In this document: piece by piece, positions 1 through 64,000 of the stretch
How the letters are laid out: each line of letters starts with the position of its first letter
Numbering within the stretch: the first letter of the stretch is position 1
Assembly: GCF_045037415.1 (NCBI RefSeq)
Contig: NZ_CP173438.1
Origin: Escherichia coli
GTDB taxonomy: Bacteria; Pseudomonadota; Gammaproteobacteria; Enterobacterales; Enterobacteriaceae
DNA length: 64,000 bases
Strand: one strand, 5' to 3'
Made by a program: the position numbers and the translations under genes
The notes under the pieces: generated by a model
What the model was told of the DNA's origin: nothing
The model's input: the letters and a program-made list of their open reading frames with translations, nothing else
The model's database searches: none

Positions 1-266
1 ATGTAAACAAAAGCGGCAATAAATGTTGCCGGAAACAGTGGTGGTGCGGTTGGTAGAGTAAAGTGTTTACGCTGTATTCGACATGAATAAGGCGCACTCT
101 GTCAACAACCTGACCGTCTTTCAGGTGATGATGCTTTATTGCCTGAGTTTCAGTTCAAAATGTGATCTGCCACGTATTTTTATCCGGAAGAAAAATTTTC
201 CATTGTCTCCCCTGTAAAGCTGTGCTTGTATAAATATTGTTAAACACAAAACCAACAAGGTCCCTA

Positions 267-365
267 ATGACTACTTCCATGTTCAACGCAAAACTACTAC
301 CAACTGCGCCATCCGCCGCAGTGGTCGTCGTGCGTGTGGTGGTGGTCGTCGGCAATGCGCCGTAG
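267..365 (+). CDS. ivbL: ilvB operon leader peptide (32 aa, Val-rich)
   Basis: Hand translation MTTSMFNAKLLPTAPSAAVVVVRVVVVVGNAP then TAG; run of Val codons directly upstream of ilvB, as expected for a Val/Leu attenuation leader. Confidence 0.85.
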   Translation: MTTSMFNAKLLPTAPSAAVVVVRVVVVVGNAP

Positions 366-388
366 GGACTGGAACAACACACGATTCC

Positions 389-427
389 AAAACCCCGCCG
401 GCGCAAACCGGGCGGGGTTTTTCGTTT
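389..427 (+). terminator. ilvB attenuator / intrinsic terminator
   Basis: GC stem ccccgcc (393-399) pairing with ggcgggg (411-417), followed by T-run tttttcgttt; lies between leader stop and ilvB start. Confidence 0.75.
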
Positions 428-470
428 AAGCACCTCCCGGAAAGTCGGCCCAGAAGAAAAGGACTGGAGC

Positions 471-2159
471 ATGGCAAGTTCGGGCACAACATCGACGCGT
501 AAGCGCTTTACCGGCGCAGAATTTATCGTTCATTTCCTGGAACAGCAGGGCATTAAGATTGTGACGGGTATTCCGGGCGGTTCTATCCTGCCTGTTTACG
601 ATGCCTTAAGCCAAAGCACGCAAATCCGCCATATTCTGGCTCGCCACGAACAAGGGGCGGGGTTTATCGCCCAGGGAATGGCGCGCACCGACGGTAAACC
701 GGCGGTCTGTATGGCCTGTAGCGGACCGGGTGCGACTAACCTGGTGACCGCCATTGCCGATGCGAGGCTGGACTCCATCCCGCTGATTTGCATCACTGGT
801 CAGGTTTCCGCCTCGATGATCGGCACCGACGCCTTCCAGGAAGTCGACACCTACGGCATCTCTATCCCCATCACCAAACACAACTATCTGGTCAGACATA
901 TCGAAGAACTCCCGCAGGTCATGAGCGATGCCTTCAGCATTGCGCAATCAGGCCGCCCTGGCCCGGTGTGGATAGACATTCCTAAGGATGTGCAAACGGC
1001 AGTTTTTGAGATTGAAACACAGCCCGCTATGGCAGAAAAAGCCGCCGCACCCGCCTTTAGCGAAGAAAGTATTCGTGACGCGGCGGCGATGATTAACGCC
1101 GCCAAACACCCGGTGCTTTATCTGGGTGGTGGTGTGATCAACGCGCCTGCGCGAGTGCGTGAACTGGCGGAGAAAGCGCAACTGCCTACCACCATGACTT
1201 TAATGGCGCTGGGTATGTTGCCAAAAGCGCATCCGCTGTCGCTGGGTATGCTGGGGATGCACGGTGTGCGCAGCACCAACTATATTTTGCAGGAGGCGGA
1301 TCTGCTGATTGTACTCGGTGCGCGTTTTGATGACCGGGCGATTGGCAAAACAGAGCAGTTCTGTCCGAATGCCAAAATTATTCATGTCGATATCGACCGC
1401 GCAGAGCTGGGCAAAATCAAGCAACCGCATGTGGCAATTCAGGCGGATGTTGATGACGTGCTGGCGCAGTTGATCCCGCTGGTGGAAGCGCAACCGCGTG
1501 CAGAGTGGCACCAGTTGGTGGCGGATTTGCAGCGTGAATTCCCGTGTCCAATCCCGAAAGCGTGCGATCCATTAAGCCATTACGGCCTGATCAACGCCGT
1601 TGCCGCCTGTGTCGATGACAATGCGATTATCACTACCGACGTGGGTCAGCATCAGATGTGGACCGCGCAAGCCTATCCGCTCAATCGCCCACGCCAGTGG
1701 CTGACCTCCGGCGGGCTGGGCACGATGGGTTTTGGCCTGCCTGCGGCGATTGGCGCGGCGCTGGCGAACCCGGACCGCAAAGTGTTGTGCTTCTCCGGCG
1801 ACGGCAGCCTGATGATGAATATTCAGGAGATGGCGACCGCCAGTGAAAATCAGCTGGATGTTAAAATCATTTTGATGAACAACGAAGCGCTGGGGCTGGT
1901 GCATCAGCAACAGAGTCTGTTCTACAAGCAGGGCGTTTTTGCCGCTACCTATCCGGGCAAAATCAACTTTATGCAGATTGCCGCCGGATTCGGCCTCGAA
2001 ACCTGTGATTTGAATAACGAAGCCGATCCGCAGGCTGCATTGCAGGAAATCATCAATCGCCCTGGCCCGGCGCTGATCCATGTGCGCATTGATGCCGAAG
2101 AAAAAGTGTACCCGATGGTGCCGCCAGGTGCGGCGAATACTGAAATGGTGGGGGAATAA
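471..2159 (+). CDS. ilvB: acetolactate synthase I large subunit (562 aa)
   Basis: ATG start; ThDP-enzyme sequence (GIPGGSILPVYDAL..., GDGSLMMNIQE motif); length and position before ilvN match ilvB. Confidence 0.95.
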   Translation: MASSGTTSTRKRFTGAEFIVHFLEQQGIKIVTGIPGGSILPVYDALSQSTQIRHILARHEQGAGFIAQGMARTDGKPAVCMACSGPGATNLVTAIADARLDSIPLICITGQVSASMIGTDAFQEVDTYGISIPITKHNYLVRHIEELPQVMSDAFSIAQSGRPGPVWIDIPKDVQTAVFEIETQPAMAEKAAAPAFSEESIRDAAAMINAAKHPVLYLGGGVINAPARVRELAEKAQLPTTMTLMALGMLPKAHPLSLGMLGMHGVRSTNYILQEADLLIVLGARFDDRAIGKTEQFCPNAKIIHVDIDRAELGKIKQPHVAIQADVDDVLAQLIPLVEAQPRAEWHQLVADLQREFPCPIPKACDPLSHYGLINAVAACVDDNAIITTDVGQHQMWTAQAYPLNRPRQWLTSGGLGTMGFGLPAAIGAALANPDRKVLCFSGDGSLMMNIQEMATASENQLDVKIILMNNEALGLVHQQQSLFYKQGVFAATYPGKINFMQIAAGFGLETCDLNNEADPQAALQEIINRPGPALIHVRIDAEEKVYPMVPPGAANTEMVGE

Positions 2160-2162
2160 GCC

Positions 2163-2453
2163 ATGCAAAACACAACTCATGATAACGTGATTCTGGAGCT
2201 CACCGTTCGCAATCATCCGGGTGTAATGACCCACGTTTGTGGCCTTTTTGCCCGCCGCGCTTTTAACGTTGAAGGCATTCTCTGCCTGCCGATTCAGGAC
2301 AGCGACAAAAGCCACATCTGGCTACTGGTCAATGACGACCAGCGTCTGGAGCAGATGATAAGCCAAATCGACAAGCTGGAAGATGTGGTGAAAGTGCAGC
2401 GTAATCAGTCCGACCCGACGATGTTTAACAAGATTGCGGTGTTTTTTCAGTAA
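2163..2453 (+). CDS. ilvN: acetolactate synthase I small regulatory subunit (96 aa)
   Basis: Starts 4 bp after ilvB stop; ACT-domain-like sequence [39 protein letters not shown]. Confidence 0.93.
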
Positions 2454-2461
2454 GTGATTTT

Positions 2462-2500
2462 CTCGCCTGGATGGGATATTTACATCCGGGCGAGCTTATA
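2462..2500 (+). terminator. putative intrinsic terminator after ilvN
   Basis: Inverted repeat ctcgcctggatg / catccgggcgag (one G-U wobble) immediately after ilvN stop, followed by a moderately U-rich tract. Confidence 0.45.
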
Positions 2501-2890
2501 TTCTGCAACTCAAATTATTCAGAGTATATATTCGTCCATTGAAGACAACATTGATTTCTTATTCATATCATCAGGCCAATTCACTTCACGGCCCCAAATA
2601 CCTGGAGCAGTGTTGATAGATTTCTCTAAAAACTCATCGTCAAAATTCATAAAGCTATTAATCCATAACCATAATTTGTTATTTGTCATATGCAATGCAT
2701 TTGTAGCACTCTCTGTCGTTATCAGGTTAAAGGTGTCAATAATATTTGTACTGTCTAATGATTCATAAACAATACAGCGAATGGTGGCGTATGTGGAATG
2801 GTGATTTTGCGCAAAAAAAGCTATACCTTGAATTTGTTCCCAGTCGTACTCTTTATATTCAGGCTTAGTATGTTTGTAGAATGGGTAGTG

Positions 2891-3379
2891 CTACCAGAAG
2901 GTATAGGTCGATTTATGACTCATATCATTAAGAATATAATTACAAATATAGACCTTTCCTGTTTTTCTATTAAAACGAATTGGGTAATGTCGCGGGGCAA
3001 AGATAAAATAATTTAGGATAGCAGCAAAAACAAAAGACATGAAAAAAATTGCGCAGTAAGCAATATGTAGCAGTAACTCAGAGTCTGCGCGGTATCTCCA
3101 CGTATCTAAGTATCGTTCGAAGTTAAATATAATGTCATATATAAAGAATAAAACAGAGCCAAAACATAAAATAACGATAGGTAAAAAAAGAACGATGCTC
3201 AGAATGTTCATGCCATAAAATGACGTGTAGTTTCGTGTTATCTCACAGTAGTTGTCATTAATATATGTTAATTTATCACTGTTTGATAACTTCTCACTAT
3301 TGCTTTGTGTTCTTTTGTTTATTTCATTAATGAGTCGTGGAACAAGAGTTTGTTTTATTAAGTGAGGGTGAGTGTGCAT
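2891..3379 (-). CDS. hypothetical small membrane protein in AT-rich ilvN-uhpA spacer
   Basis: 162-aa ORF with two hydrophobic helix-like segments in a strongly AT-rich 1.4-kb spacer; no recognisable family. Confidence 0.3.
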   Translation of the reverse strand: MHTHPHLIKQTLVPRLINEINKRTQSNSEKLSNSDKLTYINDNYCEITRNYTSFYGMNILSIVLFLPIVILCFGSVLFFIYDIIFNFERYLDTWRYRADSELLLHIAYCAIFFMSFVFAAILNYFIFAPRHYPIRFNRKTGKVYICNYILNDMSHKSTYTFW

Positions 3380-3862
3380 ATCTGCTCCTTTTTTACAGAC
3401 AATATCACGCAGGGATTTTTTTGTACATTAATCGGTGGGTTTTATTATTAAAATGTAATAATGAAGCAGGCATGCTTGTCATACTTCAAGTTGCATGTGC
3501 TGTGTCTGCGAAATATTCGACCTTTCAGGATTAGTGCAAGCGTTGTTCAAAACGTCACTGCGTTTTTTCCTGCAGCGCGAATTATTTCGAGTATGGTTTT
3601 TATACTGAACTAATAATTTATAATTATACAAACAATCAAACTATAAATATAGAATATACATTTTACTTATTCAAAATGGATACTAACAAGGTATTAATGC
3701 CGCCAGCATTTTTAATGGTTAGTCGATATACAAGTCCTTGAAGGCATCACTTCTTTCCACAAGCAACAAGAGCGCAGCTTTTGGCAGTAACCGCTCAAGG
3801 CTTGAACAACATCGCGCTTATCGTTAAGGTAAGCGCGTTTTATTACCCGCCAGGACAAGACC

Positions 3863-4453
3863 ATGATCACCGTTGCCCTTATAGACGATCACCTTATCGT
3901 CCGCTCCGGCTTTGCGCAGCTGCTGGGGCTGGAACCTGATTTGCAGGTAGTTGCCGAGTTTGGTTCGGGGCGCGAGGCGCTGGCGGGGCTGCCGGGGCGC
4001 GGTGTGCAGGTGTGTATTTGCGATATCTCCATGCCTGATATCTCCGGTCTGGAGCTTCTAAGCCAGCTGCCGAAAGGCATGGCGACAATTATGCTCTCCG
4101 TTCACGACAGTCCGGCGCTGGTTGAGCAGGCGCTTAACGCGGGGGCGCGCGGCTTTCTCTCCAAACGCTGTAGCCCGGATGAACTCATTGCTGCGGTGCA
4201 TACGGTTGCCACTGGCGGCTGTTATCTGACGCCGGATATTGCCATTAAACTGGCATCTGGTCGCCAGGACCCGCTAACCAAACGCGAACGCCAGGTGGCA
4301 GAAAAACTGGCGCAAGGAATGGCGGTGAAAGAGATTGCCGCCGAACTGGGCTTGTCGCCGAAAACAGTACACGTCCATCGCGCCAATCTGATGGAAAAAC
4401 TGGGCGTCAGTAACGACGTTGAACTGGCGCGCCGCATGTTTGATGGCTGGTGA
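3863..4453 (+). CDS. uhpA: response regulator UhpA (NarL/FixJ family, 196 aa)
   Basis: Receiver domain ([10 protein letters not shown]...) plus C-terminal LuxR-type HTH ([40 protein letters not shown]); followed by uhpB/uhpC/uhpT. Confidence 0.95.
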
Positions 4454-5955
4454 TGAAGACGTTGTTCTCCCGTTTAATTACCGTTATTGCCTGCTTTTTT
4501 ATCTTCTCTGCCGCATGGTTTTGCCTGTGGAGTATCAGCCTGCACCTGGTTGAGCGCCCTGATATGGCGGTGCTGTTATTTCCGTTTGGCCTGCGGCTAG
4601 GGCTAATGCTGCAATGCCCGCGCGGATACTGGCCGGTGCTACTGGGTGCGGAGTGGCTGCTGATTTACTGGCTAATGCAGGCGGTCGGTTTAACCCATTT
4701 CTCCTTATTGATGATCGGTAGTTTACTGACGTTATTGCCCGTGGCGCTGATCTCGCGCTATCGCCATCAACGTGACTGGCGCACCTTGCTGTTACAGGGT
4801 GCGGCGTTAACGGCGGCAGCGTTGTTGCAGTCGTTGCCCTGGCTTTGGCACGGCAAAGAGTCGTGGAATGCGCTGCTGCTGACTTTAACTGGCGGCCTGA
4901 CGCTGGCCCCGATATGTCTGGTGTTCTGGCACTATCTCGCCAATAACACCTGGCTGCCGCTCGGCCCGTCACTGGTTTCTCAGCCAATCAACTGGCGCGG
5001 GCGACATCTGGTCTGGTACTTGCTGCTGTTTGTTATCAGTCTCTGGCTCCAGTTGGGATTGCCAGACGAACTGTCGCGCTTTACGCCATTCTGTCTGGCG
5101 CTGCCGATTATCGCGCTGGCCTGGCACTATGGTTGGCAAGGAGCGCTGATTGCGACATTGATGAACGCCATCGCGCTGATCGCCAGTCAAACCTGGCGCG
5201 ATCATCCGGTGGATTTATTGCTCTCGCTGCTGGTGCAAAGTCTGACAGGGTTGTTACTGGGCGCTGGCATCCAGCGGTTGCGTGAACTTAACCAGTCGCT
5301 GCAAAAGGAACTGGCGCGCAATCAGCATCTCGCTGAACGGTTGCTGGAAACCGAAGAGAGCGTGCGCCGCGATGTGGCGCGAGAGCTGCACGATGATATC
5401 GGTCAGACCATCACTGCTATTCGTACTCAGGCTGGCATTGTCCAGCGGCTCGCGGCGGATAACGCCAGCGTGAAACAGAGCGGGCAGCTCATCGAACAGT
5501 TGTCGTTGGGCGTTTACGACGCGGTGCGCCGCTTGTTAGGGCGGTTACGTCCGCGCCAGCTGGATGATCTCACCCTGGAGCAGGCCATCCGCTCACTGAT
5601 GCGGGAAATGGAGCTGGAAGGGCGCGGCATTGTCAGTCATCTCGAATGGCGAATCGATGAATCAGCGTTAAGCGAAAACCAGCGCGTGACGCTATTTCGC
5701 GTCTGCCAGGAAGGGTTGAACAACATTGTGAAACATGCCGATGCCAGCGCGGTCACGCTGCAAGGCTGGCAGCATGATGAGCGGTTAATGCTGGTGATTG
5801 AAGACGATGGCAGCGGTTTACCGCCAGATTCCGGGCAACACGGTTTTGGCCTTACCGGAATGCGCGAGCGCGTAACGGCGCTGGGTGGCACATTGACCAT
5901 CTCCTGCCTGCACGGCACGCGTGTCAGCGTTTCTCTACCTCAACGTTATGTCTAA
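4453..5955 (+). CDS. uhpB: sensor histidine kinase UhpB (about 500 aa)
   Basis: ATG at 4453 overlaps uhpA stop (TGATG); multi-pass membrane N-terminus then histidine kinase core ([13 protein letters not shown]...); GTG at 4450 is an alternative start. Confidence 0.92.
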
Positions 5956-5964
5956 GGTTCGATG

Positions 5965-7284
5965 ATGTTGCCGTTTCTGAAAGCGCCTGCCGATGCGCCA
6001 TTAATGACTGATAAACATGAAATTGATGCCCGCTATCGCTACTGGCGTCGGCATATTCTGCTGACCATCTGGCTGGGTTACGCGCTGTTTTACTTCACGC
6101 GTAAAAGTTTTAACTCCGCCGTACCAGAAATCCTTGCTAACGGCGTGCTCAGCCGTAGCGATATTGGCCTGTTAGCGACCCTGTTTTACATTACCTACGG
6201 TGTGTCGAAGTTTGTCTCCGGCATTGTCAGCGATCGCTCAAATGCCCGTTATTTTATGGGGATAGGGCTTATTGCCACGGGCATTATCAACATTCTGTTT
6301 GGCTTCTCGACGTCGCTATGGGCGTTTGCCGTGCTCTGGGTGTTGAACGCCTTTTTCCAGGGCTGGGGTTCACCGGTGTGTGCGCGTCTGTTAACCGCCT
6401 GGTATTCTCGTACCGAGCGCGGCGGTTGGTGGGCATTATGGAACACGGCGCATAACGTCGGCGGCGCACTCATTCCCATTGTGATGGCAGCGAGCGCGCT
6501 GCATTACGGCTGGCGTGCCGGGATGATGATTGCGGGTTGTATGGCGATCGTCGTGGGGATTTTTCTCTGCTGGCGGCTGCGCGATCGCCCGCAGGCGTTA
6601 GGTTTACCGGCAGTTGGTGAATGGCGGCACGACGCACTGGAGATTGCTCAACAACAAGAAGGGGCAGGGCTGACGCGTAAAGAGATCCTCACCAAATATG
6701 TGTTGCTGAATCCGTATATCTGGCTGCTTTCGTTTTGCTATGTGCTGGTCTATGTGGTTCGGGCGGCGATCAACGACTGGGGCAATTTGTATATGTCCGA
6801 GACGCTGGGCGTCGATCTGGTCACGGCGAATACGGCAGTGACAATGTTTGAACTGGGCGGATTTATCGGTGCGCTGGTAGCGGGTTGGGGTTCGGACAAA
6901 CTGTTTAACGGCAACCGCGGGCCGATGAATTTGATTTTCGCCGCCGGAATTTTGCTTTCAGTCGGCTCGCTGTGGCTGATGCCATTTGCCAGCTACGTGA
7001 TGCAGGCAACCTGCTTCTTCACCATTGGTTTTTTTGTCTTTGGCCCGCAGATGTTAATCGGCATGGCGGCGGCAGAGTGTTCCCACAAAGAGGCGGCAGG
7101 GGCGGCGACGGGGTTTGTCGGCTTGTTTGCTTATCTTGGTGCGTCGCTTGCTGGTTGGCCGCTGGCGAAAGTACTCGATACCTGGCACTGGAGCGGATTT
7201 TTTGTGGTTATCGCCATCGCCGCCGGGATTTCCGCACTGCTGTTACTGCCCTTTTTGAACGCCCAGACACCGCGAGAAGCGTGA
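5965..7284 (+). CDS. uhpC: MFS-family sugar-phosphate sensor UhpC (about 439 aa)
   Basis: Organophosphate:Pi antiporter-like MFS sequence paralogous to the downstream uhpT product; second ATG chosen, first ATG at 5962. Confidence 0.92.
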   Translation: MLPFLKAPADAPLMTDKHEIDARYRYWRRHILLTIWLGYALFYFTRKSFNSAVPEILANGVLSRSDIGLLATLFYITYGVSKFVSGIVSDRSNARYFMGIGLIATGIINILFGFSTSLWAFAVLWVLNAFFQGWGSPVCARLLTAWYSRTERGGWWALWNTAHNVGGALIPIVMAASALHYGWRAGMMIAGCMAIVVGIFLCWRLRDRPQALGLPAVGEWRHDALEIAQQQEGAGLTRKEILTKYVLLNPYIWLLSFCYVLVYVVRAAINDWGNLYMSETLGVDLVTANTAVTMFELGGFIGALVAGWGSDKLFNGNRGPMNLIFAAGILLSVGSLWLMPFASYVMQATCFFTIGFFVFGPQMLIGMAAAECSHKEAAGAATGFVGLFAYLGASLAGWPLAKVLDTWHWSGFFVVIAIAAGISALLLLPFLNAQTPREA

Positions 7285-7421
7285 TGCATCTCACCTTTTC
7301 ACTTCATATCCGGCAAAACTAAGAAATTTTCCAGGTTTTGCCTGGACGCTATCTCAGGCCTGATTTGCTGCTGATTTTTACAATGCATGCCTCACGCAGG
7401 TATTCATTTCAGGAGTAACCC
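7285..7421 (+). promoter_or_regulatory. uhpC-uhpT intergenic region, expected UhpA-dependent uhpT promoter
   Basis: 137-bp spacer with a good Shine-Dalgarno (aggag) before uhpT ATG; promoter role inferred from known uhp regulation, individual sites not verified. Confidence 0.4.
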
Positions 7422-8813
7422 ATGCTGGCTTTCTTAAACCAGGTTCGCAAGCCGACCCTGGACCTTCCGCTCGAAGTGCGGCGCAAAATGTGGTTCAAAC
7501 CGTTCATGCAATCCTACCTGGTGGTCTTTATCGGCTACCTTACGATGTACCTGATTCGCAAGAACTTTAACATCGCGCAGAACGACATGATCTCGACCTA
7601 CGGGTTGAGCATGACGCAGCTGGGGATGATCGGCCTGGGCTTCTCCATCACTTATGGCGTGGGTAAAACGCTGGTTTCTTACTACGCCGACGGCAAAAAC
7701 ACCAAACAATTCCTGCCGTTCATGCTGATCCTGTCTGCCATTTGTATGCTGGGCTTCAGTGCCAGTATGGGCAGCGGCTCGGTTAGCCTGTTCCTGATGA
7801 TTGCCTTCTACGCCTTGAGCGGCTTTTTCCAGAGTACCGGCGGTTCATGCAGTTACTCCACCATCACCAAATGGACGCCGCGTCGTAAACGCGGGACATT
7901 CCTCGGTTTCTGGAACATTTCTCACAACCTTGGTGGTGCAGGCGCAGCAGGTGTGGCGCTGTTCGGCGCAAATTACCTGTTCGATGGTCATGTCATCGGC
8001 ATGTTTATTTTCCCGTCGATTATCGCGCTGATTGTTGGTTTTATCGGTCTGCGTTACGGCAGCGACTCCCCGGAATCTTATGGCCTCGGCAAAGCTGAAG
8101 AGCTGTTTGGCGAGGAGATCAGTGAAGAGGATAAAGAGACAGAATCTACCGATATGACCAAGTGGCAGATCTTTGTTGAGTATGTGCTGAAAAACAAAGT
8201 GATCTGGCTGCTGTGCTTCGCCAACATTTTCCTCTATGTGGTGCGTATTGGTATCGACCAGTGGTCAACTGTGTATGCGTTCCAGGAACTGAAACTCTCT
8301 AAAGCGGTGGCGATTCAGGGCTTTACGCTGTTTGAAGCTGGTGCGCTGGTCGGTACGCTGCTGTGGGGCTGGCTCTCTGACCTGGCGAACGGTCGCCGTG
8401 GCCTGGTGGCCTGTATCGCGCTGGCGCTGATTATCGCCACGCTCGGTGTGTATCAACACGCCAGCAACCAATATATCTACCTGGCTTCTCTCTTTGCGTT
8501 GGGTTTCCTGGTCTTTGGCCCGCAACTGTTGATTGGCGTGGCGGCTGTTGGCTTTGTACCTAAAAAAGCGATTGGCGCTGCCGATGGTATTAAAGGCACC
8601 TTCGCTTACCTGATTGGTGACAGCTTTGCCAAGTTAGGTCTGGGAATGATTGCCGATGGGACGCCGGTATTTGGCCTTACCGGCTGGGCAGGCACCTTCG
8701 CCGCGCTGGATATCGCCGCGATTGGTTGTATCTGCCTGATGGCGATAGTGGCGGTGATGGAAGAACGCAAAATCCGCCGCGAGAAAAAAATTCAGCAGTT
8801 GACAGTGGCATAA
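7422..8813 (+). CDS. uhpT: hexose-6-phosphate:phosphate antiporter UhpT (463 aa)
   Basis: MFS organophosphate antiporter sequence; 463 aa; SD aggag upstream. Confidence 0.95.
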
Positions 8814-8831
8814 ACGTAACTGGTGACTTTT

Positions 8832-8859
8832 GCCCGGCATGACGCCGGGCTTTTTTTTA
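8832..8859 (+). terminator. intrinsic terminator between convergent uhpT and ade
   Basis: Perfect stem gcccggc / gccgggc with 5-nt loop followed by eight T residues. Confidence 0.8.
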
Positions 8860-10626
8860 TTATTCCGTGACTTCCAGCGTAGTGAAGGCAAACTTCTCAC
8901 CATCAAACAGCCCCTGACTGGTTAGTTTCAGCGCGGGGATCACTGGCAGGGAAAGAAACGCCATCTGAATAAACGGCTCATCCGGTAACGGACCGCATTC
9001 ACGGGCGGCGGCTTTCAAGGCGTCAATTTGCTCCGCCAGTGACTGCGCCGTGTCGGTGCTCATTAGCCCGGCAATGGGCAACGGTAGATGACTTTGTACC
9101 TGGCCGTTACGGACCACGCACAGCCCGCCGCCATCCTGAATCACCTGATTGACCGCCAGCGCCATCTCTTCTGCGCTACGACCGATCACCACAATATTAT
9201 GGCTGTCATGGCTGACCGTCGCCGCCAGCGCACCTTCATTCAGGCCAAAGCCGCCGAGCAAACCACAGGCCGGAGCCAGTCGTTGTCCGTAACGCTCAAG
9301 AACGGCAATAAAGCACACATCATCGCGATCAAAACCGTTTTCGCTGTAGACGCTGGAGCGGGAGTGCGTGATCAGTTCGTTATGGATTACCTCAATAACG
9401 CGATAGCGTTTTCCGGGGGTAAATTGCAGGGCAAAGTCACTGGCGGAAACTGGCTGGCGATCAATGGTATTGCCATATGGCGGGGCGGATTGTGCCAGTC
9501 TCGCCGACTCTTCCGCCTGTAAGGTTTGTGCATCGATCGGCTCGCCTTTCACCAGTACCTGCTGCACCGTGACCTTACGCGCATCGCTCAACAGGACGAT
9601 ATCGGCCTGCTTGCCGGGTGCCAGTAAGCCGAGGTGATTCAGACCAAAATGGCGCGCCGTCGACCAGCTGGCTACGCGATATGCCACATGCAGCGGTACA
9701 TTGTGTTGTTCGATCAGGCGGCGAATTAAGGCATCGATGTGTCCTTCATGGGCGATCTCCCACGGGTTACGGTCATCGGTACAGAGCATGCATTGCGGGC
9801 TGTTAAATTCGTTGATCAACGGTGCCAGCGCGTTGAGATTGCGGGCTGCGGACCCTTCACGGATCATCAATGACATGCCGAGTTGCAATTTCCGGCGTCC
9901 TTCTTCCAACTGATAACTTTCGTGGCAGTTTTCAATACCCGCAGCAATATAGGCGTTAAGTTCTTTACCACCCAAACCCGGGCAGTGACCGTCCAGTGTC
10001 AGGTGGCGAAATGCGTCCAGTTTATCGAGCAGCGCATTCTGCCCGCTAATTACGCCAGGGTAGTCCATCATTTCTGCAAGGCCGGTAACCTGCGGATGGT
10101 CCCGCCAGGCGAGCATCTGTTCAAGGGTAAAACTGGCACCATTAACATCGCAGCCTTCCAGGGCGGGTACGCAAGAGCTGACCTGTAAGTACTGGTTTTG
10201 CCTTGCCTGTTCGGCACAGCGGGCAAACCAGGCGAATCCGGCTTCTCCCATCACGTTGACGATTTCATGAGGGTCGCAAATAACGGTCGTCAGGCCGCGC
10301 GGCAGGGTAGCAGTTTCAAAGGTGACCGGCGTCATCATGCTGGATTCAATATGCAGGTGAGCATCAATAAACCCTGGCACCGCCGTTGCGCCGCGGGCAT
10401 CAATCCGCTGCAAAGCCGGAGCATCAGCGTATTCTGCGCCAACACCGGCAATGTAACGTCCTTTAATCACAATTGGGCCGGAAATTTCTCCGCCATTGAT
10501 CAGGTCGAGAATAGAGACATTATCAATAATATAATCGGCAACAGCGTCTCCACGGGAAACGGCTAACAATTCCTGGTATTCAGCCCGGCTAATGTGATGA
10601 AATTTATGGTTAATAGAATTATTCAT
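8860..10626 (-). CDS. ade: adenine deaminase (588 aa)
   Basis: Amidohydrolase metal-binding motifs ([15 protein letters not shown]...); length and position next to uhpT match E. coli ade (yicP). Confidence 0.93.
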
Positions 10627-10800
10627 ATTTTTCTCATTTTGATTTTATCAATTTGATTATTATTTATCATAAAGAAACGTCGCGAGATTATTAAAGAATA
10701 TCCATTAATGTGCAATTGAAATGTGATAATTATCACTGAACCGTTGTTGTCATTTGTTTTACAAAAGCAAGGGATTAAATCTCCTCCAATGGACAAAAAA

Positions 10801-12135
10801 ATGAATAATGACAATACCGATTACGTGAGTAATGAATCAGGGACGCTTTCGCGATTATTTAAACTACCTCAGCATGGGACCACCGTCCGCACAGAATTGA
10901 TTGCGGGGATGACCACTTTTTTAACCATGGTGTACATCGTTTTTGTGAACCCGCAAATCCTCGGCGCGGCACAAATGGACCCAAAAGTGGTGTTTGTTAC
11001 CACCTGTTTGATTGCCGGTATCGGCAGTATTGCGATGGGGGTATTTGCTAACTTACCCGTGGCACTGGCTCCGGCAATGGGCCTGAACGCCTTCTTTGCC
11101 TTCGTGGTCGTGGGGGCGATGGGTATCTCCTGGCAGACCGGGATGGGCGCGATATTCTGGGGCGCAGTTGGGCTATTTTTGCTCACGCTGTTTCGTATCC
11201 GGTACTGGATGATCTCCAACATTCCATTAAGTTTACGTATTGGTATCACCAGCGGAATCGGATTATTTATCGCCTTAATGGGATTAAAAAATACTGGCGT
11301 TATTGTCGCCAATAAAGACACCCTGGTGATGATTGGCGATTTAAGTTCTCACGGCGTGTTGTTAGGTATTTTAGGGTTTTTTATTATAACTGTGTTGTCA
11401 TCACGTCATTTTCATGCCGCGGTGCTTGTTTCTATTGTGGTGACGTCTTGCTGTGGATTATTTTTCGGTGATGTTCATTTTAGCGGTGTCTATTCCATTC
11501 CGCCTGATATTAGCGGCGTCATTGGTGAAGTGGATTTGAGCGGTGCGTTATCACTTGAACTCGCCGGTATCATTTTCTCCTTTATGCTGATCAACTTATT
11601 TGATTCATCAGGGACATTAATTGGTGTGACTGATAAAGCTGGCTTAATAGATAGTAACGGTAAATTCCCCAATATGAATAAGGCGCTGTATGTTGATAGC
11701 ATCAGTTCGGTGGCGGGTGCGTTTATCGGTACCTCGTCTGTTACCGCCTATATTGAAAGTACTTCAGGTGTGGCTGTCGGTGGTCGCACGGGGCTGACTG
11801 CGGTTGTTGTCGGCGTTATGTTTCTGCTGGTTATGTTCTTCTCACCGCTGGTGGCGATGGTTCCTCCTTACGCAACCGCCGGAGCGTTAATCTTTGTTGG
11901 CGTATTGATGACATCGAGCCTGGCACGCGTTAACTGGGATGATTTTACCGAATCGGTGCCTGCGTTTATTACCACGGTGATGATGCCCTTTACGTTCTCG
12001 ATCACCGAAGGGATTGCACTAGGCTTTATGTCGTACTGCATCATGAAAGTGTGCACCGGGCGCTGGCGCGATCTGAACCTGTGTGTGGTGGTGGTCGCAG
12101 CTCTGTTTGCACTGAAGATTATTCTGGTGGATTAG
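10801..12135 (+). CDS. adeQ: adenine permease, NCS2/AzgA-like (about 444 aa)
   Basis: Multi-pass membrane protein beginning MNNDNTDYVSNESGTLSRLFKL...; ORF track extends to 10723 via a GTG that I regard as a spurious N-terminal extension; ATG at 10789 also possible. Confidence 0.88.
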   Translation: MNNDNTDYVSNESGTLSRLFKLPQHGTTVRTELIAGMTTFLTMVYIVFVNPQILGAAQMDPKVVFVTTCLIAGIGSIAMGVFANLPVALAPAMGLNAFFAFVVVGAMGISWQTGMGAIFWGAVGLFLLTLFRIRYWMISNIPLSLRIGITSGIGLFIALMGLKNTGVIVANKDTLVMIGDLSSHGVLLGILGFFIITVLSSRHFHAAVLVSIVVTSCCGLFFGDVHFSGVYSIPPDISGVIGEVDLSGALSLELAGIIFSFMLINLFDSSGTLIGVTDKAGLIDSNGKFPNMNKALYVDSISSVAGAFIGTSSVTAYIESTSGVAVGGRTGLTAVVVGVMFLLVMFFSPLVAMVPPYATAGALIFVGVLMTSSLARVNWDDFTESVPAFITTVMMPFTFSITEGIALGFMSYCIMKVCTGRWRDLNLCVVVVAALFALKIILVD

Positions 12136-12187
12136 TAACTGGCGAGGGTTTCCAGATATCATGAGTTCTGATTACGCAGGAGAACTC

Positions 12188-12640
12188 ATGATCTGGATAA
12201 TGCTCGCCACGCTGGCGGTAGTGTTTGTGGTTGGTTTTCGGGTGCTGACATCCGGGGCCAGAAAAGCGATTCGCCGTCTCAGCGATCGGCTGAACATCGA
12301 TGTCGTACCCGTGGAGTCGATGGTCGATCAAATGGGAAAGTCAGCCGGTGACGAATTTTTACGTTATTTGCATCGCCCGGATGAGTCGCACCTGCAAAAC
12401 GCCGCGCAGGTGTTGCTCATCTGGCAAATTGTCATTGTCGATGGTAGCGAACAGAACCTGCTGCAATGGCATCGGATTTTACAAAAAGCCCGCCTTGCCG
12501 CGCCGATTACCGATGCTCAGGTCAGACTGGCGCTGGGTTTTCTGCGCGAAACCGAACCTGAAATGCAGGATATCAATGCTTTTCAGATGCGCTATAACGC
12601 GTTCTTTCAGCCTGCCGAGGGCGTTCACTGGCTGCATTAA
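12188..12640 (+). CDS. yicN: DUF1198-like small protein YicN (about 150 aa)
   Basis: ATG at 12188 preceded by SD aggag; single N-terminal hydrophobic helix; the upstream ATG at 12161 lacks an SD. Confidence 0.8.
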   Translation: MIWIMLATLAVVFVVGFRVLTSGARKAIRRLSDRLNIDVVPVESMVDQMGKSAGDEFLRYLHRPDESHLQNAAQVLLIWQIVIVDGSEQNLLQWHRILQKARLAAPITDAQVRLALGFLRETEPEMQDINAFQMRYNAFFQPAEGVHWLH

Positions 12641-12644
12641 AACC

Positions 12645-12718
12645 GCTTCGTCTTATCAGCCTACAGACCGCGCCTGACCTGGTGGGTGGATAAGGCGTGT
12701 ACGTCGCATCCGGTATCG
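12645..12718. repeat. REP-like extragenic palindromic element
   Basis: Contains tcttatcagcctaca and ggataaggcg...cgtcgcatccgg, resembling E. coli REP consensus; lies between yicN and the toxin-antitoxin insertion. Confidence 0.55.
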
Positions 12719-12755
12719 GAATTGACAGTAGGTGAACGCATTATCTACGTTCTAT

Positions 12756-13079
12756 TTACAGCAGCACCTCCAGCCCGTGTTTTTGCACAATGCTGAGCAG
12801 TTTTAATGAAATGCCATTGGGGCGTTTAGCGCCACTTTCCCATTTTTGTACAGTTGAAACGCTGGTATTGAGATAGTGAGCGAAGACGGGCTGACTCACT
12901 TTTAATTTTTCCCGCAGTGCTTTTATCTCAACAGGTTGTAAGTCTTGCACGCTGGTCAGGCAGGCTTTGTCAAAAGTACGCATCGTTTCGGCAGAAATAG
13001 CATCGACTCTGGACAATCCAGCCGCTGCGCTGTGAATAGCTTCAAATGCAGGACTTTTAAATTTAGTTTTTGCAGTCAT
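12756..13079 (-). CDS. HTH (Xre/NadS-like) DNA-binding antitoxin candidate (107 aa)
   Basis: C-terminal HTH segment (SQPVFAHYLNTSVSTVQKWESG); 17-bp overlap with the upstream toxin-like gene. Confidence 0.7.
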   Translation of the reverse strand: MTAKTKFKSPAFEAIHSAAAGLSRVDAISAETMRTFDKACLTSVQDLQPVEIKALREKLKVSQPVFAHYLNTSVSTVQKWESGAKRPNGISLKLLSIVQKHGLEVLL

Positions 13080-13422
13080 AGCAGATCTCTGTCAGTTCTT
13101 TAGTGTTAATCATTGCTGTCAGTTGGGCTTTCGTCAGGAAGGCATAATGCTTTGCAAGTTCACGAAACCCAGCCAGTTCCTGACTATTAATGTTCGACAT
13201 ATCCTGTTTTGCATATAAAAACGTGTAAAACCAATTGCTTCCCCCTTTCGCCAGAATAATTGCACGCTCACGATTTCGGTGAAGGCGCTTTTTAAAAACG
13301 CCACCACCAAGTACATCAGCTTTACCTTGTTCCGTTTCTAAAATGGCCCGGCACAACTCTTCATCTGTTATTGCATGAGACCTGGCTTCCCTTGCAAACC
13401 ATTTGGTTTTAAACACGCGCAT
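13063..13422 (-). CDS. RelE/ParE-superfamily toxin candidate (119 aa)
   Basis: Small basic protein MRVFKTKWFAREARSHAITDEELCRAI... typical of RelE-like toxins paired with HTH antitoxins; toxin-first order as in HigBA-type pairs. Confidence 0.65.
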   Translation of the reverse strand: MRVFKTKWFAREARSHAITDEELCRAILETEQGKADVLGGGVFKKRLHRNRERAIILAKGGSNWFYTFLYAKQDMSNINSQELAGFRELAKHYAFLTKAQLTAMINTKELTEICYDCKN

Positions 13423-13649
13423 ATCGTTGAGATCCTGTTATTAAAGTATATCACCAAGTGCAATACTTTATCCCTTATTCCCAACCTAATCGCGAAAATG
13501 CATATCACCTTGCCCTATGATTTTTATTTCTTCGAGCAGCCTCGAACTTTTCCCACAACACCGTAAAAGTTGCAAAAACGTTAAATACGTCACACATTTC
13601 AATGTTAAAGTGGTCGGCTTTCCCTCTGAAACATGCCACGGGTAACACC

Positions 13650-14840
13650 ATGAGTGAATTTATTGCTGAAAACCGCGGCGCGGATGCCATCACCCGACCG
13701 AACTGGTCAGCCGTTTTCTCGGTGGCATTTTGCGTTGCCTGTCTTATTATCGTTGAGTTTTTGCCCGTCAGTTTGTTGACGCCAATGGCCCAGGATTTAG
13801 GCATTTCGGAAGGGGTTGCCGGGCAATCGGTGACCGTAACCGCTTTTGTGGCGATGTTTGCCAGTTTGTTTATTACCCAGACCATTCAGGCCACTGACCG
13901 CCGCTACGTTGTCATTCTGTTCGCCGTTTTGCTGACGCTTTCCTGTTTGCTGGTTTCCTTTGCCAACTCATTCAGTCTGTTGTTAATCGGTCGCGCCTGT
14001 CTGGGGCTGGCGCTGGGCGGATTCTGGGCGATGTCGGCGTCGCTGACCATGCGTCTGGTACCGCCGCGTACGGTGCCGAAGGCGCTGTCGGTGATCTTCG
14101 GCGCGGTTTCTATTGCGCTGGTGATTGCCGCGCCGTTGGGCAGTTTTTTAGGCGAGCTTATCGGTTGGCGCAATGTCTTTAATGCGGCGGCGGTGATGGG
14201 CGTGCTGTGTATTTTCTGGATTATCAAATCACTGCCTTCGCTGCCAGGCGAACCTTCGCATCAGAAACAAAATACTTTCCGCTTATTACAACGTCCGGGA
14301 GTGATGGCCGGGATGATCGCCATCTTTATGTCCTTTGCCGGACAGTTTGCTTTTTTCACTTATATTCGCCCAGTGTATATGAATCTGGCGGGATTCGGTG
14401 TTGATGGCTTAACCCTGGTGCTGCTGAGTTTTGGTATCGCCAGCTTTGTCGGGACATCGCTTTCGTCGTTTATTCTCAAACGTTCGGTGAAACTGGCCTT
14501 AGCGGGCGCACCGTTTGTGCTCGCCCTGAGCGCGCTGGTACTGACGCTGTGGGGAAGCGATAAAATTGTTGCTACTGGTGTGGCGATTATCTGGGGGCTG
14601 ACCTTTGCTTTAATTCCCGTTGGCTGGTCAACGTGGATCACTCGCTCACTGGCCGATCAGGCAGAAAAAGCCGGATCTATTCAGGTGGCCGTTATTCAGC
14701 TTGCCAATACCTGCGGTGCGGCAATCGGCGGTTATGCGTTGGATAACATTGGTCTGACTTCGCCGCTGATGTTGTCCGGCACATTGATGTTGCTGACTGC
14801 ATTGTTGGTGACTGCAAAGGTGAAAATGAAGAAATCCTGA
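13650..14840 (+). CDS. nepI: MFS purine ribonucleoside efflux pump NepI (396 aa)
   Basis: 12-TM MFS sequence; start at ATG 13650 ([13 protein letters not shown]...); ORF track start 13602 is likely an extension. Confidence 0.88.
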
Positions 14841-14880
14841 TATCAGGTAAAGAAGCGTTGGTCAGTGGTTGTTGCCGTTC

Positions 14881-15174
14881 TTACATATCCGGGCATTCTA
14901 CCTTACCCAACGCTTCCCAATAATTGCTCTGATTATTACGTTCCATCGCTACGATGGCTTCGCGTATGTGTTGTTTATTGCTTTCATCAGACAACATTAA
15001 CTTTTCCCACGCTTCATCTGATAACGATGCCTGCGGGGTACAAATTTTACGTAAATCTTGCAATACCGTGGTTTTCTCTTTTGCCGACTGTAGGGAACTG
15101 AATGGCGACTCGGCCTGAGAAATGGCTGGAAAAATCAGGAATATGGTAATCATGAGTAGCATCGTTGGCTTCAT
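14881..15174 (-). CDS. yicS: small secreted protein YicS (97 aa)
   Basis: MKPTMLLMITIFLIFPAISQA signal peptide; ATG at 15174 verified on sequence. Confidence 0.8.
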   Translation of the reverse strand: MKPTMLLMITIFLIFPAISQAESPFSSLQSAKEKTTVLQDLRKICTPQASLSDEAWEKLMLSDESNKQHIREAIVAMERNNQSNYWEALGKVECPDM

Positions 15175-15395
15175 AGCGGCAACCTTCTGCAAATGTGCAT
15201 CGAATGAAGCATAAGTGTAGTTTGCTTTTGCCGCTCTCATCATGCTGTACGAAAGGTGTTTGCGTGGTCAGTAAGAAGTGCCAGACTTTATATTCCACTT
15301 TTATTCCTTTTTATTCTTATCGATAGCGTTTCGTTTTTTAAACTGCAGCGACCTTACCGCTATAGTCAGGTAATCATTAATAAAAGGATAAAAAA

Positions 15396-16214
15396 ATGAA
15401 ACTGACAACACATCATCTACGGGCGGGGGCCGCATTATTACTGGCAGGAGTTCTGCTGGCAGGTTGCGACCAGAGCAGTAGCGATGAAAAGCATATTAAA
15501 GTTGGCGTTATTAATGGCGCAGAACAAGATGTCGCGGAAGTCGCTAAAAAGGTAGCAAAAGAGAAATATGGCCTCGATGTTGAACTGGTAGGATTTAGCG
15601 GTTCGTTGCTACCGAACGATGCGACAAATCATGGCGAGCTTGATGCGAACGTCTTCCAGCATCGACCCTTTCTTGAACAAGATAATCAGGCGCATGGTTA
15701 TAAACTGGTAGCGGTGGGAAATACGTTTGTCTTCCCCATGGCGGGTTATTCCAAAAAAATCAAAACCGTGGCGCAAATAAAAGAAGGCGCGACAGTGGCG
15801 ATCCCCAACGACCCGACTAACCTTGGTCGTGCGCTTTTACTGCTGCAAAAAGAGAAGCTAATTACTCTGAAAGAGGGAAAAGGGTTATTACCTACCGCGT
15901 TGGATATAACCGATAATCCACGCCATTTGCAGATAATGGAGCTGGAAGGGGCACAGTTGCCACGTGTACTGGACGACCCGAAAGTGGATGTAGCGATTAT
16001 CAGCACCACTTACATCCAGCAAACAGGACTTTCTCCGGTTAACGACAGCGTATTTATTGAAGATAAAAATTCGCCGTATGTGAATATTCTGGTGGCACGG
16101 GAAGATAATAAGAATGCAGAAAACGTGAAGGAATTTCTGCAATCTTATCAATCACCCGAAGTCGCTAAAGCGGCAGAAACCATCTTTAACGGAGGCGCGG
16201 TGCCTGGCTGGTAA
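15396..16214 (+). CDS. nlpA: lipoprotein 28, methionine-binding NlpA family (272 aa)
   Basis: Lipobox LLAGC after signal peptide; MetQ/NlpA family sequence. Confidence 0.92.
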   Translation: MKLTTHHLRAGAALLLAGVLLAGCDQSSSDEKHIKVGVINGAEQDVAEVAKKVAKEKYGLDVELVGFSGSLLPNDATNHGELDANVFQHRPFLEQDNQAHGYKLVAVGNTFVFPMAGYSKKIKTVAQIKEGATVAIPNDPTNLGRALLLLQKEKLITLKEGKGLLPTALDITDNPRHLQIMELEGAQLPRVLDDPKVDVAIISTTYIQQTGLSPVNDSVFIEDKNSPYVNILVAREDNKNAENVKEFLQSYQSPEVAKAAETIFNGGAVPGW

Positions 16215-16217
16215 TTC

Positions 16218-17141
16218 TCACTCATGCCGCGCCGGACGATTTATTTTTCTGGCGCGGCGGCGGGAATCCATTGAAATCAAAATCACCGATGACAGAATCA
16301 GCAGCGTTCCCAGCCAGTCCGGCAATGTGAAGGTGATCCCCAGCAACAGCAAAGAGAGCAGTGCGCTACTTAATGGTTCTGCACAGCTTAAAATGCTGGC
16401 TTTTGGACCACCAATTAATTGTGCTCCTTTCAGGTACAGACTAAATGTCAGGGACGTACCAATGACCACCAAATAAAAAAACGCCAGAATCAAACTGCCG
16501 TTAACGACAAAGTTTGTCCCTTGTCTGGCATAAAAGGGCAGCAGGATCAGACCGCCAATGAGCATACTCCAGCCGACGACCGGTAACGTGCCATAGCGAG
16601 CAATCAGCGTTGAGGGATAGGTGGTATAGAATGCAGCAGCAAATGCCGAGGCAATGCCCCAGAATAACGCGGCAGGAGAGATCGATAATGACGTCGGATT
16701 ACCGTGTGTCACCAATAAAAAAGTCCCGATCAGCGATGTCAAAATAGCGCAAAAAACCAGGATGCCGGGGCGGGATTTACGCACCAGTGAGAACCAGGCG
16801 ACGATAATAGTCGGTGAGAGGAATTGCAGCACCGTTGCCGTGGCTGCGTTCGATTTTTCGATGGTTAGCAAAAAAGTGAGCTGTACGGTTAGCGCGCCAA
16901 CCACGGAAAAAATCAGTAGGCTAATGGCATCTTTGTGATTGTTAATAATAGAAAAGATTTTATCACCATGAACAAATGATAGCGTCAGCAGAATCAATCC
17001 GGCGAATATCAAACGCGTCATAGTCAAAAACTGCGACGACATCTGGCTTTGCTCCATGATGTATTGCGCGCAGACCCCTGAACTTCCCCACAACACGGCG
17101 GCAATCAGAACGTTCAGCATCCCCTTTCTGGTGGAACCCAT
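16218..17141 (-). CDS. yicL: EamA/DMT-family transporter YicL (about 307 aa)
   Basis: 10-TM DMT sequence; ATG at 17141 ([11 protein letters not shown]...) verified; last recognisable core gene before the island. Confidence 0.88.
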
Positions 17142-17318
17142 TTTTCCCTCTGCATACTGTTTTGTCTTTTCATCAATATACGTTAAGGATACCACTACCG
17201 ATGACGGTGAGGGAGTAGAGTAATCAATCAGTTTTAGTGAATGGAGGAAATAATGACATATAACAATTATTCATATGGTGTTTAAAAAACCTCACTAAAA
17301 ACTCAATATGAAATTTAA

Positions 17319-17816
17319 TTATTTAATGTTCAATAACTCTATGGCTTTAGTATATTCATCAGGAATACCAATTATAAAACAAGGTGCGGTATCGGTAGGT
17401 AGATTTTCTTTGTTATCATCATCCAGAACAGAAATAGAAAACTGTCGTTCAGGTGTTGATGTTGTGGTTATTAAAATGGTTGGATTAGGAAGAGAAACAT
17501 ATGTTGTCTCATTTTTTAGTTTTATTCCTTTGATGTTTTCTTTGTTAATTTTATCAATCGTTTCAATAGAGAAAAAAGAATCATGCCCCATTCGCAGTTC
17601 AATTTTATTATCGTTTTCGAATAAATAAAGGGCATTATTGTTTTGAAACAGATTGAATATATTGTTAGCGCAAGTTTGAGTTGCTAGCCAGGATGCCGCT
17701 GGATGACTCAAATTAATATGTGTGCTAAAGACTTTGACGCGACTACTTCTGTTTTTCTCTTTACTTTCAATTAAATGCCTAGCGCTGTTGGCTGCTTTAC
17801 AAGTTCCATGCCCCAC
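17319..17816 (-). CDS. hypothetical protein (GTG start), possible pseudogene
   Basis: 165-aa ORF in AT-rich DNA; the same frame stays open upstream through a hydrophobic segment with no canonical start before a stop at 17922. Confidence 0.25.
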   Translation of the reverse strand: MGHGTCKAANSARHLIESKEKNRSSRVKVFSTHINLSHPAASWLATQTCANNIFNLFQNNNALYLFENDNKIELRMGHDSFFSIETIDKINKENIKGIKLKNETTYVSLPNPTILITTTSTPERQFSISVLDDDNKENLPTDTAPCFIIGIPDEYTKAIELLNIK

Positions 17817-18411
17817 ACGGCAAAAATAATCTCCTGAAAGGATACTTACAATCAGTATTACACCAATGACGACAGAAAAAATAGTTCCGATGAGTTTGAT
17901 GATGACAATCCTTGTGCAGTGTTATTTTCACCATGGATTATAATGTTATAGTGAAATTATTGCACCTGTAATTTTTCTTTGATTGTTTTAATCATCACAT
18001 TTACGCACTTCTTCATCTTTGTAGCAGGTAAAAGCCATATATGGATGGCTGGTGTCCGGTGCAGATAAAATGCAACTTATTCTTGATAGCTTGAAAAAAG
18101 AGAGGTTTTTTTGAGTGACGGTTGATGGTCGGTGGCAAGGAAGACGTTTTCGTACACTCGGCAAGAAAAATGAATCACTCTGTCATACTACCAGATACAT
18201 CAGCAGGGTCAGGTTGCTCAGAAATAAGCAGGATGGGGATCACTGAAGAGGCATTTTGGCGATCACAGGAGTCGAATATGAGTGTTAATGTTTTGATTTT
18301 AAATGATTAACCCGTGTTGGATAAATGAGTAACCCCCATAAGAACCCCCAAATGACTTTGCGTAAGGGAATGAGGCTAAAATACACAATCGAATCAATTA
18401 TTAGAGCTTTC

Positions 18412-19254
18412 TTATGAAGGTAACACTCCCGGATAGTGTTTCGCAATAATCTCATTCAGCCTGTCAACCAGTTCTGGTTTCCTGAACGTGATGTGTGCGG
18501 AGCCCTTCTTAAAGTATCTGATGCTGAACATCTCATCTTCGTAGTCCTCTTTACCTTGAACAGACTGGGTGTGGTCATCCAGATGAATGGTGATGTTTTC
18601 CCGGTTGTCGGGGATCGGTTTGCCGCTGAACAGGTGCAGCATTCTTTCCAGATCGGCAAGTCGATCGGCCTGTTGCCCGGTGATAAGATGAAACCCCCAT
18701 CTGTCCCACCTTACCAGGTTGTTGACGATAATTTTACTGCCAAACTTGCAGGGGCAATTGGTTTTGTAATTCCAGCTCAGTCCCCTGAAGACGTTGATCA
18801 CCCCCCGCTCAAACACTTCATCTTTGTTCTGGTGCAGTTGTTCAAATGTGCTCAGAATGTTCGCTTCACTGATTTCCGGAAAATTATCGTATTCCAGTGA
18901 TCGGTACCATGTATCACGGGCCTGTGCATCCATTAAGGAAAGCATCCCTGAACGTTGCATCAGGTCACGCCAGATTTCGCGGTCAAGATTCCGGGTAATG
19001 GCTTTCATTGCCGTTTCAGGTTTCTCCATGAGCCAGCATCCGCAGCGAAAATCCTGTTTCATGGCCCAGTCCGGGGCAGTTTTACCTCCGATGCTTTCCG
19101 TCAGCACCGAGATTTCAGCCAGTTGCCGGATAAGTGTGTCGATTTGCAGCAGTGTATTCTTTCGTACAGCCAGAATGTGGCAGATTGAGGTGGAACAGAT
19201 AACGTCCGTATGCCCGTTGACCACTTCCGGACGGGAGACTGTGATTTTAGACAT
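18412..19254 (-). CDS. conserved hypothetical protein at distal end of CP4-like cassette (280 aa)
   Basis: Long ORF co-oriented with the cbtA/cbeA cassette; no family recognised by eye. Confidence 0.5.
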   Translation of the reverse strand: MSKITVSRPEVVNGHTDVICSTSICHILAVRKNTLLQIDTLIRQLAEISVLTESIGGKTAPDWAMKQDFRCGCWLMEKPETAMKAITRNLDREIWRDLMQRSGMLSLMDAQARDTWYRSLEYDNFPEISEANILSTFEQLHQNKDEVFERGVINVFRGLSWNYKTNCPCKFGSKIIVNNLVRWDRWGFHLITGQQADRLADLERMLHLFSGKPIPDNRENITIHLDDHTQSVQGKEDYEDEMFSIRYFKKGSAHITFRKPELVDRLNEIIAKHYPGVLPS

Positions 19255-19350
19255 AATCGATATTCCTTTTTGCAGATAAATGAAAACGCCAGCCCTGTTC
19301 AGGCTGGTGTCAGTGGAATGAAGTCTGGTGAGTGAGATGATGAGTAAGAC

Positions 19351-19548
19351 TCACCGGTTCTGTTGCAGAAGCTGTAGTTGGCGCAGGGTACGGATATCTT
19401 CCCTGGCCTGTTCAATGCAGGGCAACAGTGCTGCTGAATCCGTTCTATCCTCATCGTTGTCGAAGATAATCCCGGATTCACAGTCGATATTGTCCTGCAG
19501 CCACGCAATCAGAATATCCAGCGCCGTTTCTGTCGTTAATGATTTCAT
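19351..19548 (-). CDS. small hypothetical protein (about 65 aa)
   Basis: Start taken at MKSLTTETALDILIAWLQ...; co-oriented downstream of the YeeW-like gene. Confidence 0.4.
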   Translation of the reverse strand: MKSLTTETALDILIAWLQDNIDCESGIIFDNDEDRTDSAALLPCIEQAREDIRTLRQLQLLQQNR

Positions 19549-19565
19549 GTTGTGAATTTCCCTGA

Positions 19566-20054
19566 TTACCAGTCGAAAGTGGGCAGACCCGGCAGACATT
19601 CAGCGCAGGCATCCAGATGAATGAGACTGACGCCATAACGGCGAATGAGCGTGACGATCAGACGACGAAACGTTTTTGACAGGCCCAGGCGTTTAAGTCG
19701 CAGAACCGGGTACGACCACGCATCGGTACGTAACAGATATCCGCTACCGGTAAAATGAATCCATTCTGATTCGCCGAAGTCATTCGTCTGATGTGACAGC
19801 GAGTACAGCCAGGCGTTGTCCTTTGCCGTGATATGCGCGGTACTGCAGCGTATGCCGGTAAGGGCCGCAGATGGTGGCGTGCGCTCTGCTGATGTCCGGT
19901 CAGATTCATCAACAACACGAAGGGAGTAACCGTTATCGCAGACCACGTTAATCAGTTCAGCGAGAGTAACACCATCGACGTCAACGACAATGCGCCCCAT
20001 GTTCAGTGCCTGCACGTTAATGCTGTCGGCTTCCAGCGTCAGGGCCAGTTTCAT
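19566..20054 (-). CDS. YeeW-like protein following the toxin gene
   Basis: ORF overlaps the cbtA stop by 4 bp, in the position occupied by yeeW-type genes in CP4-44-like cassettes. Confidence 0.5.
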   Translation of the reverse strand: MKLALTLEADSINVQALNMGRIVVDVDGVTLAELINVVCDNGYSLRVVDESDRTSAERTPPSAALTGIRCSTAHITAKDNAWLYSLSHQTNDFGESEWIHFTGSGYLLRTDAWSYPVLRLKRLGLSKTFRRLIVTLIRRYGVSLIHLDACAECLPGLPTFDW

Positions 20055-20428
20055 TGTTTCGCCCCCGGATGTTTACCCAGGGTAATGTTATTTACCGTTC
20101 TGTAATTGTCGCGGGCCATCAGGCCGGTTGCCCGGCGGGCCCGGAGGATATCAATACTGTTTATTAACTGAGAACGGGTACAGGCGCTGAATCCCGGCTG
20201 GTCGGTACGTACCAGTGCGTATTTTTCAACGAGAAAGTTCACCGCATCGCACAGTGAAATGCCTGCCTCAATATGCTGCTCAATCACACGTTCATCAGCG
20301 AACGGTGTGTCATTCAGTGTGAGGCCGTAATGCTGGTCCAACAGTCGGGTGAGCAGTGTCTGCCAGATGGTGACGGGAGACGGGCAGCGCGATGCCTCCC
20401 GTACGTGTGTGTCAGGTAATGTTTTCAT
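20051..20428 (-). CDS. cbtA: CbtA/YeeV-family toxin (cytoskeleton-targeting), about 125 aa
   Basis: MKTLPDTH...LLDQHYGLTLNDTPFADERVIEQHIEAGISLCDAVNFLVEKYALVRTDQPGF, as I recall for YeeV/YkfI/YpjF paralogs; ATG at 20428 verified. Confidence 0.85.
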   Translation of the reverse strand: MKTLPDTHVREASRCPSPVTIWQTLLTRLLDQHYGLTLNDTPFADERVIEQHIEAGISLCDAVNFLVEKYALVRTDQPGFSACTRSQLINSIDILRARRATGLMARDNYRTVNNITLGKHPGAKQ

Positions 20429-20474
20429 CTTAAGTTCTCTGTAACTGGTAGTGCTAAAGGTGAGATATTCGGGG

Positions 20475-20849
20475 TTATGAGGTGGTTGCGGGTGCCAGTG
20501 TCGGATAAACAGCCATATAAACGTAACCACAGCTGCCGAGGGTGTCGGCTTCGCAGGTCAGCCCTCTGGCATACAGCGTGACGGTATGCTGATGGCGGGG
20601 ATTCAGTTCACCGCTGGTGAGCATGAGTTCCAGTTGTTTCATCAGCAGCGGAAAGGCCTGGTCCAGATGATACGCATCCGCGTCGCTAAACTGCCCCCTG
20701 ATACCGGCGCGGTCGGCAAGGTAATGCAACTGATTGCCCTCCTGCACCAGACGTGCCCCGAAACAGGGCGTCACGGTGCAGGGGAGCCCCCACCAGGGGC
20801 GGTCGTTGTTGTTGTCGGGATGCGTTGTCCCGGGGTGTGTGTCTGACAC
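20475..20849 (-). CDS. cbeA: CbeA/YeeU-family antitoxin (124 aa)
   Basis: MSDTHPGTT...DRPWWGLPCTVTPCFGARLVQEGN.LHYLADRAGIRG, as I recall for YeeU/YfjZ; directly upstream of cbtA. Confidence 0.85.
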   Translation of the reverse strand: MSDTHPGTTHPDNNNDRPWWGLPCTVTPCFGARLVQEGNQLHYLADRAGIRGQFSDADAYHLDQAFPLLMKQLELMLTSGELNPRHQHTVTLYARGLTCEADTLGSCGYVYMAVYPTLAPATTS

Positions 20850-20928
20850 GATAAAATCCTCACAGAAAATCGGTTAAGAATGCTCCGATGGTGGCGATAA
20901 TTCGGCTCATCAGAATGCCCTTTCTGAT

Positions 20929-21150
20929 TCAGTTCAGGGTAACGCTCATCAGACGGACATACGGACCAAAACTGTCCTTACGGCGTTCAGCAAACACGGC
21001 CAGCACACCGGGAATATCCTGCACTTCACGGCCGGTATACGTATCCGTGCTACCGTGCCAGCGGTATTTACCGGTACAGAACGGAAAAAGACGGGATGCA
21101 GGATGCTGTTGGTGAATACGCATGGCTTCACCACGGGTGATGATTTTCAT
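20929..21150 (-). CDS. DUF987 (YeeT-like) protein, 73 aa
   Basis: Small ORF in the conserved position between the RadC-like gene and cbeA. Confidence 0.6.
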   Translation of the reverse strand: MKIITRGEAMRIHQQHPASRLFPFCTGKYRWHGSTDTYTGREVQDIPGVLAVFAERRKDSFGPYVRLMSVTLN

Positions 21151-21212
21151 AATGGGATACCTCTGAAGACAGAAGATAAAAGTGAAAACAGGTGTGATGT
21201 GGTTGTGACGGG

Positions 21213-21689
21213 TTAAAGCAGACCGTGTTCGGCAAAGGAGAATACCTGGTTGCCACCGACTATCAGATGGTCCGGCACCCGGATATCCACCAGGGCCAGC
21301 GCCTGTACCAGACGTTCAGTGATAAGCCGGTCTGCCTTACTGGGGGTGACTTCACCGGACGGGTGATTGTGCGCCAGCACCACGGCAGCGGCATTGTGGT
21401 ACAGGGCACGTTTAATCACCTCCCGGGGATGGACTTCTGTGCGGTTGATGGTGCCTGTGAAGAGGGTTTCACCCGCAATCAGCTGATTCTGGTTGTTCAG
21501 ATACAGCACCCGGAACTCTTCCCGCTCCAGTCCTGCCATGTTCAGAATCAGCCATTCCCGTGCCGCATGCGTGGAGGTGAAGGCCACACCGGGTTCATGA
21601 AGATGGCGGTCCAGGGTTTTCAGGGCCCGCAGAATGAGACTGCGCTCTCTGGTTGTCATCTCTCCGGGCAGAAAGGAAAGTTGTTGCAT
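21213..21689 (-). CDS. RadC-like JAB-domain protein (YeeS/YfjY-like)
   Basis: JAMM-type motif (HNHPSGEVTPSKADRLIT); start placed at MQQLSF, the ORF track start at 21734 would overlap the upstream gene. Confidence 0.8.
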   Translation of the reverse strand: MQQLSFLPGEMTTRERSLILRALKTLDRHLHEPGVAFTSTHAAREWLILNMAGLEREEFRVLYLNNQNQLIAGETLFTGTINRTEVHPREVIKRALYHNAAAVVLAHNHPSGEVTPSKADRLITERLVQALALVDIRVPDHLIVGGNQVFSFAEHGLL

Positions 21690-21703
21690 TGTGCTTCTCC
21701 GGC

Positions 21704-22183
21704 TCAGTCGATGATGCGCATAATGGCGCTGCATTCAGGATGCTGCAGGGCGTAATCCCGCAGCCGGTAATAATGGACCGTCATGGCATAACACTCCGTA
21801 CGACAGGCATGATGGCTGTACGTCATCAGACAGGCGGCAATACCGGCGGCTTCCGGGCTCATTTCAGCGCGGTTACCGTTCATGGCATTGAACAGTACCC
21901 ATGTTTCGTCATCATCGTCATCCGGTTCGGGTGCCATAAATGCCCCGCCGTTGTTCAGGGTATACAGATTCCAGATACCACCGCAGTAGTCTTCACACAG
22001 ACGGTCCATCCAGCCGAAGACACGGGGCTCCAGGGTCACCCACTGTGGAATGAGGCCAAAATGCTGCGGCCAAAAGCTGATGCGCTGTTCATCAGGGACG
22101 AGGCTGGCAACCAACTGAGGCGGATTATTCTCTGGTGTTGTAGCTGAATAAATTGTGGGGGTATTCTGAGAAACGCTTTTCAT
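21704..22183 (-). CDS. antirestriction protein, KlcA/ArdB-like (YfjX-like), 159 aa
   Basis: Acidic stretch (PEPDDDDDETW) and overall resemblance to YfjX/YeeR paralogs. Confidence 0.65.
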   Translation of the reverse strand: MKSVSQNTPTIYSATTPENNPPQLVASLVPDEQRISFWPQHFGLIPQWVTLEPRVFGWMDRLCEDYCGGIWNLYTLNNGGAFMAPEPDDDDDETWVLFNAMNGNRAEMSPEAAGIAACLMTYSHHACRTECYAMTVHYYRLRDYALQHPECSAIMRIID

Positions 22184-22264
22184 GAGATAACTCCTTAAAT
22201 AACAAATAAAAGTGTGTTTTTCAGGAACGAAAGCTGAATGATTCCCTCACTCAGGGAAACGGCA

Positions 22265-23083
22265 TCAGCGCAGGCTCTCCAGCATCGTTTCTGCCATCAC
22301 CCACAATGCGCGGTTGAGTTTAATATCGGTGTCGATGCTGTGAATGGCCCGGGTATGGATACGTTTTCCTTTTGCACTGCGACCGGAAATCCCGCCTTTC
22401 AGCATATTCTCCTGGATGGTCTGATATGCGCTCCACAGGTCCTTACCGTAATCCTCCCGGCGTCGCGGCGTCAGAATGTCGGCGGTGGTGACGGGCTGAT
22501 GTTCGTCACCATAACGGTAAGTCAGTGCCGCCTGTGCCAGCGCCTGGCGTGCCGGTGGCGGCAGGACCAGCGACTGCATGGCATCACGCTTCTCCTCTAT
22601 CCGGTCAAACACGCCCACCACTTCGTAAGCCCCTTCAATGACTCTGTCCACCACATTTCCCCGGTGCGGAACACGCACTTCCCCCAGAGACTGGCCACAG
22701 ACGCACCCGTTCTGGCAGACGAACCTGAAGTAACCCGGCAGCATCTGATAGCTGGAGGTACCGTCATGAGAGTTGAGCAGAATAATTTCAGGGACATGTT
22801 CTCCGTTTATCTCTCCGGCCCGCCGCAGACGCAGCATGTGTTTGGTGTATTCCCGGCGGCTCTGGTCGCGCACACGGGGCTGGCAGGCGAAGAACGGCTG
22901 AAAGCCTTCCCGCTGCAGATTTTCCAGGACGGTAATGGTGGGAATGTACGCATACCGTTCACTGCGGGAGGTGTGCCGGTCTTCTCCAAAAATACTCGGG
23001 ACGTGGTACATCAGTTCTTCGCGTGTCAGTGGGCGCTCCCGACGGATCTGATTTACATGACCAAAACGACTGGCTAATTGCAT
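22265..23083 (-). CDS. DUF932 (YfjQ/YafZ-like) protein, 272 aa
   Basis: Length and position within the CP4-57-like cassette; family assignment by recollection. Confidence 0.6.
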   Translation of the reverse strand: MQLASRFGHVNQIRRERPLTREELMYHVPSIFGEDRHTSRSERYAYIPTITVLENLQREGFQPFFACQPRVRDQSRREYTKHMLRLRRAGEINGEHVPEIILLNSHDGTSSYQMLPGYFRFVCQNGCVCGQSLGEVRVPHRGNVVDRVIEGAYEVVGVFDRIEEKRDAMQSLVLPPPARQALAQAALTYRYGDEHQPVTTADILTPRRREDYGKDLWSAYQTIQENMLKGGISGRSAKGKRIHTRAIHSIDTDIKLNRALWVMAETMLESLR

Positions 23084-23172
23084 ACTTTGCTCCTTATGAA
23101 TGAATTAGCGGTATAAACGAAAAAGCCGCGTCTCCCGGAGAAGACGCGGCCTGATGGATGAAATGAAGACGT

Positions 23173-23406
23173 TTATTGCCTGAGAATTCCCTCACTGGCG
23201 AGATACGAATTTAGCTGTTTTCCGGCATCAGGTTCAAAATTCCAGCACCGCCAGCGTAGCTGCCCTTCGGCATTGCGGATAACCAGCCGGAAATGCGTTC
23301 CCTGGTCATCTTCAATAAGCACATTGCGGTAAGCTGTTGTGACGGCAACCGCCTGTTCGCGTGAGAAAGGGCCTTCGGGCAATAAAACAGGGTGGCAGTC
23401 CGACAT
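23173..23406 (-). CDS. small conserved hypothetical protein (77 aa)
   Basis: Co-oriented, tightly spaced ORF within the cassette. Confidence 0.45.
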
Positions 23407-23411
23407 ACCGA

Positions 23412-24089
23412 CTATTTTCCGATAAATTCAACGCTGGCGCCGGTGGCATTACCGTCAGCACCAACCGTGACGGTCACTTTGTCGTACGCACGGTCTTCAG
23501 GATTGAATACTTCAAACTCAACCTTATTGCCTTTTACTTCGTAAGAGCCAAAATCAGCGGTTTCTGTTGTTTCCTCGTCATATTCCCGGGCGTATGCCTG
23601 CCGGGCAGCCTGCAGGACGGAATCTTTATTAATAGTGGTCGTCTGTTTCGGGGAAAAACCGGCAAGTGATGTGACAAATTTCGGACAGACCTTCAGCATA
23701 TCACCGCGGGTGAATTCCATTCGTACACCAAATGCCTGTAAAACGGACACATCACGCTCTGCTATGGAGTGAACGGCTTTTTTGACCATTTCCGGCGCCT
23801 GTCCGATTTCCACCTCAACAGCCCTGAATCCCGTCTGCTGATTACACATTTGTGATGTGGGGATCAGGTTACCGTTAATACTGATACGGCTGCCCAGGAG
23901 CGTCTGTACACCATTCGGGCATCCCTGCATCAGGCCAGTAATACCAATCGTGCCATTTTTCAGCATTACCAGCGCCTGACCATCTTCCGTCATGGTCTGA
24001 CACCAGCCGTTTTTGACAGCCCAGTTGCCGGCGGAGGCGGAGAATGATGCCACAGTGAACAGCAGGGGAAAAAGAGCTCTGGTATTCAT
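23412..24089 (-). CDS. secreted hypothetical protein with signal peptide (about 225 aa)
   Basis: Start placed at [20 protein letters not shown] (signal-peptide-like); ATG at 24087-24089 verified on sequence. Confidence 0.5.
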
Positions 24090-24236
24090 GACTGACCTCT
24101 GAAATGAACGTACGGTGTTATTGATAATGATGGAAGGTATGCAGTGACTGTTCAGGGAATGACGTAGCCGTATATTTAGTTTTCTGTTCAACATATTGTC
24201 TCCATACCTGTCGGGACGGCTTTGGCAGGCCGGCGA

Positions 24237-24917
24237 TCACAGGTTAAAGGTGTTGATAAGTTTATGGATGAAAGAGAAATGTGGCAGGGCGGAGATAAAA
24301 CGCTCTTCAGCGACCAGACTGTGGATGTGGCCTCTCCGTTCAAACCGTTCTGATGTCAGGCTGACTGATTTGATATCTGCCAGAGGAAAGACCTGCAGTT
24401 TTCCCTTCTGTAACGCGATCAGATACCAGCTACCGCTGTAATAAATGAGCCGGCAGGGCTCCAGTGACGGATACCATCGCTCAGTCATCAGAGAGATGTG
24501 GATACACTGTCTTATTGCCAGGATGAGTTGCGAGAAACACTCGGGGAACGTTGCAGTGATATCCGGCGCCGGTAGCCAGATAAGGCAGGGAGAGGGCTCC
24601 TGGTTGTCGGTAAGACAGGTTATCAGTCGTCCGTTCCGGAGCGGAAGTATCCGTGCGATCCCGGTATTCTGTATAAAAGAAAGCATTTCAGGGATCGCAC
24701 CTGGGCTGCTCTGTCGTCTGAGACTGTACCGGCCATTTCTGTACTCTAAGTCCAGGTGAACCAGACGCTGATGAAAATCGCGCTGTAAGGTACGTTCTGT
24801 AACACCAAATTCATCTGACAGTGTTTTTAGTGACAGAGATTCTCCGGCCATCAGTCGGCTGATAATGAGTGATAAGCGAACCGCCAGGCGATCATGCCGG
24901 GAACGATTATCAGACAT
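24237..24917 (-). CDS. WYL-domain transcriptional regulator (YfjR-like), 226 aa
   Basis: N-terminal HTH (LSLKTLSDEFGVTERTLQRDF) and C-terminal ...GSWYLIA... WYL-type segment. Confidence 0.7.
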   Translation of the reverse strand: MSDNRSRHDRLAVRLSLIISRLMAGESLSLKTLSDEFGVTERTLQRDFHQRLVHLDLEYRNGRYSLRRQSSPGAIPEMLSFIQNTGIARILPLRNGRLITCLTDNQEPSPCLIWLPAPDITATFPECFSQLILAIRQCIHISLMTERWYPSLEPCRLIYYSGSWYLIALQKGKLQVFPLADIKSVSLTSERFERRGHIHSLVAEERFISALPHFSFIHKLINTFNL

Positions 24918-25119
24918 AGATGTGCACTCCGTAAGAAAACATCTTTTATTTCATGATGTTATTATGCATCATGATGTTGAAAGGATGTGTCGCATCCGAA
25001 TAATCAGAAATAAAATGCAGCAGAAAAAATATTCCTTTAATTATCTGATTTTTAAGCAGGGTTTCATAAAAAGAAGAATGCTTGTTAATCCAGCGACACA
25101 TCCTGTCGGCGTGAGTGTG

Positions 25120-26004
25120 TCAGAACAGACGATCCCACAGTGTGACCAGCAAGTGGATAATGCGGTCCCGGGCCTTACGCAGAAGCTGTAACATCCAGGC
25201 CGGAAAGCTGAATTGGGCAACGGCAGCGTCAAAGCTTTTCCCGATGGCGTCACCAAAAGTTTGTTGTGCGTGTTTCCGGGCCTGTTCAGAGCGGTTTTCC
25301 CCCCGGATATGTGAATAAACTGCGCTGGTTGCCTGTGGTGGCAGTGCGTGGATCATCAGCGACACCAGTGCCGGAAGATTCCAGCCGACAGGTGCGGCAA
25401 CGGAGAGTACCGGAAATGATGAAGGGAACAGGGTTGCCACCCGGGCTGTTACTGTTGCCAGTGAGAGTTCCTGCTGACGGGACGGGCATTTTTCTGTGTC
25501 GTTCCATTCTTCAGCAGGAAACACGCGATCGGCATGGCTGAGAACAAACAGAAAACGCGAGGGATCTGCACCTTCATTCAGTAAAAACTGATGCATGGCA
25601 ATATCGGCAGCATACGCACGTTCATCAGCCCGCAGGATCCAGATAATCAGATCCAGTTCCGGCAGTAACTGACGATAAAGCTCCCGGTATTCCTGATCAT
25701 GCTGCGGTGTCTCACCAATGCCGGGCATATCGACCAGCGTCATTCTGCGTTCACCGAGCTGCAGGGTAAGACGATGAGCCTGGCGGGTGCAGCCGTTCAG
25801 GGGATGCGTGGCGCAGATACGGGACTGAAAAATGGCATTACACAGACTGCTTTTGCCGGTGCCGGATTTACCCATAATGCCAATTACGGGCTCGTAATGA
25901 ATAACACCGTGGAGATGTTCAAGGATTTTCTGGCGAATTTCTTCAGGAAGAAACGTCAGATATGATTTTACTTGTGCAGAGAGGGAAGAATGGCTGAATG
26001 ACAT
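25120..26004 (-). CDS. YfjP/YkfA-like GTPase (294 aa)
   Basis: Walker A GKSGTGKSS and DMPG G3-like motif; first gene of the minus-strand cassette. Confidence 0.75.
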   Translation of the reverse strand: MSFSHSSLSAQVKSYLTFLPEEIRQKILEHLHGVIHYEPVIGIMGKSGTGKSSLCNAIFQSRICATHPLNGCTRQAHRLTLQLGERRMTLVDMPGIGETPQHDQEYRELYRQLLPELDLIIWILRADERAYAADIAMHQFLLNEGADPSRFLFVLSHADRVFPAEEWNDTEKCPSRQQELSLATVTARVATLFPSSFPVLSVAAPVGWNLPALVSLMIHALPPQATSAVYSHIRGENRSEQARKHAQQTFGDAIGKSFDAAVAQFSFPAWMLQLLRKARDRIIHLLVTLWDRLF

Positions 26005-26188
26005 ACCGGTATCCTGTTGATTTCGCTGAACCGGATCACACTAATCCGGTTTATCATTCAGGTAATATGGACGTGAAAAATGATGGAATGTCTGAATTAC
26101 GGACATGATTGTTAAAGTGTAATGGAGTATGAAGTGAGTTTTTCCGAACGGGAACTAATGACATACTGCGGTTTCAGGAGATGAGAGG

Positions 26189-27319
26189 ATGACCGGACGT
26201 AAAAACAAATGTGTCAGAAAAAATTGTAACAATCAGGTTTTCTCAGTAAAAATGGCAGTGGAGAAAAGACTGTGCAGAAAACATTATGAGAGGTTTTGTG
26301 AGCTCAAAAAAAGAAGAGAGCAAAATCCTGTTCACAGATTAAATGAAGCATTGCCAAGAAAGATAAAAGGACCAAAAAGTAAGAAAAAATTAGTAAAAGA
26401 AAGAGAAATCATTAACAGCAGAAAAAAACATAAACAGGAGCAGGGACCATCGCTGACTGAACTTAATAAAAAAGTTCGTGAGATACTGAAAACTCCTGCA
26501 TGGAGAACGCTGGAAACGAGAATTCGAAGAAACGGAATCACATTTAAGTCAAAAGCAGAGTTAGATGCGCTTTCTGAACTTTATGCAATTTATTCATGGG
26601 TTTCATATTGCAAACGGGGCGATAATTATTCTGTGTGGTTTTTGAATTGTCCGGATGTAAATATAAACCTTCATGTGTGCGAATGCCGGTCTTCTGAAAG
26701 CGATTGTTATCTGCCATCTCGTTTTATTATTCTTCCAGCTCCATTAAGGCAAAAAGTAAAAAGAAAATACTCTGCTAATTCGTCTGGGGTACCAGGACAT
26801 AATGATTCAAAAAGTCTTTATAAGACAGTTTTGTCTGTTTGTGGTGGGAAAAGAGAAACCGAAATGTTCTTTTATTCATTGCCAGTAAAGACTAATCATC
26901 ATCCTTACTGGATTAAAAGTGGTGTGGTTAAAAGATTCCCTCCTGTTTTTGGTTTGTTGTTTTATGAACAGGAAAGATTAACAGGAGGTGTTTTTCGTTA
27001 TGTGTTGATAAGATTTTATAATACTTTTAAAGAGAATTTGTTTTTTGTTGAGATTGTATCGTGCTGTTTTCTTGTTGAGCTTTTTCATGATATTGATTCA
27101 TTTTTTATAAATCAACGATTAAGTAAGCTGGAAAGTTTTATAGATAAGTGGAGGGAGGGTAAAGAAATCTGGATAAAAGTATATTTACAACTGATACATA
27201 CTATATTGGGAATAACTGAAACAGAAAAACTCGTCAATCTATATAATTCATTTTTTACTGATAAAGTGGTTCTCTGGGATGAATCAGTAAAAAAAGTTAA
27301 GTGGATTTATGAGAAATAG
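26189..27319 (+). CDS. orphan hypothetical protein, Lys-rich with Cys-rich N-terminus (376 aa)
   Basis: AT-rich ORF; N-terminus CVRKNC...CRKHYERFC suggests a zinc-ribbon; no family recognised. Confidence 0.45.
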   Translation: MTGRKNKCVRKNCNNQVFSVKMAVEKRLCRKHYERFCELKKRREQNPVHRLNEALPRKIKGPKSKKKLVKEREIINSRKKHKQEQGPSLTELNKKVREILKTPAWRTLETRIRRNGITFKSKAELDALSELYAIYSWVSYCKRGDNYSVWFLNCPDVNINLHVCECRSSESDCYLPSRFIILPAPLRQKVKRKYSANSSGVPGHNDSKSLYKTVLSVCGGKRETEMFFYSLPVKTNHHPYWIKSGVVKRFPPVFGLLFYEQERLTGGVFRYVLIRFYNTFKENLFFVEIVSCCFLVELFHDIDSFFINQRLSKLESFIDKWREGKEIWIKVYLQLIHTILGITETEKLVNLYNSFFTDKVVLWDESVKKVKWIYEK

Positions 27320-28817
27320 TACCATTTAACTGAAAGCCACCATAACGTCTTTTTGACTACATTTATGATAATGCGTCTCATTTTGTTTTCGTTTTTTTGT
27401 TCAGGGAAATTTTCCGAACATCAGTGATAATGAGGGTTTTGTTGTTTTTGCTTCTGCAATGTTTGAGGACTGTTCCTGGAGACGATTCGTTGCTTGTGAG
27501 CAAGAGGTGGTCCGCTTTACTGGACAAGTTTTGCATTTGTTGAGTGGTGAAATGGAAGTAAAAAGAGCCCCTTTCTGGCAATGGTTGAAAAAGTCAGTAG
27601 CGTGTGACAGTAAAAGCTAACATAAAGTGATTATCGTATGATTATGACAATGACTTATAACTTTTATGAAAAGAACAACAGAAACTACGAAGCCATAGCA
27701 GATTCCTGAGACCATGTTTTCTGAGGTAGAGAAAATAATTCCAGAGTAAATCTGTTCTGTTTTTAGGACAGAAAACTCCATGTTGGCTGTAAAAGTGAAA
27801 AATTAACACCCAGTATGTATGGAAGTCTGAAGATGTTGAGAATGTCGGTATGATACTATATACACATATTTTACTAAGTATTTTTACTAAGCATTTCAGT
27901 AAGTGTTATACACGTATTTTCATAAACACTTGTAGAAGTGTTTTCGTTAAGCATTGCTATACACATCCAGTTTAGTAAATCTTTACGTTAACTAAATCAG
28001 TTTAATGCTGCTGTAAAACCTTTCTGCTTCAGCAATCAATCTGCTATTCGATTTTACTGATGTTACGTTTAACCTTTCCTGAGATTTCGAGTTTTGAAGT
28101 TAGCATGAGAAAAGTATCTTTACGCTAAATCAACCCGAACTTTCCTGAAGTAATCTGACGTTCTTTTCGATGTGCTTACGACGATTCTGTTAAACGACTT
28201 TCTGGATGTTTTGATAACAATCAGATTGAGGCATTAACGATTCCTGACGTTTTCTTTTCCGTGTAAGGTCATTCTTTTTGTCATGAGGTTTCTTCTTGCA
28301 TTGCGAAAGTGTGATGAACGGTTTTGATATTTTGATTCAGATGAGGTTTACGTTATCGCAGTTAATCGTTTTTATGGTGTGTTGAAAAGTAACGTTTTCA
28401 GGATAAGAAAATCGATTCTGATATTGGTAGTTTTTGTTCTTGTGGTGGGGTTATCTGTAAACAGGTTTTAAGCGCGCTATTCGGCTCTGTGATCGAGTTG
28501 TGTGGTTAAGCTGTAGGTTTGGTGTTGTTGTTGATTTGCATTGCCAGGAAGCGTTCTGGTTGTGTTTCTGGTGTTTTGTTCGAATGTTCAGTGGATCCTT
28601 TCCCTTCTGACTTTTCTCGTCGTCCATGTCGTTTTTAAATCCATTCATGCCGTTGTTTTACGTTTTACTACCGTGTGCAGGATTATCTTTTCGCTGCGGG
28701 ATGGTTTGTTCCGTTCAATCAGGAGCCATTGGTGTTGCTCAATGGTGAAATACCGTAAAGTTTTACCGCGGTGATGAATGATGTGAAGTCAATCCAAATC
28801 AACGGAGATCTCTCATC

Positions 28818-29549
28818 ATGAATCAATCAATACACAATGCTTACTGGTTATCCCGCTTTGAAAGTATTCTCAACAGTGCCCTGGCGCAACACCGTGCCGT
28901 CTCGTTAATCCGGGTGGATTTACGTTTCCCTGAGTATATGCCTGTCACCATCATGGATCCCGATCCGGATTCAGCGGTGATTTCTCGTTTTTTCGAATCC
29001 CTGAAAGCCAAAATCCAGGCTTACCAGCGGAAAAAACGGCGTGCCAACAAGCGTGTGCGCGCAACCACTCTGCGTTATTTCTGGTGTCGGGAGTTTGGCA
29101 AGGAAAAAGGCAGGAAACATTATCACGTGATATTACTGCTCAACAAAGATACTTGGTGTTCACTCGGGGATTTCAGCGAACCGTCTTCGCTGGCGACGAT
29201 GATCCAACAGGCATGGTGCAGCGCTCTGCATCTTGAGTCCTGGCAAGGCGATGGCCTGGTCCATTTTTCCAGGAGGACGCCTTTCCGTAAACCAACATCG
29301 TCTGATGCTCGCCCTTCTTCCGATGATACGCCTGTGCCTGGTGGATGTTCTGAAACCAGGAAGGTTTCAGACAAAAAGTCTGGTGAAGCCGCTGTTCTCT
29401 GGATCAAGCGTGGTGATGTGGAAGCGATGCAGAAAGCCCGGAACAGAGCCAGTTATCTCGTGAAAAATGAAACGAAGTTGCATGATGGTTCAGGTCAACG
29501 TAATTATGGTTGCAGTCGTGGGCCGGGGCGTCTACTGGATGGCAGGTGA
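28818..29549 (+). CDS. YagK/YfjJ-family (inovirus Gp2-like) protein, 243 aa
   Basis: Resembles YfjJ/YagK paralogs (LIRVDLRFPE..., KHYHVILLLN); SD ggag 10 nt upstream. Confidence 0.7.
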   Translation: MNQSIHNAYWLSRFESILNSALAQHRAVSLIRVDLRFPEYMPVTIMDPDPDSAVISRFFESLKAKIQAYQRKKRRANKRVRATTLRYFWCREFGKEKGRKHYHVILLLNKDTWCSLGDFSEPSSLATMIQQAWCSALHLESWQGDGLVHFSRRTPFRKPTSSDARPSSDDTPVPGGCSETRKVSDKKSGEAAVLWIKRGDVEAMQKARNRASYLVKNETKLHDGSGQRNYGCSRGPGRLLDGR

Positions 29550-29876
29550 ACCCTGTAAAACAGCATCCGATGCCTGAGTTTATGCCAACGCCCTTAGCTC
29601 GCTTTCTGAAAAGTCGTCCTGAAGTAATGCAATGGATTGCCATCTACTTCCGTTCGTGACACATAAGTCGAAAAACGTTTGGTTGTTCTGGTTATTTGCA
29701 TTTACTGCCATTCATAGAAATGAACAGATCGATTGGTAGGACTCAAATGTTATAGCGTCTCTCTTCTCATAGTCTGCTTTGTACCAGACGCGGAATCCCC
29801 TAATGCTGGTGTACAGGTTCTGACTCATTTCCTCCCCCACTTTCATCCCGTTATACTGTGAAAAAAGGAGGTAGGC

Positions 29877-30119
29877 GTGAAACTGAAAATGCAGGATTTG
29901 AGGCTGTTTAATATCGTGTTCGAGAGCGATCCTGGCTGGATACTGGATTTCTCTAACCGCACCTTGTCTGCTTTTTTCGATGAAGAATTGAACATTGATA
30001 TTGATGATGAACGTTATCAGAAAGAGGGGGCGTCAAAAGCCAAACGAGTTAGATGCTTGCTGAAACAGGTTGATCGTGAGAACCGCTCTGCGGGTTCTTG
30101 GTGCGCTCTGGCAGTATAA
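29877..30119 (+). pseudogene. possible N-terminal fragment of frameshifted Mrr-like gene
   Basis: 80-aa ORF ending where the downstream endonuclease-like ORF begins in another frame (overlap 30070-30119). Confidence 0.3.
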
Positions 30120-30756
30120 AACGGAATCCATGCCTGAACAGGCTGAACAAAGCCGTAATGACTATCTTGCACTGATTTCCCGCTTAGAAAACGCTGACAC
30201 CGATGAAGCCAAAGGCGTTAAGCCTGTCCAGGCATGGCATGGTGTTGACTGGCATTCACTTATCGCTGAAATGAACGAGATGAAATCTCTGCCGCCACAT
30301 CCACGTGGTTTTCGGTTTGAAGCCTGGCTTGCTGAACTGTTCAGTATCTTTAAGCTTGCTCCTCGTTCGTCTTTCCGAAATACAGGAGAACAGATTGACG
30401 GAAGTTTCCGGCTGAATGATGAATTTTACCTGATGGAGGCAAAGTGGCATCAGAAAAGAACGTCGGCTGCCGACCTCCATGTATTTGAAGGAAAACTCAG
30501 TACCAAGGCAACCTGGACACGCGGTGTTTTTATCAGTTGGATGGGGTTTACGCCTGAAGGCCTGACGGCTTTTGGTAAAGGGAAGCGGGTTATCTGTGTC
30601 AGTGGTTATGATCTTTACCACTCACTGAATCATAGGATCCCTTTACCCGACCTTCTGGATGCTAAAACCCGGCACGCGGCTGAAACGGGAGAGCCCTATG
30701 CTGAGTTCGACCGACTATATGCACTGAAAGACAAACAGTTCGGCACGCTGAAATAA
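30070..30756 (+). CDS. restriction endonuclease-like (Mrr catalytic domain) protein
   Basis: PD-(D/E)xK-like pattern GEQIDGSF...LMEAKW...GVFISWMGF typical of Mrr-type nuclease domains; possibly frameshifted relative to the 29877 ORF. Confidence 0.5.
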   Translation: MIVRTALRVLGALWQYKTESMPEQAEQSRNDYLALISRLENADTDEAKGVKPVQAWHGVDWHSLIAEMNEMKSLPPHPRGFRFEAWLAELFSIFKLAPRSSFRNTGEQIDGSFRLNDEFYLMEAKWHQKRTSAADLHVFEGKLSTKATWTRGVFISWMGFTPEGLTAFGKGKRVICVSGYDLYHSLNHRIPLPDLLDAKTRHAAETGEPYAEFDRLYALKDKQFGTLK

Positions 30757-30770
30757 CGGGTTGGGAAGCG

Positions 30771-31363
30771 ATGACCTGCTCCCCGTTGTTTCACACAAAA
30801 TCGTGTACAGGGTCGAAGTTCTGGCTCAATGTGCTGGCTGAACTGAAAAACAGCGGCCTGAACGATATCCTTATCATCTGTGCAGATGGCCTGAAAGGCT
30901 TCCCAGATGCCATCAACACAGTATATTCGGAGACCCACATCCAGTTATGCATCGTGCATATGGTGCGCAACAGTCTGCGCTTCGTGTCATGGAAGGACTA
31001 CAAAGCCGTCACTCGCGACCTGAAAGAGATTTAATCAGGCACCCACGGAAGAGGCAGGCTAGCAAGCACTAGATAAGCCGACGCTGGCAGGCTAACTGGC
31101 CGAATCTTACTACGTTCTTCGCTTATCTGACGGACATCCGCAAAGTGATCTATACGACAAATGCCATCGAGTCACTAAACAGTGTGATCCGCCATGCGAT
31201 CAAAAAGCGTAAAGTGTTCCCGACAGACGACTCGGTGAAAAAAGTGGTGTGGCTGGCAATCCAGTCTGCGTCCCAGAAATGGACAGTGCCATTGAAGGAC
31301 TGGCGTATGGCAATGAGCCGCTTTATTATCGAGTTCGGTGACCGCCTGAACGGTCACTTCTGA
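30771..31363 (+). mobile_element. IS256-family (mutator-type) transposase remnant
   Basis: Two ORF fragments (LKGFPDAINTVY...LCIVHMVRNS and ...TTNAIESLNSVIR...) match conserved IS256-family transposase segments; internally deleted. Confidence 0.65.
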
Positions 31364-31641
31364 GAAAAGGCATTTACACAGAATCCTAAACAGGTTCCGA
31401 CATTCTTCACTCATACTAAACATCTTGTCACTTGACGCAGGGCTGAAAGTTCTACAACAACGGTATACCAATATGATATTGGTTTACTAAATTTTTTGGG
31501 GATCCATCAGGGAATTTCTCCCTATATTTCCAGACTCCTGTTATCATTTAACCCATTACTGATCCGCTGCCACATATATACCTGCGGCGAGCGATAACCT
31601 AGAGCTATGCTGCATTGTAATGTTCGATCGCTACTGCATGG

Positions 31642-53300: not shown

Positions 53301-53550
53301 TACTGCCAGCTTTGTGGGAAGAGAGGGCTTTTTCCAAACGCTCCAACAGCACCTGCTCGGCATTCACACCATGCAGTTTATTCAGTTTGTGCCAGGCATC
53401 TGGCTGGGTGGCCTTTACCCAATCCATGACATCTTGCGGGTAAAGGGCGCGTTGCTGGTCATAGTGGCAGGAATGGCCTTCTTTCCAGCCATTGTTCACC
53501 AACTGCTCGGTAATATATTGTTCAAAATGCACTTCATGATGTGCAGCCAT
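50314..53550 (-). CDS. hsdR: Type I restriction enzyme R subunit (1078 aa)
   Basis: Helicase motifs: Walker A EHSAGSGKT and DEAH-box variant IIDEAHTS; N-terminal nuclease-type region; start overlaps hsdS stop. Confidence 0.9.
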   Translation of the reverse strand: MAAHHEVHFEQYITEQLVNNGWKEGHSCHYDQQRALYPQDVMDWVKATQPDAWHKLNKLHGVNAEQVLLERLEKALSSHKAGSKTGGTINVLRKGFTIAGCGTIAMGQRKPEDARNEERIARYEHNILRVVRQLKYCPTREWEIDLVFFINGLPVATAELKTDFTQSLESAIAQYKEDRLPVDPKTKRKEPLLTFKRGAVVHFAMSDTEIAMATKLAGENTYFLPFNKGHDGSTSDLPVHINLPGEDGEYPVSYFWQEIAQKDNWLRIFYSFVYVETKEVADSNGKVERKETQIFPRYHQLAAVNKMIDDARQNGAGMQYLCEHSAGSGKTSTIAWTAHDLIRLRSTDGKAVFKSVIIVTDRTVLDSQLQDAVQQLDHQYGVIKAIDREKSSESKSKQLTEALLTGTPIIVVTIQTFPYALEAILTNQSLAQSNFAVIIDEAHTSQTGSTAKGLRAALTLNLSPQELEQMSIEDILTKVQEARAMPKNVSHFAFTATPKHSTKMLFGRPKDPNQPVSDDNLPESFHLYTQRQAIDEGFILDVLENYTHYDTAYKIGENNLDEKRVDSKQARRALARWMSLHPTTVSQKVEFIIKHFKANIAHLLEGEAKAMVVTSGRPQAVKYKLAFDKYIKKHGIEGIQALVAFSGKVPGKDLGDEDSQDPLEIDFDKEYTEYNLNPDTHGADLRHEFEKTEYRVMLVANKFQTGFNQPKLVAMYLDKKISDVEAVQTLSRLNRTYPGKDTTFVIDFVNDPQTILNAFKKYDKGAQLNEVQDVNVIYDIKDILDEQNIYNHQDLELFKQARGKSILGQSPDKKSHAHKKLLAATQRPTDVFNVKLKELVDAANHWDQQYNKAHLAGDEKAANYAESQRSDFTKQREALMRFKSDLARFVKHYSYMAQLIEFGDPELENFAAFAHLLSRRLKGVTPENIDLSALVLEKFKIKYDKEPLPEAFNQVLEPIRPNYNDPADREQAFLADIIRRLNELFGDVGDEPGRRNFANGTITRVTQNPIVVEQIEKHDKSIALKGDLPQAVKQAVVQALLKEGDIARTLLKDPQVMASYVELIFDMMKQGAEQAAVK

Positions 53551-54836
53551 TACACCGCCTCCCTGACGTCTATTTTTCCTGTGACAGCCGCGTTGATCAG
53601 CGATGTGCGGTGTTCTTTTAGAAGATCAATCGATTTATCAGTCTCTTGAATCAGTAAATCAATGTTTATCGTTGCTGCACTCAAGTAATTCGTTATTGTC
53701 TTTTGCTCATCAATTGGTGGGATAGCAATACTTGTATTAGCTAGTGAAGGAATGCTCAGGTTGTAGTTACCTACCGATGTTCTTGACTGAAATGTTAATG
53801 CTTGACGAACAGATAGTGAGTTCATCGCTTCCACTAAGAAGCTAGTATCCACTCCTTGCTTTGGTGTTAACTTTATTAGGTACGACGCAAATAAATACTG
53901 CCCATTTGAATCAAAAAGCGCGCTTTGGCCGACCAGATTAGGGTTACCGTTAGTTCTGATGACTAAAATGTCGCCTCTTGATAAAAGATAAGTTAAAGCA
54001 TCAACATCACTGATATTTGCATATTTGAGATCTTCAAAATCAACATTGGTACTCTTGATGTTTGGTATCCTGAGAACAGGATAGCCAACATCAGACTGGT
54101 TACAGTCTTGAGAGGTTCCATACATAAAGTTGGAGCAAATATGCTTTATCTTTTTGACTTCCCAATGCTTCGGCACTTGCCCAATCCACTCGATGCCAGA
54201 GTCCTGCATCTCCACATTGGGATAGAGCCCCTTTGTGACCACATGGCTGATCAGTGCTTGGCGTTTTTCTTTGAGCAGCTTAATAAAGGTCTGCTTTTCC
54301 TCGATCAGACTGTCGATGCGCTGGGTTTCGCGATCAAGGAATGTGCTAACCTGCTTCTGTAATGAAATATCAATCAGTGGAACAGGTATTTCTAAAAGAT
54401 CACCAGCTGTTAGGTTCTGACGAACTCCTCCACCCAGTTTGTTATAAATATTGGTTAGGTATAGAGCAAAAAAGTACCAGTAATAGAACCTTGGGTAGAT
54501 GCTATTTGAACTCGCTGAAACACGGATGTATGCAGGGCTCATTATTCCTCGTTCATGCACAATCCCCACTCGGCTAGTCTTTATATTTTCAAGATCTATG
54601 AGCTTAAAAACTAAGTCATCTTTTTCAAAAATCTGATAAACAGAGTAATCAGAAGATTGAAGTCCTTGTAAATCGTCTAACGAGCGGTTTATGACACCTT
54701 TCATTGTTAGTGCAAGACGATTAGATTCTTTCATTCCTTGATTGATTTCTTTGCTACTCGTAAATAAACGTTTAGCTGGTACTGAGTTCCATTTCGAGTC
54801 AGATACGAAAGCATCTACTATGTTGCCAGCATTCAT
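53550..54836 (-). CDS. hsdS: Type I R-M specificity subunit (428 aa)
   Basis: Two target-recognition-domain halves separated by conserved coiled-coil-like regions (LQKQVSTFLDRETQRIDSLIEEKQTFIKLLKEKRQALI); start overlaps hsdM stop. Confidence 0.85.
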   Translation of the reverse strand: MNAGNIVDAFVSDSKWNSVPAKRLFTSSKEINQGMKESNRLALTMKGVINRSLDDLQGLQSSDYSVYQIFEKDDLVFKLIDLENIKTSRVGIVHERGIMSPAYIRVSASSNSIYPRFYYWYFFALYLTNIYNKLGGGVRQNLTAGDLLEIPVPLIDISLQKQVSTFLDRETQRIDSLIEEKQTFIKLLKEKRQALISHVVTKGLYPNVEMQDSGIEWIGQVPKHWEVKKIKHICSNFMYGTSQDCNQSDVGYPVLRIPNIKSTNVDFEDLKYANISDVDALTYLLSRGDILVIRTNGNPNLVGQSALFDSNGQYLFASYLIKLTPKQGVDTSFLVEAMNSLSVRQALTFQSRTSVGNYNLSIPSLANTSIAIPPIDEQKTITNYLSAATINIDLLIQETDKSIDLLKEHRTSLINAAVTGKIDVREAV

Positions 54837-56815
54837 TACGCCACCTCATTCAGCAGAGCCTGAATGCGCGCTTCACATGCTTTTAGCTCACGATCAATCA
54901 CACTCAACTCGCGTGGTGGCACGTATTGGTAGAAATAGCGGTTAAAGTTAATTTCATAACCGACAATGCCCACTTCGCCGTCTTTTTCATCACGCACTGA
55001 GTGATCAATAAAGGCATCCGGTACATGTGGCAGCACCTCTTGTGCGAAGTAATCTTCAACGTCGCGGTCAAAAGGAATGCTTTCGGTGTCTTTGAGTTTA
55101 GGGTCGGCGATCACTTGGCCTTTTTCATCCAGTGCAGGCTCAAATTGCGGATCAATTTTTACAAAGTGCGCAGTTAAGGCCGTAGCCAGTGCTTTTGAGC
55201 ACTTACCAAAGTCACCCTTATTGTTATTCTTCTTAACCGCCAAACGTGCCCATTCATAAGGCTGAAGGCCAAGGTTATCGGTGAGGTATTGTACCCATGC
55301 CGCTTGTTGCTCTGGTTTGAGTTTTTTAAACGTATCTTGCTGCACAAATGCAGCAATGCCCGCAGCGGTAATATCTAGTTTGGCACGCAGTGGACGCTGA
55401 ATGGTGACTTTACGGTAGGCAAAATCAGTAGTCTGGAAGATCTTACAGTTGTCACTGGCTTCAAAGCCATCGTACGCACGGACAATATCGTCAATCTGTT
55501 CATCACTCAGGTACTTGCGCTTATCGCCTTGCGATTTACGCATGGGAGTCCAAATATCTGCCAAGTTAATCAGTTGCACCTGATTCTTGCGTCTTGGCTC
55601 TTTATGGTTAGTCAAAATCCAGATGTAGGTGCCAATGCCGGTGTTGAAGAACATATCGGTTGGCAGGGCAACAATCGCTTCGACTAAGTCTTGTTCTAGC
55701 AGCCAACGGCGGATTTCTGATGGGCCTGAGCCTGCATCGCCATTAAACAGTGGCGAGCCAGAAAGGACTATACCCACTCGGCCACCACCATTTTCTGGCG
55801 TTTCCATTTTTGATACCAAGTGCAGTAAAAACAGCATTGAACCATCAGAAATACTCGGCAGGCCTGGCCCAAAGCGTCCGGCGTATTTGAGCTGTTTGTG
55901 CTCACGTTCTACTTCTTTCTTGGCTTTTTCCCACTTAATGCCAAATGGCGGGTTGGCAAGGCCGTAGTGAAACTTGTCGGCACGTAACTGATCGTCTGAT
56001 AAGGTGTTGCCTTGCTTGATGTTATTGGCATCAAAACCGCGGATCATCATATTGGTCAGCGCCATGGCATGGGTCGCGGGGTCGAGCTCTTGACCAAAAG
56101 GCACGACTTTAGCGCTGCTGCCCATTTCTTCAATTTGGCTAATGGCATCGGAAAGGAAACCGCCCGTGCCACAGGTTGGGTCATAGATGGTGCGGATCAC
56201 ACCCTTTTCACTAAAGATATCTTCATCCGCCGCCAGCACCAGTTTGGTGGCAAGACGCACGGCATCACGCGGGGTCATAAATTCCCCGGCCTTTTCATTA
56301 ACCGAACTGGCGAACTTTAGAATCAGCTCTTCATAAGCATCTGATAATACGCGGTCAGACACTACATCAGGATGCAAGTCGAGGTTGGCAAAATGGTTTA
56401 CCATGCGATACAGCAACTTGGCTTTTTCCAGATCTTCTATGGTTTGACCAAATTTAAACTCATCAAAGATGGTACGAACGTTTTTGCTGAACTGGCTGAT
56501 GTAGTGTTCTAGGTTGTCGCCGGTGTCTGACGCGCCTAAGGTTTCTAGGCTATATTCACTGGTGTTGTAAAAGGCGAATCCCGCAATTTCTGGCAACACT
56601 AAACCAAGGTCTATGCCGGATTGTTTTTCGGCCAGATAGAACTTACGAACTTCCTCACGGGTGGGTTCTAACACGCATTCAATACGACGCAGTAGCAAAA
56701 ATGGCAGGATAATCCGCGCAAAATCGGTGTGTTTGAAATCACCCCATAAATCATCTGCCATACGCCAAATAGCACTGGAGAGTTTGGCGCTTTGTTCTTT
56801 GTCTTGTAAGTTCAT
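54836..56815 (-). CDS. hsdM: Type I R-M N6-adenine DNA methyltransferase subunit (659 aa)
   Basis: SAM-binding DPTCGTGGFL and catalytic NPPF (GLANPPFG) motifs; unusually long for HsdM. Confidence 0.9.
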   Translation of the reverse strand: MNLQDKEQSAKLSSAIWRMADDLWGDFKHTDFARIILPFLLLRRIECVLEPTREEVRKFYLAEKQSGIDLGLVLPEIAGFAFYNTSEYSLETLGASDTGDNLEHYISQFSKNVRTIFDEFKFGQTIEDLEKAKLLYRMVNHFANLDLHPDVVSDRVLSDAYEELILKFASSVNEKAGEFMTPRDAVRLATKLVLAADEDIFSEKGVIRTIYDPTCGTGGFLSDAISQIEEMGSSAKVVPFGQELDPATHAMALTNMMIRGFDANNIKQGNTLSDDQLRADKFHYGLANPPFGIKWEKAKKEVEREHKQLKYAGRFGPGLPSISDGSMLFLLHLVSKMETPENGGGRVGIVLSGSPLFNGDAGSGPSEIRRWLLEQDLVEAIVALPTDMFFNTGIGTYIWILTNHKEPRRKNQVQLINLADIWTPMRKSQGDKRKYLSDEQIDDIVRAYDGFEASDNCKIFQTTDFAYRKVTIQRPLRAKLDITAAGIAAFVQQDTFKKLKPEQQAAWVQYLTDNLGLQPYEWARLAVKKNNNKGDFGKCSKALATALTAHFVKIDPQFEPALDEKGQVIADPKLKDTESIPFDRDVEDYFAQEVLPHVPDAFIDHSVRDEKDGEVGIVGYEINFNRYFYQYVPPRELSVIDRELKACEARIQALLNEVA

Positions 56816-56882
56816 TGATACTACCTAAATGAAGTTAAATCGTTAAAAAAATCAGTGTATTGTTTGGTTATTATTTTGCGTT

Positions 56883-57389
56883 CTAGCTAAAGATGGCTTG
56901 CCAACGGCAAAATGCAGAACGATGTCTGTCGGTCCATTGGGTGCAAATAACATAGGTTTTTTCATCTCGCTGGGCCACTTTAGTGGTGGAGTAGCGGTTT
57001 CGCTCTTTGGCATCTTTGGCTGCACTGCGAATGTCTTCTGGCCGTGATGATTTAGCCAGTTTGAGCACGGGGAATGACAACCCAAAAATGTTGCGACAAT
57101 AGGTTAGCTGCGTGAGGTTTTCTATTTCACTCAGTGGTAGAGCATGTTCAACCAAGTCTTGGATAGCTTCGGTTATCTCTGCATTGCTGATATTGTGTTG
57201 CGTTTGTGCAACTTCCCGTGTCTCTACTTCATTTTCAAGAGCAACAGAAAACGGAAAACCTTTGGCTTGAACGGATTTAGCTAAAAAGACGTTAATAGCC
57301 TGCTCAATAGGTAAGCCCAACTCAGCAAAGATACTCGTGGCTTTTTCAAGCAGTTGAGGGTCTATATTGGTTGCCTTCATATGACTCAC
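56883..57389 (-). CDS. RelB/DinJ-like antitoxin-fold N-terminus fused to unknown C-terminal domain (168 aa)
   Basis: N-terminus LLEKATSIFAELGLPIEQAINVFLAKSVQAKGFPF resembles DinJ-type RHH domains; about 80-aa C-terminal extension unrecognised; 67 bp upstream of hsdM, same strand. Confidence 0.55.
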   Translation of the reverse strand: MSHMKATNIDPQLLEKATSIFAELGLPIEQAINVFLAKSVQAKGFPFSVALENEVETREVAQTQHNISNAEITEAIQDLVEHALPLSEIENLTQLTYCRNIFGLSFPVLKLAKSSRPEDIRSAAKDAKERNRYSTTKVAQRDEKTYVICTQWTDRHRSAFCRWQAIFS

Positions 57390-57652
57390 AAAACCTACAA
57401 ATTGTAATTTTTGTATCCTATAGGCTTTGCATTTTCACGGCTAGCAATAAAGTCAAAAAATGAGAAATAATTGATCTTAAAAAACTTAAAACAGGCTAAC
57501 AAATCAGCAGTTACACTTGTCATGCCCTGCTAGTGAGAGGATCTTATCACTTTCGATATTGATGCAATCAGGTGCCGCGATAGAGGAAGCTTGGTCAGGT
57601 AATGGTGCCAACTTACTGATTTAGTGTATGATGGTGTTTTTGAGGTGCTCCA

Positions 57653-57928
57653 GTGGCTTCTGTTTCTATCAGCTGTCCCTCCTGTTCAGCTACTGACGGG
57701 GTGGTGCGTAACGGCAAAAGCACCGCCGGACATCAGCGCTATCTCTGCTCTCACTGCCGTAAAACATGGCAACTGCAGTTCACTTACACCGCTTCTCAAC
57801 CCGGTACGCACCAGAAAATCATTGATATGGCCATGAATGGCGTCGGATGTCGTGCCAGTGCACGCATTATGGGCGTTGGCCTCAACACGGTTTTACGTCA
57901 CTTAAAAAACTCAGGCCGCAGTCGGTAA
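57653..57928 (+). CDS. insA: IS1 InsA (91 aa)
   Basis: Zinc-finger N-terminus CPSC...CSHC and HTH; IS1 InsA sequence. Confidence 0.9.
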
Positions 57929-58083
57929 CCTCGCGCATACAGCCGGGCAGTGACGTCATCGTCTGCGCGGAAATGGACGAACAGTGGGGCTATGTCGGGG
58001 CTAAATCGCGCCAGCGCTGACTGTTTTACGCGTATGACAGGCTCCGGAAGACGGTTGTTGCGCACGTATTCGGTGAACGCACT

Positions 58084-58350
58084 ATGGCGACGCTGGGGCG
58101 TCTTATGAGCCTGCTGTCACCCTTTGACGTGGTGATATGGATGACGGATGGCTGGCCGCTGTATGAATCACGCCTGAAGGGAAAGCTGCACGTTATCAGC
58201 AAGCGTTACACTCAGCGCATTGAGCGACATAACCTGAATCTGAGACTACATCTGGCAAGGCTGGGCAGGAAGTCACTGTCGTTCTCAAAATCGGTGGAGC
58301 TGCATGACAAGGTCATCGGGCATTATCTGAACATAAAACACTATCAGTAA
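58084..58350 (+). pseudogene. insB: IS1 insB, C-terminal part downstream of a premature stop
   Basis: Only the C-terminal 88 codons form an ORF; upstream insB frame contains TGA where I recall TGG in canonical IS1. Confidence 0.7.
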
Positions 58351-58366
58351 GTTGGAGTCATTACCA

Positions 58367-58594
58367 CTATTTTAATGGATTGTTAATCTTTGCATATTCA
58401 AACGGGCTGATACATTGTTCTCTGTTCGCATCCAGAAAATCTGCCCACCACTGTAGCATAAGTCGACGTTCTTCCAGATGTTCGGCTTTATGGATATACG
58501 CAGCACGTACACCATTACGCTCCTGATGGCTCATCTGACGTTCAGCCGCTTTATCTCGTGCTGTTCTGGTCTCAATACTTCCATGCCGTTGCAA
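58367..58594 (-). pseudogene. tyrosine integrase C-terminal fragment (P4-like), truncated by IS1
   Basis: 75-aa ORF ...YIHKAEHLEERRLMLQWWADFLDA... parallels the C-terminus of the integrase at 63036 (YNHAQYLDGRREMMQWYADYIDS); abuts the IS1 right end. Confidence 0.7.
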
Positions 58595-58762
58595 TTACCT
58601 CTTAAACCATTCCTTACCATTTTCATGTCTTCGATAAGAAATCTTCATCATGCATGATCGATTTTGTCGATCGATTCGATCGAATTTTCTCTTTTTACCC
58701 TGTCTTTTGCATGGTTTTAAAATAAGCAACCTTCTTTATCGTGTGGGTAAGAACCAACGGAG

Positions 58763-59518
58763 ATGATTGAAATGAAAAAGGTTATTGCTGTTTCAGCGCT
58801 TGCTATGGCGGGCGTATTTTCAGCCCAGGCTCTGGCTGATGAGAACAAAACTGGCTTTTATGTGACTGGTAAAGCCGGTGCTTCAGTTGTGGCTCAGACT
58901 GACCAGCGCTTCCGTCAGGACTTGGGGGAGGATGTTTATAAGTATAAGGGCGGCGATAAGAACGATACTGTATTTGGTGAAGGCCTTGCGGTGGGCTATG
59001 ATTTTTATCAACATTACAATGTTCCTGTGCGCACGGAAGTGGAATTCTATGGCCGCGGAGCTGCGGACTCCCATTATACACTGGATACATGGCATTCTCC
59101 GATGGGGAATGGTGGTCGGGAAGACACACAGAACAGGCTCAGTGTGAATACCCTGATGGTGAACACGTATTATGATTTCAGAAACAGCAGTGCATTCACT
59201 CCATGGGTATCTGTTGGCCTAGGTTATGCACGAGTACATCATAAGGCGACATATACTGATACCTCCAGGAATGAATCTGGCGAGATAAGTGATATTTCTG
59301 AGTTACATTACTCGGGATATGATAACAATTTCGCATGGAGCATTGGGGCCGGTGTTCGCTATGACGTAACCCCGGATATCGCTCTTGACCTCAGCTATCG
59401 CTATCTGGATGCTGGTAAATCCTCCCTGTCTTACAAGGATGCAGAAGAGGATAAATATAAATCAGAAGTTGACGTTAAAAGTCACGACATCATGTTTGGT
59501 GTGACTTATAACTTCTGA
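58763..59518 (+). CDS. outer-membrane beta-barrel protein with signal peptide (about 248-251 aa)
   Basis: Signal peptide KKVIAVSALAMAGVFSAQALA, alternating-hydrophobic strands and C-terminal ...GVTYNF typical of OM beta-barrels; ATG 58772 with SD ggag is an alternative start. Confidence 0.7.
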   Translation: MIEMKKVIAVSALAMAGVFSAQALADENKTGFYVTGKAGASVVAQTDQRFRQDLGEDVYKYKGGDKNDTVFGEGLAVGYDFYQHYNVPVRTEVEFYGRGAADSHYTLDTWHSPMGNGGREDTQNRLSVNTLMVNTYYDFRNSSAFTPWVSVGLGYARVHHKATYTDTSRNESGEISDISELHYSGYDNNFAWSIGAGVRYDVTPDIALDLSYRYLDAGKSSLSYKDAEEDKYKSEVDVKSHDIMFGVTYNF

Positions 59519-59692
59519 CGACACTGCTCCTGAGCGATAATTACACATATTCAGTAATTAAGATATTTATATATCTTCTGCAACTAAACAGAAATACCCT
59601 GCAGTAATATATCGCAGGGTCATTTGTTTCACAGGAGATTTCTGGTTTTTATTATGTTATTCTCTTTATAATAATATTACCGATATATTCCG

Positions 59693-61195
59693 ATGAATAT
59701 CAGAAAACTGTTTTGTCCGGGCAACACACCCCAGATTTTATTGTTTTTATTCTTTTTTATTGTTTCTGTAATAACCACAATTGCATGCGGATACACTGAG
59801 AAGAATGCCACAGGAAATGTGCTGCTTCTGTTTCTCCTTCTTCTCCTTGCACACAGAAATACCCTCACATCCATTACAGCGCTGTTATTTCTGTTCTGTT
59901 GTGCACTGTATGCGCCTGCCGGTATGACGTACGGTAAAATCAACAACAGTTTTATTGTCGCGTTGTTGCAGACCACAACTGATGAGGCAGCGGAGTTTAC
60001 CGGGATGATTCCTGTTTATCATTTTCTGGTCAGTGCCGCGATTCTGGTATTCATGGTGATTTTCTGGCGGACACATCACCGTGGTCACCGTAACTGGCTG
60101 GCACTGCTGCTGTTCGTATTATGCTCAGTAAACAGCTGGCCGTTGCGGATGGTTAAAGGAACTGTTGTGGGGACAACTGACACATTGCGTGAAATGCAGC
60201 ATTATAAACAACTGAGTCAGCACGGGGCTGACAACTGGAAAATCCTGCCGGGAACACCGTTATATGACACGATTGTGATTGTCACTGGTGAGAGTGTGCG
60301 CAGGGATTATATGTCGGTATATGGCTATCCCGTGCCAACCACGCCGTGGCTGAATACAGCTCCCGGTTTATTTATTGACGGCTATACATCGGCAGCAGCC
60401 AGTACCGTACCTTCCCTGAGCCGGACACTGATTTATGACTATGAGCAGAACCCTGATTCCGGCAACAACGTGGTGGCGCTGGCAGCAAAAGCAGGATACA
60501 GCACATGGTGGATATCCAATCAGGGAAAACTGGGAGAGCATGACACACGCATCTCTGTTATTGCTTCTGATGCGGAGCATACCGTTTTCCTCAAGAAAGG
60601 CAGCTTCGCTTCCCGTAAAACGGATGACATGTTGTTGTTACAGGAAACAGAACGTGCGCTGGCGGATAAATCCTCTCCGAAGGTGATTTTCCTGCACATG
60701 ATTGGCTCTCATCCGAATCCGTGTGACCGACTTAACTCCTGGCCGAATTATTACCTGGAGCAGTATCCCCGAAAGATTGCCTGTTACCTCGCCAGCATCA
60801 GTAAACTGGATAACTTTCTCGGTCAGCTTGATGGTATCCTTCGCCGGCATTCCCGTCATTTCGTCATGCTTTACTTTTCTGACCATGGGCTGTCGGTCAG
60901 CGACAGTGCTAATCCTGTTCATCATGATGGTCATGTGCAGGGAGGCTACAGCGTTCCCCTGATTATTACCGCCAGTGACATCACGTCTCATCAGTCCGTC
61001 AGCAGAAAAATCAGTGCCCGTCATTTCGCAGGTATTTTTCAGTGGCTGACCGGCATTCGTACTGAAAATATACCGCCATTCAATCCGCTGACAGACGAAG
61101 ATAATGAACTCATTATGGTTTTTAACGGAGACAAGAATGTACCGACAGACAGTCTTGAGTCACAACCTCTGATTCTTCCGGGCAAGGGAAAATAA
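59693..61195 (+). CDS. sulfatase-family phosphoethanolamine transferase candidate (500 aa)
   Basis: N-terminal multi-TM region followed by a periplasmic sulfatase-like domain (IVIVTGESVRRDY, HMIGSHPNPCDRL); EptA/OpgE-like architecture. Confidence 0.7.
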   Translation: MNIRKLFCPGNTPQILLFLFFFIVSVITTIACGYTEKNATGNVLLLFLLLLLAHRNTLTSITALLFLFCCALYAPAGMTYGKINNSFIVALLQTTTDEAAEFTGMIPVYHFLVSAAILVFMVIFWRTHHRGHRNWLALLLFVLCSVNSWPLRMVKGTVVGTTDTLREMQHYKQLSQHGADNWKILPGTPLYDTIVIVTGESVRRDYMSVYGYPVPTTPWLNTAPGLFIDGYTSAAASTVPSLSRTLIYDYEQNPDSGNNVVALAAKAGYSTWWISNQGKLGEHDTRISVIASDAEHTVFLKKGSFASRKTDDMLLLQETERALADKSSPKVIFLHMIGSHPNPCDRLNSWPNYYLEQYPRKIACYLASISKLDNFLGQLDGILRRHSRHFVMLYFSDHGLSVSDSANPVHHDGHVQGGYSVPLIITASDITSHQSVSRKISARHFAGIFQWLTGIRTENIPPFNPLTDEDNELIMVFNGDKNVPTDSLESQPLILPGKGK

Positions 61196-61559
61196 GAGTA
61201 ATGTTCATCACCAGGTTATGTACGATGAGTTTTCCACTGTTTATAGCAATTATCTTGCTAATAACCAGACAGGAGTAACCAGACCAGACCAACCGAAAAC
61301 ACCGGGGAGGTGATTACCCGCTGGCAGAGGAAATCCGGTTTTTTTTGATGTCAGCCATAACGTGTTTGACAATAAAGCATTATGAAAGGGTGTTAATGAG
61401 TCCATGGGATAATTCATAAAAATAATTTACTGTGTTGTCCTTTTCAAAAGAAATATTCAGAAGATAACCCCTGGCTGACAACCAGGGAAAGGGGACATTA
61501 ACAGTGTTATTATTGGTGGATAAATTATTACTTGTGTGCAGGATACACTAATGCGATAT

Positions 61560-64000: not shown

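Follow-up and report, generated by a model that had tools for sequence, protein, structure and literature searches.

Organization of the ivbL–ilvBN Locus

The window, by which we mean the whole 64,000-nucleotide stretch of Escherichia coli DNA that was analysed, carries the genes for the two subunits of acetolactate synthase I, ilvB and ilvN. Directly upstream of them, on the same strand, lies ivbL, a short leader gene with its own putative promoter region, ribosome-binding site and intrinsic terminator. The features of the locus are listed below. RNA structures are predictions, and the paired segments are given on either side of a colon.

161–176, plus strand: CRP-like site TGTGATCTGCCACGTA, at about −72.5 if transcription starts at the putative position ~241; its GTGATC (162–167) is conserved across genera
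202–234, plus strand: promoter region with the conserved motifs ATTGTC (202–207) and CTGTG (219–223) and a −10-like TATAAA (229–234)
243–266, plus strand: 5′ untranslated region (UTR) of ivbL, CA-rich at 243–258, containing the Shine-Dalgarno (SD) sequence AAGG and the variant base T265
257–260, plus strand: SD-like AAGG, plausible for the ivbL ATG at 267
259–370, plus strand: predicted protector (1:2), with helices 259–266:363–370, 267–280:336–349, 286–290:331–335 and 296–310:315–328, and a small hairpin 350–353:359–362
267–365, plus strand: ivbL leader open reading frame (ORF), with ATG start, 32 sense codons and TAG stop (363–365); peptide MTTSMFNAKLLPTAPSAAVVVVRVVVVVGNAP
282–284, plus strand: codon 6, TTC (Phe), which is CTC (Leu) in K-12; a natural polymorphism at a non-conserved position
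294–299, plus strand: tandem Leu codons CTA CTA (regulatory codons 10–11)
321–350, plus strand: Val run of four Val, one Arg and five Val codons (regulatory codons 19–22 and 24–28)
356–405, plus strand: predicted antiterminator (2:3), 356/357–362:399–404/405 and 365–367:394–396, ΔG about −20 to −22 kcal/mol, which excludes the terminator
371–388, plus strand: predicted small spacer hairpin, 371–375:383–388, enclosed by the antiterminator
389–427, plus strand: intrinsic terminator (3:4) and attenuator, stem 389–401:408–421 with bulged G410, loop 402–407, then a T-tract
[quoted passage not shown]
2163–2453, plus strand: ilvN, acetolactate synthase I small (regulatory) subunit (NCBIfam NF006036, 185.8 bits, cut-off 128; RefSeq agrees)

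The leader peptide matched the NCBIfam equivalog NF007579, "ilvB operon leader peptide IvbL", at 80.1 bits (cut-off 60), and the match was full length, with residues 1–32 on profile positions 1–32. A megablast search with positions 150–480 found a match in 5418 of the 5426 complete E. coli genomes; every match was chromosomal. Among the records listed, the RefSeq annotation beneath the match was ivbL and ilvB, and in strain SK1144 RefSeq places ivbL (WP_001312198.1) at the identical position. An Rfam scan of positions 1–4000 (E ≤ 10) returned no family at its gathering score; Rfam lacks a model matching the ivbL leader, and this null result is no evidence against an attenuator. Weak Rfam matches to STnc310 and P6 (380–448, minus strand) were far below gathering and were dismissed as generic hairpin matches.

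Leader Codons and Terminator

The leader contains nine Val codons, GTG GTC GTC GTG at 321–332 and GTG GTG GTG GTC GTC at 336–350, all within ten consecutive codons, in addition to the two CTA Leu codons. When the whole 64 kb was translated in six frames, ivbL was the only source of 10-residue stretches with at least seven Val. The window's ivbL therefore has 11 regulatory codons (nine Val and two Leu) against 12 in K-12 (nine Val and three Leu), and 12 is also the number quoted for K-12 ivbL in the literature (PMC11187965).

Downstream of the ORF, and upstream of ilvB as the first structural gene, sits the terminator. Its GC-rich hairpin has 13 pairs and one bulge (G410), with a ΔG of −21.6 kcal/mol, and the T-tract consists of TTTTT at 418–422, then CG, then TTT at 425–427. 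A Term-seq 3′ end named "ivbL_t" has been reported in K-12 (PMC9023263). Our simple terminator scan did not call the attenuator hairpin, because a bulge-free, ungapped stem leaves a loop of 11 nt and the limit of the scan was 8. Terminator-like sites called by simple scanning numbered six in 2.6 kb, compared with 3.1 expected. The fold of positions 240–430 was 4.8 standard deviations better than dinucleotide shuffles, and none of the 200 shuffles equaled it.

The first-pass annotation of this DNA had described a 32-codon leader with ten Val and two Leu codons, followed by a GC hairpin and a T-tract. The leader length and the Leu pair agree with the sequence, as do the hairpin (389–401:408–421) and the T-tract (TTTTT at 418–422). 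The number of Val codons does not, since only nine can be counted; in the earlier count the K-12 total of 12 was apparently retained, with one codon assigned to the wrong amino acid. The interval drawn there, 267–427, brackets the leader ORF and the terminator, and its end at 427 is sensible given the TTT at 425–427.

Promoter, 5′ UTR and Upstream Haplotype

Conservation of the promoter was investigated in an alignment of 78 sequences, each covering the 137 nt that precede the ATG. Three blocks were conserved: GTGATC (162–167) within the CRP-like site, ATTGTC (202–207), and CTGTG.TTGTATAAA (219–234). The K-12 counterpart of the CRP-like site, at the same place, is CGTGATCAACCCCTCA, and the CRP consensus is TGTGA-N6-TCACA. 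Control of ilvB by cAMP-CRP in K-12 was reportedly described by Friden et al. in 1982. TATAAA at 229–234 is probably the −10 element, which would put the transcription start at about 241. ATTGTC and CTGTG are conserved across genera and do not fit standard −35/−10 spacing with TATAAA, and the gap between ATTGTC and TATAAA is 20–21 nt. A scan for consensus promoters called none at ivbL, which may reflect an activator-dependent promoter.

The small RNA GcvB uses its R1 region to repress both ivbL and ilvB, with predicted binding sites in the ivbL 5′ UTR near the AUG and in the ivbL–ilvB spacer (PMC9299463; PMC11347164). The CA-rich stretch at 243–258 would fit the reported kind of GcvB target.

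The DNA farther upstream differs from that of K-12. At 33–190, the tisB/istR-1 toxin–antitoxin segment, which in K-12 occupies ~635 bp between ysdE and ivbL, is absent and ~100 bp of unrelated sequence is found instead. Positions 135–190 (55 bp, including the CRP-like site) have ~60% identity to K-12, and identity rises to ~99% from 191. Of the 5426 complete E. coli genomes, 1058 had this upstream haplotype without tisB/istR-1, Nissle 1917 and an APEC O2:K1:H5 strain among them. The same upstream type without tisB/istR-1 occurs in E. albertii.

Predicted Alternative RNA Structures

The predicted fold of the full leader combined the long protector, the small hairpin 371–375:383–388, and the terminator. 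The protector appeared in minimum free energy (MFE) structures of the leader from 241–370 through 241–424, and the untranslated nascent RNA from 241–370 to 241–392 folded into it with 359–370 paired. In the absence of leader translation it is predicted to mask the SD sequence and the AUG along with the antiterminator's 5′ arm. The antiterminator is predicted for RNA that is unobstructed from ~356 on and has not yet been extended into the 3′ arm of the terminator.

When the complete terminator was included in equilibrium folding, it won at every ribosome position. Such a set-up cannot show the switch, whose outcome must depend on kinetics, and nascent RNA was folded instead. The resulting model is crude: the 3′ end of the RNA was set at 404–407, the ribosome was given a fixed footprint of the A site plus 13 nt, and polymerase pausing was left out. 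Under these settings the antiterminator formed at −20 to −22 kcal/mol with the A site at every position from codon 1 to codon 26, a range that takes in the Leu pair and the Val codons up to the eighth. Moving the A site to codon 27 weakened it to −15.4 kcal/mol, codons 28–29 left little of it (−7 to −8 kcal/mol), and between codon 30 and the stop it had all but disappeared. With no ribosome on the RNA and the same 3′ ends (394–405 present), the equilibrium MFE structure still contained the antiterminator, and the role of the protector therefore depends on its folding first. Unguided RNAalifold also returned the antiterminator pairs from 73 aligned leaders.

Conservation across Enterobacteriaceae

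For comparison, 78 species-level Enterobacteriaceae genomes were fetched through IlvB, yielding 73 distinct aligned leaders. CTACTA was in frame at all 78 loci and invariant in 73 of 73 distinct leaders, and the C-terminus of the peptide, VVVV[R/S]VVVVVG.AP, was invariant across the 78 species. The mean majority fraction over the 73 leaders was 0.98 for codons 19 to the stop and 0.98 for the terminator, compared with 0.82 for codons 1–18 and 0.71 for the 5′ UTR. Pairwise identity at four-fold sites was 0.95 in the last 14 codons of ivbL and 0.54 in ilvB of the same genomes. Synonymous sites are thus held well beyond the level of the neighboring gene, and the constraint must act on RNA or codon choice, beyond the peptide. 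With the Val run, CUA-CUA, the antiterminator, and the terminator all near-invariant in their nucleotides, the leader offers a clean case of RNA-level constraint on synonymous sites.

The predicted structures were preserved to a similar degree. In the terminator, 11 of 13 pairs were invariant and 98.7% of cells were paired across the 73 sequences; for the antiterminator the corresponding values were 8 of 10 pairs and 98.5%. Slid controls for the pairing of both elements gave 29–52%. The few variable bases of the terminator fall in its loop (404) and bulge (410). No covariation was detected in the terminator and antiterminator of the 73 leaders, both being nearly invariant, and their proposed pairing is supported by invariance and energetics only. 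Compensatory change was seen in the other two structures. Protector pair 305:320 is U–A in 39 sequences, C–G in 33, and unpaired in none, and spacer-hairpin pair 374:385 is A–U in 36 sequences and U–A in 11.

The element travels with ilvB regardless of what lies upstream. The start of the leader is ~200 nt upstream of ilvB at most loci and 262–330 nt upstream at six, which belong to Citrobacter sp. MGH106, Citrobacter sp. NCU1, Klebsiella spallanzanii, Kluyvera spp., and an Enterobacteriaceae isolate. Judged from sequence lengths, these long spacers imply candidate insertions of 60–125 bp between the attenuator and the ilvB start.

Comparison with K-12

The check that the first-pass annotation had proposed was an alignment to E. 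coli ivbL. Over positions 191–480 the window was identical to K-12 (DH10B) except for two bases, T265 and T282, both of which are C in K-12. The K-12 locus (b3672; IvbL WP_001300753.1) has the same position, the same 32-codon frame with nine Val codons, CTA-CTA, and stop, and the same spacer hairpin, antiterminator, terminator, and T-tract. It differs in Leu6, where the window has the Phe6 of IvbL WP_001312198.1, in C265, in an upstream haplotype that contains tisB/istR-1, and in its CRP-like site.

Alleles of base 282 were counted with 41-nt megablast queries centered on it, which are unable to seed across a mismatch there. T282 was found in 3209 complete E. coli genomes and the K-12 allele C282 in 2174, which together account for 5383 of the 5418 genomes. 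An exact match to the query that also carries T265 was found in 756 of the 3209 T282 genomes. T265 is thus restricted to ~756 E. coli genomes, yet it is present in 55 of the 73 distinct leaders of Enterobacteriaceae. Residue 6 of the leader varied widely across the 78 species (Leu in 43, Met in 16, Asn in 13, Phe in 3, His in 2, and Pro in 1). Set against the invariance of CTA-CTA and the Val run, such variability across the family makes a regulatory role for codon 6 unlikely. The Leu6 codon of K-12 is accordingly not a conserved part of the sensor, and Phe6 is the commoner residue in E. coli.

Base 282 is unpaired, in an internal loop, in the predicted folds, and T282 leaves the folding unaltered. 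T265 lies two bases ahead of the ATG; where K-12 has a C·A mismatch, it gives a U–A pair (265:364), which adds two stacked pairs to the predicted protector and −2.7 kcal/mol relative to K-12. We regard both T265 and T282 as natural alleles, and neither is expected to change the mechanism. The possibility that L6F marks a degenerate or altered leader was discarded: T282 is the majority allele in E. coli, position 6 is variable, and the base is unpaired.

The locus had previously been called a canonical ilvB leader and attenuator, present intact. Its identity is borne out by the IvbL profile match, the RefSeq annotation, the near-identity to K-12, and the ilvBN genes downstream. "Intact" is also apt, as the ORF, Leu pair, Val run, stop codon, antiterminator, terminator, and T-tract are all there and fit the family consensus. 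"Canonical" calls for two minor provisos: codon 6 is Phe (TTC) rather than Leu (CTC), and the Val codons number nine rather than ten. The locus had been recorded as an internal control on the reading of the window, and in that capacity it served well, being a textbook element correctly placed and interpreted apart from the Val count and an unspoken premise of identity with K-12. The ivbL/ilvBN attenuator is already known, and the value of finding it here lies only in that control on the placement and interpretation of the earlier annotation.

Proposed Mechanism and Alternative Explanations

In K-12, ivbL is a transcriptional attenuator of ilvB (PMC9299463; PMC11347164), and the signals to which ilvBN attenuation is attuned are Val and Leu (PMC8406616). 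Expression of an ivbL-gfp reporter falls when Val and Leu are supplied and is unaffected by six other amino acids, each with at most five codons in the leader (PMC11187965). The element in the window is almost certainly the ivbL leader and ribosome-mediated transcription attenuator of the E. coli ilvBN operon. We infer that this strain responds to Val and Leu as K-12 does; the anatomy of the locus, its identity to K-12, its predicted alternative folds, and its conservation are direct observations.

Transcription would start at about 241, with a ribosome translating the 32-codon leader behind the still-transcribing RNA polymerase. If charged tRNA-Val or tRNA-Leu were scarce, the ribosome would stall at CUA-CUA (294–299) or in the nine-Val run (321–350). 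Positions 356–367 would then stay free and could pair with 394–405 once these had been transcribed. The antiterminator so formed would block the terminator hairpin, and the polymerase would continue into ilvB and ilvN. With Val and Leu plentiful, the ribosome would reach the TAG (363–365) and cover 356–367, which would allow the terminator at 389–421 to form and transcription to end in the T-tract (418–422). If the leader were left untranslated, the protector helices (259–310 with 315–370) would hold 356–367 and termination would follow. This three-state switch is modeled from kinetic, co-transcriptional reasoning.

Short ORFs and GC hairpins are common, and the simple scan called six terminator-like sites in 2.6 kb against 3.1 expected, which might suggest a chance ORF beside a chance hairpin. 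The probability of this is negligible. No other Val-rich stretch turned up when the 64 kb was translated in six frames, the leader folds with a z-score of −4.8, and near-identity in 5418 E. coli genomes together with conservation in 78 species already refutes a chance origin. It is also very improbable that the ORF goes untranslated and the hairpin acts as a constitutive terminator, for example by closing a small RNA or a transcript that arrives from upstream. The SD sequence and AUG are indeed buried in the predicted protector helix, a strong terminator forms at any ribosome position in equilibrium folding, and the terminated leader transcript interacts with GcvB (PMC9299463; PMC11347164). 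However, the peptide and its frame are kept in 78 species with the nine-Val run and the Leu pair invariant, and a mutually exclusive antiterminator is conserved alongside them. The element also accompanies ilvB whatever is upstream. In K-12, moreover, an ivbL translational fusion is expressed and regulated (PMC9299463), and the reporter responds to Val and Leu (PMC11187965).

A subtler alternative accepts the same attenuator and holds that it is functionally shifted relative to K-12, so that ilvBN would differ in its basal read-through, its sensitivity to leucine, or its catabolite control. L6F drops one of the three Leu codons of K-12, leaving 11 regulatory codons instead of 12, and the K-12 response to Leu saturates at a very low concentration, so that the few Leu codons do matter (PMC11187965). 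Against this, amino acids with five or fewer leader codons drew no response from the K-12 reporter (PMC11187965), position 6 varies freely across Enterobacteriaceae (Leu, Met, Asn, Phe, His, or Pro), and T282 is unpaired and leaves the predicted folds unchanged. The protector that T265 is predicted to strengthen (by 2 bp and −2.7 kcal/mol) also contains the SD sequence and AUG; T265 is nevertheless the majority base in the family, as T282 is in E. coli, and K-12, if anything, is the derived type. Upstream of 191, across the CRP-like site, identity to K-12 is only ~60%, but the CRP-like sites of the window and of K-12 each match the consensus at 7 of 10 positions (counted by eye). We consider such a shift unlikely. 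We hold the same doubt about its specific form, in which Phe6, the U–A pair 265:364, and the diverged CRP-site haplotype without tisB/istR-1 would jointly give ilvBN a different set-point than in K-12. If it were true, the effects could fall on basal read-through, on sensitivity to leucine, or on the link with GcvB and cAMP, and K-12 would be an atypical reference. From the conservation data, a large effect of Phe6, T265, or the upstream haplotype on the set-point is unlikely.

Relation to Other Leader Peptides

The attenuators trpL, thrL, leuL, hisL, pheL, and ilvL all work on common lines: in each, a brief leader that is translated and enriched in codons for the amino acid its pathway makes is combined with alternative protector, antiterminator, and terminator pairings and with an intrinsic terminator ahead of the first structural gene. 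Additional control by cAMP-CRP distinguishes ivbL from the other E. coli leaders, with all six of which it has the leader-peptide attenuator logic in common. It differs from them also in its additional control by GcvB (PMC9299463; PMC11347164). Two of these leaders, ilvL and leuL, have been listed together with ivbL (PMC9299463). Val and Leu are the only amino acids sensed by ivbL, and ilvL responds to Ile in addition to these two (PMC8406616).

A more distant parallel is the leader, or upstream ORF, of Corynebacterium ilvBNC (ilvB-II motif, three-hairpin model). A Val/Leu/Ile-rich peptide and alternative hairpins precede an acetolactate synthase operon there too (PMC11857589; PMC10272879). 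The phylum, the operon, and the leader sequence are different, and the Corynebacterium leader is probably an analogue and not a homologue.

Other Features of the Window

Between ilvN and uhpA, at 2454–3862, the window contains an AT-rich insert of ~1.4 kb where the gap in K-12 is 75 bp. The insert carries a gene on the minus strand (2519–3379) with a DUF6708 domain, which is interrupted by a premature stop, W163* (base 2892 is T, compared with C in SK1144). An NCBIfam search with the 162-aa remnant of this gene returned no match. The gene is probably a pseudogene in this strain. Farther along, the region 12756–13416 between yicN and nepI holds, on the minus strand, a gene pair made up of a RelE/ParE-family toxin and an HTH protein, as annotated in the collinear SK1144 sequence.

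Collinearity with SK1144 stops at 18364. From ~18365 to 64000, the window is occupied by a ~45 kb island at the selC (tRNA-Sec) site, near-identical to that of strain IPCEC48. ARAGORN found no tRNA in the 64-kb window because, by comparison with IPCEC48, tRNA-Sec lies just past its end. Genes annotated in the island include a CbtA/YeeU toxin–antitoxin pair, an antirestriction protein, DUF932 and DUF4942 genes, an EAST1 enterotoxin ORF inside IS remnants, an H-NS paralogue, and IS66 and IS110 elements. A type I restriction-modification system, RhuM, a Tia invasin, a phosphoethanolamine transferase, and an integrase are annotated there as well. Relative to IPCEC48, the island has an extra ~1.5 kb copy of the ISEc45 region at ~44481.

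Follow-up and report, generated by a model that had tools for sequence, protein, structure and literature searches.

The analysed stretch of Escherichia coli DNA (the window, 64,000 bp) carries, in this order and on one strand, ilvB, ilvN, uhpA, uhpB, uhpC and uhpT. The spacer between ilvN, which ends at 2453, and uhpA, which starts at 3863, covers positions 2454-3862 (1409 bp) and has a GC content of 0.351, compared with 0.552 for ilvBN and 0.574 for uhpAB; in 300-nt steps the values are 0.31-0.37 within the spacer versus 0.50-0.62 in ilvBN and uhpAB. The sharp drop relative to the flanks that had been described in a first-pass annotation of an AT-rich 1.4-kb spacer is thus confirmed (35% versus about 55-57% GC). 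A chance dip in composition was ruled out as its cause, since only 75 bp separate ilvN and uhpA in strain K-12. Alignment with K-12 identified approximately 1337 bp of extra DNA (2454-3790), which begins right after the stop codon of ilvN. The features of the region and the evidence for them are as follows.

471-2159, plus strand: ilvB (ORF list)
2163-2453, plus strand: ilvN, acetolactate synthase small subunit, left flank (ORF; RefSeq annotation of identical DNA)
2427-2453, plus strand: final 27 nt of ilvN, which form the left copy of the direct repeat at the junction (K-12 alignment, repeat comparison)
2462-2494, no strand assigned: hairpin with a 12-bp stem between the convergent ilvN and DUF6708 genes, followed on the plus strand by CTTATATT (fold)
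2496-2530, no strand assigned: sequence resembling an ERIC terminal repeat (repeat families; comparison with the canonical ERIC of strain F11)
2519-3379, minus strand: DUF6708 (PF20455) pseudogene of 286 codons, broken at codon 163 (Pfam, RefSeq, intact alleles)
2891-2893, minus strand: in-frame TAG at codon 163, TGG>TAG (comparison with the AVS0969 allele)
2891-3379, minus strand: 162-aa ORF of the first-pass annotation, ATG start (ORF list)
3385-3390, minus strand: Shine-Dalgarno sequence AAGGAG, 5 nt upstream of the ATG (read from the sequence)
3466-3594, minus strand: ERIC-like element of 129 bp upstream of the DUF6708 gene (end-to-end alignment with the canonical F11 ERIC)
3765-3790, plus strand: decayed second copy of the ilvN end (final 27 nt with the TAA), right boundary of the islet (20 of 27 positions identical)
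3791-3862, plus strand: conserved ilvN-uhpA spacer of 72 bp, corresponding to the entire 75-bp spacer of K-12 (K-12 alignment)
3813-3837, plus strand: terminator-like hairpin inside the K-12-type spacer (terminator scan; fold z -3.7)
3863-4453, plus strand: uhpA, response regulator, right flank (ORF; RefSeq annotation)

The score of the ilvN-end repeat (2427-2453 versus 3765-3790) was matched by none of 50000 shuffles and reached by 9 of the 127948 26-mers of the window, self copies counted. The extra DNA is therefore flanked by a direct repeat built from the 3' end of its target gene, as is characteristic of integrase-borne genomic islets. No integrase or mobility gene was found inside 2454-3862 in the ORF list or by Pfam; the DUF6708 gene is the only gene, and the remaining ORFs are short, overlap it or lie within repeat DNA. 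We regard the islet, the pseudogene and its family membership as practically certain.

The hairpin at 2462-2494 has a folding energy of -23.7 kcal/mol (z -4.5; 0 of 200 shuffles equally stable) and, judging from this predicted fold, is likely the transcription stop for ilvBN; the terminator scan missed it because its loop measures 9 nt. Klebsiella oxytoca has an analogous hairpin of different sequence at the same place (z -4.2). A permissive Rfam search over positions 2300-4000 returned only a chance snoRNA match (E 0.25) and no known RNA element.

The DUF6708 pseudogene and its intact alleles

The reading frame that opens at 3379 on the minus strand runs beyond the TAG to a stop codon at 2519-2521, giving a gene length of 861 nt, and the 162-aa ORF therefore represents the first 162 codons of a 286-codon gene. 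The first-pass annotation had listed this ORF as encoding a small membrane protein: the ORF and its two hydrophobic helices do exist, but the ORF is an N-terminal piece of a DUF6708 pseudogene rather than a gene in its own right. It covers the N-terminal segment, which is predicted to be cytoplasmic, and the two transmembrane helices, together with the first part of the conserved FAPRHYPIRFNRKTGKVY motif. In RefSeq, the 100% identical locus of E. coli strain AZ 190 is annotated as 'DUF6708 domain-containing protein, internal stop', and intact DUF6708 genes are annotated in strains F11, AVS0969 and ChlosBP-23-1. Protein records of intact alleles are WP_000556883.1, which is one base away from the gene in the window, and WP_001259006.1. 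Compared with the intact allele of AVS0969, the pseudogene has a single difference in 861 nt, an A instead of a G at nucleotide 488 of the gene (window position 2892); the inactivation is therefore very recent. No second copy or remnant of a DUF6708 gene was found in the 64-kb window. As read from the sequence, the gene in the window is dead or crippled, with translation predicted to stop after residue 162 so that the membrane hairpin alone is left.

A 61-nt probe around the TAG matched exactly in 364 genomes and with 1-3 mismatches in 200 more; of the non-exact alleles, both of the two checked (out of 200 genomes) were intact. The 162-aa product forms a cluster of 232 sequences in the protein collection searched (P0011).

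Regarding the protein family, PF20455 (gathering threshold 27 bits) matched the intact F11 ortholog (286 aa) with 74.5 bits, and the N-terminal and C-terminal halves encoded in the window with 38.1 and 36.5 bits, respectively. Residues P132, N136, R137, T139, K141, Y143, P165 and W179 are invariant in the family alignment, which also shows the RFNRKTGKVY motif at 135-143, two hydrophobic helices preceding it and a conserved C-terminal WP...K(K)S motif. The intact E. coli protein, as modelled by AlphaFold (pLDDT 79.5), consists of a short N-terminal beta-hairpin, two long hydrophobic helices (about residues 51-84 and 97-126) and a beta-rich domain; the charge distribution suggests that both soluble parts face the cytoplasm. 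A sequence search of the PDB with the family profile gave chance matches only (E of 1 or more).

The dN/dS ratio of the DUF6708 gene is 0.21 among E. coli alleles and 0.13 in comparison with K. oxytoca, versus 0.05-0.08 for ilvN and uhpA. Intact DUF6708 alleles are under purifying selection, and the strong Shine-Dalgarno sequence together with the low dN/dS indicates that the gene was once functional.

The truncated 162-aa product might itself be functional, as a small two-helix membrane protein that has kept some of the original activity or gained another. Its start codon, Shine-Dalgarno sequence and both transmembrane helices are kept, the TAG allele is frequent (364 genomes), and in an AlphaFold-3 model the interface between the transmembrane region of the toxin Tke5 and its immunity protein lies within the membrane (PMC13133200). 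We consider this improbable. The best-conserved parts of the family (RFNRKTGKVY, P165, W179 and WP...K(K)S) lie at or after the truncation; the allele shows no change besides the TAG relative to the intact one, which leaves no time for adaptation of a shorter product; and its frequency is more simply explained by the clonal expansion of one much-sequenced lineage.

Junction states, repeats and origin of the islet

The islet is carried by 758 of 5426 complete E. coli genomes (counted as present if at least 80% of the query was covered) and is thus absent from approximately 86% of them. An unrelated, AT-rich insert of 3.4 kb, found in strains that include E57 and O157:H7 isolates, starts at the same base after the TAA of ilvN; 1111 genomes match it, 644 of them over at least 80% of its length. 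The ilvN-uhpA junction (2453/2454) is a multi-state hot spot and may be used as a marker with at least three states in E. coli, i.e., empty, DUF6708 islet and unrelated 3.4-kb islet. The spacer varies among E. coli genomes and is annotated; it is not the identical, unannotated stretch that the first-pass annotation had named as counting against its reading. A literature search on the intergenic region of ilvN and uhpA returned nothing.

The 3.4-kb insert (locus L016, 2637-6061) occurs in about one fifth of complete E. coli genomes, has a GC content of 35.6% and holds two or three hypothetical genes; the two proteins of E57 (160 and 479 aa) had no Pfam or NCBIfam match. Strain Ecol_867, otherwise 100% identical to the window here, carries an IS1 inside the islet between ilvN and the pseudogene (locus L015, 791-1488).

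These junction states bear on the proposal, also made in the first-pass annotation, that the spacer is regulatory DNA for uhpA. In this case it would carry promoter or operator sites of uhpA or silence the operon. The spacer does lie directly upstream of uhpA. Such AT-rich DNA is a typical target of H-NS, and as a possible target the islet may have a side effect on uhpA expression. Most E. coli, however, run uhpABCT with 75 bp at this place, and the 72 bp beside uhpA (3791-3862), hairpin included, are conserved and complete in the window. As these 72 bp are the whole K-12 spacer, a regulatory role of the islet is left unsupported. The remaining content is accounted for by the gene, two ERIC-type pieces and junction remnants; promoter-like matches over the whole region numbered 7, against 6.2 expected from shuffles; and other strains carry an unrelated insert at the same site. 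We therefore consider a regulatory role very improbable, and the proposal was not borne out.

Outside the gene, the islet also contains pieces resembling ERIC repeats (enterobacterial repetitive intergenic consensus, or IRU). ERIC sequences are imperfect palindromes of about 127 bp with conserved termini and a conserved core; they were reportedly described by Hulton et al. in 1991 and by Sharples and Lloyd in 1990. A motif of about 26 nt that is repeated at 2496-2530, 3466-3500 and 3563-3594 is the ERIC terminal sequence, and its interpretation as remnants of neighbouring gene ends was rejected. The element at 3466-3594 matches both termini as a 129-bp unit, with a core that diverges from the canonical ERIC in the F11 alignment, and the sequence at 2496-2530 matches one terminus. 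The window copies differ from ERIC in lacking the canonical core, and we consider them passengers of the islet rather than its cause. The 3' end of the DUF6708 gene, comprising its final two codons and the stop, lies within the sequence at 2496-2530. The E. coli protein ends in ...EYIL* and is shorter than that of Klebsiella (...EYSKICSE*), a difference that may be explained by an ERIC-like end having supplied the last two codons and the stop.

The canonical ERIC is absent from the islet of the window and present in F11-type islets only. F11 has an additional 130 bp at about window position 2500 (locus L002, 1698-1827), a canonical ERIC with TATAT on both sides, the core of which matches the ERIC1R and ERIC2 primer sequences. 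It lies between ilvN and the DUF6708 gene, abuts the sequence resembling an ERIC end and looks like a recent insertion polymorphism; the median number of occurrences of the element per E. coli genome is 13. An invertible switch formed by the inverted repeats around the F11 gene was considered and rejected, the arms being ERIC termini.

Regarding K-12 and other Enterobacteriaceae, with which the first-pass annotation had proposed a comparison for conservation, the gene is kept at the same site in the K. oxytoca complex, and the islet is absent from K-12. Orthologs in K. oxytoca, K. pasteurii, K. grimontii and K. spallanzanii lie between ilvN and uhpA in the same orientation and, with 63-65% amino-acid and 71% nucleotide identity, are the closest outside E. 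coli. The GC content of the islet DNA is 34% in E. coli and 37% in K. oxytoca (59-65% in the surrounding region of the latter genome), and the Klebsiella junction shows faint similarity. In a genome scan with a single peptide pattern, every other species representative returned lacked the element. The Klebsiella synteny, the faint similarity of the junctions, the AT-richness in two hosts and this absence elsewhere point to an old, patchily retained element. Between E. coli and K. oxytoca, dS is 1.7 for the DUF6708 gene and 0.75-0.89 for its flanks; because the gene exceeds its flanks, the copies may have arrived independently. The data fit an old insertion at the ilvN 3' end after which the element was lost precisely and repeatedly via the 27-bp repeat, and they also fit repeated acquisition at a favoured site. 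A search of plasmids found no copy of the DUF6708 gene, and thus there is no sign of current mobility. The suggestion of an old, horizontally acquired islet is supported, the islet itself by its absence from K-12 and most E. coli, its AT-richness in two hosts and the duplicate of the ilvN end.

A stretch rich in mobile DNA lies elsewhere in the window, at about 18400-57400, and includes the following genes.

18412-19254: DUF4942 protein
41509-43077: IS66 transposase
43187-44320 and 44734-45867: two IS110-family transposases
47848-48897: RhuM
50314-56815: type I restriction-modification genes hsdR/S/M

ARAGORN found no tRNA in the window (1-64000), although yicL, nlpA and RhuM, genes of the selC (tRNA-Sec) neighbourhood, are present; selC may be located outside the window, or the island may have displaced it. 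In the otherwise identical AZ 190, tRNA-Sec and yicJ/yicI instead follow right after the RhuM gene. A RelE/HTH toxin-antitoxin pair is found beside yicN in AZ 190 and in Klebsiella (L021, 36419-37079; L004, L008), another small accessory module whose position is kept across both genera.

Relatives of the gene and its possible function

Beyond the K. oxytoca complex, K. aerogenes-type genomes have two relatives of 43-46% identity in tandem between uhpT and yicN (loci L008-L012, about 9100-11750). Together with the copies between ilvN and uhpA, these pairs place clusters of DUF6708 genes on both sides of the uhp operon in Enterobacteriaceae. Entomohabitans has a solo relative of 29% identity among housekeeping genes (ybbN/qmcA). 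No toxin gene was found near the relatives at ilvN-uhpA, at uhpT-yicN or in Entomohabitans.

More distant relatives in Limnobaculum and Gilliamella (25-35% identity) form tandem arrays of two to seven genes directly 3' of a gene of the VasX/BTH_I2691 family. In Gilliamella locus L027 the order is vgrG, a 299-aa ORF without family match, a 1217-aa effector (VasX_N 68.6 bits; NF041559 191.7 bits, cutoff 150), seven DUF6708 genes and PAAR. The array of locus L018 (= L026) lies inside a type VI secretion (T6SS) cluster. P0022, a homolog of 34% identity (phmmer E 1.3e-31), and another copy come after a BTH_I2691-type gene in a T6SS cluster with PAAR, TssM, TssA, TssF and TssG. Considering the 20 informative loci (those with at least 2.5 kb of upstream sequence), a VasX-like coding region ends within 1 kb upstream of the first DUF6708 copy in 14, a count that is dominated by Gilliamella and derives from a genome scan with a single peptide pattern. 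The six exceptions are two Klebsiella loci, Entomohabitans, Citrobacter, Herbaspirillum and the Gilliamella array L037, which has no detectable effector upstream. A word-indexed profile search of proteins yielded no further effector-linked relatives.

In Stenotrophomonas rhizophila, tsi3a (DUF6708) and 12 homologs come after tse3 (MIX-III + BTH_I2691) (PMC13340143; PMC10777753), and the assignment of Tsi3a as an immunity protein is based on gene position (PMC13340143). The E. coli protein resembles the other members of PF20455, including Tsi3a and its 12 paralogs, in scoring above the cutoff and in having the same architecture and the PxRFNRKTGKVY motif. Whereas the copies of S. rhizophila (Tsi3a), Gilliamella and Limnobaculum form arrays in vgrG operons, 3' of a BTH_I2691/VasX effector, that of E. 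coli is a single gene between core genes, with no effector within 64 kb, and is a pseudogene in the window. Homologs elsewhere thus occupy the effector-adjacent position expected of an immunity family, and the copy in the window does not: tblastn revealed no VasX-like, VgrG, PAAR or Tss gene in the 64 kb.

Once inserted in the inner membrane, toxins of the VasX family dissipate its potential (PMC13133200). The validated immunity protein Tki5 of P. putida is located in the inner membrane; it co-purifies with its toxin, Tke5, from membrane fractions and protects against depolarisation (PMC13133200). Tki5 and TsiV2, the latter a validated immunity protein of V. cholerae, are likened to the DUF6708 protein by similar size, predicted inner-membrane location and the position of the family immediately 3' of a toxin gene; the mechanism proposed for them, binding of the membrane domain of the toxin (PMC13133200), would be the same here.

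By analogy with these systems, the intact gene probably encodes an orphan immunity protein against an incoming pore-forming toxin of the VasX type from a competitor (rough probability 0.6). We infer this because distant relatives occupy the position of a cognate immunity gene and the E. coli and Klebsiella copies have no adjacent toxin. All of the nearest relatives of the E. coli gene (43-65% identity) are orphans located around the uhp operon in Klebsiella and allies; copies linked to effectors are only 25-35% identical, so that a drift in function is possible. The gene shows what is expected of an orphan immunity gene, i.e., membership of an immunity-type family, no linked effector and variable presence among strains. 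It shares the lack of a toxin gene, the strain-to-strain variability and the foreign base composition with the orphan immunity genes arrayed in V. cholerae (PMC5361080), from which it differs in being a lone gene at a core-genome intergenic hot spot common to several genera, without integrase or mobile-element genes and not beside a T6SS locus. In the mechanism that we propose, the islet would have inserted directly after the ilvN stop codon with the opposite-strand DUF6708 gene as its sole cargo. The protein would reside in the inner membrane through a hairpin of two helices, preceded by a cytoplasmic N-terminal segment and followed by a beta-rich C-terminal domain, and would there neutralise the incoming pore-forming toxin of a competitor as Tki5 does Tke5. 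The recent TGG>TAG change would then stop translation after residue 162 in the present strain.

The DUF6708 proteins of E. coli and Klebsiella could instead have a role of their own unrelated to the T6SS, such as membrane housekeeping or stress, and have only ancestry in common with the effector-linked copies. The close relatives (43-65%) are indeed found solo or paired near core genes (ilvN-uhpA, uhpT-yicN; ybbN/qmcA in Entomohabitans) with no toxin gene nearby, purifying selection persists without a linked toxin, and neither PADLOC nor NCBIfam assigned a function to the intact protein. The gene is dispensable, however, being absent from about 86% of genomes and represented by a nonsense allele in 364; patchiness, AT-richness and tandem duplication in K. 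aerogenes-type genomes are typical of immunity genes; and homology to the effector-linked copies spans the full length, including the invariant motif P-x-R-F-N-R-K-T-G-K-V-Y. On balance we consider such a separate role unlikely.

Orphan immunity itself has precedents, among them the acquired interbacterial defence islands of Bacteroidales. A wider reading, which we offer tentatively and at less than even odds, is that the intact gene is a working orphan immunity determinant selected at one core site in some E. coli, including uropathogenic F11, and in the K. oxytoca complex, where it would protect these gut bacteria against VasX-type pore-forming T6SS toxins of competitors; that the junction is a cross-genus hot spot at which defensive cargos are swapped; and that the TAG allele marks the loss of protection in a widely sequenced clone.

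RefSeq already carries an annotation of the locus. To this the present analysis adds the one-base history of the pseudogene, the behaviour of the junction as a hot spot, the ERIC sequences and the connection with VasX-family immunity. In annotations of this DNA, the 162-aa ORF belongs within a pseudogene and should not be entered as a gene for a small membrane protein. The nonsense and intact alleles, one base apart, are a natural isogenic pair for testing protection. Protection against VasX-family toxins, if true, would give DUF6708 its first assigned function in Enterobacteriaceae and would provide an example of toxin-free immunity shaping the competition between E. coli and Klebsiella in the gut.

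What the first reader, a model, noticed from the sequence alone, without database searches (positions are those of the whole stretch)
17319..17922. Island-boundary ORF whose frame continues upstream through a hydrophobic segment without a start codon
Upstream of the called GTG start the frame encodes RIVIIKLIGTIFSVVIGVILIVSILSGDYFC and then hits a stop, with no ATG, GTG or TTG in between. It looks like a signal-anchor protein that has lost its start, or uses an unusual one, right at the core/island junction.
Basis: seen in the sequence. Interest (0 to 1): 0.25.

Follow-up and report, generated by a model that had tools for sequence, protein, structure and literature searches.

The report
Exported protein with non-standard start codon
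A small orphan gene next to yicL in uropathogenic-type E. coli is annotated about 28 codons too short: comparison with relatives indicates that it begins at a rare AUC start codon behind a conserved ribosome-binding site and makes an exported protein with an N-terminal signal peptide or membrane anchor.

Summary
On the minus strand the frame of the annotated 165-aa ORF (GTG at 17816) stays open upstream to a TAA at 17924-17922. It encodes a strongly hydrophobic segment with no ATG, GTG or TTG.

That absence alone is not improbable (P about 0.4). The comparative evidence carries the case:
- Two diverged relatives (71% and 59% identity) keep the hydrophobic segment in frame, under purifying selection (dN/dS 0.15-0.41, against 0.16-0.27 for the body).
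- Their upstream frames and their nearest canonical starts are not conserved. The annotated GTG is GTA or CCG in them.
- All three share AAGGA, 8 nt, AUY, AAA.
- A remote homologue in Entomohabitans has the same AAGGA, 8 nt, then GTG-AAA. The remote homologues begin MK plus a hydrophobic helix.
- Four cysteines are invariant, one of them upstream of the annotated start.

Best reading: the gene is 17900..17319 (193 aa), starts at AUC 17900-17898 (or the AUC 3 nt upstream), and encodes a Sec-exported or membrane-anchored beta-rich orphan protein of unknown function.

It lies about 350 bp beyond a selC 3'-end remnant (18247-18276), so the location at the island junction is also right. No initiation experiment exists. 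This is a new candidate of a known, rare kind.

The parts
17319..17900 (-). Proposed full coding sequence: 193 aa plus stop (MKLIGTIFSVVIGVILIVSILSGDYFCRVGHGTC...LLNIK). It starts at AUC 17900-17898 and ends at TAA 17321-17319.
   Evidence: Frame and conservation. N-terminus set by alignment with the canonical starts of P0028, P0029 and P0031.
17898..17903 (-). Tandem AUC AUC. The second (17900-17898) is the preferred start codon and the first (17903-17901) is the alternative. The codons are ATC/ATT in L004 and ATT/ATT in L006.
   Evidence: The second AUC sits 8 nt after AAGGA, the same spacing as the GTG start in L010.
17909..17913 (-). Shine-Dalgarno-like AAGGA. It is invariant in the window, L004, L006 and L010.
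   Evidence: Duplex with the 16S 3' end is -5.2 to -5.5 kcal/mol in all four. The 27-nt block around it ranks 10th of 627 windows for three-way conservation.
17922..17930 (-). In-frame stops TGA (17930-17928) and TAA (17924-17922) that close the frame upstream.
   Evidence: The equivalent positions are sense codons in L004 and a different stop occurs in L006, so the upstream frame is not conserved.
17838..17894 (-). Hydrophobic core LIGTIFSVVIGVILIVSIL, the h-region of a signal peptide or a transmembrane anchor.
   Evidence: Kyte-Doolittle 19-residue mean is 2.89, and 2.1-2.7 in four homologues. AlphaFold predicts a helix at residues 2-21.
17814..17816 (-). GTG annotated as the start by PGAP (165-aa product). 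It is probably an internal Val codon. It may also serve as a minor internal start in this allele.
   Evidence: Not conserved: GTA in L004 and CCG in L006. An AGGAG lies 13 nt upstream (17835-17831), -7.4 kcal/mol, formed by the conserved Ser-Gly-Asp codons.
17797..17934 (-). Out-of-frame 45-codon ATG ORF (MVKITLHKDC...) that overlaps the extension. It is judged spurious.
   Evidence: There is no SD (+1.8 kcal/mol). The frame has stops in L004 and L006.
17937..17942 (-). TATAAT hexamer, a possible -10 element. This is inferred only.
   Evidence: Read from the sequence. L004 has TATTAT at the aligned position. The promoter scan did not call it because the -35 is weak.
18247..18276 (-). Remnant of the 3' end of tRNA-Sec (selC), an attR-like repeat that marks the edge of selC-integrated islands.
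   Evidence: 88% identity over 34 nt to the selC 3' end of the ST131 reference locus L001. Sequence read.
18367..18412 (.). Point where this strain stops matching the ST131 and UTI89 references. Beyond it lies island cargo (DUF4942, DUF5983, CbtA, CbeA) instead of rhuM.

Best explanation
The gene is a real, selected protein-coding gene whose N-terminus is mis-annotated.

Translation most likely begins at a near-cognate AUC codon (17900-17898; possibly the AUC 3 nt upstream). It is positioned by a conserved Shine-Dalgarno AAGGA (17913-17909) 8 nt (or 5 nt) upstream, and initiator tRNA would insert Met. The product is 193 aa.

- It starts with a short positive n-region (M-K).
- A 16-19-residue hydrophobic helix follows.
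- Then comes a conserved Ser/Thr-Gly-Asp/Asn motif.
- A beta-rich domain with four invariant cysteines follows.

The protein is therefore inserted by the Sec pathway. It is either cleaved after ..LSG (signal peptide) or stays N-in/C-out in the inner membrane (signal anchor). Either way the domain faces the periplasm, where the cysteines can form disulfides.

AUC and AUU initiate at only about 1-2% of AUG, so output should be low and sensitive to IF3.

Shown: open frame, conservation, selection, the SD/start alignment, hydrophobicity, invariant Cys. Inferred: actual use of AUC, export, cleavage, low expression. The biochemical function of the domain is unknown.
For: 1. The extension is conserved in frame in L004 (71% identity) and L006 (59% identity), gapless over 197 codons.
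2. dN/dS over the 32 extension codons is 0.15, 0.41 and 0.32 for the three pairs, against 0.27 and 0.16 for the body (the third pair is saturated). Second-codon-position changes are the rarest: 2/31, 6/30 and 5/36.
3. No canonical start is conserved. The window has GTG at codon 33, L006 has ATG at codon 18, and L004 has only a GTG 33 codons upstream. The upstream frames are closed by stops in the window and in L006.
4. The DNA block AAGGAT-YKKCAT-Y-ATY-AAA-CTY-ATY-GG is 74% invariant across the three, ranking 10th of 627 windows. The 60 nt upstream fall to 33% invariant.
5. Entomohabitans teleogrylli P0029 has AAGGA, 8 nt, GTG-AAA, with a TGA closing the frame 5 codons upstream. P0028 and P0031 start ATG(ATG)-AAG. 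All begin MK plus a hydrophobic helix, then G/N-D..C.
6. SD duplex energy is -5.2 to -5.5 kcal/mol in the window, L004, L006 and L010.
7. Cys27, Cys34, Cys77 and Cys174 are invariant in 7 sequences. Cys27 lies upstream of the annotated GTG.
8. The Kyte-Doolittle 19-residue mean is 2.1-2.9 in all five lineages.
9. The start regions of L004 and L006 are identical in independent samples L005 and L007.
10. AUC initiates with Met in E. coli at about 1-2% of AUG. Only infC and pcnB (both AUU) are confirmed non-canonical starts (bioRxiv 10.1101/063800).
Against: - There is no experimental evidence of initiation here: no ribosome profiling, toeprint or N-terminal peptide.
- Only three lineages carry the AUY state and only five lineages exist in all, so the comparison is thin.
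- Ile codons would be conserved at these positions anyway if they were internal residues.
- The GTG at 17816 has a stronger SD-like AGGAG (-7.4 kcal/mol), though 13 nt away. A truncated cytoplasmic product cannot be excluded in this allele.
- L004 could use its own upstream GTG.
- Some E. coli lineages (UTI89 type) carry a frameshift in the body, which shows that the gene is dispensable and decaying in part of the population.
- I could not run a signal-peptide predictor.
Confidence: 0.65

Rival explanations
1. Start-loss pseudogene. An ancestral ATG or GTG in front of the hydrophobic segment mutated, the full-length protein is no longer made, and the locus is decaying. At most a truncated GTG product appears.
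For: - Remote homologues use ATG or GTG at the aligned position.
- UTI89-type alleles have a frameshift in the body.
- The gene is present in only 1103 of 5426 E. coli genomes.
- AUC is a very weak start.
Against: - Three lineages with pS of 0.41-0.77 share the AUY state and still show dN/dS of 0.15-0.41 in the segment that would be untranslated.
- The SD and its spacing are conserved.
- Cys27 is invariant.
- Three independent G-to-Y changes at the same base would otherwise be needed.
Confidence: 0.12
2. The annotation is right. Translation starts at GTG 17816, the product is a 165-aa cytoplasmic protein, and the upstream hydrophobic frame is an untranslated coincidence.
For: - PGAP calls it in every listed genome.
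- AGGAG lies 13 nt upstream of the GTG, at -7.4 kcal/mol.
- The absence of start codons upstream is not improbable in itself (P = 0.41).
Against: - The GTG is GTA in L004 and CCG in L006.
- The AGGAG is simply the conserved Ser-Gly-Asp codons.
- The upstream segment is under protein-level selection.
- Remote homologues start before the helix.
- A cytoplasmic protein would lose invariant Cys27 and keep three unpaired conserved Cys.
Confidence: 0.08
3. Translation starts at the out-of-frame ATG at 17934 and reaches the gene frame by a +1 shift at the U-run (ACU AUU UUU UCU). This would be programmed frameshifting or homopolymer phase variation.
For: - An ATG exists at 17934 with a 45-codon ORF that overlaps the extension.
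- Database proteins P0013, P0017, P0025 and P0021 are exactly such fusions, caused by T6 to T5.
Against: - There is no SD before this ATG (+1.8 kcal/mol).
- The ATG and its frame are absent or stop-ridden in L004 and L006.
- The fused database sequences carry additional homopolymer frameshifts downstream, which is typical of sequencing error.
- 1081 of 1104 E. coli records are identical to the window over 17880-17960.
Confidence: 0.03

Closest known systems
infC and pcnB of E. coli, the two genes with experimentally confirmed AUU start codons
   Same: - A near-cognate AUN start codon sits behind a normal Shine-Dalgarno sequence.
- The codon is conserved among orthologues.
- Expression is expected to be low and discriminated by IF3 (background and established knowledge of IF3 discrimination).
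   Different: - The codon here is AUC in E. coli (AUU in relatives), and no E. coli gene with a confirmed AUC start is known to me.
- The gene is an accessory orphan, not a housekeeping regulator.
- No autoregulatory logic is apparent.
- Nothing has been tested experimentally.
Sec signal peptides and type II signal anchors of small periplasmic proteins
   Same: - It begins M-K and continues with a 16-19-residue hydrophobic helix.
- A small-residue motif (L/I-S/T-G) follows.
- The downstream domain has conserved paired cysteines.
   Different: - The h-region is at the long end for a cleaved signal peptide, so an uncleaved anchor is equally possible.
- There is no lipobox.
- No predictor or experiment was available.
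Small periplasmic beta-barrel proteins such as PliC/MliC lysozyme inhibitors and Brucella PhiA
   Different: - Z stays at or below 5.5, sequence identity is 4-7%, and Foldseek E-values are all above 1.
- Generic barrels such as NspA, lipocalins and avidins score the same.
- The model is of only moderate confidence (pLDDT 69.7).
- No sequence-family hit was found. This is a lead only.
selC-associated genomic islands of E. coli and Salmonella (rhuM-bearing SPI-3-like remnant; CP4-type islands with cbtA/cbeA)
   Same: The locus lies just beyond the selC 3'-end repeat that bounds such islands. The island side carries DUF4942, DUF5983, CbtA and CbeA here, and rhuM in the ST131 and UTI89 references.
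   Different: The gene sits outside the repeat, on the yicL side. It keeps its place next to yicL in a diverged Escherichia lineage, L004. So it is not cargo of the present island.

Membership tests
Genes with a natural non-canonical (AUU/AUC) start codon (infC/pcnB kind) | No canonical ATG/GTG/TTG is available at the conserved N-terminus of the protein. | tested here: met
   There is none between the upstream stop and codon 33 in the window. None is conserved among the window, L004 and L006.
Genes with a natural non-canonical (AUU/AUC) start codon (infC/pcnB kind) | A near-cognate codon lies at a functional distance from a Shine-Dalgarno sequence. | tested here: met
   AAGGA lies 5 and 8 nt before the tandem AUC AUC, with a duplex of -5.2 kcal/mol.
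Genes with a natural non-canonical (AUU/AUC) start codon (infC/pcnB kind) | The near-cognate start and the SD are conserved in orthologues and align with canonical starts of more distant homologues. | tested here: met
   ATC/ATT/ATT in three lineages. The same SD and 8-nt spacer precede GTG in Entomohabitans. The sample is small, at five lineages.
Genes with a natural non-canonical (AUU/AUC) start codon (infC/pcnB kind) | Initiation at that codon is demonstrated (N-terminal sequence, toeprint, Ribo-RET, mutational analysis), with IF3 dependence. | not testable with these tools
   No expression data are accessible. The literature search for the protein accessions found nothing.
Sec-exported proteins (cleavable signal peptide or signal anchor) | A positively charged n-region is followed by a hydrophobic h-region. 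| tested here: met
   The sequence begins M-K and then LIGTIFSVVIGVILIVSIL. The Kyte-Doolittle 19-residue mean is 2.89 and the predicted helix covers residues 2-21.
Sec-exported proteins (cleavable signal peptide or signal anchor) | A signal peptidase I site with small residues at -1 and -3. | tested here: inconclusive
   L-S-G|D (I-S-G, I-T-G in homologues, but Y-T-N in P0028) is compatible but not typical. No SignalP-type predictor was available.
Sec-exported proteins (cleavable signal peptide or signal anchor) | Extracytoplasmic hallmarks in the mature part, such as conserved cysteine pairs. | tested here: met
   Four invariant Cys in 7 sequences. Disulfide formation itself was not tested.
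Bacterial lipoproteins | A lipobox L-[AS]-[GA]-C at the end of the signal peptide. | tested here: not met
   The sequence reads ILSGDYFC. The Cys is 4 residues after the Gly in all Escherichia-type members.
Any curated protein family (Pfam-A, NCBIfam) or solved structure | A significant profile or sequence match. | tested here: not met
   The best Pfam E-value is 0.038, below cut-off. NCBIfam gives 0.13. The PDB sequence profile search found none at E <= 1.
PliC/MliC/PhiA-type periplasmic beta-barrel inhibitors | A shared eight-stranded barrel fold with a significant structural score. | tested here: inconclusive
selC-integrated genomic island (cargo gene) | The gene lies between selC and the direct repeat of the selC 3' end. 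| tested here: not met
   The repeat is at 18247-18276 and the gene lies beyond it, towards yicL.

The most novel reading that the evidence does not exclude
This would be the first natural AUC-initiated gene of E. coli, and a third IF3-discriminated start after infC and pcnB. On this reading the weak AUY start has been kept by selection for a long time, so that an exported protein is held at a very low level gated by IF3 or stress. A canonical start would be harmful, for example because the membrane or periplasmic protein is toxic. The AUY start would then be a regulatory device and not a defect.
Probability: 0.25. Interest if true: 0.6.

Novelty: new member of a known kind. Interest (0 to 1): 0.4.

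Why it matters
[quoted passage not shown] Whether more exist is an open question raised by the all-64-codon measurements. This locus offers a concrete, testable candidate with comparative support, and it may be the first AUC case.

In practical terms, the RefSeq model for this protein in about 1100 complete E. coli genomes (ST131, UTI89, Nissle-type and other lineages) probably lacks its signal sequence. That changes the predicted location from the cytoplasm to the envelope. Location matters for an ExPEC-associated orphan protein.

It is also a reminder that gene callers restricted to ATG/GTG/TTG can turn exported proteins into cytoplasmic ones.

Tried and rejected
- **Family searches.** Pfam, NCBIfam and a PDB sequence profile gave no family.
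- **Genome-contig scan.** A scan with peptide patterns found no relative in species-representative genomes.
- **Metagenome DNA-pattern scan.** A pattern for the YVSLPNP codons returned only B2-type E. coli alleles and no new lineage.
- **Plasmid tblastn.** The single hit is a chromosome mis-filed as a plasmid.
- **Rfam and RNA folding of the leader.** Nothing of note: snR78 is a chance hit at E = 0.11, and the fold z-score is -0.6.
- **Promoter and terminator scan.** No call upstream of the gene.
- **Frameshift from the ATG at 17934.** Rejected because it is not conserved and has no SD.
- **Lipoprotein.** Rejected because there is no lipobox.
- **Literature search.** The protein accessions returned nothing.
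- **Variation among E. coli in the start region.** It is too low to be informative. 1081 of 1104 records are identical over 17880-17960, and the one variant inspected is a C-to-A change next to the TATAAT.

Full report
**1. The observation.**
The window is E. coli of the B2/ST131 type: 901 bases around the finding are 100% identical to many ST131 chromosomes. On the minus strand, PGAP annotates a 165-aa hypothetical protein (WP_000509815.1) starting at GTG 17816 and ending at 17319.

Translating further upstream in the same frame gives *K*HCTRIVIIKLIGTIFSVVIGVILIVSILSGDYFCR-V(GTG)GHGTC. The frame is closed by TAA at 17924-17922 and TGA at 17930-17928. There is no ATG, GTG or TTG in between.

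This absence is not statistically remarkable on its own. Keeping the amino acids and redrawing codons from the gene's own usage gives no canonical start in 41% of trials.

**2. Is the extension translated?**
The protein family is tiny. Two large protein searches and an exhaustive HMMER scan of 1.84 billion representatives found the following members:
- E. coli alleles;
- two diverged relatives, P0003 (71% identity; loci L004/L005) and P0014 (59% identity; L006/L007);
- three remote ones, P0029 from Entomohabitans teleogrylli (L010), and P0028 and P0031 (L009).

In L004 and L006 the hydrophobic segment is present, in frame and gapless: RIVIIKLIGTIITLLLSIVVISNLISGDYFC and RICIIKLIGFLFSFVLVMILISNIISGNVVC.

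Nei-Gojobori counts over the 32 extension codons give dN/dS of 0.15, 0.41 and 0.32 for the three pairs, against 0.27 and 0.16 in the annotated body. Synonymous divergence is high (pS 0.41-0.77). Second codon positions change least: 2/31, 6/30 and 5/36 differences. The other two frames of this stretch contain stops in the relatives.

Four cysteines are invariant in all seven aligned sequences, and the first of them (Cys27) lies upstream of the annotated GTG. The extension is therefore part of a selected protein.

**3. Where does translation start?**
No canonical start is conserved:
- The window's GTG (codon 33 counted from AGG) is GTA in L004 and CCG in L006.
- L006 has an ATG in the middle of the helix.
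- L004 has only a GTG 33 codons upstream. That stretch corresponds to stop-containing sequence in the window and in L006.

What is conserved is a DNA block:

| Locus | SD | Spacer | Start | Next codons |
|---|---|---|---|---|
| window | AAGGA | TTGTCATC | ATC | AAA CTC ATC GG |
| L004 | AAGGA | TCGTCATC | ATT | AAA CTT ATC GG |
| L006 | AAGGA | TTTGCATT | ATT | AAA CTC ATT GG |

This block is 74% invariant and ranks 10th of 627 27-nt windows in the three-way alignment. The 60 nt upstream drop to 33% invariant.

The decisive comparison is Entomohabitans. It reads AAGGA TTTTAAGC GTG AAA AAA, with a TGA closing the frame five codons upstream. The Shine-Dalgarno sequence, the 8-nt spacer and the following lysine codon are the same, but with a canonical GTG where E. 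coli has its second ATC. L009 has (ATG)ATG-AAG at the same place.

The proteins of these remote members begin MKKIIQTVYFMILVMAVITVITGDGWYCKVG and MKGTIKIALYLMLAIGVIVSVYTNDSYTCRV. They start directly before the helix. The distance from the start to the first invariant Cys matches that from the second ATC to within one residue.

The duplex of the leader with the 16S 3' end is -5.2 to -5.5 kcal/mol in all four loci.

I therefore place the start at AUC 17900-17898. The AUC at 17903-17901, 5 nt from the SD, is an alternative that I cannot separate.

According to Hecht et al. (bioRxiv 10.1101/063800, read):
- AUC initiates with methionine in E. coli.
- AUA, AUC, AUU and CUG give about 1-2% of AUG.
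- Only infC and pcnB, both AUU, are confirmed non-canonical starts in E. coli.

**4. What the product is.**
The 193-aa product has M-K, a hydrophobic core LIGTIFSVVIGVILIVSIL, then S-G-D. The Kyte-Doolittle 19-residue mean is 2.89, and 2.1-2.7 in the other lineages.

This is the layout of a Sec signal peptide, with a possible but atypical cleavage site at L-S-G|D, or of an N-in/C-out signal anchor. There is no lipobox.

AlphaFold, with only seven sequences, gives pLDDT 69.7 and pTM 0.63: an N-terminal helix, a second helix and a mainly beta domain. Structure searches give nothing significant:
- Foldseek E-values exceed 1 against PDB and exceed 0.3 against BFVD.
- There is no Pfam, NCBIfam or PDB sequence match.

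Export is inferred from the signal-like N-terminus and the four invariant cysteines. The biochemical function remains unknown. A PliC/PhiA-like inhibitor barrel is only a lead.

**5. Rivals.**
- (a) **Start-loss pseudogene.** It is contradicted by purifying selection across lineages that all share the AUY state, and by conservation of the SD. It is not excluded for particular alleles. UTI89-type alleles carry a +1 A frameshift in the body and are annotated as 122 aa.
- (b) **The annotated GTG is the true start.** It has an AGGAG 13 nt upstream at -7.4 kcal/mol. However, this AGGAG is the conserved Ser-Gly-Asp codons, the GTG itself is not conserved, and this start would discard an invariant Cys. 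A minor internal start in this allele remains possible.
- (c) **A +1 shift from the ATG at 17934.** Database fusions of that kind (P0013, P0017, P0025, P0021) carry additional homopolymer frameshifts and look like sequencing errors. The ATG has no SD and is absent in the relatives.

**6. Context.**
The neighbouring genes are yicL, nlpA and yicS, at lower window coordinates than the gene.
- Similarity to the ST131 and UTI89 references runs from 14200 to 18367.
- It then stops. Those references have rhuM and then selC, whereas this strain has the end of a different island: DUF4942 at 18412-19254, then DUF5983, CbtA and CbeA.
- A 34-nt copy of the selC 3' end (88% identity) lies at 18247-18276. 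It is the attR-like edge of selC islands.

The gene lies about 350 bp outside that repeat. It is also next to yicL in the diverged Escherichia-like contig L004. So it is a junction gene and not island cargo.

It is present in 1103 of 5426 complete E. coli genomes. The 81 nt around the start are identical in 1081 of 1104 records, and none has anything annotated there. In L006 the homologue sits in an integrase-associated element. In Entomohabitans it sits between ygiQ-like and dkgA-like genes. There is no conserved partner gene.

**7. Verdict.**
- I put about 0.85-0.9 on 'the extension is translated' and about 0.65 on the full model including the AUC start.
- It is a new candidate member of a known, rare kind (natural near-cognate start codons), of moderate interest, and cheaply testable.

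Noticed in passing
window 17465-17466 (minus strand); L002 (UTI89): UTI89-type alleles have an extra A (AACC-ACAAC becomes AACCAACGAC). It frameshifts the gene body, so PGAP annotates a 122-aa product there. Part of the B2 population therefore carries a broken copy.
   Followed up: partly
window about 17289-17299, just 3' of the gene: An 11-nt indel (TTTTAGTGAGG present in the window and GF130, absent in UTI89) lies between the gene's stop and yicL.
   Followed up: no
L008:5000-5002 (equivalent to window 17912-17910): A low-coverage (4.6x) gut-metagenome allele has AGG changed to ATG. This creates a canonical start (MIVIIILIGS...) but destroys the AAGGA. The same allele also has an internal deletion. 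It may be a real compensatory variant or an assembly error.
   Followed up: partly
window 17876-17881 and 17568-17573 (T6 runs, minus strand): Several database proteins (P0013, P0017, P0025) derive from T6 to T5 length changes at these runs. They fuse the out-of-frame ATG ORF to the gene and then truncate it. This is probably homopolymer sequencing error, but phase variation was not excluded.
   Followed up: partly
window 18247-18276 and 18367-18412: A selC 3'-end remnant (attR-like) sits at 18247-18276. About 100 bp further on, this strain's island (DUF4942/DUF5983/CbtA/CbeA) replaces the rhuM of the ST131 and UTI89 references. No tRNA gene is found anywhere in the 64-kb window, so the island exceeds 45 kb on this side.
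   Followed up: partly
window 47898-48594: A stretch 72-73% identical to the rhuM gene of the reference strains lies deep inside the island. It is a diverged second rhuM-like gene.
   Followed up: no
window 17141-17195 (yicL 5' end) and 15173-15243 (yicS 5' end): The mechanical ORFs for yicL (325 aa, GTG 17195) and yicS (120 aa, ATG 15243) are longer than the RefSeq models (307 aa and 97 aa). These are ordinary start-site ambiguity. The shorter yicS form begins with a signal-peptide-like MKPTMLLM.
   Followed up: no
PLSDB record NZ_CP134663.1 (hit H71): A 4.9-Mb E. coli replicon is filed in the plasmid collection as a non-mobilizable plasmid. It is evidently a chromosome.
   Followed up: no
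L006:3547-4233 (minus strand): In the integrase-associated element that carries the 59%-identity homologue, the adjacent convergent gene encodes a 228-aa multi-pass membrane protein with no Pfam family. No equivalent is found beside the E. coli gene.
   Followed up: no

Follow-up and report, generated by a model that had tools for sequence, protein, structure and literature searches.

The 64,000-nt stretch of Escherichia coli DNA analysed here (the window) contains, between positions 18412 and 26004, a block of 13 genes that all lie on the minus strand, on which the open reading frame list and the RefSeq annotation of an identical chromosome agree. Gene names are taken from that chromosome, E. 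coli IPCEC48 (NZ_AP026794.1), which is 100% identical. In the order of this annotation, the block runs from a GTPase through an HTH/WYL regulator, a 225-aa hypothetical protein, DUF905, DUF932 and an ArdB-type antirestriction protein to RadC/JAB, DUF987, CbeA, CbtA, DUF5983 (full-length YeeW), DUF957 and DUF4942. By ascending position, the block and the island features outside it comprise:

18261..18276, no strand assigned: attR, which marks the island end; its 16 bp (GATCACAGGAGTCGAA) repeat the selC 3′ part exactly and in direct orientation (exact matching to the selC sequence of the identical strain).
18412..19254, minus: DUF4942 protein, 280 aa, the outermost island gene (Pfam DUF4942, 1.4e-69).
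19351..19548, minus: DUF957 protein, 65 aa (annotation).
19566..20054, minus: DUF5983 family protein, the full-length YeeW, 162 aa (annotation).
20051..20428, minus: CbtA (YeeV) toxin, 125 aa (Pfam CbtA_toxin, PF06755, 2e-63, model positions 1-112 of 112).
20475..20849, minus: CbeA (YeeU) type IV antitoxin, 124 aa, GTG start (Pfam CbeA_antitoxin, PF06154, 9.5e-55, end to end).
20929..21150, minus: DUF987 protein, YeeT-type, 73 aa (PHROG 14887; 94.5% identical to K-12 YeeT).
21213..21689, minus: RadC-like JAB domain protein, YeeS-type, 158 aa (NCBIfam RadC TIGR00608, 1e-43, above cutoff).
21704..22183, minus: ArdB/KlcA-type antirestriction protein, 159 aa (PDB sequence match 2wj9, 3.5e-101).
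22265..23083, minus: DUF932 protein, YfjQ/YafZ-like, 272 aa (PHROG 12094, 5e-131).
23123..23152, minus: terminator-like hairpin between DUF905 and DUF932, 13 pairs, 8 of them G-C, with a T-rich tail (consensus scan).
23173..23406, minus: DUF905 family protein, YkfF-like, 77 aa (annotation; PHROG 8779).
23412..24089, minus: secreted 225-aa protein in a variable cargo slot.
24237..24917, minus: HTH and WYL transcriptional regulator, YfjR-type, 226 aa (Pfam HTH_11, 1.2e-4; WYL, 1.1e-4).
25120..26004, minus: GTPase family protein, YfjP/YkfA/YeeP-type, 294 aa (Pfam MMR_HSR1, 7e-15; annotation).
63036..64000, minus: island integrase, a P4-type tyrosine recombinase cut by the window end (IPCEC48 annotation mapped to the window).

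The initial annotation, made from the sequence, had likewise described 13 co-oriented minus-strand genes, with boundaries that match gene ends exactly. Each family that it named (GTPase, WYL, DUF932, antirestriction, RadC-like, DUF987, CbeA, CbtA and YeeW-like) was verified by annotation, Pfam, PHROGs, NCBIfam and BLASTP, and the two genes that it left unnamed are those for DUF905 and DUF957. The AT-rich flanks that it reported are real: the GC fraction is 0.45-0.55 in the block interior but falls to 0.36 at 17-18 kb on one side and to 0.33-0.37 at 26-28 kb on the other. NCBIfam matches within the block were confined to RadC and generic GTPase models, Rfam gave no match at gathering score across the whole window, and a promoter and terminator scan showed no enrichment over shuffled sequence; the hairpin at 23123-23152, the only strong one in that scan, is a pattern match, a candidate terminator.

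The cbeA gene lies directly upstream of cbtA on the same strand, with a 45-bp gap (20429-20474), and cbtA and the DUF5983 gene overlap by 4 nt, at the stop of the former and the start of the latter. Low identity to the YeeV and YeeU families had been named at the outset as grounds for rejecting the assignment; BLASTP gave 88.7% identity to K-12 CbtA and 90.6% to K-12 CbeA, so these grounds fall away, and CbeA in addition matches the YeeU structures 2inw (1e-76) and 2h28 (1.7e-73) at the sequence level. In an alignment with CbtA, YpjF and YkfI, the FtsZ-contact residue F65, whose role has been shown (PMC5624674), is kept, and position 15 is Cys in place of R15, the MreB determinant of K-12 CbtA; the difference from CP4-44 CbtA extends over residues 6-15. 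The R15C change removes the MreB two-hybrid signal of K-12 CbtA, yet in YpjF and YkfI, both of which block elongation, Cys is the natural residue at position 15 (PMC5624674), so R15 does not define the family. By homology, CbtA would bind FtsZ via F65 as well as MreB and so block both division and elongation, and CbeA, a homologue of the K-12 protein described as a cytoskeleton-bundling antitoxin of type IV, would counteract it.

The antirestriction protein belongs to the ArdB/KlcA family, with matches to KlcA (PDB 2kmg, 4e-21) and to PHROG 10132 ‘anti-restriction’ (5.5e-64), and is 69-70% identical to K-12 YfjX/YafX. ArdB homologues act against type I restriction in vivo (PMC2836571), an activity that the protein encoded here may share. 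The RadC-like protein is 96.6% identical to K-12 YeeS, and one study reports that YfjY/LfgB, its paralogue in CP4-57, acts as a protease (PMC10846083). Identity to K-12 homologues is 73% for DUF932 (YfjQ/YafZ) and 62% for DUF905 (YkfF). In the CP4-57 copy, yfjXY-ypjJ-yfjZF form one operon (PMC10846083), and by homology ardB, RadC/JAB, DUF987, antitoxin and toxin would form one unit here. We also considered an MqsA operator of the kind raised by the same study (PMC10846083) and set it aside, ardB lying just 81 bp downstream of DUF932 in an upstream arrangement that is not comparable.

At the upstream end of the block, the GTPase shows 35% identity to YfjP of K-12 and 34% to YkfA, and its C-terminal part gives a weak match to the PADLOC LeoBC model. 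The WYL regulator, 43% identical to K-12 YfjR, matches PADLOC WYL models (2.6e-18). The secreted 225-aa protein belongs to a small family without annotated function. At the downstream end, DUF5983 shares 63% identity with the YeeW fragment of K-12 (64 aa), and residues 84-279 of the DUF4942 protein match PHROG 6263 ‘DNA methyltransferase’ over model positions 82-286 of 548; its AF2 model was poor and yielded no fold match. The initial annotation called the 280-aa and 225-aa genes less standard members, which is true in that K-12 lacks both, but they occur in 3957 (73%) and 1841 (34%), respectively, of 5426 complete E. coli genomes.

Comparison with K-12 bears out the initial assignment to a CP4-57/CP4-44-type module, as BLASTP against K-12 proteins gave 34-97% identity, highest for YeeS, and the gene order is that of the CP4 module: ArdB, RadC/JAB, DUF987, antitoxin and toxin, with GTPase, DUF932 and WYL upstream. 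The closest counterpart is yeeS-yeeT-cbeA-cbtA-yeeW of CP4-44, which has the same order, 87% nucleotide identity over 19906-21665 and 89-97% protein identity. In that element YeeW is truncated to 64 aa, a DUF957 remnant lies downstream of yeeW and DUF4942 has been lost; CP4-44 of K-12 is, judging from this comparison, a decayed version of the module. Upstream of these genes CP4-44 carries Ag43 and YeeR, whereas here we find ArdB, DUF932, DUF905, the 225-aa protein and the WYL regulator. The modules of CP4-57 (yfjP to ypjF) and CP4-6 (ykfA to ykfI) share GTPase, DUF932, WYL, DUF905, ArdB, RadC, DUF987, antitoxin and toxin with the block and likewise lie at the border of an element with a P4 integrase, but their identity to it is lower (35-82%), DUF932 follows the GTPase in them and DUF905 here, the cargo slot holds YfjS/YafY lipoproteins (with YfjT/YkfB) in place of the 225-aa protein, and the DUF5983-DUF957-DUF4942 tail is missing.

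The block is the attR-proximal outer arm of a ~46-kb, selC-integrated island of the tia type, and not a free-standing cassette. The attR repeat lies 135 bp beyond the DUF4942 stop, homology to the K-12 selC 3′ flank is found at 18247-18276, and many genomes share the island only from ~18245 onward. Because this selC-derived attR lies outside DUF4942, the block falls within the att sites of the island. In the identical strain, tRNA-Sec (selC) lies ~300 bp past the start of the integrase gene, whose product aligns with CP4-57 IntA over 386 aa at 39% identity; selC itself is just outside the window, which explains why ARAGORN found no tRNA in it. The element therefore has the layout of a tRNA-integrated island, in which selC and the neighbouring integrase bound one side and a direct repeat of the tRNA 3′ part bounds the opposite side, and the module takes the edge location in an element with a P4-type integrase that is seen for CP4-type modules: the K-12 copies sit 200-450 bp from the prophage ends, a published account likewise places them near attachment sites (PMC5371832), and in Nissle 1917 the same gene order ends at tRNA-Ser, with different cargo (Ag43/YeeR/IrmA). 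The initial statement that the block has no adjacent integrase is thus literally correct, but the integrase of the same island is present in the window, and what was proposed as a cassette is an island end with its integrase at the far side. The island is likened by description, rather than by sequence alignment, to the ~46-kb tia-type selC island of ETEC H10407; unlike that island it has no annotated leoABC and instead carries, by annotation, type I restriction-modification, IS elements and an astA (EAST1) ORF, along with other toxin-antitoxin genes. The same genes were previously listed for selC, pheV and pheU islands (PMC6174562); the module goes unmentioned in a paper on how the pheV island evolved.

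Of 5426 complete E. coli genomes, 5023 carry parts of the module, the median being 3 places per genome. Beyond chromosomes, homologues of DUF932 with 61-64% identity are found on at least 5000 plasmids (88% conjugative), and on the IncF plasmid pC0044 the DUF932 homologue adjoins the oriT/traM region. A DUF905 gene is found in the IncF leading region beside ssb, where the DUF932 and DUF905 homologues lie between oriT/traM and ssb/psiB/hok, and proteins of the ArdB/KlcA type typically act in plasmid establishment (PMC2836571). The present block differs in belonging to a chromosomal island whose annotation lacks ssb and psiB and in lying ~21 kb from a gene for a distant MobI(A/C) homologue; as it does not adjoin this MobI-like gene, a literal ‘leading region’ position is unsupported. 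At the nucleotide level, plasmid matches came to 22 records, many of them chromosome-sized or doubtful.

We conclude that the 13 genes very probably represent a conserved accessory end-module of tRNA-integrated E. coli islands, found here in the ~46-kb selC island of the tia type. In such a module the toxin-antitoxin pair would penalise loss of the island and so stabilise it, ArdB, DUF932 and DUF905 may help the element to establish after transfer, the WYL regulator and GTPase could control expression, and the slot between the regulator and DUF905 may accept exchangeable envelope or secreted cargo. Any addiction effect would be weakened by the roughly five module copies in the host genome, given that antitoxins of paralogues neutralise across pairs (PMC5371832). 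The presence of the MobI(A/C) homologue also suggests a bolder proposal, in which the selC island can be mobilised by plasmids, the block is a post-transfer establishment and anti-defence unit and the 225-aa protein is a new envelope or host-interaction factor; taken together, we consider this unlikely.

The initial annotation called the block a cryptic-prophage module, and K-12 records use the same term for the homologous regions. Descent from a true P4-like prophage or satellite, with the genes as leftover morons, would fit the P4-type integrase with its resemblance to CP4-57 IntA and the PHROG matches of most block proteins. The island annotation, however, lists no capsid, tail, primase or Psu/Sid/Delta-type gene and no other structural or replication gene of a phage, a single 3.2-kb unannotated fragment was the only match among 50,697 phage records, and the island falls short of a P4-like prophage in the strict sense; the homologues of DUF932 and DUF905 are instead leading-region genes of mostly conjugative plasmids. 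The prophage label is not sustained by this content, and we hold such an origin to be very improbable. A self-contained mobile cassette, inserted independently of the selC island and without an integrase, is scarcely credible: the AT-rich flanks, the many loci per genome, the distance of more than 37 kb to any integrase and the mosaic of K-12 similarity, from 87% at the nucleotide level (CP4-44) down to 35% for the GTPase protein, could suggest one, but a repeat search found no terminal repeats flanking the block, the selC-derived attR lies just outside it, and elsewhere, too, this gene order runs up to an island/tRNA junction in other genomes. Compatible with the end-module reading, though in our view quite unlikely, is a role mainly in anti-phage defence, in which the toxin-antitoxin pair would act by abortive infection and the WYL protein and GTPase as sensors. 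The regulator matches WYL models of CRISPR-associated signalling, the GTPase weakly resembles LeoBC, and the island holds the restriction-modification and further toxin-antitoxin genes noted above; against this, PADLOC returned nothing beyond these generic WYL and weak LeoBC matches for ten module genes, and the block encodes anti-restriction, a counter-defence function.

The end-module is an already known, ordinary end-block of E. coli islands, and its value as a discovery is small, because more than 90% of complete E. coli genomes carry it, ArdB and the toxin-antitoxin pair have been the subject of experiments before and its genes have already been listed. Its use lies in annotation: no phage content backs the label ‘cryptic prophage’, the block marks the attR end of the selC island, and the ‘CP4’ copies of K-12 are decayed forms of a longer unit of 13 genes, the last of which are DUF5983-DUF957-DUF4942.

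The block of 13 co-oriented minus-strand genes that the initial annotation described as a CP4-57/CP4-44-like cassette is recovered both in the ORF list and in the RefSeq annotation carried over from IPCEC48 (NZ_AP026794.1), an identical strain that matches the window at 99.99–100% identity, four small differences excepted. The 13 genes are consecutive, and their outer ends fall exactly at 18412 and 26004. Tests against Pfam, NCBIfam and PHROGs agree with the claimed CbtA/CbeA and antirestriction families, and the AT-rich flanks were borne out, with a GC content of 0.33–0.37 on both sides against 0.45–0.55 inside. We compared the window proteins by BLASTP with the genes of CP4-57, CP4-44 and CP4-6, the K-12 elements with homologous modules, taken from NC_000913.3.

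Genes of the block in transcription order: window coordinates, strand, family evidence and BLASTP identity to K-12 proteins
25120–26004, minus: GTPase, first in transcription order; Pfam MMR_HSR1; 34–35% to YfjP/YkfA
24237–24917, minus: HTH/WYL regulator; Pfam HTH_11 and WYL; 43% to YfjR
23412–24089, minus: 225-aa hypothetical protein; IPCEC48 annotation
23173–23406, minus: DUF905; annotation, PHROGs family; 62% to YkfF
22265–23083, minus: DUF932; annotation, PHROGs family; 73% to YfjQ/YafZ
21704–22183, minus: antirestriction; annotation, PHROGs anti-restriction family; 69–70% to YfjX/YafX
21213–21689, minus: RadC/JAB; NCBIfam RadC, above its cutoff; 96.6% to YeeS
20929–21150, minus: DUF987; annotation, PHROGs family; 94.5% to YeeT
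20475–20849, minus: CbeA/YeeU; Pfam CbeA_antitoxin 9.5e-55; 90.6% to CbeA
20051–20428, minus: CbtA; Pfam CbtA_toxin 2e-63; 88.7% to CbtA, 66% to YpjF, 62% to YkfI
19566–20054, minus: DUF5983; IPCEC48 annotation; 63% to the 64-aa YeeW
19351–19548, minus: DUF957; IPCEC48 annotation
18412–19254, minus: DUF4942, last in transcription order; Pfam DUF4942 1.4e-69

The identities of CbtA and CbeA to their K-12 namesakes therefore place the pair at high, not low, identity to the YeeV/YeeU families. The block is mosaic in its K-12 similarity: CP4-44 shares 87% nucleotide identity with 19906–21665, CP4-6 and CP4-57 share about 72–76% with the middle of the block, and the left end resembles K-12 at the protein level only. 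K-12 retains a truncated YeeW and a DUF957 remnant, and therefore its version is the decayed one and that of the window the fuller. At 23152–23123, pattern matching finds a strong hairpin followed by T-rich sequence, which may mark the end of a WYL/225-aa/DUF905 transcript. DUF4942 aligns with a portion of a PHROG family whose annotation is DNA methyltransferase; its structure model was of poor quality and gave no fold matches.

Of 5426 complete E. coli genomes, 5023 contain at least a portion of the block; the median number of places per genome is 3 and the maximum 18. In 1774 genomes, a single place covers 80% or more of the 7.6 kb. The 225-aa and 280-aa DUF4942 genes had been regarded as less standard members, and K-12 indeed has no counterpart of either, yet the former occurs in 1841 of these genomes, mostly at ≥99% identity, and the latter, counted alone, in 3957 (median 2 places). 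Nissle 1917 has the same order (DUF905-DUF932-ArdB-JAB-DUF987, one extra gene, then YeeU-CbtA-DUF5983-DUF957-DUF4942), with the DUF4942 end lying directly at a tRNA-Ser gene. Given this prevalence and gene order, both are thus ordinary members of a pan-genomic module. In Nissle 1917 the interval from the GTPase to DUF905 is filled by Ag43, YeeR and IrmA, and the stretch from the GTPase (or the regulator) to DUF905 acts as a slot in which genes for envelope or secreted proteins are exchanged.

The module identity of the supposed orphan cassette stood, but its orphan status did not, since the block forms the end of a tia-type genomic island of about 46 kb at selC. The window is E. coli chromosome, in which core genes (emrD...yicS-nlpA-yicL) reach 17195 and 17170 is the last position with K-12 homology; the rest of the window is accessory DNA. 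The tyrosine integrase gene of IPCEC48 maps to 63036–64000, where it is cut by the window end, and in that strain tRNA-Sec (selC) lies about 300 bp beyond it; because selC sits past the end of the window, ARAGORN detects no tRNA within it. The integrase shares 39% identity with CP4-57 IntA. Homologous toxin genes in K-12 also lie 200–450 bp from annotated prophage ends (cf. PMC5371832).

Between yicL and attR (the 16-bp selC repeat at 18261–18276), and outside attR, about 1.1 kb of AT-rich DNA (17171–18246, GC ~0.36) replaces K-12 yicT'-setC; it is present in only some of the island-carrying genomes and holds a 165-aa ORF (17319–17816) with no family match. Also outside the island, a RelE/ParE toxin gene with an HTH antitoxin (12756–13416, minus) lies between core yicN and nepI. 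Divergent from the GTPase gene is an AT-rich 376-aa ORF (26189–27319, plus) with no family match. After it comes a 243-aa protein annotated "inovirus Gp2 family" (28818–29549, plus), which weakly matches replication-initiator PHROGs; another Gp2-type gene lies at 35209–35775. A 77-aa HTH protein (36666–36899, plus), with a weak excisionase-domain match (TIGR01764, 4e-4, under cutoff), may be the island's AlpA/Xis-like factor. An EAST1 heat-stable enterotoxin (astA)-annotated ORF of 21 codons (30958–31023, plus) lies within a transposase remnant. The 128-aa ORF at 47404–47790 (plus), annotated MobI(A/C) in IPCEC48, has no NCBIfam HMM match; in tblastn it shows 26% identity to MobI of ~1000 IncC-type plasmids (E 7e-6, 92% coverage) and 36% to one Alcaligenes plasmid. 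IncC-like plasmids might be able to mobilise the island.

Differences from IPCEC48 include a tandem direct duplication (42934–46027, period 1547 bp) that yields two IS110-like ISEc45 copies in an IS66-family remnant, where IPCEC48 has a single copy. A 1-bp indel splits the restriction endonuclease-annotated gene at 29877–30756 (plus), intact in IPCEC48, into 80-aa and 228-aa ORFs. The type I restriction subunit HsdR (50314–53550, minus; 1078 aa) exceeds its IPCEC48 counterpart by 23 aa, owing to ~69 additional in-frame bases around 52362–52422, and the adjoining hsdS and hsdM are identical.

We found no phage-type genes in the island annotation, and only one of 50,697 phage records, a 3.2-kb unannotated fragment, matches the block; nucleotide matches to it occur in 22 plasmid records, many of which are as large as a chromosome or questionable as plasmids for other reasons. 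The "cryptic prophage" label of the CP4 elements is historical, and the element is better described as a genomic island that is integrated at a tRNA gene and has a P4-family integrase. With its position at the island end and the standing of the two genes corrected, the observation is confirmed and the CP4-type reading supported: the block is an already known, extremely common module.

K-12 CbtA blocks division and elongation through separate contacts with FtsZ, disrupted by F65S, and MreB, disrupted by R15C, and YpjF and YkfI act like it (PMC5624674). The window CbtA keeps F65 and has Cys at position 15, like YpjF and YkfI, the same change that in K-12 CbtA abolished the MreB two-hybrid signal (PMC5624674); this is a small allele difference. 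Residues 6–15 read DTHVREASRC in the window and VLPGQAASSR in K-12. CbeA-type antitoxins neutralise their toxins and those of paralogues (PMC5371832). In vivo, homologues of ArdB alleviate type I restriction (PMC2836571), and the antirestriction protein of the window matches PDB chain 2wj9 at 3.5e-101. The CP4-57 genes yfjX-yfjY-ypjJ-yfjZ-ypjF are a single operon, whose RadC-like product YfjY/LfgB is reported as a protease (PMC10846083). We propose that the toxin–antitoxin pair would stabilise the island, that the WYL regulator and GTPase would be regulatory, and that ArdB, DUF932 and DUF905 would serve establishment after horizontal transfer. At least 5000 plasmids, 88% of which are conjugative, carry DUF932 homologues of 61–64% identity. 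The one on IncF pC0044 is next to oriT/traM, in a neighbourhood that includes hok, psiB, a ParB-like gene, DUF905 and ssb; these plasmid homologues of DUF932 and DUF905 lend some support to the proposed establishment role.

Follow-up and report, generated by a model that had tools for sequence, protein, structure and literature searches.

The 64-kb stretch of DNA analysed here (the window) is an E. coli genomic island integrated at selC. A large proportion of pathogenic E. coli carry CP4-type islands with a 'yee module' at tRNA genes, and much of the CP4-type backbone is still functionally uncharacterised. In the window, a GTPase gene related to yeeP heads the leftward operon of the yee module and is divergent from a gene for a 376-aa protein. 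This is followed by a tract (27320-28817) that runs up to a gene of the Inovirus-Gp2 type (the Gp2-type gene), and the island's own H-NS paralog gene, as annotated by RefSeq, lies 3.7 kb downstream (Table 1). RefSeq places no feature within the tract, which is the longest ORF-free stretch of the window and ranks among its most AT-rich DNA. GC content is 47% over the window and 36% in the AT-rich DNA of gene and tract; it varies between 0.33 and 0.41 across 26001-29000, with 0.33 in 27001-28000, and the 2.7 kb at 26082-28817 (GC 0.359) fall in the lowest 0.5% of equal-sized windows within the 64 kb, in agreement with the AT-richness reported by the first-pass annotation.

Table 1. Features of the locus (window coordinates; strand given where applicable)
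Feature	Coordinates	Strand	Basis
YeeP/YfjP-like GTPase gene	25120..26004	-	ORF; RefSeq 'GTPase family protein'
Intergenic region between the divergent genes, backbone portion	26005..26083		Nine-locus alignment
Allele-specific 5' region of the 376-aa gene, with ribosome-binding site	26084..26188	+	Cassette-type alignment
376-aa gene, WP_000147748.1	26189..27319	+	ORF, ATG start; RefSeq hypothetical protein
Putative zinc-finger coding region, residues 8-37	26210..26299	+	Invariant residues in alignment
3' flank travelling with the 376-aa gene, non-coding (412 nt)	27320..27731		Genome distribution
Backbone module joined to the Gp2-type gene (1,086 nt)	27732..28817		Sharp left boundary
Variable-number direct repeats starting TATACAC(R)T	27858..27966		TRF, alignment, motif positions
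Replaceable middle segment	28347..28641		Matches of L004, L019, L020 and L021
Near-invariant proximal region, presumed promoter/operator of the Gp2-type gene	28738..28817	+	97% mean pairwise identity
Inovirus-Gp2/YagK-YfjJ family gene, 243 aa	28818..29549	+	RefSeq 'inovirus Gp2 family protein'

The 376-aa ORF is as first described, lies on the plus strand and begins with ATG, and a ribosome-binding site (AGGAG) precedes the ATG by 10 nt. Because pN/pS among close alleles is 0.13-0.21 and full-length homologs are found at 80%, 38% and 30% identity, we regard the ORF as a real gene; on the strength of sequence comparison, it is functional and belongs to the island backbone. It had been called an orphan with no recognisable family, and the second half of that description has held: the protein has no match among Pfam, NCBIfam, PHROG or PADLOC families (at E<=1 in PADLOC-DB v2), Pfam was equally silent for each of 19 family members run singly, a PDB sequence search with the finger profile found nothing, and comparison of the AlphaFold2 model (pLDDT 79.5; a mostly helical domain after a basic linker) gave no match to a known fold. 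The neighbouring cargo proteins were likewise unmatched in PADLOC at E<=0.01. The word 'orphan' is too strong. Homologs occur in E. coli, Klebsiella, Enterobacter and Atlantibacter, with fold-level relatives (AFDB50) in Salmonella, Providencia, Serratia and Citrobacter, and the gene is one allele of a syntenic, hypervariable family that, as far as the sequences compared here extend, is small, fast-diverging and seen solely in Enterobacterales. [quoted passage not shown] The left limit of the exchangeable DNA lies between the two divergent genes. The backbone part of this intergenic region is kept in islands with differing genes on the right (96% identity over 26002-26081 in L018-L020), homology stops past 'caggtaatatggacgtgaaaaa', and the cassette types diverge in sequence from about 26084 rightward. 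Neither the gene nor the module at 27732-28817 has a counterpart, as DNA or as protein, in CP4-57 or CP4-6 of K-12, a phage collection gave no match, and a plasmid search returned 4 records only, all from E. coli; the literature on YfjJ/YagK, inovirus Gp2 islands, CP4-57 replication and the PapR sRNA is silent on both gene and tract. What is labelled merely 'hypothetical' is one allele of a fixed-position, fast-evolving family with a putative zinc finger.

The zinc-ribbon-like cysteine cluster and highly basic first third initially described for the protein are both borne out. Lysine makes up 11.7% of the residues and cysteine 3.2%, the cysteines of the N-terminal cluster being at positions 8, 13, 29 and 37, and residues 1-125 have a pI of 10.85 (39 K+R vs 12 D+E). 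The putative finger, KCVRKNC-x15-RLCRKHYERFC, presents Cys8, Cys13, Cys29 and His32 with conserved spacing, and C8, C13, C29, H32 and Y33 do not vary across nine sequences that bear the finger, the duplicated copy in P0033 included; in sequence comparison, residues 8-37 thus have the four ligands at fixed spacing of a zinc-finger domain. A profile of the finger found no match even at E<=10, either in Pfam or in a PDB sequence search. Most family members share the Cys-Cys-Cys-His motif and the basic linker, and this combination suggests a nucleic-acid-binding protein. We infer that its target is DNA, and the protein may be a regulator specific to the island that targets the island's own control regions. 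Motif and charge are the features that point to this function, and the finger is missing from some family members, namely the 310-320-aa alleles.

For the tract, the first-pass annotation had found no convincing ORF and offered three readings: silenced DNA, a decayed gene or non-coding RNA. On both strands the tract is indeed free of ORFs of at least 80 aa, the longest having 77, 67 and 65 aa, and the observation as a whole exceeds chance expectation. Its variable sites show no codon phase or periodicity, 33 of its indels are not multiples of three vs 6 that are in frame, and no ORF is conserved between alleles. By these patterns of variation, 27320-28817 is genuine non-coding DNA. Several small ORFs were considered and rejected: a 48-aa hydrophobic ORF (27397-27543) and a 53-aa ORF (27459-27620) as small proteins, since single-base indels in L028 break both, L014 has a premature stop and the substitutions, checked by eye, match no reading frame, and a minus-strand mini-ORF (28451-28648) as a gene, since it is frameshifted between strains. 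Some strains have this mini-ORF annotated as a hypothetical protein of 57 aa.

The tract could be what is left of one or several old cargo genes that have decayed past recognition. The interval between GTPase and Gp2-type genes is variable and in other islands holds extra genes (of 176, 222, 261, 283 and 270 aa), the middle segment of the present tract alternates with a gene-bearing segment, and the tract evolves near-neutrally with many indels. However, tblastn of the tract with 12 proteins from sister islands found no similarity, nor was any seen to the cargo proteins of those intervals or to AlpA, residual codon phase is undetectable, and every sampled allele (73-100% identity) is ORF-free, with an intact version in none of the 5,426 genomes. 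We consider descent from a decayed gene quite unlikely.

Comparison between genomes divides the tract into two parts. Of 5,426 complete E. coli genomes, 444 cover at least 80% of its length. Its first 412 nt occur only in genomes with the 376-aa allele, have a p-distance of 0.15-0.16 vs a pS of 0.27 for the gene, and represent the 3' flank of that gene. The other 1,086 nt, by contrast with the restricted flank, are found in 1,879 of the 5,426 genomes at about 73-100% identity; this module has a left edge at 27732 that is sharp in 10 loci with differing upstream genes, and its copies are unannotated save for an occasional small 'hypothetical protein' call. On first reading it had been missed that these 1,086 nt form a backbone element common to many islands and joined to the HUH gene downstream. 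The module has a GC content of 0.37, is T-skewed (T 414 vs A 268) and is mosaic between strains. Recombination mosaicism makes any comparison of rates only rough, and with this proviso the p-distance of the tract is 0.07-0.30 vs a pS of 0.15-0.27, and the JC distance of the module is 0.11-0.26 vs a dS of 0.17-0.27 for the Gp2-type gene, which puts divergence in the tract at some 0.5-1 times that of synonymous sites. Two regions of the module also vary in length or content. The repeat region, which in the window holds three TATACAC boxes 48-51 nt apart, shows strain-specific gain and loss in the alignment, and the middle segment is replaced elsewhere by about 1.16 kb with a 176-aa minus-strand gene, four loci matching only on either side of it (27732-28346 and from 28642 onward). 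Strong conservation is limited to the last 80 nt and a few short blocks. In those 80 nt almost all columns are invariant, and they contain GTAAAG/TTTTAC (an imperfect inverted TTTAC pair) and a ribosome-binding site; similar sequence lies upstream of Gp2-type homologs in Enterobacter and Serratia. The region is presumed to be the promoter/operator of the Gp2-type gene. A third of complete E. coli genomes share roughly 1.1 kb of DNA, unannotated and truly non-coding, that belongs to an HUH Rep-like gene.

A transcribed tract with a function as RNA could be a long 3' untranslated region of the 376-aa gene, a long leader of the Gp2-type gene, or an unstructured sRNA or antisense RNA. The 376-aa gene has no intrinsic terminator, the lone terminator-like site (28543-28560) being weak, and over gene and tract the plus strand has more T than A and more G than C, which fits long-term transcription in the plus direction. 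Within the flank, 27405-27731 is 97-99% identical among close alleles, but this identity is lost in the 80% allele, where the p-distance reaches 0.16, and we rejected the interval as a constrained element. A promoter scan gave 5 sites vs 8.9 in shuffled sequence. Signs of structure are equally scarce: the Rfam 15 covariance models match nothing in 27320-28817 at E<=1 (the sole match in 24000-31000 is c4-a1b1 at 24193-24236, E=0.4, far under its gathering score), single-sequence fold z-scores run from -2.3 to +1.2, and Alifold energies are no better than those of column shuffles except in the gappy repeat region. These results speak against the structured non-coding RNA of the first-pass annotation, and any role of the tract as RNA appears to us very improbable. 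With no sign of a broken gene or of a structured RNA, the tract looks like largely ordinary island backbone.

The identity of the downstream gene raises another possibility. The 243-aa protein carries motif 1, HUH and catalytic-Tyr motifs (RVDLRF, HYHVILLL and YLVK), its homologs carry PF11726 and PF23343 (REP_ORF2-G2P / YagK_YfjJ_C), and dN/dS for the gene is about 0.2; a search of genome contigs with the protein found two metagenome bins only, of E. coli-like sequence. The module could be the cis site of this HUH endonuclease, either a rolling-circle origin or a nick/transfer site, with Rep-binding repeats that would let the excised island replicate. Besides the motifs and domains of the protein, this would agree with the constant association of the module with the Gp2-type gene regardless of upstream content, and with candidate Rep-binding repeats (the variable TATACAC boxes and over-represented TTTAC and TTACGTT words), although the k-mer enrichments are weak given the number of words tested. 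We also count in its favour that, for an island class of wide distribution, Gp2-like genes are listed among the functions likely to be core (PMC12595487). Furthermore, a Gp2-type gene directly follows each of the two longest ORF-free tracts in the window, the second tract being about 1 kb of AT-rich DNA before the window's other such gene, conserved in 1,709 genomes. The two tracts have no sequence in common, however, and Gp2-type genes of Klebsiella, Providencia, Enterobacter and Serratia, as well as K-12 yfjJ, have only 150-450 nt upstream, for which reason a long upstream tract was rejected as a general rule for such genes. Folded as DNA or RNA, the tract contains no hairpin or inverted repeat above chance, including the one that should lie next to the rep gene in a rolling-circle origin: its best inverted repeats have arms of 13-19 nt with 74-93% complementarity, mostly hundreds of nucleotides apart, and its ssDNA fold z-scores are -1.84 to +0.23. 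A long hairpin of the ssDNA-promoter type was rejected on the same grounds. Replication origins are usually better conserved than near-neutral, exchangeable DNA, and the divergence of the module lies near the neutral rate with some 300 nt of its middle exchangeable. On balance an origin or nick site in the module is unlikely. An extended version, in which both approximately 1-kb AT-rich tracts are HUH origins or nick sites and the zinc-finger protein is an allele-specific control or incompatibility factor, is in our estimate decidedly improbable; if true, the CP4-type islands that about a third of E. coli genomes carry would, once excised, replicate autonomously as rolling circles or be open to mobilisation.

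We favour an explanation in which the locus holds two linked but separate things, a functional allele of an island gene family and a weakly constrained, probably H-NS-silenced spacer, and we give this pairing an even chance of being correct. The tract is most likely such a spacer with the promoter of the Rep-like gene at its end, in which all but the last 80-100 nt of the module would drift near the neutral rate, gaining and losing repeats and swapping a segment of about 300 nt for a gene; the 1,086 nt would be backbone spacer of the HUH Rep-like gene. In enterobacteria, H-NS has a binding preference for DNA that is AT-rich and horizontally acquired. We infer that the AT-richness of the tract would lead to its being bound by H-NS, which would keep the Rep-like gene silent and insulate two divergent transcription units. 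Silencing is the most plausible of the three initial readings of the tract, and the AT content bears it out in part; the expected binding sites do not, the high-affinity nucleation motif (tCGATAAATT-like), counted with up to 2 mismatches, occurring at 0.67/kb in the tract vs 1.06/kb in the window. Since this consensus is unenriched, it is the AT-richness and not the motif that argues for silencing. Bacteria normally delete neutral DNA, and it runs counter to a neutral spacer that a third of E. coli genomes retain about 1.1 kb whose left boundary is fixed. The equally widespread second tract before the other Gp2-type gene likewise hints at an HUH-linked function, against a spacer. If these tracts are silenced regulatory spacers, they would be routine island biology; as sites of action of the HUH protein, they would explain the persistence and movement of 'cryptic' elements.

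Parallels with known systems can be drawn for both parts of the locus. In shape the finger resembles Cys...Cys...LCxxHYxR loops that lie on the N-terminal side of some HNH endonucleases from phages and actinobacteria, and a few AFDB50 structural neighbours of the 376-aa protein are annotated 'HNH endonuclease'; the protein has no HNH catalytic motif, Pfam HNH match or PDB sequence match, and we take the resemblance as a lead only. P2 Ogr and P4 Delta, small Cys-based zinc-finger activators of integrated P4-like elements that control element genes, offer a functional analogy with no sequence or Pfam match, the 376-aa protein having a different ligand spacing and an extra helical domain of about 300 aa. 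As in xenogeneic silencing by H-NS, the locus combines horizontally acquired DNA of 36% GC, a long intergenic stretch and an island-encoded H-NS paralog, but the H-NS targets described so far are for the most part AT-rich genes together with promoters, whereas the candidate tract is non-coding and unenriched for the H-NS consensus. The intergenic region of the Ff phages (M13/f1) is likewise long non-coding DNA directly 5' of a Gp2-family HUH gene, and the tract here has short direct repeats. The Ff region upstream of gene II spans about 0.5 kb with strong conserved hairpins and gpII has about 410 aa, whereas the present tract lacks above-chance hairpins and drifts near-neutrally before a gene for a 243-aa protein. 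Finally, the yfjJ-yfjP part of CP4-57 in K-12 differs in lacking both the 376-aa family and the non-coding module, in holding AbpAB and RnlAB in the interval and in having its two backbone genes co-oriented, but it shares with the window a variable interval between Gp2-type and GTPase genes and the Gp2/YfjJ, YfjP GTPase, DUF932, antirestriction, RadC and CbtA/CbeA toxin-antitoxin families.

Our preferred reading of this interval, to which we give an even chance of being right, puts a weakly constrained, AT-rich and probably H-NS-silenced spacer after a functional, hypervariable zinc-finger backbone gene; the spacer ends in the control region of a Rep-like gene. The 376-aa reading frame is a real gene, though it lacks a family match. 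It is present as the first-pass annotation had claimed, with the Lys/Cys-rich composition and basic N-terminal third described there (Lys 11.7%, Cys 3.2%; pI 10.85 for residues 1-125). The protein has no match in Pfam, NCBIfam, PHROGs or PADLOC, and our literature search found no publication on the gene or on the tract 3′ of it. Its pN/pS is 0.13-0.21 when compared with four close alleles; comparison with an allele of 80% identity gives pS 0.27 and pN 0.10. Homologs number 18 in 5.8 billion clustered proteins, 19 (five of them full-length) in 1.84 billion representatives and 30 by profile search, and those that are named all come from Enterobacteriaceae (E. coli, Klebsiella, Enterobacter and Atlantibacter). 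A 383-aa Klebsiella homolog (30% identity) sits in the same slot, where it diverges from the GTPase gene and is followed downstream by AlpA and a Gp2-type gene, and P0021, a 37% homolog, is arranged likewise. Other E. coli islands fill the slot with a 407-aa protein or with 310-320-aa proteins lacking the N-terminal finger. These match the 376-aa protein by BLASTP at E 1e-5 to 8e-3 (8e-45 against the Klebsiella protein) and share with it the motifs AW..T..R, ILP..LR.KV, SLY, P.F.L...E..RL and LYNSFF. The label of orphan thus falls to syntenic homologs and allelic slot proteins. Because homologs sit in the same slot, and because the conserved backbone stops ~80 nt from the GTPase start with the slot alleles diverging beyond, the 376-aa gene is a fixed-position, hypervariable backbone gene. 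Within its N-terminal motif, KCVRKNC-x15-RLCxKHYxRFC, residues C8, C13, C29 and H32 are invariant; the motif occurs twice in one homolog and matched no Pfam family and no PDB sequence. Judging from this finger and the basic linker, we take the protein to bind nucleic acid, and most plausibly it would control the island's own promoters.

The ORF-free, AT-rich character ascribed to the tract at 27320-28817 also stands. It has no ORF of at least 80 aa on either strand, is the longest such stretch of the window and carries no RefSeq annotation; GC across 26082-28817 is 0.359, in the lowest 0.5% of equal-sized windows. Distant BLASTN with the tract as query, run over 5,426 complete E. coli genomes, divided it into two. 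Query positions 1-412 (27320-27731) were found only with the 376-aa allele, in 444 genomes at ≥80% coverage. Positions 413-1498 (27732-28817) have matches of roughly 73-100% identity in 1,879 genomes, where they are unannotated or hold at most a tiny hypothetical ORF. The left edge of the latter part falls exactly at 27732, at AAATAATTCCAGAGTAAATCTG, in ten loci that between them have four different sets of genes upstream, and in the same ten loci homology continues into the Gp2-type gene. This sharp edge and the split distribution define two units: a cassette of the 376-aa gene and its 412-nt flank (about 26084-27731), and a 1,086-nt module that belongs to the Rep-like gene (see table). The exchangeable segment marks a small exchange point within the non-coding module, and the near-invariant block is likely to be the promoter/operator of the Gp2-type gene. 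The hairpin near the module's left boundary varies in sequence among allele groups. Islands with the finger-less 310-320-aa allele carry a convergent gene family of 222-283 aa, to which a 322-aa gene of Enterobacter is related. The C-terminal part of one member weakly matches the RepA replication regulatory protein (E=7e-5, short of the curated cutoff). An IS1B insertion lies within 26000-29000 in two genomes (NZ_CP082120.1 and NZ_CM151390.1).

Features of the interval and of the surrounding and related islands
Feature	Coordinates	Strand	Remarks
yee module		-	YeeP-like GTPase, HTH regulator, DUF905, DUF932, antirestriction, RadC/JAB, DUF987, CbeA/CbtA (RefSeq)
c4-a1b1 (C4 antisense RNA target) match	24193-24236	+	18.6 bits (gathering score 46.7); E=0.4
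376-aa gene	26189-27319	+	WP_000147748.1, 'hypothetical protein'
Local 9-bp imperfect hairpin	27752-27776		TCTGTTCTG/TAGGACAGA; 20 nt inside module left boundary
TATACAC-headed repeats	27858-27966		Copy number varies among strains
Exchangeable segment (296 nt)	28347-28641		~1.16 kb with a 176-aa gene (no family match; 6787-7317, - in L004) instead in related islands L004, L019, L020, L021
Near-invariant block	28738-28817		Similar to the short regions 5′ of the homologs in Enterobacter and Serratia
Gp2-type gene, 'inovirus Gp2 family protein'	28818-29549		PF11726 + PF23343; HUH-endonuclease motifs RVDLRF, HYHVILLL, YLVK (all three)
H-NS-family protein, 146 aa	32518-32958	+	WP_000038137.1; 3.7 kb downstream of tract
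Second ORF-free tract	34016-35208		~1.1-1.2 kb; GC about 0.32; T-skewed; cut off at left by IS21 fragment
Second Gp2/YagK-type HUH gene	35209-35775		Directly 3′ of second tract
mobI(A/C), 'conjugative transfer protein'	~45856-46242		NZ_CP020514.1 77786-78172
RhuM-family gene and complete type I restriction-modification system	~48766-55267		Next to mobI(A/C)
tRNA-Sec (selC)	~62977-63071	-	RefSeq; attachment tRNA, integrase alongside
222-283-aa family, related island L005	2310-3164	-	
222-283-aa family, related island L006	2671-3459	-	
222-283-aa family, related island L003	4774-5445	-	

That the tract might be a decayed gene, as first proposed, finds no backing in its pattern of change: variable columns show no three-base phase, the distinct indels include 33 whose length is not divisible by three and 6 whose length is, and tblastn with twelve proteins from the equivalent interval of sister islands returned nothing except a minus-strand mini-ORF (28451-28648). 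This mini-ORF is ruled out as a gene by frameshifts between strains, and a stop in one related locus (L014) and single-base indels in another (L028) interrupt the ORFs of 48 and 53 aa in 27397-27620. Tract copies from different strains have no ORF in common, and none of the 5,426 genomes holds an intact gene version; descent from an ancient gene is quite unlikely. Nor do searches for structure back the non-coding RNA that was also suggested at first. The tract has no Rfam match at E≤1, 160-nt segments folded on each strand scored z between -2.3 and +1.2, and RNAalifold on ten aligned copies showed no gain over column-shuffled controls, the gappy repeat block excepted. Promoter-like sites are fewer than in shuffles and there is one weak terminator; an unstructured transcript or long UTR is very unlikely. 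The tract could instead serve the HUH protein as a cis-acting origin or nick region, which we regard as unlikely. Short words such as TTTAC, TTACGTT and TATACAC are over-represented, but with so many words compared this is weak evidence. When the five best-conserved blocks were folded as ssDNA, z ranged from -1.84 to +0.23, and a repeat search found no substantial inverted repeat.

The tract's rate of evolution is about 0.5-1 times neutral, with ratios that are rough because the module alignment is visibly mosaic. Jukes-Cantor distances of the module to eight other copies are 0.11-0.26, and the adjoining Gp2-type gene has dS 0.17-0.27 and dN about 0.05. Compared with the 80% allele, tract sub-blocks differ by 0.07-0.30 and the three flanking genes have pS 0.15-0.27. 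Where islands carrying the 376-aa allele are compared, no segment of the locus is less conserved than the module (76-87% identity versus 92-99% for genes). The second-longest of the window's ORF-free tracts lies directly 5′ of the island's second Gp2/YagK-type gene, a position that argues for some function; it is conserved, without annotation, in 1,709 of the 5,426 genomes and has no sequence kinship to the first. A long tract is no requirement of the family, however, since just 150-450 nt precede K-12 yfjJ and the Gp2-type genes of Klebsiella, Providencia, Enterobacter and Serratia. Returning to the spacer reading, base composition and established knowledge indicate that H-NS probably silences it; the consensus motif is not enriched in the tract, and the H-NS paralog encoded on the island itself would fit with silencing.

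Several E. coli chromosomes match the interval 26000-29000 at 100% identity, such as that of strain 219 (NZ_CP020514.1), where the interval lies inside a ~47-kb island between setC and tRNA-Sec with a tyrosine integrase adjoining; in the window this island spans about 16.2-63.1 kb. ARAGORN reported zero tRNAs across the whole window, despite the tRNA-Sec annotated by RefSeq. The mobI(A/C) gene, which is located within the selC island, suggests that IncA/C-type plasmids could mobilise part of the composite island. The weak c4-a1b1 match, in the gap separating the HTH regulator gene from the yee-module gene that follows it, is probably due to chance. The yee module itself, to the left of the 376-aa gene and tract, has been described as variable backbone with kinship to CP4-44 (PMC11537424).

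Follow-up and report, generated by a model that had tools for sequence, protein, structure and literature searches.

A putative Shine-Dalgarno-sequestering leader of Rep-like genes in enterobacterial islands and its two diverged copies in an Escherichia coli island

Sequestration of the Shine-Dalgarno (SD) sequence in combination with a short upstream open reading frame (uORF) is a familiar kind of mechanism; for translational operator hairpins that hide the SD, a standby model is reportedly due to de Smit and van Duin. In plasmids, the coupling of rep genes to a leader peptide is exemplified by IncFII tap/repA, IncB/IncI-alpha repB/repA and repY/repZ, while in FinP/traJ and CopA/repA a hairpin loop is the recognition element. 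Hairpins are also found beside rep genes as elements of the DNA, as in the Ff intergenic origin, upstream of gene II, and in the hairpin origins of small RCR replicons.

As regards genomic islands, those integrated at tmRNA in Pseudomonas carry a Gp2-like protein and AlpA at their 3' end; the succession of a Gp2-like protein and AlpA, with RadC and HTH genes, as core functions, is shared with the islands considered here, although the paper describes no leader element (PMC12595487). A connection with the Pseudomonas AlpA antiterminator was rejected, because that protein is much larger than the AlpA found here (68-80 aa) and its element, GGGACG, is unrelated.

The YagK/YfjJ ('inovirus Gp2') genes lie at the regulatory end of a very common enterobacterial island class. 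In the window analysed here, i.e., the whole stretch of 64,000 nucleotides of E. coli DNA (RefSeq assembly GCF_045037415.1, contig NZ_CP173438.1), the initial annotation had reported a conserved 45-nt leader motif at two places, ahead of genes of this kind, and both segments do lie there. We think it reasonably probable that the two sites, called A and B in the following, are diverged copies of one cis-acting translational leader for a Rep-like island gene; the element is best read as an SD-sequestering translational operator with a short uORF, which most likely throttles translation. The sites and the genes around them are:

28751-28823, plus strand: site A, leader of the Gp2/YagK_YfjJ gene, its extent taken from a covariance-model match
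28818-29549, plus strand: Gp2/YagK_YfjJ (HUH Rep-like) gene, 243 aa (RefSeq 'inovirus Gp2 family protein')
35209-35775, plus strand: second YagK/YfjJ-type gene, 188 aa, upstream of site B (RefSeq 'inovirus-type Gp2 protein')
35813-35880, plus strand: site B, second and diverged leader copy, located by blastn against site A and by model R1
36022-36597, plus strand: hypothetical gene, 191 aa, downstream of site B, with an AlpA-type gene after it as after Gp2 in other genera
36666-36899, plus strand: AlpA-like HTH gene, 77 aa (RefSeq HTH regulator; weak excisionase-domain match)

Local blastn of 1.7 kb around site A against 2.3 kb around site B returned a single alignment, of 28755-28822 with 35817-35879 (50/68 identical, one 5-nt gap, E = 8e-8), and no other similarity between the two regions; the common block is therefore about 65 nt long, a little over the 45 nt first reported, and it takes in the start position, where A has ATG and B has CTG. 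The degenerate 25-mer TTACCGCNNTGATNAATGATGTGAA matches the window at 28763 and 35825 only, with 0 matches expected (100 shuffles), and TCAACGGAGATC occurs in it at 28799 and 35856 only. The suspicion, raised together with the motif, that the likeness might come down to the SD hexamer is not borne out, since it involves a block of about 65 nt and a covarying helix that includes the SD. A third copy had been proposed on the basis of CAACGGAGAT at 58755-58764, the ribosome-binding site of an unrelated outer-membrane-type protein gene; the match is real but it is a bare 10-mer, expected 0.14 times per window and with no similarity in its flanks, and its occurrence is due to chance.

The description of the motif as a leader upstream of YagK/YfjJ genes holds for site A, which stands directly before ATG 28818; the 243-aa protein encoded there matches Pfam YagK_YfjJ_C (2e-38) and REP_ORF2-G2P (1e-7), is a member of YagK/YfjJ (PF11726) and carries HUH-type Rep motifs (HYH...YxxK). 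At site B the description fails: the downstream gene, at first taken for YfjJ-like, begins 155 nt away, at ATG 36022, and its 191-aa product has no Pfam or NCBIfam match, while the clear YagK/YfjJ gene in the neighbourhood ends 50 nt before site B and thus lies upstream of it, not downstream. The product of this latter gene is 17% identical to the 243-aa protein, and no such leader is present in its own upstream sequence. The 191-aa protein, for which the AlphaFold model (pLDDT 48) is unusable, aligns with Gp2 in hhalign (61% probability, E = 8e-5, 108 colinear columns) with the HUH motif HYH replaced by EYH, and judging from its sequence it is probably a degenerate Gp2 paralog. Fused database variants of the AlpA-like gene carry PF05930, and the order Gp2 then AlpA is found in every other genus examined. 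The general layout of the islands is a leftward GTPase/WYL/DUF932/antirestriction/RadC/CbtA operon followed by the rightward leader-Gp2-AlpA series; islands with the leader and Gp2 are enterobacterial and integrative, the module being present also on plasmids, including large Klebsiella plasmids, and the E. coli form occurs in about 1/3 of complete E. coli genomes, with many E. coli Gp2 copies frameshifted.

Outside the window, the motif was found across genera and, as the initial annotation had proposed to check, in E. coli islands. In at least 15 lineages (Kosakonia, Tatumella, Hafnia, Pectobacterium, Brenneria, Serratia, Providencia and others) the leader is kept before Gp2 homologs of 36-44% protein identity (loci L007-L015, L017, L056-L061, L063, L064, L076 and L077), and in 19/23 pattern matches in metagenomes the N-terminus of Gp2 comes next. 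A covariance model, R1, trained on the non-E. coli leaders, scores site A at 27.2 bits (E = 0.1-0.23), its top match outside the training set, site B at 18.7 bits and an ortholog of B at 23.1 bits. The family has its limits: the leader is absent from Gp2 homologs beyond a distance of about 38% identity, and it is not a property of YagK/YfjJ genes in general, the motif being absent upstream of the type genes, K-12 yfjJ and yagK, and R1 finding no match in L003 or L004. The pattern scan of viral contigs gave 0 matches; among 'phage' records the gene occurs in one alone, an unverified contig of 4.5 kb. Rfam gave 0 matches over the whole window at the gathering threshold and, around A, B and the Kosakonia leader, noise only (E of about 3-5, far below gathering); the element would then be an undescribed example of an ordinary kind of control and a candidate for a new Rfam-type cis-regulatory family.

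In the other genera, the canonical leader consists of a U-run followed by TAC, a stem of 7-9 bp whose 3' arm is the SD, and a loop of about 20 nt. A helix over GGAG/GAGG, 7-10 nt before the start, is found in 15/15 non-E. coli representatives, with arms that differ by lineage: CTCCGGTG/CACCGGAG, CTCCAGT/ACTGGAG, CTTCAGTA/TACTGGAG, CCTTTGG/CCAGAGG, CTCTGACT/AGTCAGAG, CTCCAT/ATGGAG, CTTCTAT/ATAGGAG and TCCGTAT/ATACGGA. The stem pairs in 75.4% of cells, compared to 32-37% with slid partner columns, its covariation score is 0.264 as against 0.08-0.18, with 0/500 shuffles reaching the observed values, and double changes occur in 6/8 of its pairs; these figures derive from a MAFFT alignment made without fitting to the structure (a model-fitted alignment gives similar results) and from few deep lineages, so that independent compensatory events are modest in number and relatedness can inflate the shuffle statistics. 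According to RNAalifold, the SD helix is the sole helix in -70..+45, with neither extra helices nor a pseudoknot with the coding region in this interval; an inner loop helix of the Hafnia type (GGUUAU/AUAACC) was rejected, its register not being common to the lineages and alifold not recovering it. Sequences taken one at a time tell less, single-sequence P values for helix length being mostly 0.03-0.7; after shuffling of the T-rich upstream sequence, pairing of the SD is still predicted in 40-80% of cases, and such a test decides little, as GGAG finds partners in T-rich shuffles too.

The loop is conserved more than the stem. It contains a start codon, in the context (A/G)UGAAC, that usually lies exactly 30 nt before the main AUG. 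Of the lineages, 9 have this codon in frame and open to the main ORF, 2 have it in frame but with a stop, 6 have it in another frame and 1 lacks it. The frame, length and stop position of the resulting uORF differ between lineages (in L010 and L063 it stops 5-9 nt before the start; other lineages have it in frame or stopping 18-34 nt upstream), and in the codons separating the loop start from the main ATG all three positions vary. A start codon that is kept while its frame is not, together with this variation, argues against plain coding.

Site A contains the same parts in a modified form:

28761-28766, plus strand: TTTTAC, remnant of the 5' edge made of U-run and TAC (TTTTTTTAC in other genera), recognised in alignments
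28767-28776, plus strand: CGCGGTGATG, counterpart of the 5' arm (anti-SD) of other genera, shortened and variable in E. coli
28777-28817, plus strand: invariant core AATGATGTGAAGTCAATCCAAATCAACGGAGATCTCTCATC, holding the loop start codon and the SD, defined over 9 islands
28783-28821, plus strand: uORF of GTG, 11 codons and TGA (VKSIQINGDLSS, then stop), read from the sequence
28804-28807, plus strand: Shine-Dalgarno GGAG, 10 nt before ATG 28818

In 9 diverse E. coli islands the mean pairwise identity of the core is 99.5%, compared to 65-76% at -160..-66 from the ATG, and 1/41 of its columns are variable, as against 6/24 in 28753-28776 and 4/30 in the first 30 coding bases. GTG 28783 aligns with the conserved loop (A/G)TG of the other genera, and the stop of the uORF overlaps the Gp2 start, ATG 28818, as ATGA; a 15-codon uORF from ATG 28774 was discarded in favour of GTG 28783, since most E. 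coli copies read ATT at the former codon. E. coli has the ancestral stem in a degenerate form. In the predicted minimum-energy (MFE) fold of site A, SD and start are covered by pairing other than the canonical stem, UCC 28793-28795 pairing with the SD and CAUCAU 28814-28819 with AUGAUG 28778-28783; the MFE values are -20.3 kcal/mol (z = -2.7) and -24.6 kcal/mol (z = -2.3), with 4/200 shuffles as stable in each case. The E. coli core is nearly invariant and offers too little variation for covariation in this predicted fold.

The recurrence of the leader before proteins only about 40% identical, the covarying helix over the SD and the conservation within E. coli make translational or RNA-level control the best reading for site A; to this extent the proposal that a shared leader implies such control stands, whereas its extension to YagK/YfjJ genes as a class does not. 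In the canonical form, the 5' arm would hide the SD and keep translation of the Rep-like protein low, and ribosomes starting at the loop codon, or whatever factor opens the helix, would unmask the main ORF or couple it to the uORF; the U-run may serve as a single-stranded standby or binding site. In the E. coli lineage, following shortening of the 5' arm, site A is predicted to refold so that UCC would cover the SD and AUGAUG the region of the start codon, and the 12-codon uORF with its ATGA overlap would provide the textbook arrangement for termination-reinitiation coupling; site B would have lost its adjacent start codon with its sequence still conserved. The conservation of the loop, beyond that of the stem, suggests that something recognises it.

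Compared to SD-sequestering hairpins, the leader has in common the helix of 7-9 bp over the SD, the normal spacing to the start, the U-rich tract on the 5' side and a complementarity of the arms held by compensatory and G-U changes; it differs in having a conserved start codon and sequence in its loop, and it is outside Rfam. With tap/repA and repY/repZ it shares a short ORF that precedes an initiator-type gene and that would open an SD-masking structure, as well as, at site A, a uORF stop overlapping the main start (ATGA); on the other hand, no antisense RNA gene, promoter, terminator or pseudoknot was found for the leader, the frame, length and stop of its uORF change from lineage to lineage, it resides in integrative islands, and the initiator is of the HUH type, not the iteron type.

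Site B is less easily accommodated. It aligns with the non-E. coli leaders, the 5-nt insertion of A being absent from it, and has the following parts:

35838-35873, plus strand: core of site B, with GTG 35845-35847 and GGAG 35861-35864, conserved in 8 islands
35809-35864, plus strand: possible fold, CTCCGT (35809-35814) pairing with ACGGAG (35859-35864), the MFE structure in three B orthologs

The mean pairwise identity of this core in the 8 islands is 93%, as against 64-69% in the flanking non-coding DNA, and around it the upstream gene and the downstream spacer each occur in two alternative forms. CTG 35875-35877 stands at the position of A's ATG; with 155-190 nt to the next start, and CTG or CTT in place of ATG, the GGAG of site B cannot be the ribosome-binding site of the next gene. 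The possible fold encloses a hairpin, CGGTAA-AACC-TTACCG (35815-35830), and one C-to-U variant leaves a G-U pair; in the three B orthologs the MFE is not significant (z = -0.1 to -1.05). A long uORF from the GTG of site B was rejected, a C-to-T change (GTGAACTGA) abolishing it in half of the B copies. Masking of an SD is therefore not sufficient on its own to explain site B, which is conserved with neither a reachable start codon nor a significant fold. There are islands where the 243-aa Gp2 gene immediately precedes B, and islands where A and B flank it as direct repeats. These arrangements, the resemblance seen by hhalign and the common order leader-gene-AlpA suggest that the 191-aa gene is a degenerate copy of Gp2 from a tandem duplication, with site B probably as its paralogous leader.

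It is conceivable, if rather unlikely, that the element acts as DNA, either as a rolling-circle origin or nick site or as an operator, serving the HUH Rep-like protein or some other factor of the island, A and B being two such sites. As in the HUH Rep origins (Ff gene II), an inverted repeat with a conserved loop, the loop above the stem in conservation, adjoins a gene with HUH Rep motifs and with the YagK_YfjJ_C and REP_ORF2-G2P matches, and in E. coli there is a second copy, whose core is conserved without an adjacent start codon, the two flanking the 243-aa gene in some islands as described above; the loop strings CTTGAT, TTGATAT and TTAATGATGTG are, we presume, loosely like the nick regions of phiX174/pC194 and Ff. 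What distinguishes the leader from such origins is that the SD invariably forms its 3' arm, at a fixed spacing of 7-10 nt from the start, and that complementarity to it is preserved by changes in the 5' arm; since nothing would oblige a nick site or operator to follow an SD, this counts against a role as DNA. As for the strand, folding energies in sense and antisense are about equal, with no asymmetry, which agrees with an element of the DNA; nevertheless, G-U type pairs exist in the sense orientation only, the wobbles being U in the 5' arm opposite a G of the SD (7 cells), and they therefore fit the sense strand. Moreover, no second copy is present within +/-9 kb of any non-E. coli locus, each island there having a single one, and a pair of origin and terminus is thus not general; the tandem paralog accounts for B; and the leader is still invariant where E. 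coli Gp2 copies are frameshifted. The more specific proposal, that the hairpin is, instead of or in addition to an mRNA operator, a single-strand origin or nick site for Gp2, at which the widespread 'cryptic' islands and their copies on plasmids would start rolling-circle replication or mobilisation of a segment, with A and B possibly the initiation and termination sites on either side of the rep gene in E. coli, appears very unlikely.

The leader might instead be the target of a trans-acting regulator, i.e., an antisense or small RNA, a ProQ/FinO-family protein, or Hfq on the U-run, which would extend the translational reading preferred here and which we consider doubtful. Loop and U-run are conserved beyond what a stem needs, site B is conserved in spite of having no start codon, the window has a ProQ/FinO-family gene 2 kb further downstream and the parallel with plasmid rep leaders is an established one; yet among the genes listed for the non-E. 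coli islands examined there is none of the FinO/ProQ family, Rfam gives no match, a complement of at least 12 nt elsewhere in the loci is lacking (nothing consistent between loci was seen), and scans around A, B and L009, which gave no usable promoter or terminator, predicted none in antisense either; on the minus strand, moreover, an A-run and no U-run comes after the hairpin.

Equally doubtful is the idea that the E. coli copies are functionless remnants of a duplication, conserved through recent spread and mosaic recombination. The degenerate ancestral stem, the many frameshifted Gp2 genes and a site B without a significant fold agree with it, and so do flanks that are mosaics of alternative modules and exaggerate the contrast between flank and core; against it, A and B are 74% alike and each is near-invariant within its family while the island proteins differ by 8-16%, the core of A exceeds even the first coding bases in conservation, and the fold of site A has the z of -2.7 given above. 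Finally, it is hardly credible that the conserved stretch is the true 5' coding sequence, begun at an upstream ATG/GTG and with the 'SD' as Pro-Glu codons, as might be thought from the 9 lineages in which the loop start, 27-30 nt upstream, is in frame and open and from the Kosakonia ORF, which extends upstream in ORF calling, given that it has the wrong frame or runs into a stop in 8 lineages, all E. coli copies among them, that the variable intervening codons conserve no peptide, that the U-run and 5' arm, upstream of the loop start, are conserved as well, and that the 30-nt spacing is kept even with an intervening stop (L058, L063).

The translational operator reading, with its covarying leader, offers a concrete and testable handle on the control of the island Gp2 genes. 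These genes and AlpA may be regarded as a switch that probably governs island excision or replication. The neighbouring alpA gene is preceded by a similar SD-masking design, a likeness suggesting that the whole Gp2-AlpA switch is held down translationally; in other genera the string of the U-run and TAC edge, GTAnTTTTTTACnG, stands at the head of the alpA leader as well.

Both look-alike segments reported in the initial annotation are present in the window, an E. coli genomic island; site A is the copy directly upstream of the gene for a 243-aa Gp2 ("inovirus Gp2", a YagK/YfjJ-type, HUH Rep-like protein), and site B is the second, diverged copy upstream of a 191-aa hypothetical gene. The relevant features are:

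28804-28807, GGAG of the Shine-Dalgarno sequence (SD) at the end of site A, 10 nt before the ATG at 28818
28818-29549, 243-aa Gp2 gene
35209-35775, 188-aa YagK/YfjJ-type gene, its stop 50 nt before the start of site B
36022-36597, 191-aa hypothetical gene, 155 nt downstream of site B and followed by an AlpA-like HTH gene

In a sensitive local alignment, 28755-28822 and 35817-35879 share 50 of 68 positions with one 5-nt gap (E = 8e-8), and no further similarity is detected between 1.7 kb around A and 2.3 kb around B; the similarity is an isolated block of about 65 nt and is not confined to the SD hexamer. When the window is scanned with a degenerate 25-mer drawn from the 5' half, or with the 12-mer TCAACGGAGATC, matches appear at sites A and B only, and a 1,301-nt query (28300-29600) shows 100% identity with strain 219 and several further human isolates. 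The exact 10-mer CAACGGAGAT at 58755-58764, initially noted as a third occurrence of the core, is treated as a chance match (0.14 expected per window), its flanks having no similarity to the leader copies; it lies in the ribosome-binding region of an unrelated 251-aa outer-membrane-type protein (58763-59518), with a signal peptide and beta-barrel-like sequence, whose annotated ORF may start at ATG 58763 or at ATG 58772 (MKKVIAV...).

The 243-aa protein matches Pfam YagK_YfjJ_C (2e-38) and REP_ORF2-G2P (1e-7), the HUH-type motifs HYH and YLxK being visible in its alignment. Compared with the 189-aa homologs of other genera, the E. coli proteins of this type carry a Pro/Ser-rich insertion of about 45 aa, and among database variants many are truncated or, through a frameshift, 214 aa long; E. 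coli may thus be losing the protein under an unchanged leader. The 188-aa protein is 17% identical to the 243-aa one; its very divergent gene travels with the module, before site B in E. coli and after AlpA and two zinc-ribbon genes on Klebsiella plasmids (locus L077, 8151-8717), in both places without such a leader. The E. coli-restricted 191-aa protein has no family match in Pfam or NCBIfam, and its AlphaFold model (pLDDT 48) is too poor for use; a profile-profile alignment with Gp2 (61% probability, E = 8e-5) spans 108 colinear columns, among them an RVDLRFP-like motif and an HYHV-like one that here reads EYHV. Since this resemblance is at profile level only, the second YfjJ-like gene of the initial annotation is a plausible but putative family member. 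Stretches of 0.8-1.5 kb with no annotated gene lie upstream of both Gp2-type genes, at 27320-28750 and 34400-35200, each with a sharp border between variable DNA and the conserved leader and with no promoter located.

The leader does not mark YagK/YfjJ genes generally: it is absent upstream of K-12 yfjJ and yagK and of homologs below about 38% identity (loci L016 and L018-L032). Of 5,426 complete E. coli genomes, 1,873 carry site A-like sequences, at about 2,500 places in total, and site B-like ones are present in nearly equal number, which indicates that A and B are both part of one island family. In a wider survey (a protein-level scan with a single genome for each species, individual homolog lookups and a metagenome pattern scan), the same leader was found in many other genera, directly upstream of 189-aa Gp2 homologs whose identity with the window protein is only 36-44%. 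These genera are Tatumella, Kosakonia, Rosenbergiella, Hafnia, Superficieibacter, Tenebrionibacter, Siccibacter, Entomohabitans, Pectobacterium, Brenneria, Rouxiella, Serratia and Providencia; Klebsiella IncFIB/HI1B plasmids and one E. coli O111 contig carry the leader too. All these loci are arranged alike: genes for GTPase or WYL, DUF932, antirestriction, RadC and CbtA/CbeA form a long leftward operon, and after a gap of 280-1,130 bp there is a rightward leader-Gp2-AlpA unit. Enterobacterial leader and Gp2 sequences in L017 (NZ_WACP01000054.1, 683 bp, labelled Paenibacillus), whose leader type is that of the E. coli O111 contig OR844780, and in L006 (labelled Bacillota MAG) are probably contamination or mis-binning in public assemblies.

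Outside E. coli, the canonical leader has the consensus AAGTATTTTTTTAC-NN-(5' arm)-RAT-GNTATGAAC-N-ATAA-(3' arm, ..CCGGAG)-N7-10-ATG. In every case the SD lies inside the 3' arm, and the 5' arm is its lineage-variable complement (5'/3' pairs: CTCCGGTG/CACCGGAG; CTCCAGT/ACTGGAG; CTTCAGTA/TACTGGAG; CCTTTGG/CCAGAGG; CTCTGACT/AGTCAGAG; CTCCAT/ATGGAG; CTTCTAT/ATAGGAG; shifted TCCGTAT/ATACGGA). The best-supported reading is that the leader is a cis-regulatory mRNA element masking the SD of the Rep-like gene; the common translational or RNA-level control suggested in the initial annotation is consistent with it, repression itself being putative. In a plain MAFFT alignment of 24 distinct sequences, not fitted to structure, 75.4% of the cells of the 8-bp helix are paired, versus 32-37% when partners are slid by 1-3 columns; the covariation score is 0.264 versus 0.08-0.18, none of 500 shuffles reaches the observed values, and double changes affect six of the eight pairs. 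The model-fitted alignment gives the same picture, and RNAalifold (-70..+45) recovers the SD helix and no other. Thermodynamic tests on single sequences give weak results, since shuffled T-rich sequences pair with GGAG too. Wobble cells, with U in the 5' arm opposite G of the SD, fit the sense strand; in overall folding energy the two strands do not differ clearly, and this strand neutrality favours the main rival, a DNA-level site for the HUH protein (an origin/nick site or an operator), against which it counts that the 3' arm coincides strictly with the SD.

The conserved loop also favours such a DNA site. In all lineages but one it holds an ATG or GTG within (A/G)TGAAC, usually at a distance of exactly 30 nt from the main ATG. 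This codon is in frame with an open reading path in nine lineages, in frame and then stopped in two, and out of frame in six, all E. coli copies among them. Between the two starts, codons differ at each of their three positions, so that start codon and spacing are conserved and the peptide is not, which argues against a simple N-terminal extension and for a role of initiation itself (at an upstream ORF, uORF, or an alternative start) or of the loop sequence as a recognition site.

A covariance model trained only on non-E. coli leaders scores E. coli A at 27 bits and B at 19-23 bits, the best matches outside its training set, with weak E-values (0.1-8); site B aligns with the non-E. coli leaders without the 5-nt insertion of site A. 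Among nine diverse E. coli islands, 28777-28817 (41 nt) is essentially invariant (99.5% identity, one variable column), whereas the 5'-arm-equivalent (28767-28776) is variable and identity is only 65-76% between -160 and -66. The ancestral stem is degenerate at site A; the predicted fold (z = -2.3 to -2.7) pairs UCC 28793-28795 with the SD and AUGAUG 28778-28783 with CAUCAU 28814-28819. A uORF of 12 codons starts at the conserved GTG (28783), and its TGA shares bases with the Gp2 start codon in the string ATGA, matching textbook translational coupling geometry. Overlapping the conserved GTG, both E. coli copies have an ATG-ATG-TGA string (28778-28786, 35840-35848) that is absent from other genera and could trap ribosomes. 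The site B core (35838-35873) is 93% identical among eight islands, versus 64-69% for its flanks, and stays with the 191-aa gene whether a 188-aa or a 243-aa Gp2 lies upstream and with either of two downstream spacer alleles; the fold predicted for it, in which CTCCGT:ACGGAG encloses a CGGTAA/TTACCG hairpin, lacks significance. A usable start is missing from site B, where CTG or CTT stands at the position of A's ATG; being start-less yet conserved, it favours a DNA-level site, against which the lack of second copies outside E. coli also counts.

According to the SD-masking model, a U-rich tract would precede the SD-masking stem, whose loop would offer a short uORF or an alternative start; A and B would be the leaders of two tandem paralogs, the second being degenerate and displaced from its leader. 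The sequences themselves show conservation, position, covariation and uORF geometry; that the structure forms in mRNA, that it represses translation and that the loop codon plays a part are inferred. A partner acting in trans, RNA or protein, may be added to this model; no complementary partner and no antisense signals were found. The mechanism would resemble that of generic SD-sequestering operators and, less closely, the control of plasmid rep genes through leader peptides; those rep systems are defined by an antisense RNA, which was sought here and not found. No Rfam family matches, full-text literature yielded nothing on yfjJ/yagK regulation, and a 2025 paper (PMC12595487) on Pseudomonas islands that carry AlpA and a Gp2-like gene at one end does not mention a leader.

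Structured leaders could be targets of a ProQ/FinO-family RNA-binding protein, whose gene (37718-38062, minus strand) lies 2 kb downstream of site B; the non-E. coli islands examined have no such gene in their gene lists. In those islands (L008-L011, L014, L056-L064), alpA has its own conserved leader in the Gp2-alpA intergenic region (e.g., L011 9556-9710; L009 9571-9667). It begins with a GC-rich hairpin followed by TA(A/T)TTTTTTAC, which resembles a terminator and is the GTAnTTTTTTACnG string also seen at the head of the Gp2 leader. Next comes CCTCTGAGG and, about 55-70 nt on, the sequence exactly complementary to it, CCTCAGAGG, which runs directly into the alpA SD (GAGGGAG-N7-ATG); a small uORF lies between the two. 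The operon thus appears to contain a second SD-masking design, one of long range.

Follow-up and report, generated by a model that had tools for sequence, protein, structure and literature searches.

We found that the two overlapping open reading frames (ORFs) at positions 29877-30756 of the window, that is, the 64,000-nucleotide stretch of Escherichia coli contig NZ_CP173438.1 (assembly GCF_045037415.1) analysed here, are the halves of a single 292-codon gene and not a chance pair. This copy is probably a recently inactivated, single-gene nuclease of the defence type, carried by a mobile element and disrupted by a genuine mutation, a reading that takes in the case of a hypermutable site discussed below. 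The intact protein combines an AbiJ-NTD2-type module with an Mrr-type DNase; E. coli Mrr itself is not its orthologue.

The disrupted gene occupies 29877..30756 on the plus strand, and its 880 nt correspond to an intact coding sequence of 879 nt plus one base. The upstream ORF (29877..30119, plus strand; 80 aa in the ORF list) begins at a GTG that is also the start of the intact protein in RefSeq, and a Shine-Dalgarno-like AAGGAGG could be read from the sequence at 29863..29869 (plus strand), 7 nt 5' of this codon. It encodes 68 native residues of the N-terminal domain, followed by 12 out-of-frame residues (NRSAGSWCALAV) and a TAA. The downstream ORF (30070..30756, plus strand) lies in the other frame, is listed with 228 aa from a TTG, and has alternative starts at GTG 30076 (226 aa) and at its first ATG, 30130 (208 aa). 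It contains the end of the N-terminal domain, a linker and the entire nuclease domain. The two ORFs overlap by 50 nt, and both were found exactly as in the preliminary description, which had an 80-aa ORF ending at 30119 in a different frame and overlapping the ORF at 30070. Scans for promoters and terminators over 29500-30950 gave background-level signals only.

An intact counterpart is present in E. coli strain 219 as WP_001519098.1, a “restriction endonuclease” encoded by a 879-nt CDS (positions 6078-6956 of locus L002), and its 292 residues agree well with the length of about 290 aa predicted earlier for the joined ORFs. Alignment of the two alleles showed identity in 890 of 891 columns and one gap, which bears out the proposed frameshift. 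The sole difference is a change of GAGACC to GAGAACC, and both pairwise and multi-strain alignments place the extra A at 30081..30082 (plus strand), in codon 69, where the window has AA instead of a single A. The allele of strain Esc28, 100% identical to the window here, is annotated by PGAP/RefSeq over 880 nt as “restriction endonuclease, frameshifted”. The break falls within the conserved N-terminal domain. In an alignment of 27 sequences, the invariant residues G20, F25, F34, E37, Y47, G51, S53, K54, R57 and R59 lie 5' of it and L77 and W78 lie 3', so that the interruption sits between R59 and L77/W78. Since invariant residues flank the break on both sides, the upstream ORF belongs to the same protein. 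The possibility raised at the outset, of a stand-alone downstream protein beside an unrelated upstream ORF, is not what we found: both halves match a family that is conserved from end to end.

We then determined how common the two states of the gene are. Of 5,426 complete E. coli genomes searched by megablast with 29800-30800, 464 have the region; the match spans 1001 bases in a few records, and 1000 bases at 99.9% in most. A probe of 81 nt spanning the lesion, extra A included, had exact matches in 12 genomes out of 434, namely ten “Esc” strains and strains 446 and 463, and matches with one gap or difference in 421, while the reciprocal intact 80-mer was found exactly in 405 of 457 E. coli genomes. 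A protein search yielded 780 homologues at E<=0.001. Among the matches listed, the non-fragment homologues are single ORFs of ~286-300 aa with ~96-100% query coverage and identity down to 47%, and come from Enterobacter, Klebsiella, Cronobacter, Cedecea, Photorhabdus, Yersinia, Pantoea, Erwinia, Pectobacterium, Providencia, Aeromonas and Acinetobacter. The frameshift is not conserved among the homologues, in which intact single ORFs dominate.

Analysis of the C-terminal half of the protein indicated a nuclease. A Pfam scan of the intact protein gave a match to the Mrr catalytic-domain model, Mrr_cat (PF04471), with an E-value of 6.5e-5; the matching region covers residues 144-248, or 30307..30621 on the plus strand, and thus lies in the ORF at 30070 to which a PD-(D/E)xK-like catalytic domain had been attributed. 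Mrr_cat was also found in all 27 aligned homologues at E<=0.001 (best 2.8e-10). The codons for E148 (30319-30321), D174 (30397-30399, in GEQIDGSF), E187 (30436-30438) and K189 (30442-30444), the last two in L-EAKW, are all on the plus strand and intact in the window, and the four residues are invariant in the 27 sequences, which are 47-88% identical. An alignment-based AlphaFold model of the intact protein (pLDDT 87.5, pTM 0.74) has structural neighbours of the restriction-endonuclease fold and contains the alpha-beta-beta-beta-alpha-beta core. The C-terminal domain is therefore predicted to be an Mrr/FokI-like PD-(D/E)xK DNase with a complete E-D-ExK active site. Searching the PDB by sequence, whether with the protein itself or with a profile, returned chance matches only (E>=0.3). 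The similarity to the FokI and R.BspD6I cleavage domains and to AF1548 is at the level of the fold only, with 12-14% identity; moreover, enzymes of the FokI/R.BspD6I type have sequence-specific recognition domains or partner subunits, whereas the window protein has neither.

The N-terminal half is of a different nature from that of Mrr. E. coli K-12 Mrr, a Type IV modification-dependent enzyme, has in common with the window family the Mrr_cat domain, the D...ExK residues, a similar size and a two-domain layout. However, Mrr proper carries an Mrr_N winged-helix DNA-binding domain, and Pfam detected no Mrr_N in the query or in the 27 homologues, in which the only matches besides Mrr_cat were stray ones to SpoVR_C. 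The earlier characterization of the joined product as a typical two-domain Mrr-like protein was hence not correct, the N-terminus being of the AbiJ-NTD2 type instead. Scans of the intact protein with NCBIfam, PADLOC 2.0 and PHROGs gave no model matches (for PADLOC, none at E<=0.1). A model of residues 1-108 (pLDDT 91, pTM 0.84) showed a five-helix bundle with helices at 5-15, 30-38, 54-64, 67-84 and 86-104, the last of them ending at residue 104. A conserved G-[YW]-[IV]-L-D-F motif (residues 20-25) follows helix 1 and is coil in the monomer model.

Several sources label members of the family “DUF3644”. AbiJ-NTD2 has been described as a mostly helical module of ~100 aa, fused to the AbiJ HEPN domain, to Mrr-family restriction endonucleases and to TIR domains, and many of its sequences are said there to have been wrongly placed in DUF3644 (Anantharaman et al., 2013, Biol Direct 8:15, PMC3710099). 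The all-helical N-terminal domain of ~105 aa seen here matches both the published description and the DUF3644 mislabelling, which supports its assignment to the AbiJ-NTD2 type. Among 1.84 billion cluster representatives, a profile built from residues 1-86 matched 2006 at E<=0.001, and these proteins vary in length. The best 120 matches of a word-indexed N-terminal profile search were all <= ~160 aa and so uninformative on fusions. From the 2006 matches we inspected 27, chosen mainly for unusual length, and found C-terminal Abi_C (AbiJ HEPN) in 4-5, TIR or TIR_2 in 5, Mrr_cat in 1-2, and SIR2_2, SAVED and Guanylate_cyc in 1 each, as well as a hydrolase. As these 27 were picked for variety, they establish that such fusions exist and not how frequent they are. 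The PADLOC effector models ThsA-SIR2 and ThsB-TIR match sister proteins through their C-terminal domains only.

In the part of the 2013 paper that deals with AbiJ-NTD2, the fusions to Mrr-type enzymes have the same order of domains, a helical module of ~100 aa and then an Mrr-type PD-(D/E)xK domain; the same module is joined there to Abi_C and TIR, under the same DUF3644 mislabel (PMC3710099). The prototypes named are BF1118 and gi 91784007, to which we liken the window family through the published description. The SIR2, SAVED and cyclase fusions found here are not listed in that part of the paper and, unlike the published fusions, the window copy is frameshifted. Lactococcal AbiJ and other Abi proteins that pair an N-terminal domain with an effector follow the same logic, being borne on mobile elements and placing a variable N-terminal module before a toxic effector. 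The effector of AbiJ is a HEPN RNase, whereas that of the window family is a predicted DNase of the restriction-endonuclease fold. A search of the literature on the AbiJ-NTD2 and Mrr combination found nothing beyond Anantharaman et al. (2013).

The gene lies on a genomic island of the CP4 type. The region 18543-64000 and the selC-associated island of strain 219 share 99.99% identity; three transitions, the extra A and an additional IS copy set them apart. In the chromosomal backbone (1-17170, ilvBN-uhp-ade region), on the other hand, identity to strain 219 is only 94-97%. The presence of the same island in a different chromosomal background thus implies recent horizontal transfer. The upstream neighbour of the nuclease gene (28818..29549, plus strand) encodes a 243-aa protein assigned by RefSeq, Pfam and PHROG 25019 to the inovirus Gp2 or YagK_YfjJ family, which is typical content of CP4-type islands. 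Downstream, RefSeq annotation of identical sequence gives a decayed IS256-family transposase fragment (30810..31363, plus strand) and a frameshifted pseudogene whose product is named only “transposase” (31522-32297, minus strand); these two mark a decaying cargo region.

Other parts of the island were also surveyed. A CP4-type core on the minus strand (19351-26004) encodes DUF957 and DUF5983 proteins, a CbtA-family toxin with a YeeU/CbeA-type antitoxin, DUF987, JAB/RadC-like and antirestriction proteins, DUF932, DUF905, an HTH regulator and a YeeP-like GTPase. An entire Type I restriction-modification operon occupies 50314-56815 on the minus strand (hsdR, 50314-53550; hsdS, 53550-54836; hsdM, 54836-56815), adjoining RhuM-family and RelB/DinJ antitoxin genes, and the island therefore carries further defence cargo. 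We also observed a perfect tandem direct duplication of 1548 bp at 42934-46028 (copies 42934-44481 and 44481-46028), where strain 219 has a single copy. Each copy contains the transposase ORF of the IS110-family element ISEc45 (43187-44320 and 44734-45867, minus strand), and the duplication may represent either a tandem IS dimer or an artefact of assembly.

Distant homologues are found in other surroundings. In Enterobacter IncFII-type plasmids (L015-L019) a homologue that is 48% identical lies at 5001-5873, adjoins an EcoRII restriction-modification pair, and shares 4 nt with the end of the gene for a 216-aa serine resolvase, with which it may be co-transcribed. The Acinetobacter homologue sits in an AlpA-type island. 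The Gp2/YagK_YfjJ gene was considered as a functional partner of the nuclease and rejected, being missing beside the distant homologues, which have other neighbours. These differing neighbourhoods indicate a stand-alone cargo gene of mobile elements.

The extra A is found in four contexts. The first is the window, with its island of the strain 219 type, and the second is the island of the Esc strains, which matches the window without a difference over 29301-31040 and has different DNA further downstream. Comparison of Esc28 with the window showed 38 substitutions at 28994-29300, within the Gp2/YagK_YfjJ gene, between identical flanks (23800-28993 and 29301-31040); this pattern clearly points to a recombination patch in that gene. 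The third and fourth contexts, strains 446/463 and a contig of GCA_037022885, have a second gene haplotype in common. The two haplotypes, A52 (window and Esc) and T52 (446/463 and GCA_037022885), are distinguished by SNPs on both sides of the extra A, at 30030 (51 bp upstream) and 30387 (306 bp downstream), and each has an otherwise identical intact counterpart.

Both states of the gene also occur within the Esc series, a set of near-clonal genomes of ~5,156,5xx bp, where the extra A is present in ten assemblies and the gene is intact in at least two (Esc8 and Esc10). Over 50 kb, Esc28 and Esc10 differ by no substitution and by two 1-bp indels, namely the extra A and one base of an A9/A10 run. 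This run lies at position 4133 of the Esc28 locus (L004), between a GNAT acetyltransferase gene and ghoS. Of seven Esc genomes examined, Esc28 alone has the A9 form, which illustrates 1-bp indel noise or variation; the run is therefore uninformative as to a subclade or noise.

Further variants affect the same site. A change of GAGACC to GAACC, a net loss of one base at the equivalent of 30078-30082, was found in L011 (GCA_037022845) and in L012 (Logan SRR34090816), which are 100% identical. L011 and the GCA_037022885 contig with the extra A belong to one project series, and the GAACC allele could be derived from the +A allele through loss of one GA unit. In GCA_963967675 and GCA_022015375 (L013/L014), an IS with a 340-aa HTH_38 and rve transposase is inserted after the equivalent of 30079, within 2 bp of the +A site, and truncates the nuclease gene after codon 67. 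Other lesions of the gene are a different -1 frameshift (P0128) and, seen at the protein level, C-terminal truncations (P0026, P0049 and P0040) that end in unrelated residues. These additional independent lesions fit a dispensable, often-lost gene. The clustering of lesions is in part a matter of ascertainment, since the variants were found among N-terminal fragments of 55-98 aa. The recurrence of the extra A may reflect either a real hot spot, possibly with selection against the nuclease, or a context-specific consensus error.

Such an error is the most serious competitor to a genuine mutation, although we consider it unlikely. Here, the extra A would have arisen at this one site in sequencing or consensus building, for example through long-read basecalling in a particular sequence or methylation context, and the gene would be intact and functional. 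The coexistence of both states in the near-clonal Esc series is in keeping with this, as is the finding that the only differences between Esc28 and Esc10 over 50 kb are 1-bp indels, one of them in an A9/A10 run. Likewise, a systematic error would account for the extra A turning up in projects unrelated to each other and on both haplotypes, each with an otherwise identical intact counterpart, and a Dam site (GATC, 30072-30075) lies 6 nt 5' of the lesion. However, the shared 45 kb of island differ from strain 219 by three transitions and one indel; so few differences show that the assembly is not indel-noisy, and an error would need a unique context. The lesion site is not a homopolymer run either, and Logan assemblies of other runs (technology unspecified) reproduce both the extra A (L010) and GAACC (L012). 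AGACC is the methylation site of EcoP1I, which prompted us to consider a motif effect. An error driven by the AGACC motif in general was rejected as unlikely, as 50 other AGACC sites and 8 other GAGACC sites in the same 45 kb are unaffected.

A more specific form of the genuine-mutation reading, which we regard as quite improbable, holds that 30079-30082 is a hypermutable on/off switch, contingency-like but driven by a palindrome and not by a repeat, through which independent E. coli lineages would repeatedly lose, and perhaps regain, the reading frame. The same extra A occurs on the A52 and T52 haplotypes, both states are seen inside the Esc clone (a pattern that assembly noise would also produce), and the GAACC variant and the IS insertion strike the same 3 bp. 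An imperfect inverted repeat, AGAACCGC-tct-GCGGGTTCT (30079..30098, plus strand), has the lesion in its left arm, and its stem is lengthened by the extra A and also by the GAACC variant. DNA folding gave -4.1 kcal/mol for the wild type, -5.5 for +A and -4.5 for GAACC, with z ~ -2. The two small variants thus gain the stem only ~0.4-1.4 kcal/mol; this is a weak effect, and a link between the hairpin and mutagenesis is a weak idea that we infer from it. The hairpin itself is weak (-4 to -5.5 kcal/mol), and no simple-sequence repeat tract is present at the site, where A becomes AA within GAGACC. Template switching at the quasi-palindrome is a similarly weak idea as the source of the extra A: by reasoning and not by computation, copying of the right arm predicts +AC and not +A. 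In addition, the cluster of lesions owes something to the way in which the variants were found, the extra A is carried by only 12 of ~450 complete genomes, and the allele might also be transferred by short-patch recombination among copies of the island, of which genomes with the nuclease gene sometimes hold two.

It is very improbable that the two ORFs form a functional split system of an 80-aa N-terminal fragment and a separately initiated nuclease of 208-226 aa. In-frame starts are available at 30070, 30076 and 30130, and the entire catalytic domain lies within the downstream ORF. However, the break occurs inside the conserved helical domain and not at the domain boundary near residue 105, and a convincing Shine-Dalgarno sequence is absent before 30130. 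No lineage with a conserved split was found, and those database entries of 208 and 226 aa that were traced are gene calls from frameshifted alleles.

Least tenable of all is the production of full-length protein from the window allele by programmed +1 ribosomal frameshifting or transcriptional slippage, which has geometry only in its favour (a +1 shift anywhere in 30064-30116 would fuse the frames) and which we rejected as next to impossible because intact single ORFs dominate and the overlap is devoid of recoding signals: the frameshift is missing from ~90% of E. coli copies, the listed homologues elsewhere are uninterrupted, 30064-30116 contains no prfB-like CUU UGA, no X XXY YYZ heptamer and no A/T run of at least 7, and a shift at any place but codon 69 would swap out conserved residues. 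The preliminary description had left open whether the gene is an inactivated nuclease or a case of programmed frameshifting. Inactivation is upheld by the proportions of intact and +A alleles among the complete genomes, and programmed frameshifting falls with the absence of a recoding motif.

Taken together, these results favour the genuine inactivation of a mobile defence-type nuclease gene, and a mechanism can be proposed. In the intact 292-aa protein, the N-terminal AbiJ-NTD2-type module is followed by a linker and by the Mrr/FokI-like DNase. By analogy with the fusions to AbiJ-HEPN, TIR, SIR2, SAVED and cyclase domains, the module would most likely act as a sensor or regulator that keeps the nuclease in check, and a trigger, such as phage or other invading DNA, would release the nuclease to cut DNA. 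The extra A in codon 69 shifts the frame and ends translation after 80 residues, 68 of them native, so that the presumed sensor domain is cut in two and ribosomes that begin at the original GTG no longer reach the nuclease domain. A nuclease-only product could nevertheless arise if translation began internally, at GTG 30076 or ATG 30130. The lesion, the make-up of the domains, the catalytic residues, the fold, the prevalence of intact alleles and the modular fusions are direct results of the analysis, whereas the defence role, the sensing function and the loss of function are inferred; for this architecture, an action in biological conflicts was predicted in 2013 (PMC3710099).

The finding is an ordinary one, as the allele is already flagged as frameshifted in public annotation and the architecture of the family was described computationally in 2013. 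It adds one more decayed cargo gene to a mosaic E. coli island, which in itself matters little. The recurrence of the extra A, if a consensus artefact, would call for caution with pseudogene calls from long-read assemblies; if real, it would be a small example of site-specific recurrent gene inactivation, and, if the hot-spot reading were true, of a contingency-like switch of a defence gene that does without a simple-sequence repeat. The intact AbiJ-NTD2 and Mrr family is missing from the models of PADLOC-DB 2.0. Its members occur widely on plasmids and islands in Enterobacterales, Acinetobacter and Aeromonas, and the family is a predicted candidate for a single-gene anti-phage or anti-plasmid system.

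What the first reader, a model, noticed from the sequence alone, without database searches (positions are those of the whole stretch)
56883..57389. DinJ/RelB-like domain fused to an unknown C-terminal domain, directly upstream of hsdM with no toxin partner
The N-terminal 60 residues resemble DinJ-type ribbon-helix-helix antitoxins, but there is no RelE/YafQ-like toxin gene adjacent. Instead the gene sits 67 bp before hsdM on the same strand. It could be a transcriptional controller of the R-M operon or a sensor domain fusion.
Basis: partly seen in the sequence, partly recalled or inferred. Interest (0 to 1): 0.5.

Follow-up and report, generated by a model that had tools for sequence, protein, structure and literature searches.

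The report
Antitoxin-like regulator heading a phage-defence operon
This small gene is labelled in databases as an orphan DinJ/RelB "antitoxin", but it is most likely the DNA-binding switch at the head of a mobile anti-phage operon, and its second domain is a widespread, unnamed module that is probably a sensor.

Summary
The ORF is real. It is under purifying selection (dN/dS 0.10-0.17).

Residues 1-45 match DinJ/RelB ribbon-helix-helix antitoxins. No toxin gene is adjacent in about 20 related loci. Residues 63-165 form a confidently predicted alpha/beta domain (pLDDT 97.6). This domain has no Pfam, NCBIfam or PDB match. It occurs in 344 protein clusters, fused to RHH, Phd/YefM, HTH, HNH, McrB-like and KAP-ATPase modules.

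Here the gene is the first gene of a tightly packed operon: hsdM-hsdS-hsdR, Kiwa (kwaAB) and RhuM. Homologues head at least six kinds of defence cargo:
- type I RM
- an SNF2/DUF4391/Mod/Res set
- HEC-03
- PDC-S06
- PDC-S41
- a type II methyltransferase

A conserved 29-bp operator lies between a -10-like hexamer and the start codon in every locus: TACAA-N4-TACAA-N1-TTGTA-N4-TTGTG, at 57387-57415 here.

In the Parashewanella hymeniacidonis locus (L021), nucleotide homology covers only promoter, operator and regulator and stops at the stop codon. The cassette is therefore portable.

Best reading: an autorepressor of defence operons, analogous to BrxR, CapW and RptR but with a different fold. The ligand of the C-terminal domain is unknown. 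Nothing was tested experimentally.

The parts
56883..57380 (-). Regulator CDS, 165 aa plus stop codon. ATG at 57380-57378; stop at 56885-56883.
   Evidence: dN/dS 0.10-0.17.
57246..57380 (-). Residues 1-45: DinJ/RelB-type ribbon-helix-helix domain. It has a short N-terminal strand, two helices, and ends in the GFPF motif.
57195..57245 (-). Residues 46-62: acidic linker predicted to be disordered (net charge -3). Its length and sequence vary among homologues.
   Evidence: pLDDT below 50 for residues 46-60. Variable columns in alignment A1. Charge.
56886..57194 (-). Residues 63-165: conserved C-terminal domain (CTD) with order helix-helix-helix-strand-helix-strand-strand-helix. Invariant motifs are NRYST and CTQWxDRHRxAFxRW. 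No family model covers it.
57387..57415 (-). Predicted operator: TACAA(57415-57411)-N4-TACAA(57406-57402)-N1-TTGTA(57400-57396)-N4-TTGTG(57391-57387).
   Evidence: Inverted repeat I2. It is the only site in the 64-kb window; it matches on both strands, against 0.14 matches expected by chance. Eight fetched homologue loci with an exact match have exactly one, 16-36 nt before the start codon; other loci carry spacing variants.
57415..57420 (-). -10-like hexamer TAGGAT abutting the operator. All but two of the 11 loci read TAnnAT at the same place (GACAAT, TAAGTT).
   Evidence: Read directly from alignment A5 and upstream sequences. The strict sigma-70 scan did not call a promoter on this strand, so this is an inference.
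56886..57473 (-). Portable promoter-operator-regulator cassette. This is the extent of nucleotide homology (84%) to the Parashewanella locus L021, which has different cargo.
   Evidence: blastn break-points. Cargo of L021 is PDC-S06.
56816..56882 (-). 67-bp spacer between the regulator and hsdM. No terminator-like site was found.
   Evidence: One search found 0 terminators in 56700-57700. The spacer is conserved in Vibrio loci L020 and L025.
54836..56815 (-). hsdM, the type I methyltransferase subunit.
   Evidence: PADLOC MTase_I E 1.9e-243. RefSeq annotation.
53550..54836 (-). hsdS. Its start overlaps the hsdM stop.
50314..53550 (-). hsdR. Its start overlaps the hsdS stop.
49760..50314 (-). 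kwaA-like membrane protein (Kiwa). Its start overlaps the hsdR stop.
   Evidence: PADLOC KwaA E 9.3e-16. ORF.
48918..49760 (-). kwaB-like protein (DUF4868, Kiwa). Its start overlaps the kwaA stop.
   Evidence: PADLOC KwaB E 7.1e-14.
47848..48897 (-). RhuM family protein / PDC-S05. It is the last same-strand gene of the cluster, 20 bp after kwaB.
   Evidence: PADLOC PDC-S05 E 8.4e-167. RefSeq annotation.
57598..58365 (+). IS1 copy about 218 bp upstream of the regulator ATG. It marks the upstream limit of the native sequence. Ends are approximate.

Best explanation
The gene encodes a two-domain transcription factor that controls its own promoter, and with it the defence operon behind it. That operon is hsdM-hsdS-hsdR, then kwaA-kwaB, then rhuM.

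Proposed mechanism, all inferred:
- The N-terminal DinJ/RelB-type ribbon-helix-helix domain dimerises and binds the 29-bp operator made of four TACAA pentamers (57387-57415).
- The operator sits between a -10-like hexamer and the ribosome-binding site, so an occupied operator would block RNA polymerase. This gives negative autoregulation of the whole operon.
- The promoter, operator and regulator form a cassette of about 590 bp that has been joined to many different defence cargos on mobile elements.
- The conserved 103-residue C-terminal domain is a separate module. It is shared with McrB-like, HNH and KAP-ATPase defence proteins. Most likely it is a nucleic-acid-reading or signal-sensing domain that tunes or relieves repression, for example on infection or on arrival in a new host.

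Shown here: the domain layout, conservation, the conserved operator, first-gene position, diversity of cargo, and the cassette boundary.

Inferred: DNA binding, repression, which domain reads the operator, and any ligand.
For: RHH homology.

No toxin partner in about 20 loci.

Always the first gene on the same strand as the cargo. It often overlaps the next gene's start, for example L006 8495/8495, L009 8498/8498, and a 10-nt overlap in L030.

No terminator in the 67-bp spacer.

Cargo classes:
- type I RM + Kiwa + RhuM
- SNF2/DUF4391/N6_N4 methyltransferase/ResIII
- HEC-03B/A + RNA ligase
- PDC-S06, followed by PtuA/PDC-M01
- type II methyltransferase behind the remote homologue P0056
- PDC-S41 behind the remote homologue P0054

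Operator: conserved in position and sequence where the flanks are unrelated. It is unique in the window.

Cassette: nucleotide homology to L021 runs 57473->56886 and stops at the stop codon.

Operator versus domain: a related TACA/TGTA motif occurs upstream of the distant RHH+CTD proteins (L016, L027). It is absent upstream of one Phd+CTD locus (L018) and the HTH_17+CTD locus (L019). This suggests the N-terminal domain sets operator specificity and the CTD is the constant module.

CTD fusion partners: McrB-like GTPase with two N-terminal copies (E 3.7e-22), QatA-like KAP ATPases, HNH, HSDR_N, and SeqA-C-like domains.

Precedents for regulators at the head of defence islands: RptR (PMC12255303); BrxR (PMC9122601, PMC9122589); CapW (PMC9122588).
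Against: - No experiment was done. DNA binding, repression and co-transcription are all inferred.
- The strict sigma-70 scan found no promoter on the minus strand. The -35 region is poor.
- The N-terminal strand is short and not basic; the domain has net charge 0. The CTD, not the RHH ribbon, could therefore be what reads the operator.
- One Phd+CTD locus (L029) also has TTGTACAA repeats, so which domain matches the operator is not settled.
- The operator 21-mer alone is not diagnostic. 41 of 52 metagenome matches lie in AT-rich DNA with no regulator.
- The sample of independent loci is small, and several are short contigs.
Confidence: 0.6

Rival explanations
1. It is an orphan or degenerate type II antitoxin, as RefSeq names it. 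The RelE/YafQ-type toxin would have been lost or be encoded elsewhere, and the position next to hsdM would be incidental.
For: The N-terminus matches RelB/DinJ profiles. PGAP names it a RelB/DinJ family antitoxin.
Against: - No toxin gene is adjacent in any locus examined.
- The usual short toxin-wrapping tail is replaced by a 103-residue globular domain that is more conserved than the RHH.
- The full length is under purifying selection.
- It is always placed first, on the same strand as defence cargo.
Confidence: 0.05
2. It is a fused toxin-antitoxin or abortive-infection effector. The C-terminal domain would be a toxic enzyme held in check by the N-terminal antitoxin-like domain, so the protein would be a defence component in its own right.
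For: Antitoxin-type N-termini (RHH, Phd/YefM) recur in front of the CTD. The CTD has conserved polar and aromatic residues: R129, Y130, Q148, W149, R154. Fused toxin-antitoxin defence proteins are known from general knowledge (e.g. CapRel).
Against: - No match to any toxin family in Pfam, NCBIfam, PADLOC or PDB.
- Across the wide family only R, Y and W residues plus hydrophobic positions are near-invariant. There is no conserved acid/His catalytic set.
- The same domain sits where McrB homologues carry their DNA-reading domain, and next to HNH nucleases that already provide catalysis.
Confidence: 0.07
3. It is a working subunit or modulator of the defence machinery rather than a transcription factor. 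For example, a DNA-state reader that targets or restrains the downstream enzymes (restriction alleviation or establishment) through protein-DNA or protein-protein contacts.
For: The CTD is fused to McrB-like, HNH, KAP-ATPase and HSDR_N effectors. It co-occurs with SeqA-C-like domains. This is the same fusion pattern that led others to predict the RAMA and HARE-HTH domains as modified-DNA readers (PMC4738411). Most cargos include a methyltransferase.
Against: - Regulators that are 84-88% identical sit in front of unrelated cargo: HsdM versus PDC-S06. A specific protein partner is therefore unlikely.
- Several cargos have no methyltransferase: HEC-03, PDC-S06, PDC-S41.
- The conserved palindromic site at the gene's own promoter points to autoregulation.
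Confidence: 0.13
4. It is a plain autorepressor with no sensing. The C-terminal domain would serve only to assemble dimers into tetramers, so that two RHH dimers bind the four-pentamer operator cooperatively, as the C-terminal domain of NikR does structurally.
For: The operator has four repeats in a 2+2 symmetric layout, which fits a dimer of dimers. RHH proteins with C-terminal tetramerisation domains are known from general knowledge (NikR). Negative autoregulation alone would give a burst of expression on transfer to a new host.
Against: - The CTD also occurs alone, in tandem copies, and fused to enzymes with their own oligomerisation logic, such as McrB-like hexamers.
- Its most conserved residues are polar or aromatic and lie on strands and loops, as expected for ligand or nucleic-acid contact.
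Confidence: 0.15

Closest known systems
DinJ / RelB ribbon-helix-helix antitoxins (TIGR02384, PF04221)
   Same: The N-terminal ~45-70 residues are homologous: short strand, two helices and the GFPF/LPF motif. Those antitoxins also repress their own promoter through palindromic operators (general knowledge).
   Different: There is no RelE/YafQ toxin gene. The extended toxin-binding tail is replaced by a linker plus a 103-residue globular domain. The downstream genes are defence systems, not a toxin.
RptR, repressor upstream of a type I RM-DarTG island in EPEC (PMC12255303)
   Same: A small first ORF directly upstream of hsdM in an E. coli mobile defence island that embeds a second system. RptR represses its own promoter through repeats. 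The family is associated with type I RM across Gammaproteobacteria.
   Different: RptR is a roughly 11-kDa (tagged) all-helical four-helix dimer that binds TAGCTA. Here the protein is RHH plus a new domain, the site is built of TACAA pentamers, TAGCTA occurs only at chance frequency, and the cargo range is wider.
BrxR / CapW WYL-domain regulators of defence systems (PMC9122601, PMC9122589, PMC9122588)
   Same: The same logic: a DNA-binding domain plus a putative sensor domain, encoded at the head of many different defence systems and islands, binding inverted repeats in its own promoter. In V. parahaemolyticus a BrxR-headed Wadjet system sits right beside an RHH-CTD-headed system.
   Different: Unrelated folds: wHTH-WYL-WCX against RHH-linker-CTD. 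There is no WYL or BrxR Pfam match. The ligand of the CTD is unknown.
Controller (C) proteins of type II R-M systems
   Same: Small DNA-binding proteins encoded just upstream of R-M genes that time their expression through operators at their own promoter (as summarised in PMC12255303 and PMC12707154).
   Different: C proteins are Xre-type HTH proteins that bind C-boxes and typically activate the endonuclease gene. This protein precedes hsdM and non-RM cargo, and its operator position suggests repression.
NikR (RHH plus C-terminal regulatory domain); SeqA (RHH-like N-terminus, flexible linker, C-terminal DNA reader)
RAMA and HARE-HTH predicted modified-DNA reader domains (PMC4738411)
   Same: The same fusion pattern as the CTD: joined to HNH and other nucleases, to McrB-like AAA+ domains and to SeqA domains in restriction contexts.
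   Different: No Pfam RAMA or HARE-HTH match in 110 CTD-bearing sequences scanned. These domains were not reported as heading operons fused to antitoxin-type DNA-binding domains. The resemblance is in context only.

Membership tests
Type II toxin-antitoxin RelB/DinJ antitoxin | N-terminal ribbon-helix-helix domain matching the family profile | tested here: met
Type II toxin-antitoxin RelB/DinJ antitoxin | Adjacent, co-transcribed cognate toxin gene (RelE/YafQ/ParE type) | tested here: not met
   The neighbours are hsdM and IS1. No small toxin gene is present in about 20 homologous loci.
Type II toxin-antitoxin RelB/DinJ antitoxin | Short C-terminal toxin-binding extension | tested here: not met
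   It is replaced by a disordered linker plus a 103-residue globular domain (pLDDT 97.6).
Type II toxin-antitoxin RelB/DinJ antitoxin | Neutralises a toxin; conditional cooperativity at the operator | not testable with these tools
   Needs genetics and biochemistry.
Defence-operon transcription regulators (functional class: BrxR, CapW, RptR) | Encoded at the head of, and on the same strand as, diverse defence systems | tested here: met
   Six cargo classes. Cassette boundary at the stop codon.
Defence-operon transcription regulators (functional class: BrxR, CapW, RptR) | Conserved repeat or palindrome in its own promoter | tested here: met
   Four TACAA pentamers at 57387-57415, conserved across loci.
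Defence-operon transcription regulators (functional class: BrxR, CapW, RptR) | Binds that site and represses the operon | not testable with these tools
   Needs EMSA or footprinting, and reporter assays.
BrxR/CapW (WYL) family | wHTH-WYL-WCX domain architecture | tested here: not met
   No WYL, WHD_BrxR or BrxR_CTD Pfam match. The fold differs.
RptR family | Small (~11 kDa tagged) four-helix dimer binding TAGCTA repeats in the promoter | tested here: not met
   The fold is RHH plus an alpha/beta domain. TAGCTA occurs at chance frequency and not in the promoter. RptR description.
SeqA | C-terminal domain homologous to SeqA-C (PF03925) | tested here: not met
RAMA / HARE-HTH modified-DNA readers | Sequence match to the domain profile | tested here: not met
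   No such Pfam family among hits for 60 and 50 CTD-bearing sequences.
RAMA / HARE-HTH modified-DNA readers | Binding to modified (m6A) DNA | not testable with these tools
   Needs binding assays with methylated and unmethylated DNA.

The most novel reading that the evidence does not exclude
The C-terminal domain is a previously unnamed nucleic-acid or modified-DNA reader. Bacteria would use it in two ways. In one, it is the targeting head of McrB-like, HNH and KAP-ATPase restriction-type effectors. In the other, fused to antitoxin-type DNA-binding domains, it is the sensor of a portable switch that turns whole defence operons (R-M, Kiwa, HEC-03, PDC-S06 and others) on. The trigger would be foreign or wrongly modified DNA, or another infection cue. 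This would be a functional counterpart of the WYL domain in BrxR and CapW, with a new fold.
Probability: 0.3. Interest if true: 0.75.

Novelty: new variant of a known kind. Interest (0 to 1): 0.6.

Why it matters
How anti-phage systems are kept quiet and then switched on is poorly understood. Only a few regulator families are described: C proteins, BrxR/CapW, CapH/CapP and RptR.

This finding adds a candidate family with a different fold and a clearly defined operator. It comes as a roughly 590-bp promoter-operator-regulator cassette that has been attached to at least six kinds of defence cargo on islands and plasmids.

It also corrects a systematic mis-annotation. The gene is named a "RelB/DinJ family antitoxin" in the E. 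coli records listed (76 complete genomes carry this DNA) and in Vibrio, Photobacterium, Shewanella, Dickeya and Pectobacterium.

It further flags a widespread, unmodelled protein domain: 344 clusters at 50% identity. Its fusion partners (McrB-like, HNH, KAP ATPase, SeqA-like) suggest a role in reading DNA or infection signals.

The operator and the two-domain layout make the idea directly testable by reporter and gel-shift experiments.

Tried and rejected

3. A hairpin or inverted repeat over the hsdM start codon (56807-56837). It is not in the minimum-free-energy fold, and the repeat degrades in the Vibrio orthologous spacers. Treated as chance.

4. RptR-type control. TAGCTA occurs 9 times against 8.3 expected in the window, and none is in the promoter.

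5. Phage origin. No homologue was found in the phage GenBank set or in IMG/VR contigs.

6. A metagenome scan with the operator 21-mer, to widen the cargo list. Only 11 of 52 hits carry the regulator: 10 are the E. coli island and 1 is the Vibrio SNF2 type. The other 41 are AT-rich matches with no regulator. No new cargo was found, and the motif alone is not diagnostic.

7. The genome-contig scan found only 7 loci. The third homology search, with the broad CTD profile, returned mostly the close family and no domain names.

8. Contexts of the distant Phd+CTD and HTH_17+CTD proteins were short contigs with mostly unclassifiable neighbours.

9. The sigma-70 consensus scan found no promoter on the minus strand. 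The -10 assignment therefore rests on cross-locus conservation only.
Full report

The window is E. coli DNA. Identical sequence occurs in 76 of 5426 complete genomes.

An ORF runs 56883..57389 on the minus strand, 168 aa from a GTG. RefSeq (WP_000648433.1, 498 nt) and almost all homologues start three codons later, at the ATG at 57380. This gives 165 aa beginning MKAT....

The stop codon is at 56883-56885 and the hsdM ATG at 56815.

Residues 7-78 match NCBIfam TIGR02384 RelB_DinJ at E 1.7e-10 and 41 bits, just under the curated 45.65-bit cut-off. They also match Pfam RelB at E 4.6e-5 and a PHROG of unknown function. PADLOC has no model for the protein.

The gene is under purifying selection. 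dN/dS against Vibrio, Parashewanella and Shewanella orthologues is 0.10-0.17.

**2. The protein**

There are 53 clusters of full-length homologues (about 160-170 aa) in Vibrio, Photobacterium, Shewanella, Aeromonas, Dickeya, Pectobacterium and Lonsdalea.

In their alignment the C-terminal 100 residues are more conserved than the RHH. NRYST and CTQWxDRHRxAFxRW are invariant.

AlphaFold2 gives three parts:
- an RHH-type N-terminus, with helices at 8-20 and 25-40
- a disordered acidic linker at 46-60
- a compact C-terminal domain (CTD)

Modelled alone with a 50-sequence alignment, the CTD reaches pLDDT 97.6. Its order is helix-helix-helix-strand-helix-strand-strand-helix.

The CTD matches no known family:
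- no Pfam family, for the query or for 16, 50 and 60 relatives
- no NCBIfam model
- no PDB sequence

Foldseek against AFDB50 finds 93 hits at E<=1e-3. The top 50 listed all look like the same domain in uncharacterised proteins, and none carries a name for it.

**3. The CTD is a widespread mobile domain**

A profile of the CTD finds 344 representative clusters at E<=1e-3 among 1.84 billion representatives.

The commonest layout is a 50-100-residue N-terminal extension followed by the CTD at the very C-terminus. Stand-alone copies and longer proteins also occur.

The N-terminal partners include:
- DinJ-like RHH (P0054, P0056)
- Phd/YefM (P0060, P0061, P0064)
- HTH_17 (P0067) and DUF1413
- effector modules: HNH (P0059; also an unannotated ORF on IncC plasmid pKAZ2)
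- a McrB-like GTPase preceded by two CTD copies (P0058; McrB model E 3.7e-22)
- QatA-like KAP ATPases (P0128, P0181)
- HSDR_N_2, DUF3427 and DUF6946

This fusion pattern is the same one that led Iyer and colleagues to predict RAMA and HARE-HTH as modified-DNA readers (PMC4738411). No RAMA or HARE-HTH profile match was obtained, so that remains an analogy of context.

**4. A lead that failed: SeqA**

On testing, the lead did not hold:
- hhalign gives 0.2-0.4% probability with narrow, broad and mixed profiles.
- The SeqA hits in P0156, P0136 and P0144 lie in a separate domain upstream of the CTD.

The CTD therefore co-occurs with SeqA-like domains but is not one by sequence. Only a faint structural resemblance remains.

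**5. Genomic context**

In the window the gene is followed on the same strand by:
- hsdM (54836-56815)
- hsdS (53550-54836)
- hsdR (50314-53550)
- a KwaA-like membrane protein (49760-50314; E 9e-16)
- a KwaB-like protein (48918-49760; E 7e-14)
- RhuM/PDC-S05 (47848-48897; E 8e-167)

The stop and start codons from hsdM through kwaB overlap. No terminator-like site lies in 56700-57700. An IS1 copy sits about 218 bp upstream.

Homologues are always the first gene, on the same strand as different cargo:

| Cargo | Loci |
|---|---|
| SNF2 helicase + DUF4391 + N6_N4 methyltransferase (sometimes with AAA_21/DUF4276 or Abi_2) + ResIII enzyme | Shewanella, V. rhizosphaerae, Lonsdalea, V. parahaemolyticus, a metagenomic lineage, a Photobacterium plasmid beside a Tn3 transposase |
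| HEC-03B/HEC-03A + RNA ligase | Aeromonas |
| PDC-S06 (E=0), then PtuA/PDC-M01 | Parashewanella |
| The same type I RM-Kiwa island | two Vibrio |
| Type II methyltransferase | behind the remote RHH+CTD protein P0056 |
| PDC-S41 (E 2e-210) | behind the remote RHH+CTD protein P0054 |

In the SNF2 loci the regulator's stop overlaps the next start, which implies co-transcription.

The Parashewanella regulator is 85% identical to this one. Nucleotide homology between the two loci runs only from 57473 to 56886. That covers promoter, operator and coding sequence, and ends at the stop codon. Fragments of hsdR and rhuM persist further downstream in that locus. The promoter-operator-regulator unit is thus a portable cassette whose cargo has been exchanged.

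The family was not found in phage genomes or viral contigs.

**6. The operator**

The repeat finder reports a 13+1+13 near-palindrome at 57388-57414.

Read on the coding strand it is TACAA-N4-TACAA-N1-TTGTA-N4-TTGTG, at 57415-57387. It lies directly after a TAGGAT hexamer and ends 7 nt before the ATG.

The same arrangement, with small spacing changes, lies at the same place in every homologous locus, although the DNA further upstream is unrelated. All but two of the 11 loci read have a TAnnAT hexamer abutting it.

The core pattern occurs at only one site in the 64-kb window, where it matches on both strands; 0.14 matches are expected by chance. In the eight fetched homologue loci with an exact match it occurs exactly once, 16-36 nt before the start codon.

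Related TACA/TGTA palindromes precede the remote RHH+CTD genes (L016, L027). One Phd+CTD locus (L018) and the HTH_17+CTD locus (L019) have other sequences. A second Phd+CTD locus (L029) does contain TTGTACAA repeats.

On balance the operator tracks the N-terminal domain, but the question is not settled.

Two caveats apply:
- The strict sigma-70 scan called no promoter on this strand.
- The 21-mer alone is not diagnostic. In the metagenome scan 41 of 52 matches were AT-rich DNA with no regulator.

**7. Mechanism proposed**

- Shown: two-domain layout; purifying selection; no toxin partner; first-gene position ahead of six kinds of defence cargo; conserved symmetric site between the -10 region and the ribosome-binding site; a cassette boundary at the stop codon.
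- Inferred: the RHH domain dimerises and binds the four-pentamer operator, probably as a dimer of dimers. This would occlude the promoter and negatively autoregulate the whole operon.
- Inferred: the CTD is the constant signal module. From its fusion partners it most likely reads a nucleic-acid feature or an infection cue, and tunes or relieves repression. This parallels the WYL domain of BrxR and CapW.

I put 0.6 on the regulator model as a whole and about 0.3 on the sensor/reader role of the CTD.

Rivals considered:
- orphan antitoxin (0.05)
- fused toxin (0.07)
- a working subunit or modulator of the enzymes (0.13)
- a plain autorepressor whose CTD only builds tetramers (0.15)

**8. Comparison with what is known**

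The N-terminus is a member of the DinJ/RelB RHH family. The protein as a whole fails two defining features of a type II antitoxin: an adjacent toxin gene and a toxin-binding tail.

The closest functional analogue is RptR. It is a small four-helix repressor (about 11 kDa as the tagged monomer) encoded as the first ORF of an E. coli type I RM-DarTG island, and it binds TAGCTA (PMC12255303). The position and logic are the same, but the fold and site are unrelated.

BrxR and CapW share the pattern of a DNA-binding domain plus a sensor, placed ahead of many defence systems (PMC9122601, PMC9122588). Their folds are also unrelated.

Six full-text searches of the held library found no paper describing this RHH-CTD family or naming the CTD. 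The library does not cover subscription journals, so this is absence of evidence only.

**9. Verdict**

It is a new variant of a known kind: a defence-operon regulator with a new domain combination, a defined operator, and a widespread unnamed C-terminal domain. It is currently mis-annotated as an antitoxin.

Interest 0.6.

Noticed in passing
window 47848-50314 (-): A Kiwa-like pair (KwaA 49760-50314, KwaB 48918-49760) and RhuM/PDC-S05 (47848-48897) follow hsdR directly. The KwaA start overlaps the hsdR stop and the KwaB start overlaps the KwaA stop. RefSeq calls the first two hypothetical. The type I RM locus is really a three-system defence operon.
   Followed up: partly
window 43187-44320 and 44734-45867 (-): Two ORFs encoding identical 377-aa transposase-like proteins lie in tandem, about 400 bp apart. 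They look like IS110-type from the sequence, but this was not profiled.
   Followed up: no
window ~57598-58594: An IS1 copy (annotated with a frameshift and an internal stop in RefSeq) is inserted about 218 bp upstream of the regulator. It abuts a fragment of a tyrosine integrase (58367-58594). The island lies next to tRNA-Sec in the RefSeq copy, together with a tia-like outer-membrane protein, a phosphoethanolamine transferase, a TPR protein and an intact integrase. A mobI(A/C) gene lies beyond RhuM.
   Followed up: no
L021 10046-10286: Behind PDC-S06 in the Parashewanella locus lie short remnants of the rhuM 5' part and the hsdR 3' end, 80-82% identical to the window. This looks like a scar of cargo replacement behind the same regulator cassette.
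   Followed up: partly
L010-L012 1371-7879 and 8001 onward: In V. parahaemolyticus a BrxR-type WYL regulator with a Wadjet set (MksB/E/F + JetD) sits immediately upstream of the RHH-CTD-headed SNF2/DUF4391/Mod/Res system. Two different regulator types therefore head adjacent defence systems in one island.
   Followed up: no
proteins P0156, P0136, P0144: These uncharacterised proteins combine a SeqA-C-like domain (weak Pfam and phmmer matches) with the CTD further downstream. P0058, P0132 and P0134 carry two CTD copies in tandem.
   Followed up: partly
L031 7770-8483 (IncC plasmid pKAZ2, KR827391.1, record 91656-92132 region): An unannotated 237-aa ORF encodes an HNH-like N-terminus (assigned by eye from its similarity to P0059; no PADLOC match, not scanned against Pfam) fused to the CTD. 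It lies on a conjugative IncC plasmid, in a stretch with no listed genes.
   Followed up: partly
L045, L056, L064, L065, L067 (freshwater metagenome contigs): The operator-like 21-mer here is part of a longer array of TTACAAAT/TACAATTGTA repeats that is nearly identical across five contigs, with no RHH-CTD gene nearby. It may be an unrelated iteron-like repeat family.
   Followed up: no
L022 7500-8033: In an uncultured Shewanella contig the regulator is followed by a perfect hairpin containing two TAGCTA motifs. A truncated hsdM N-terminal fragment comes next, and then a full hsdM about 520 bp downstream. The locus looks rearranged.
   Followed up: no
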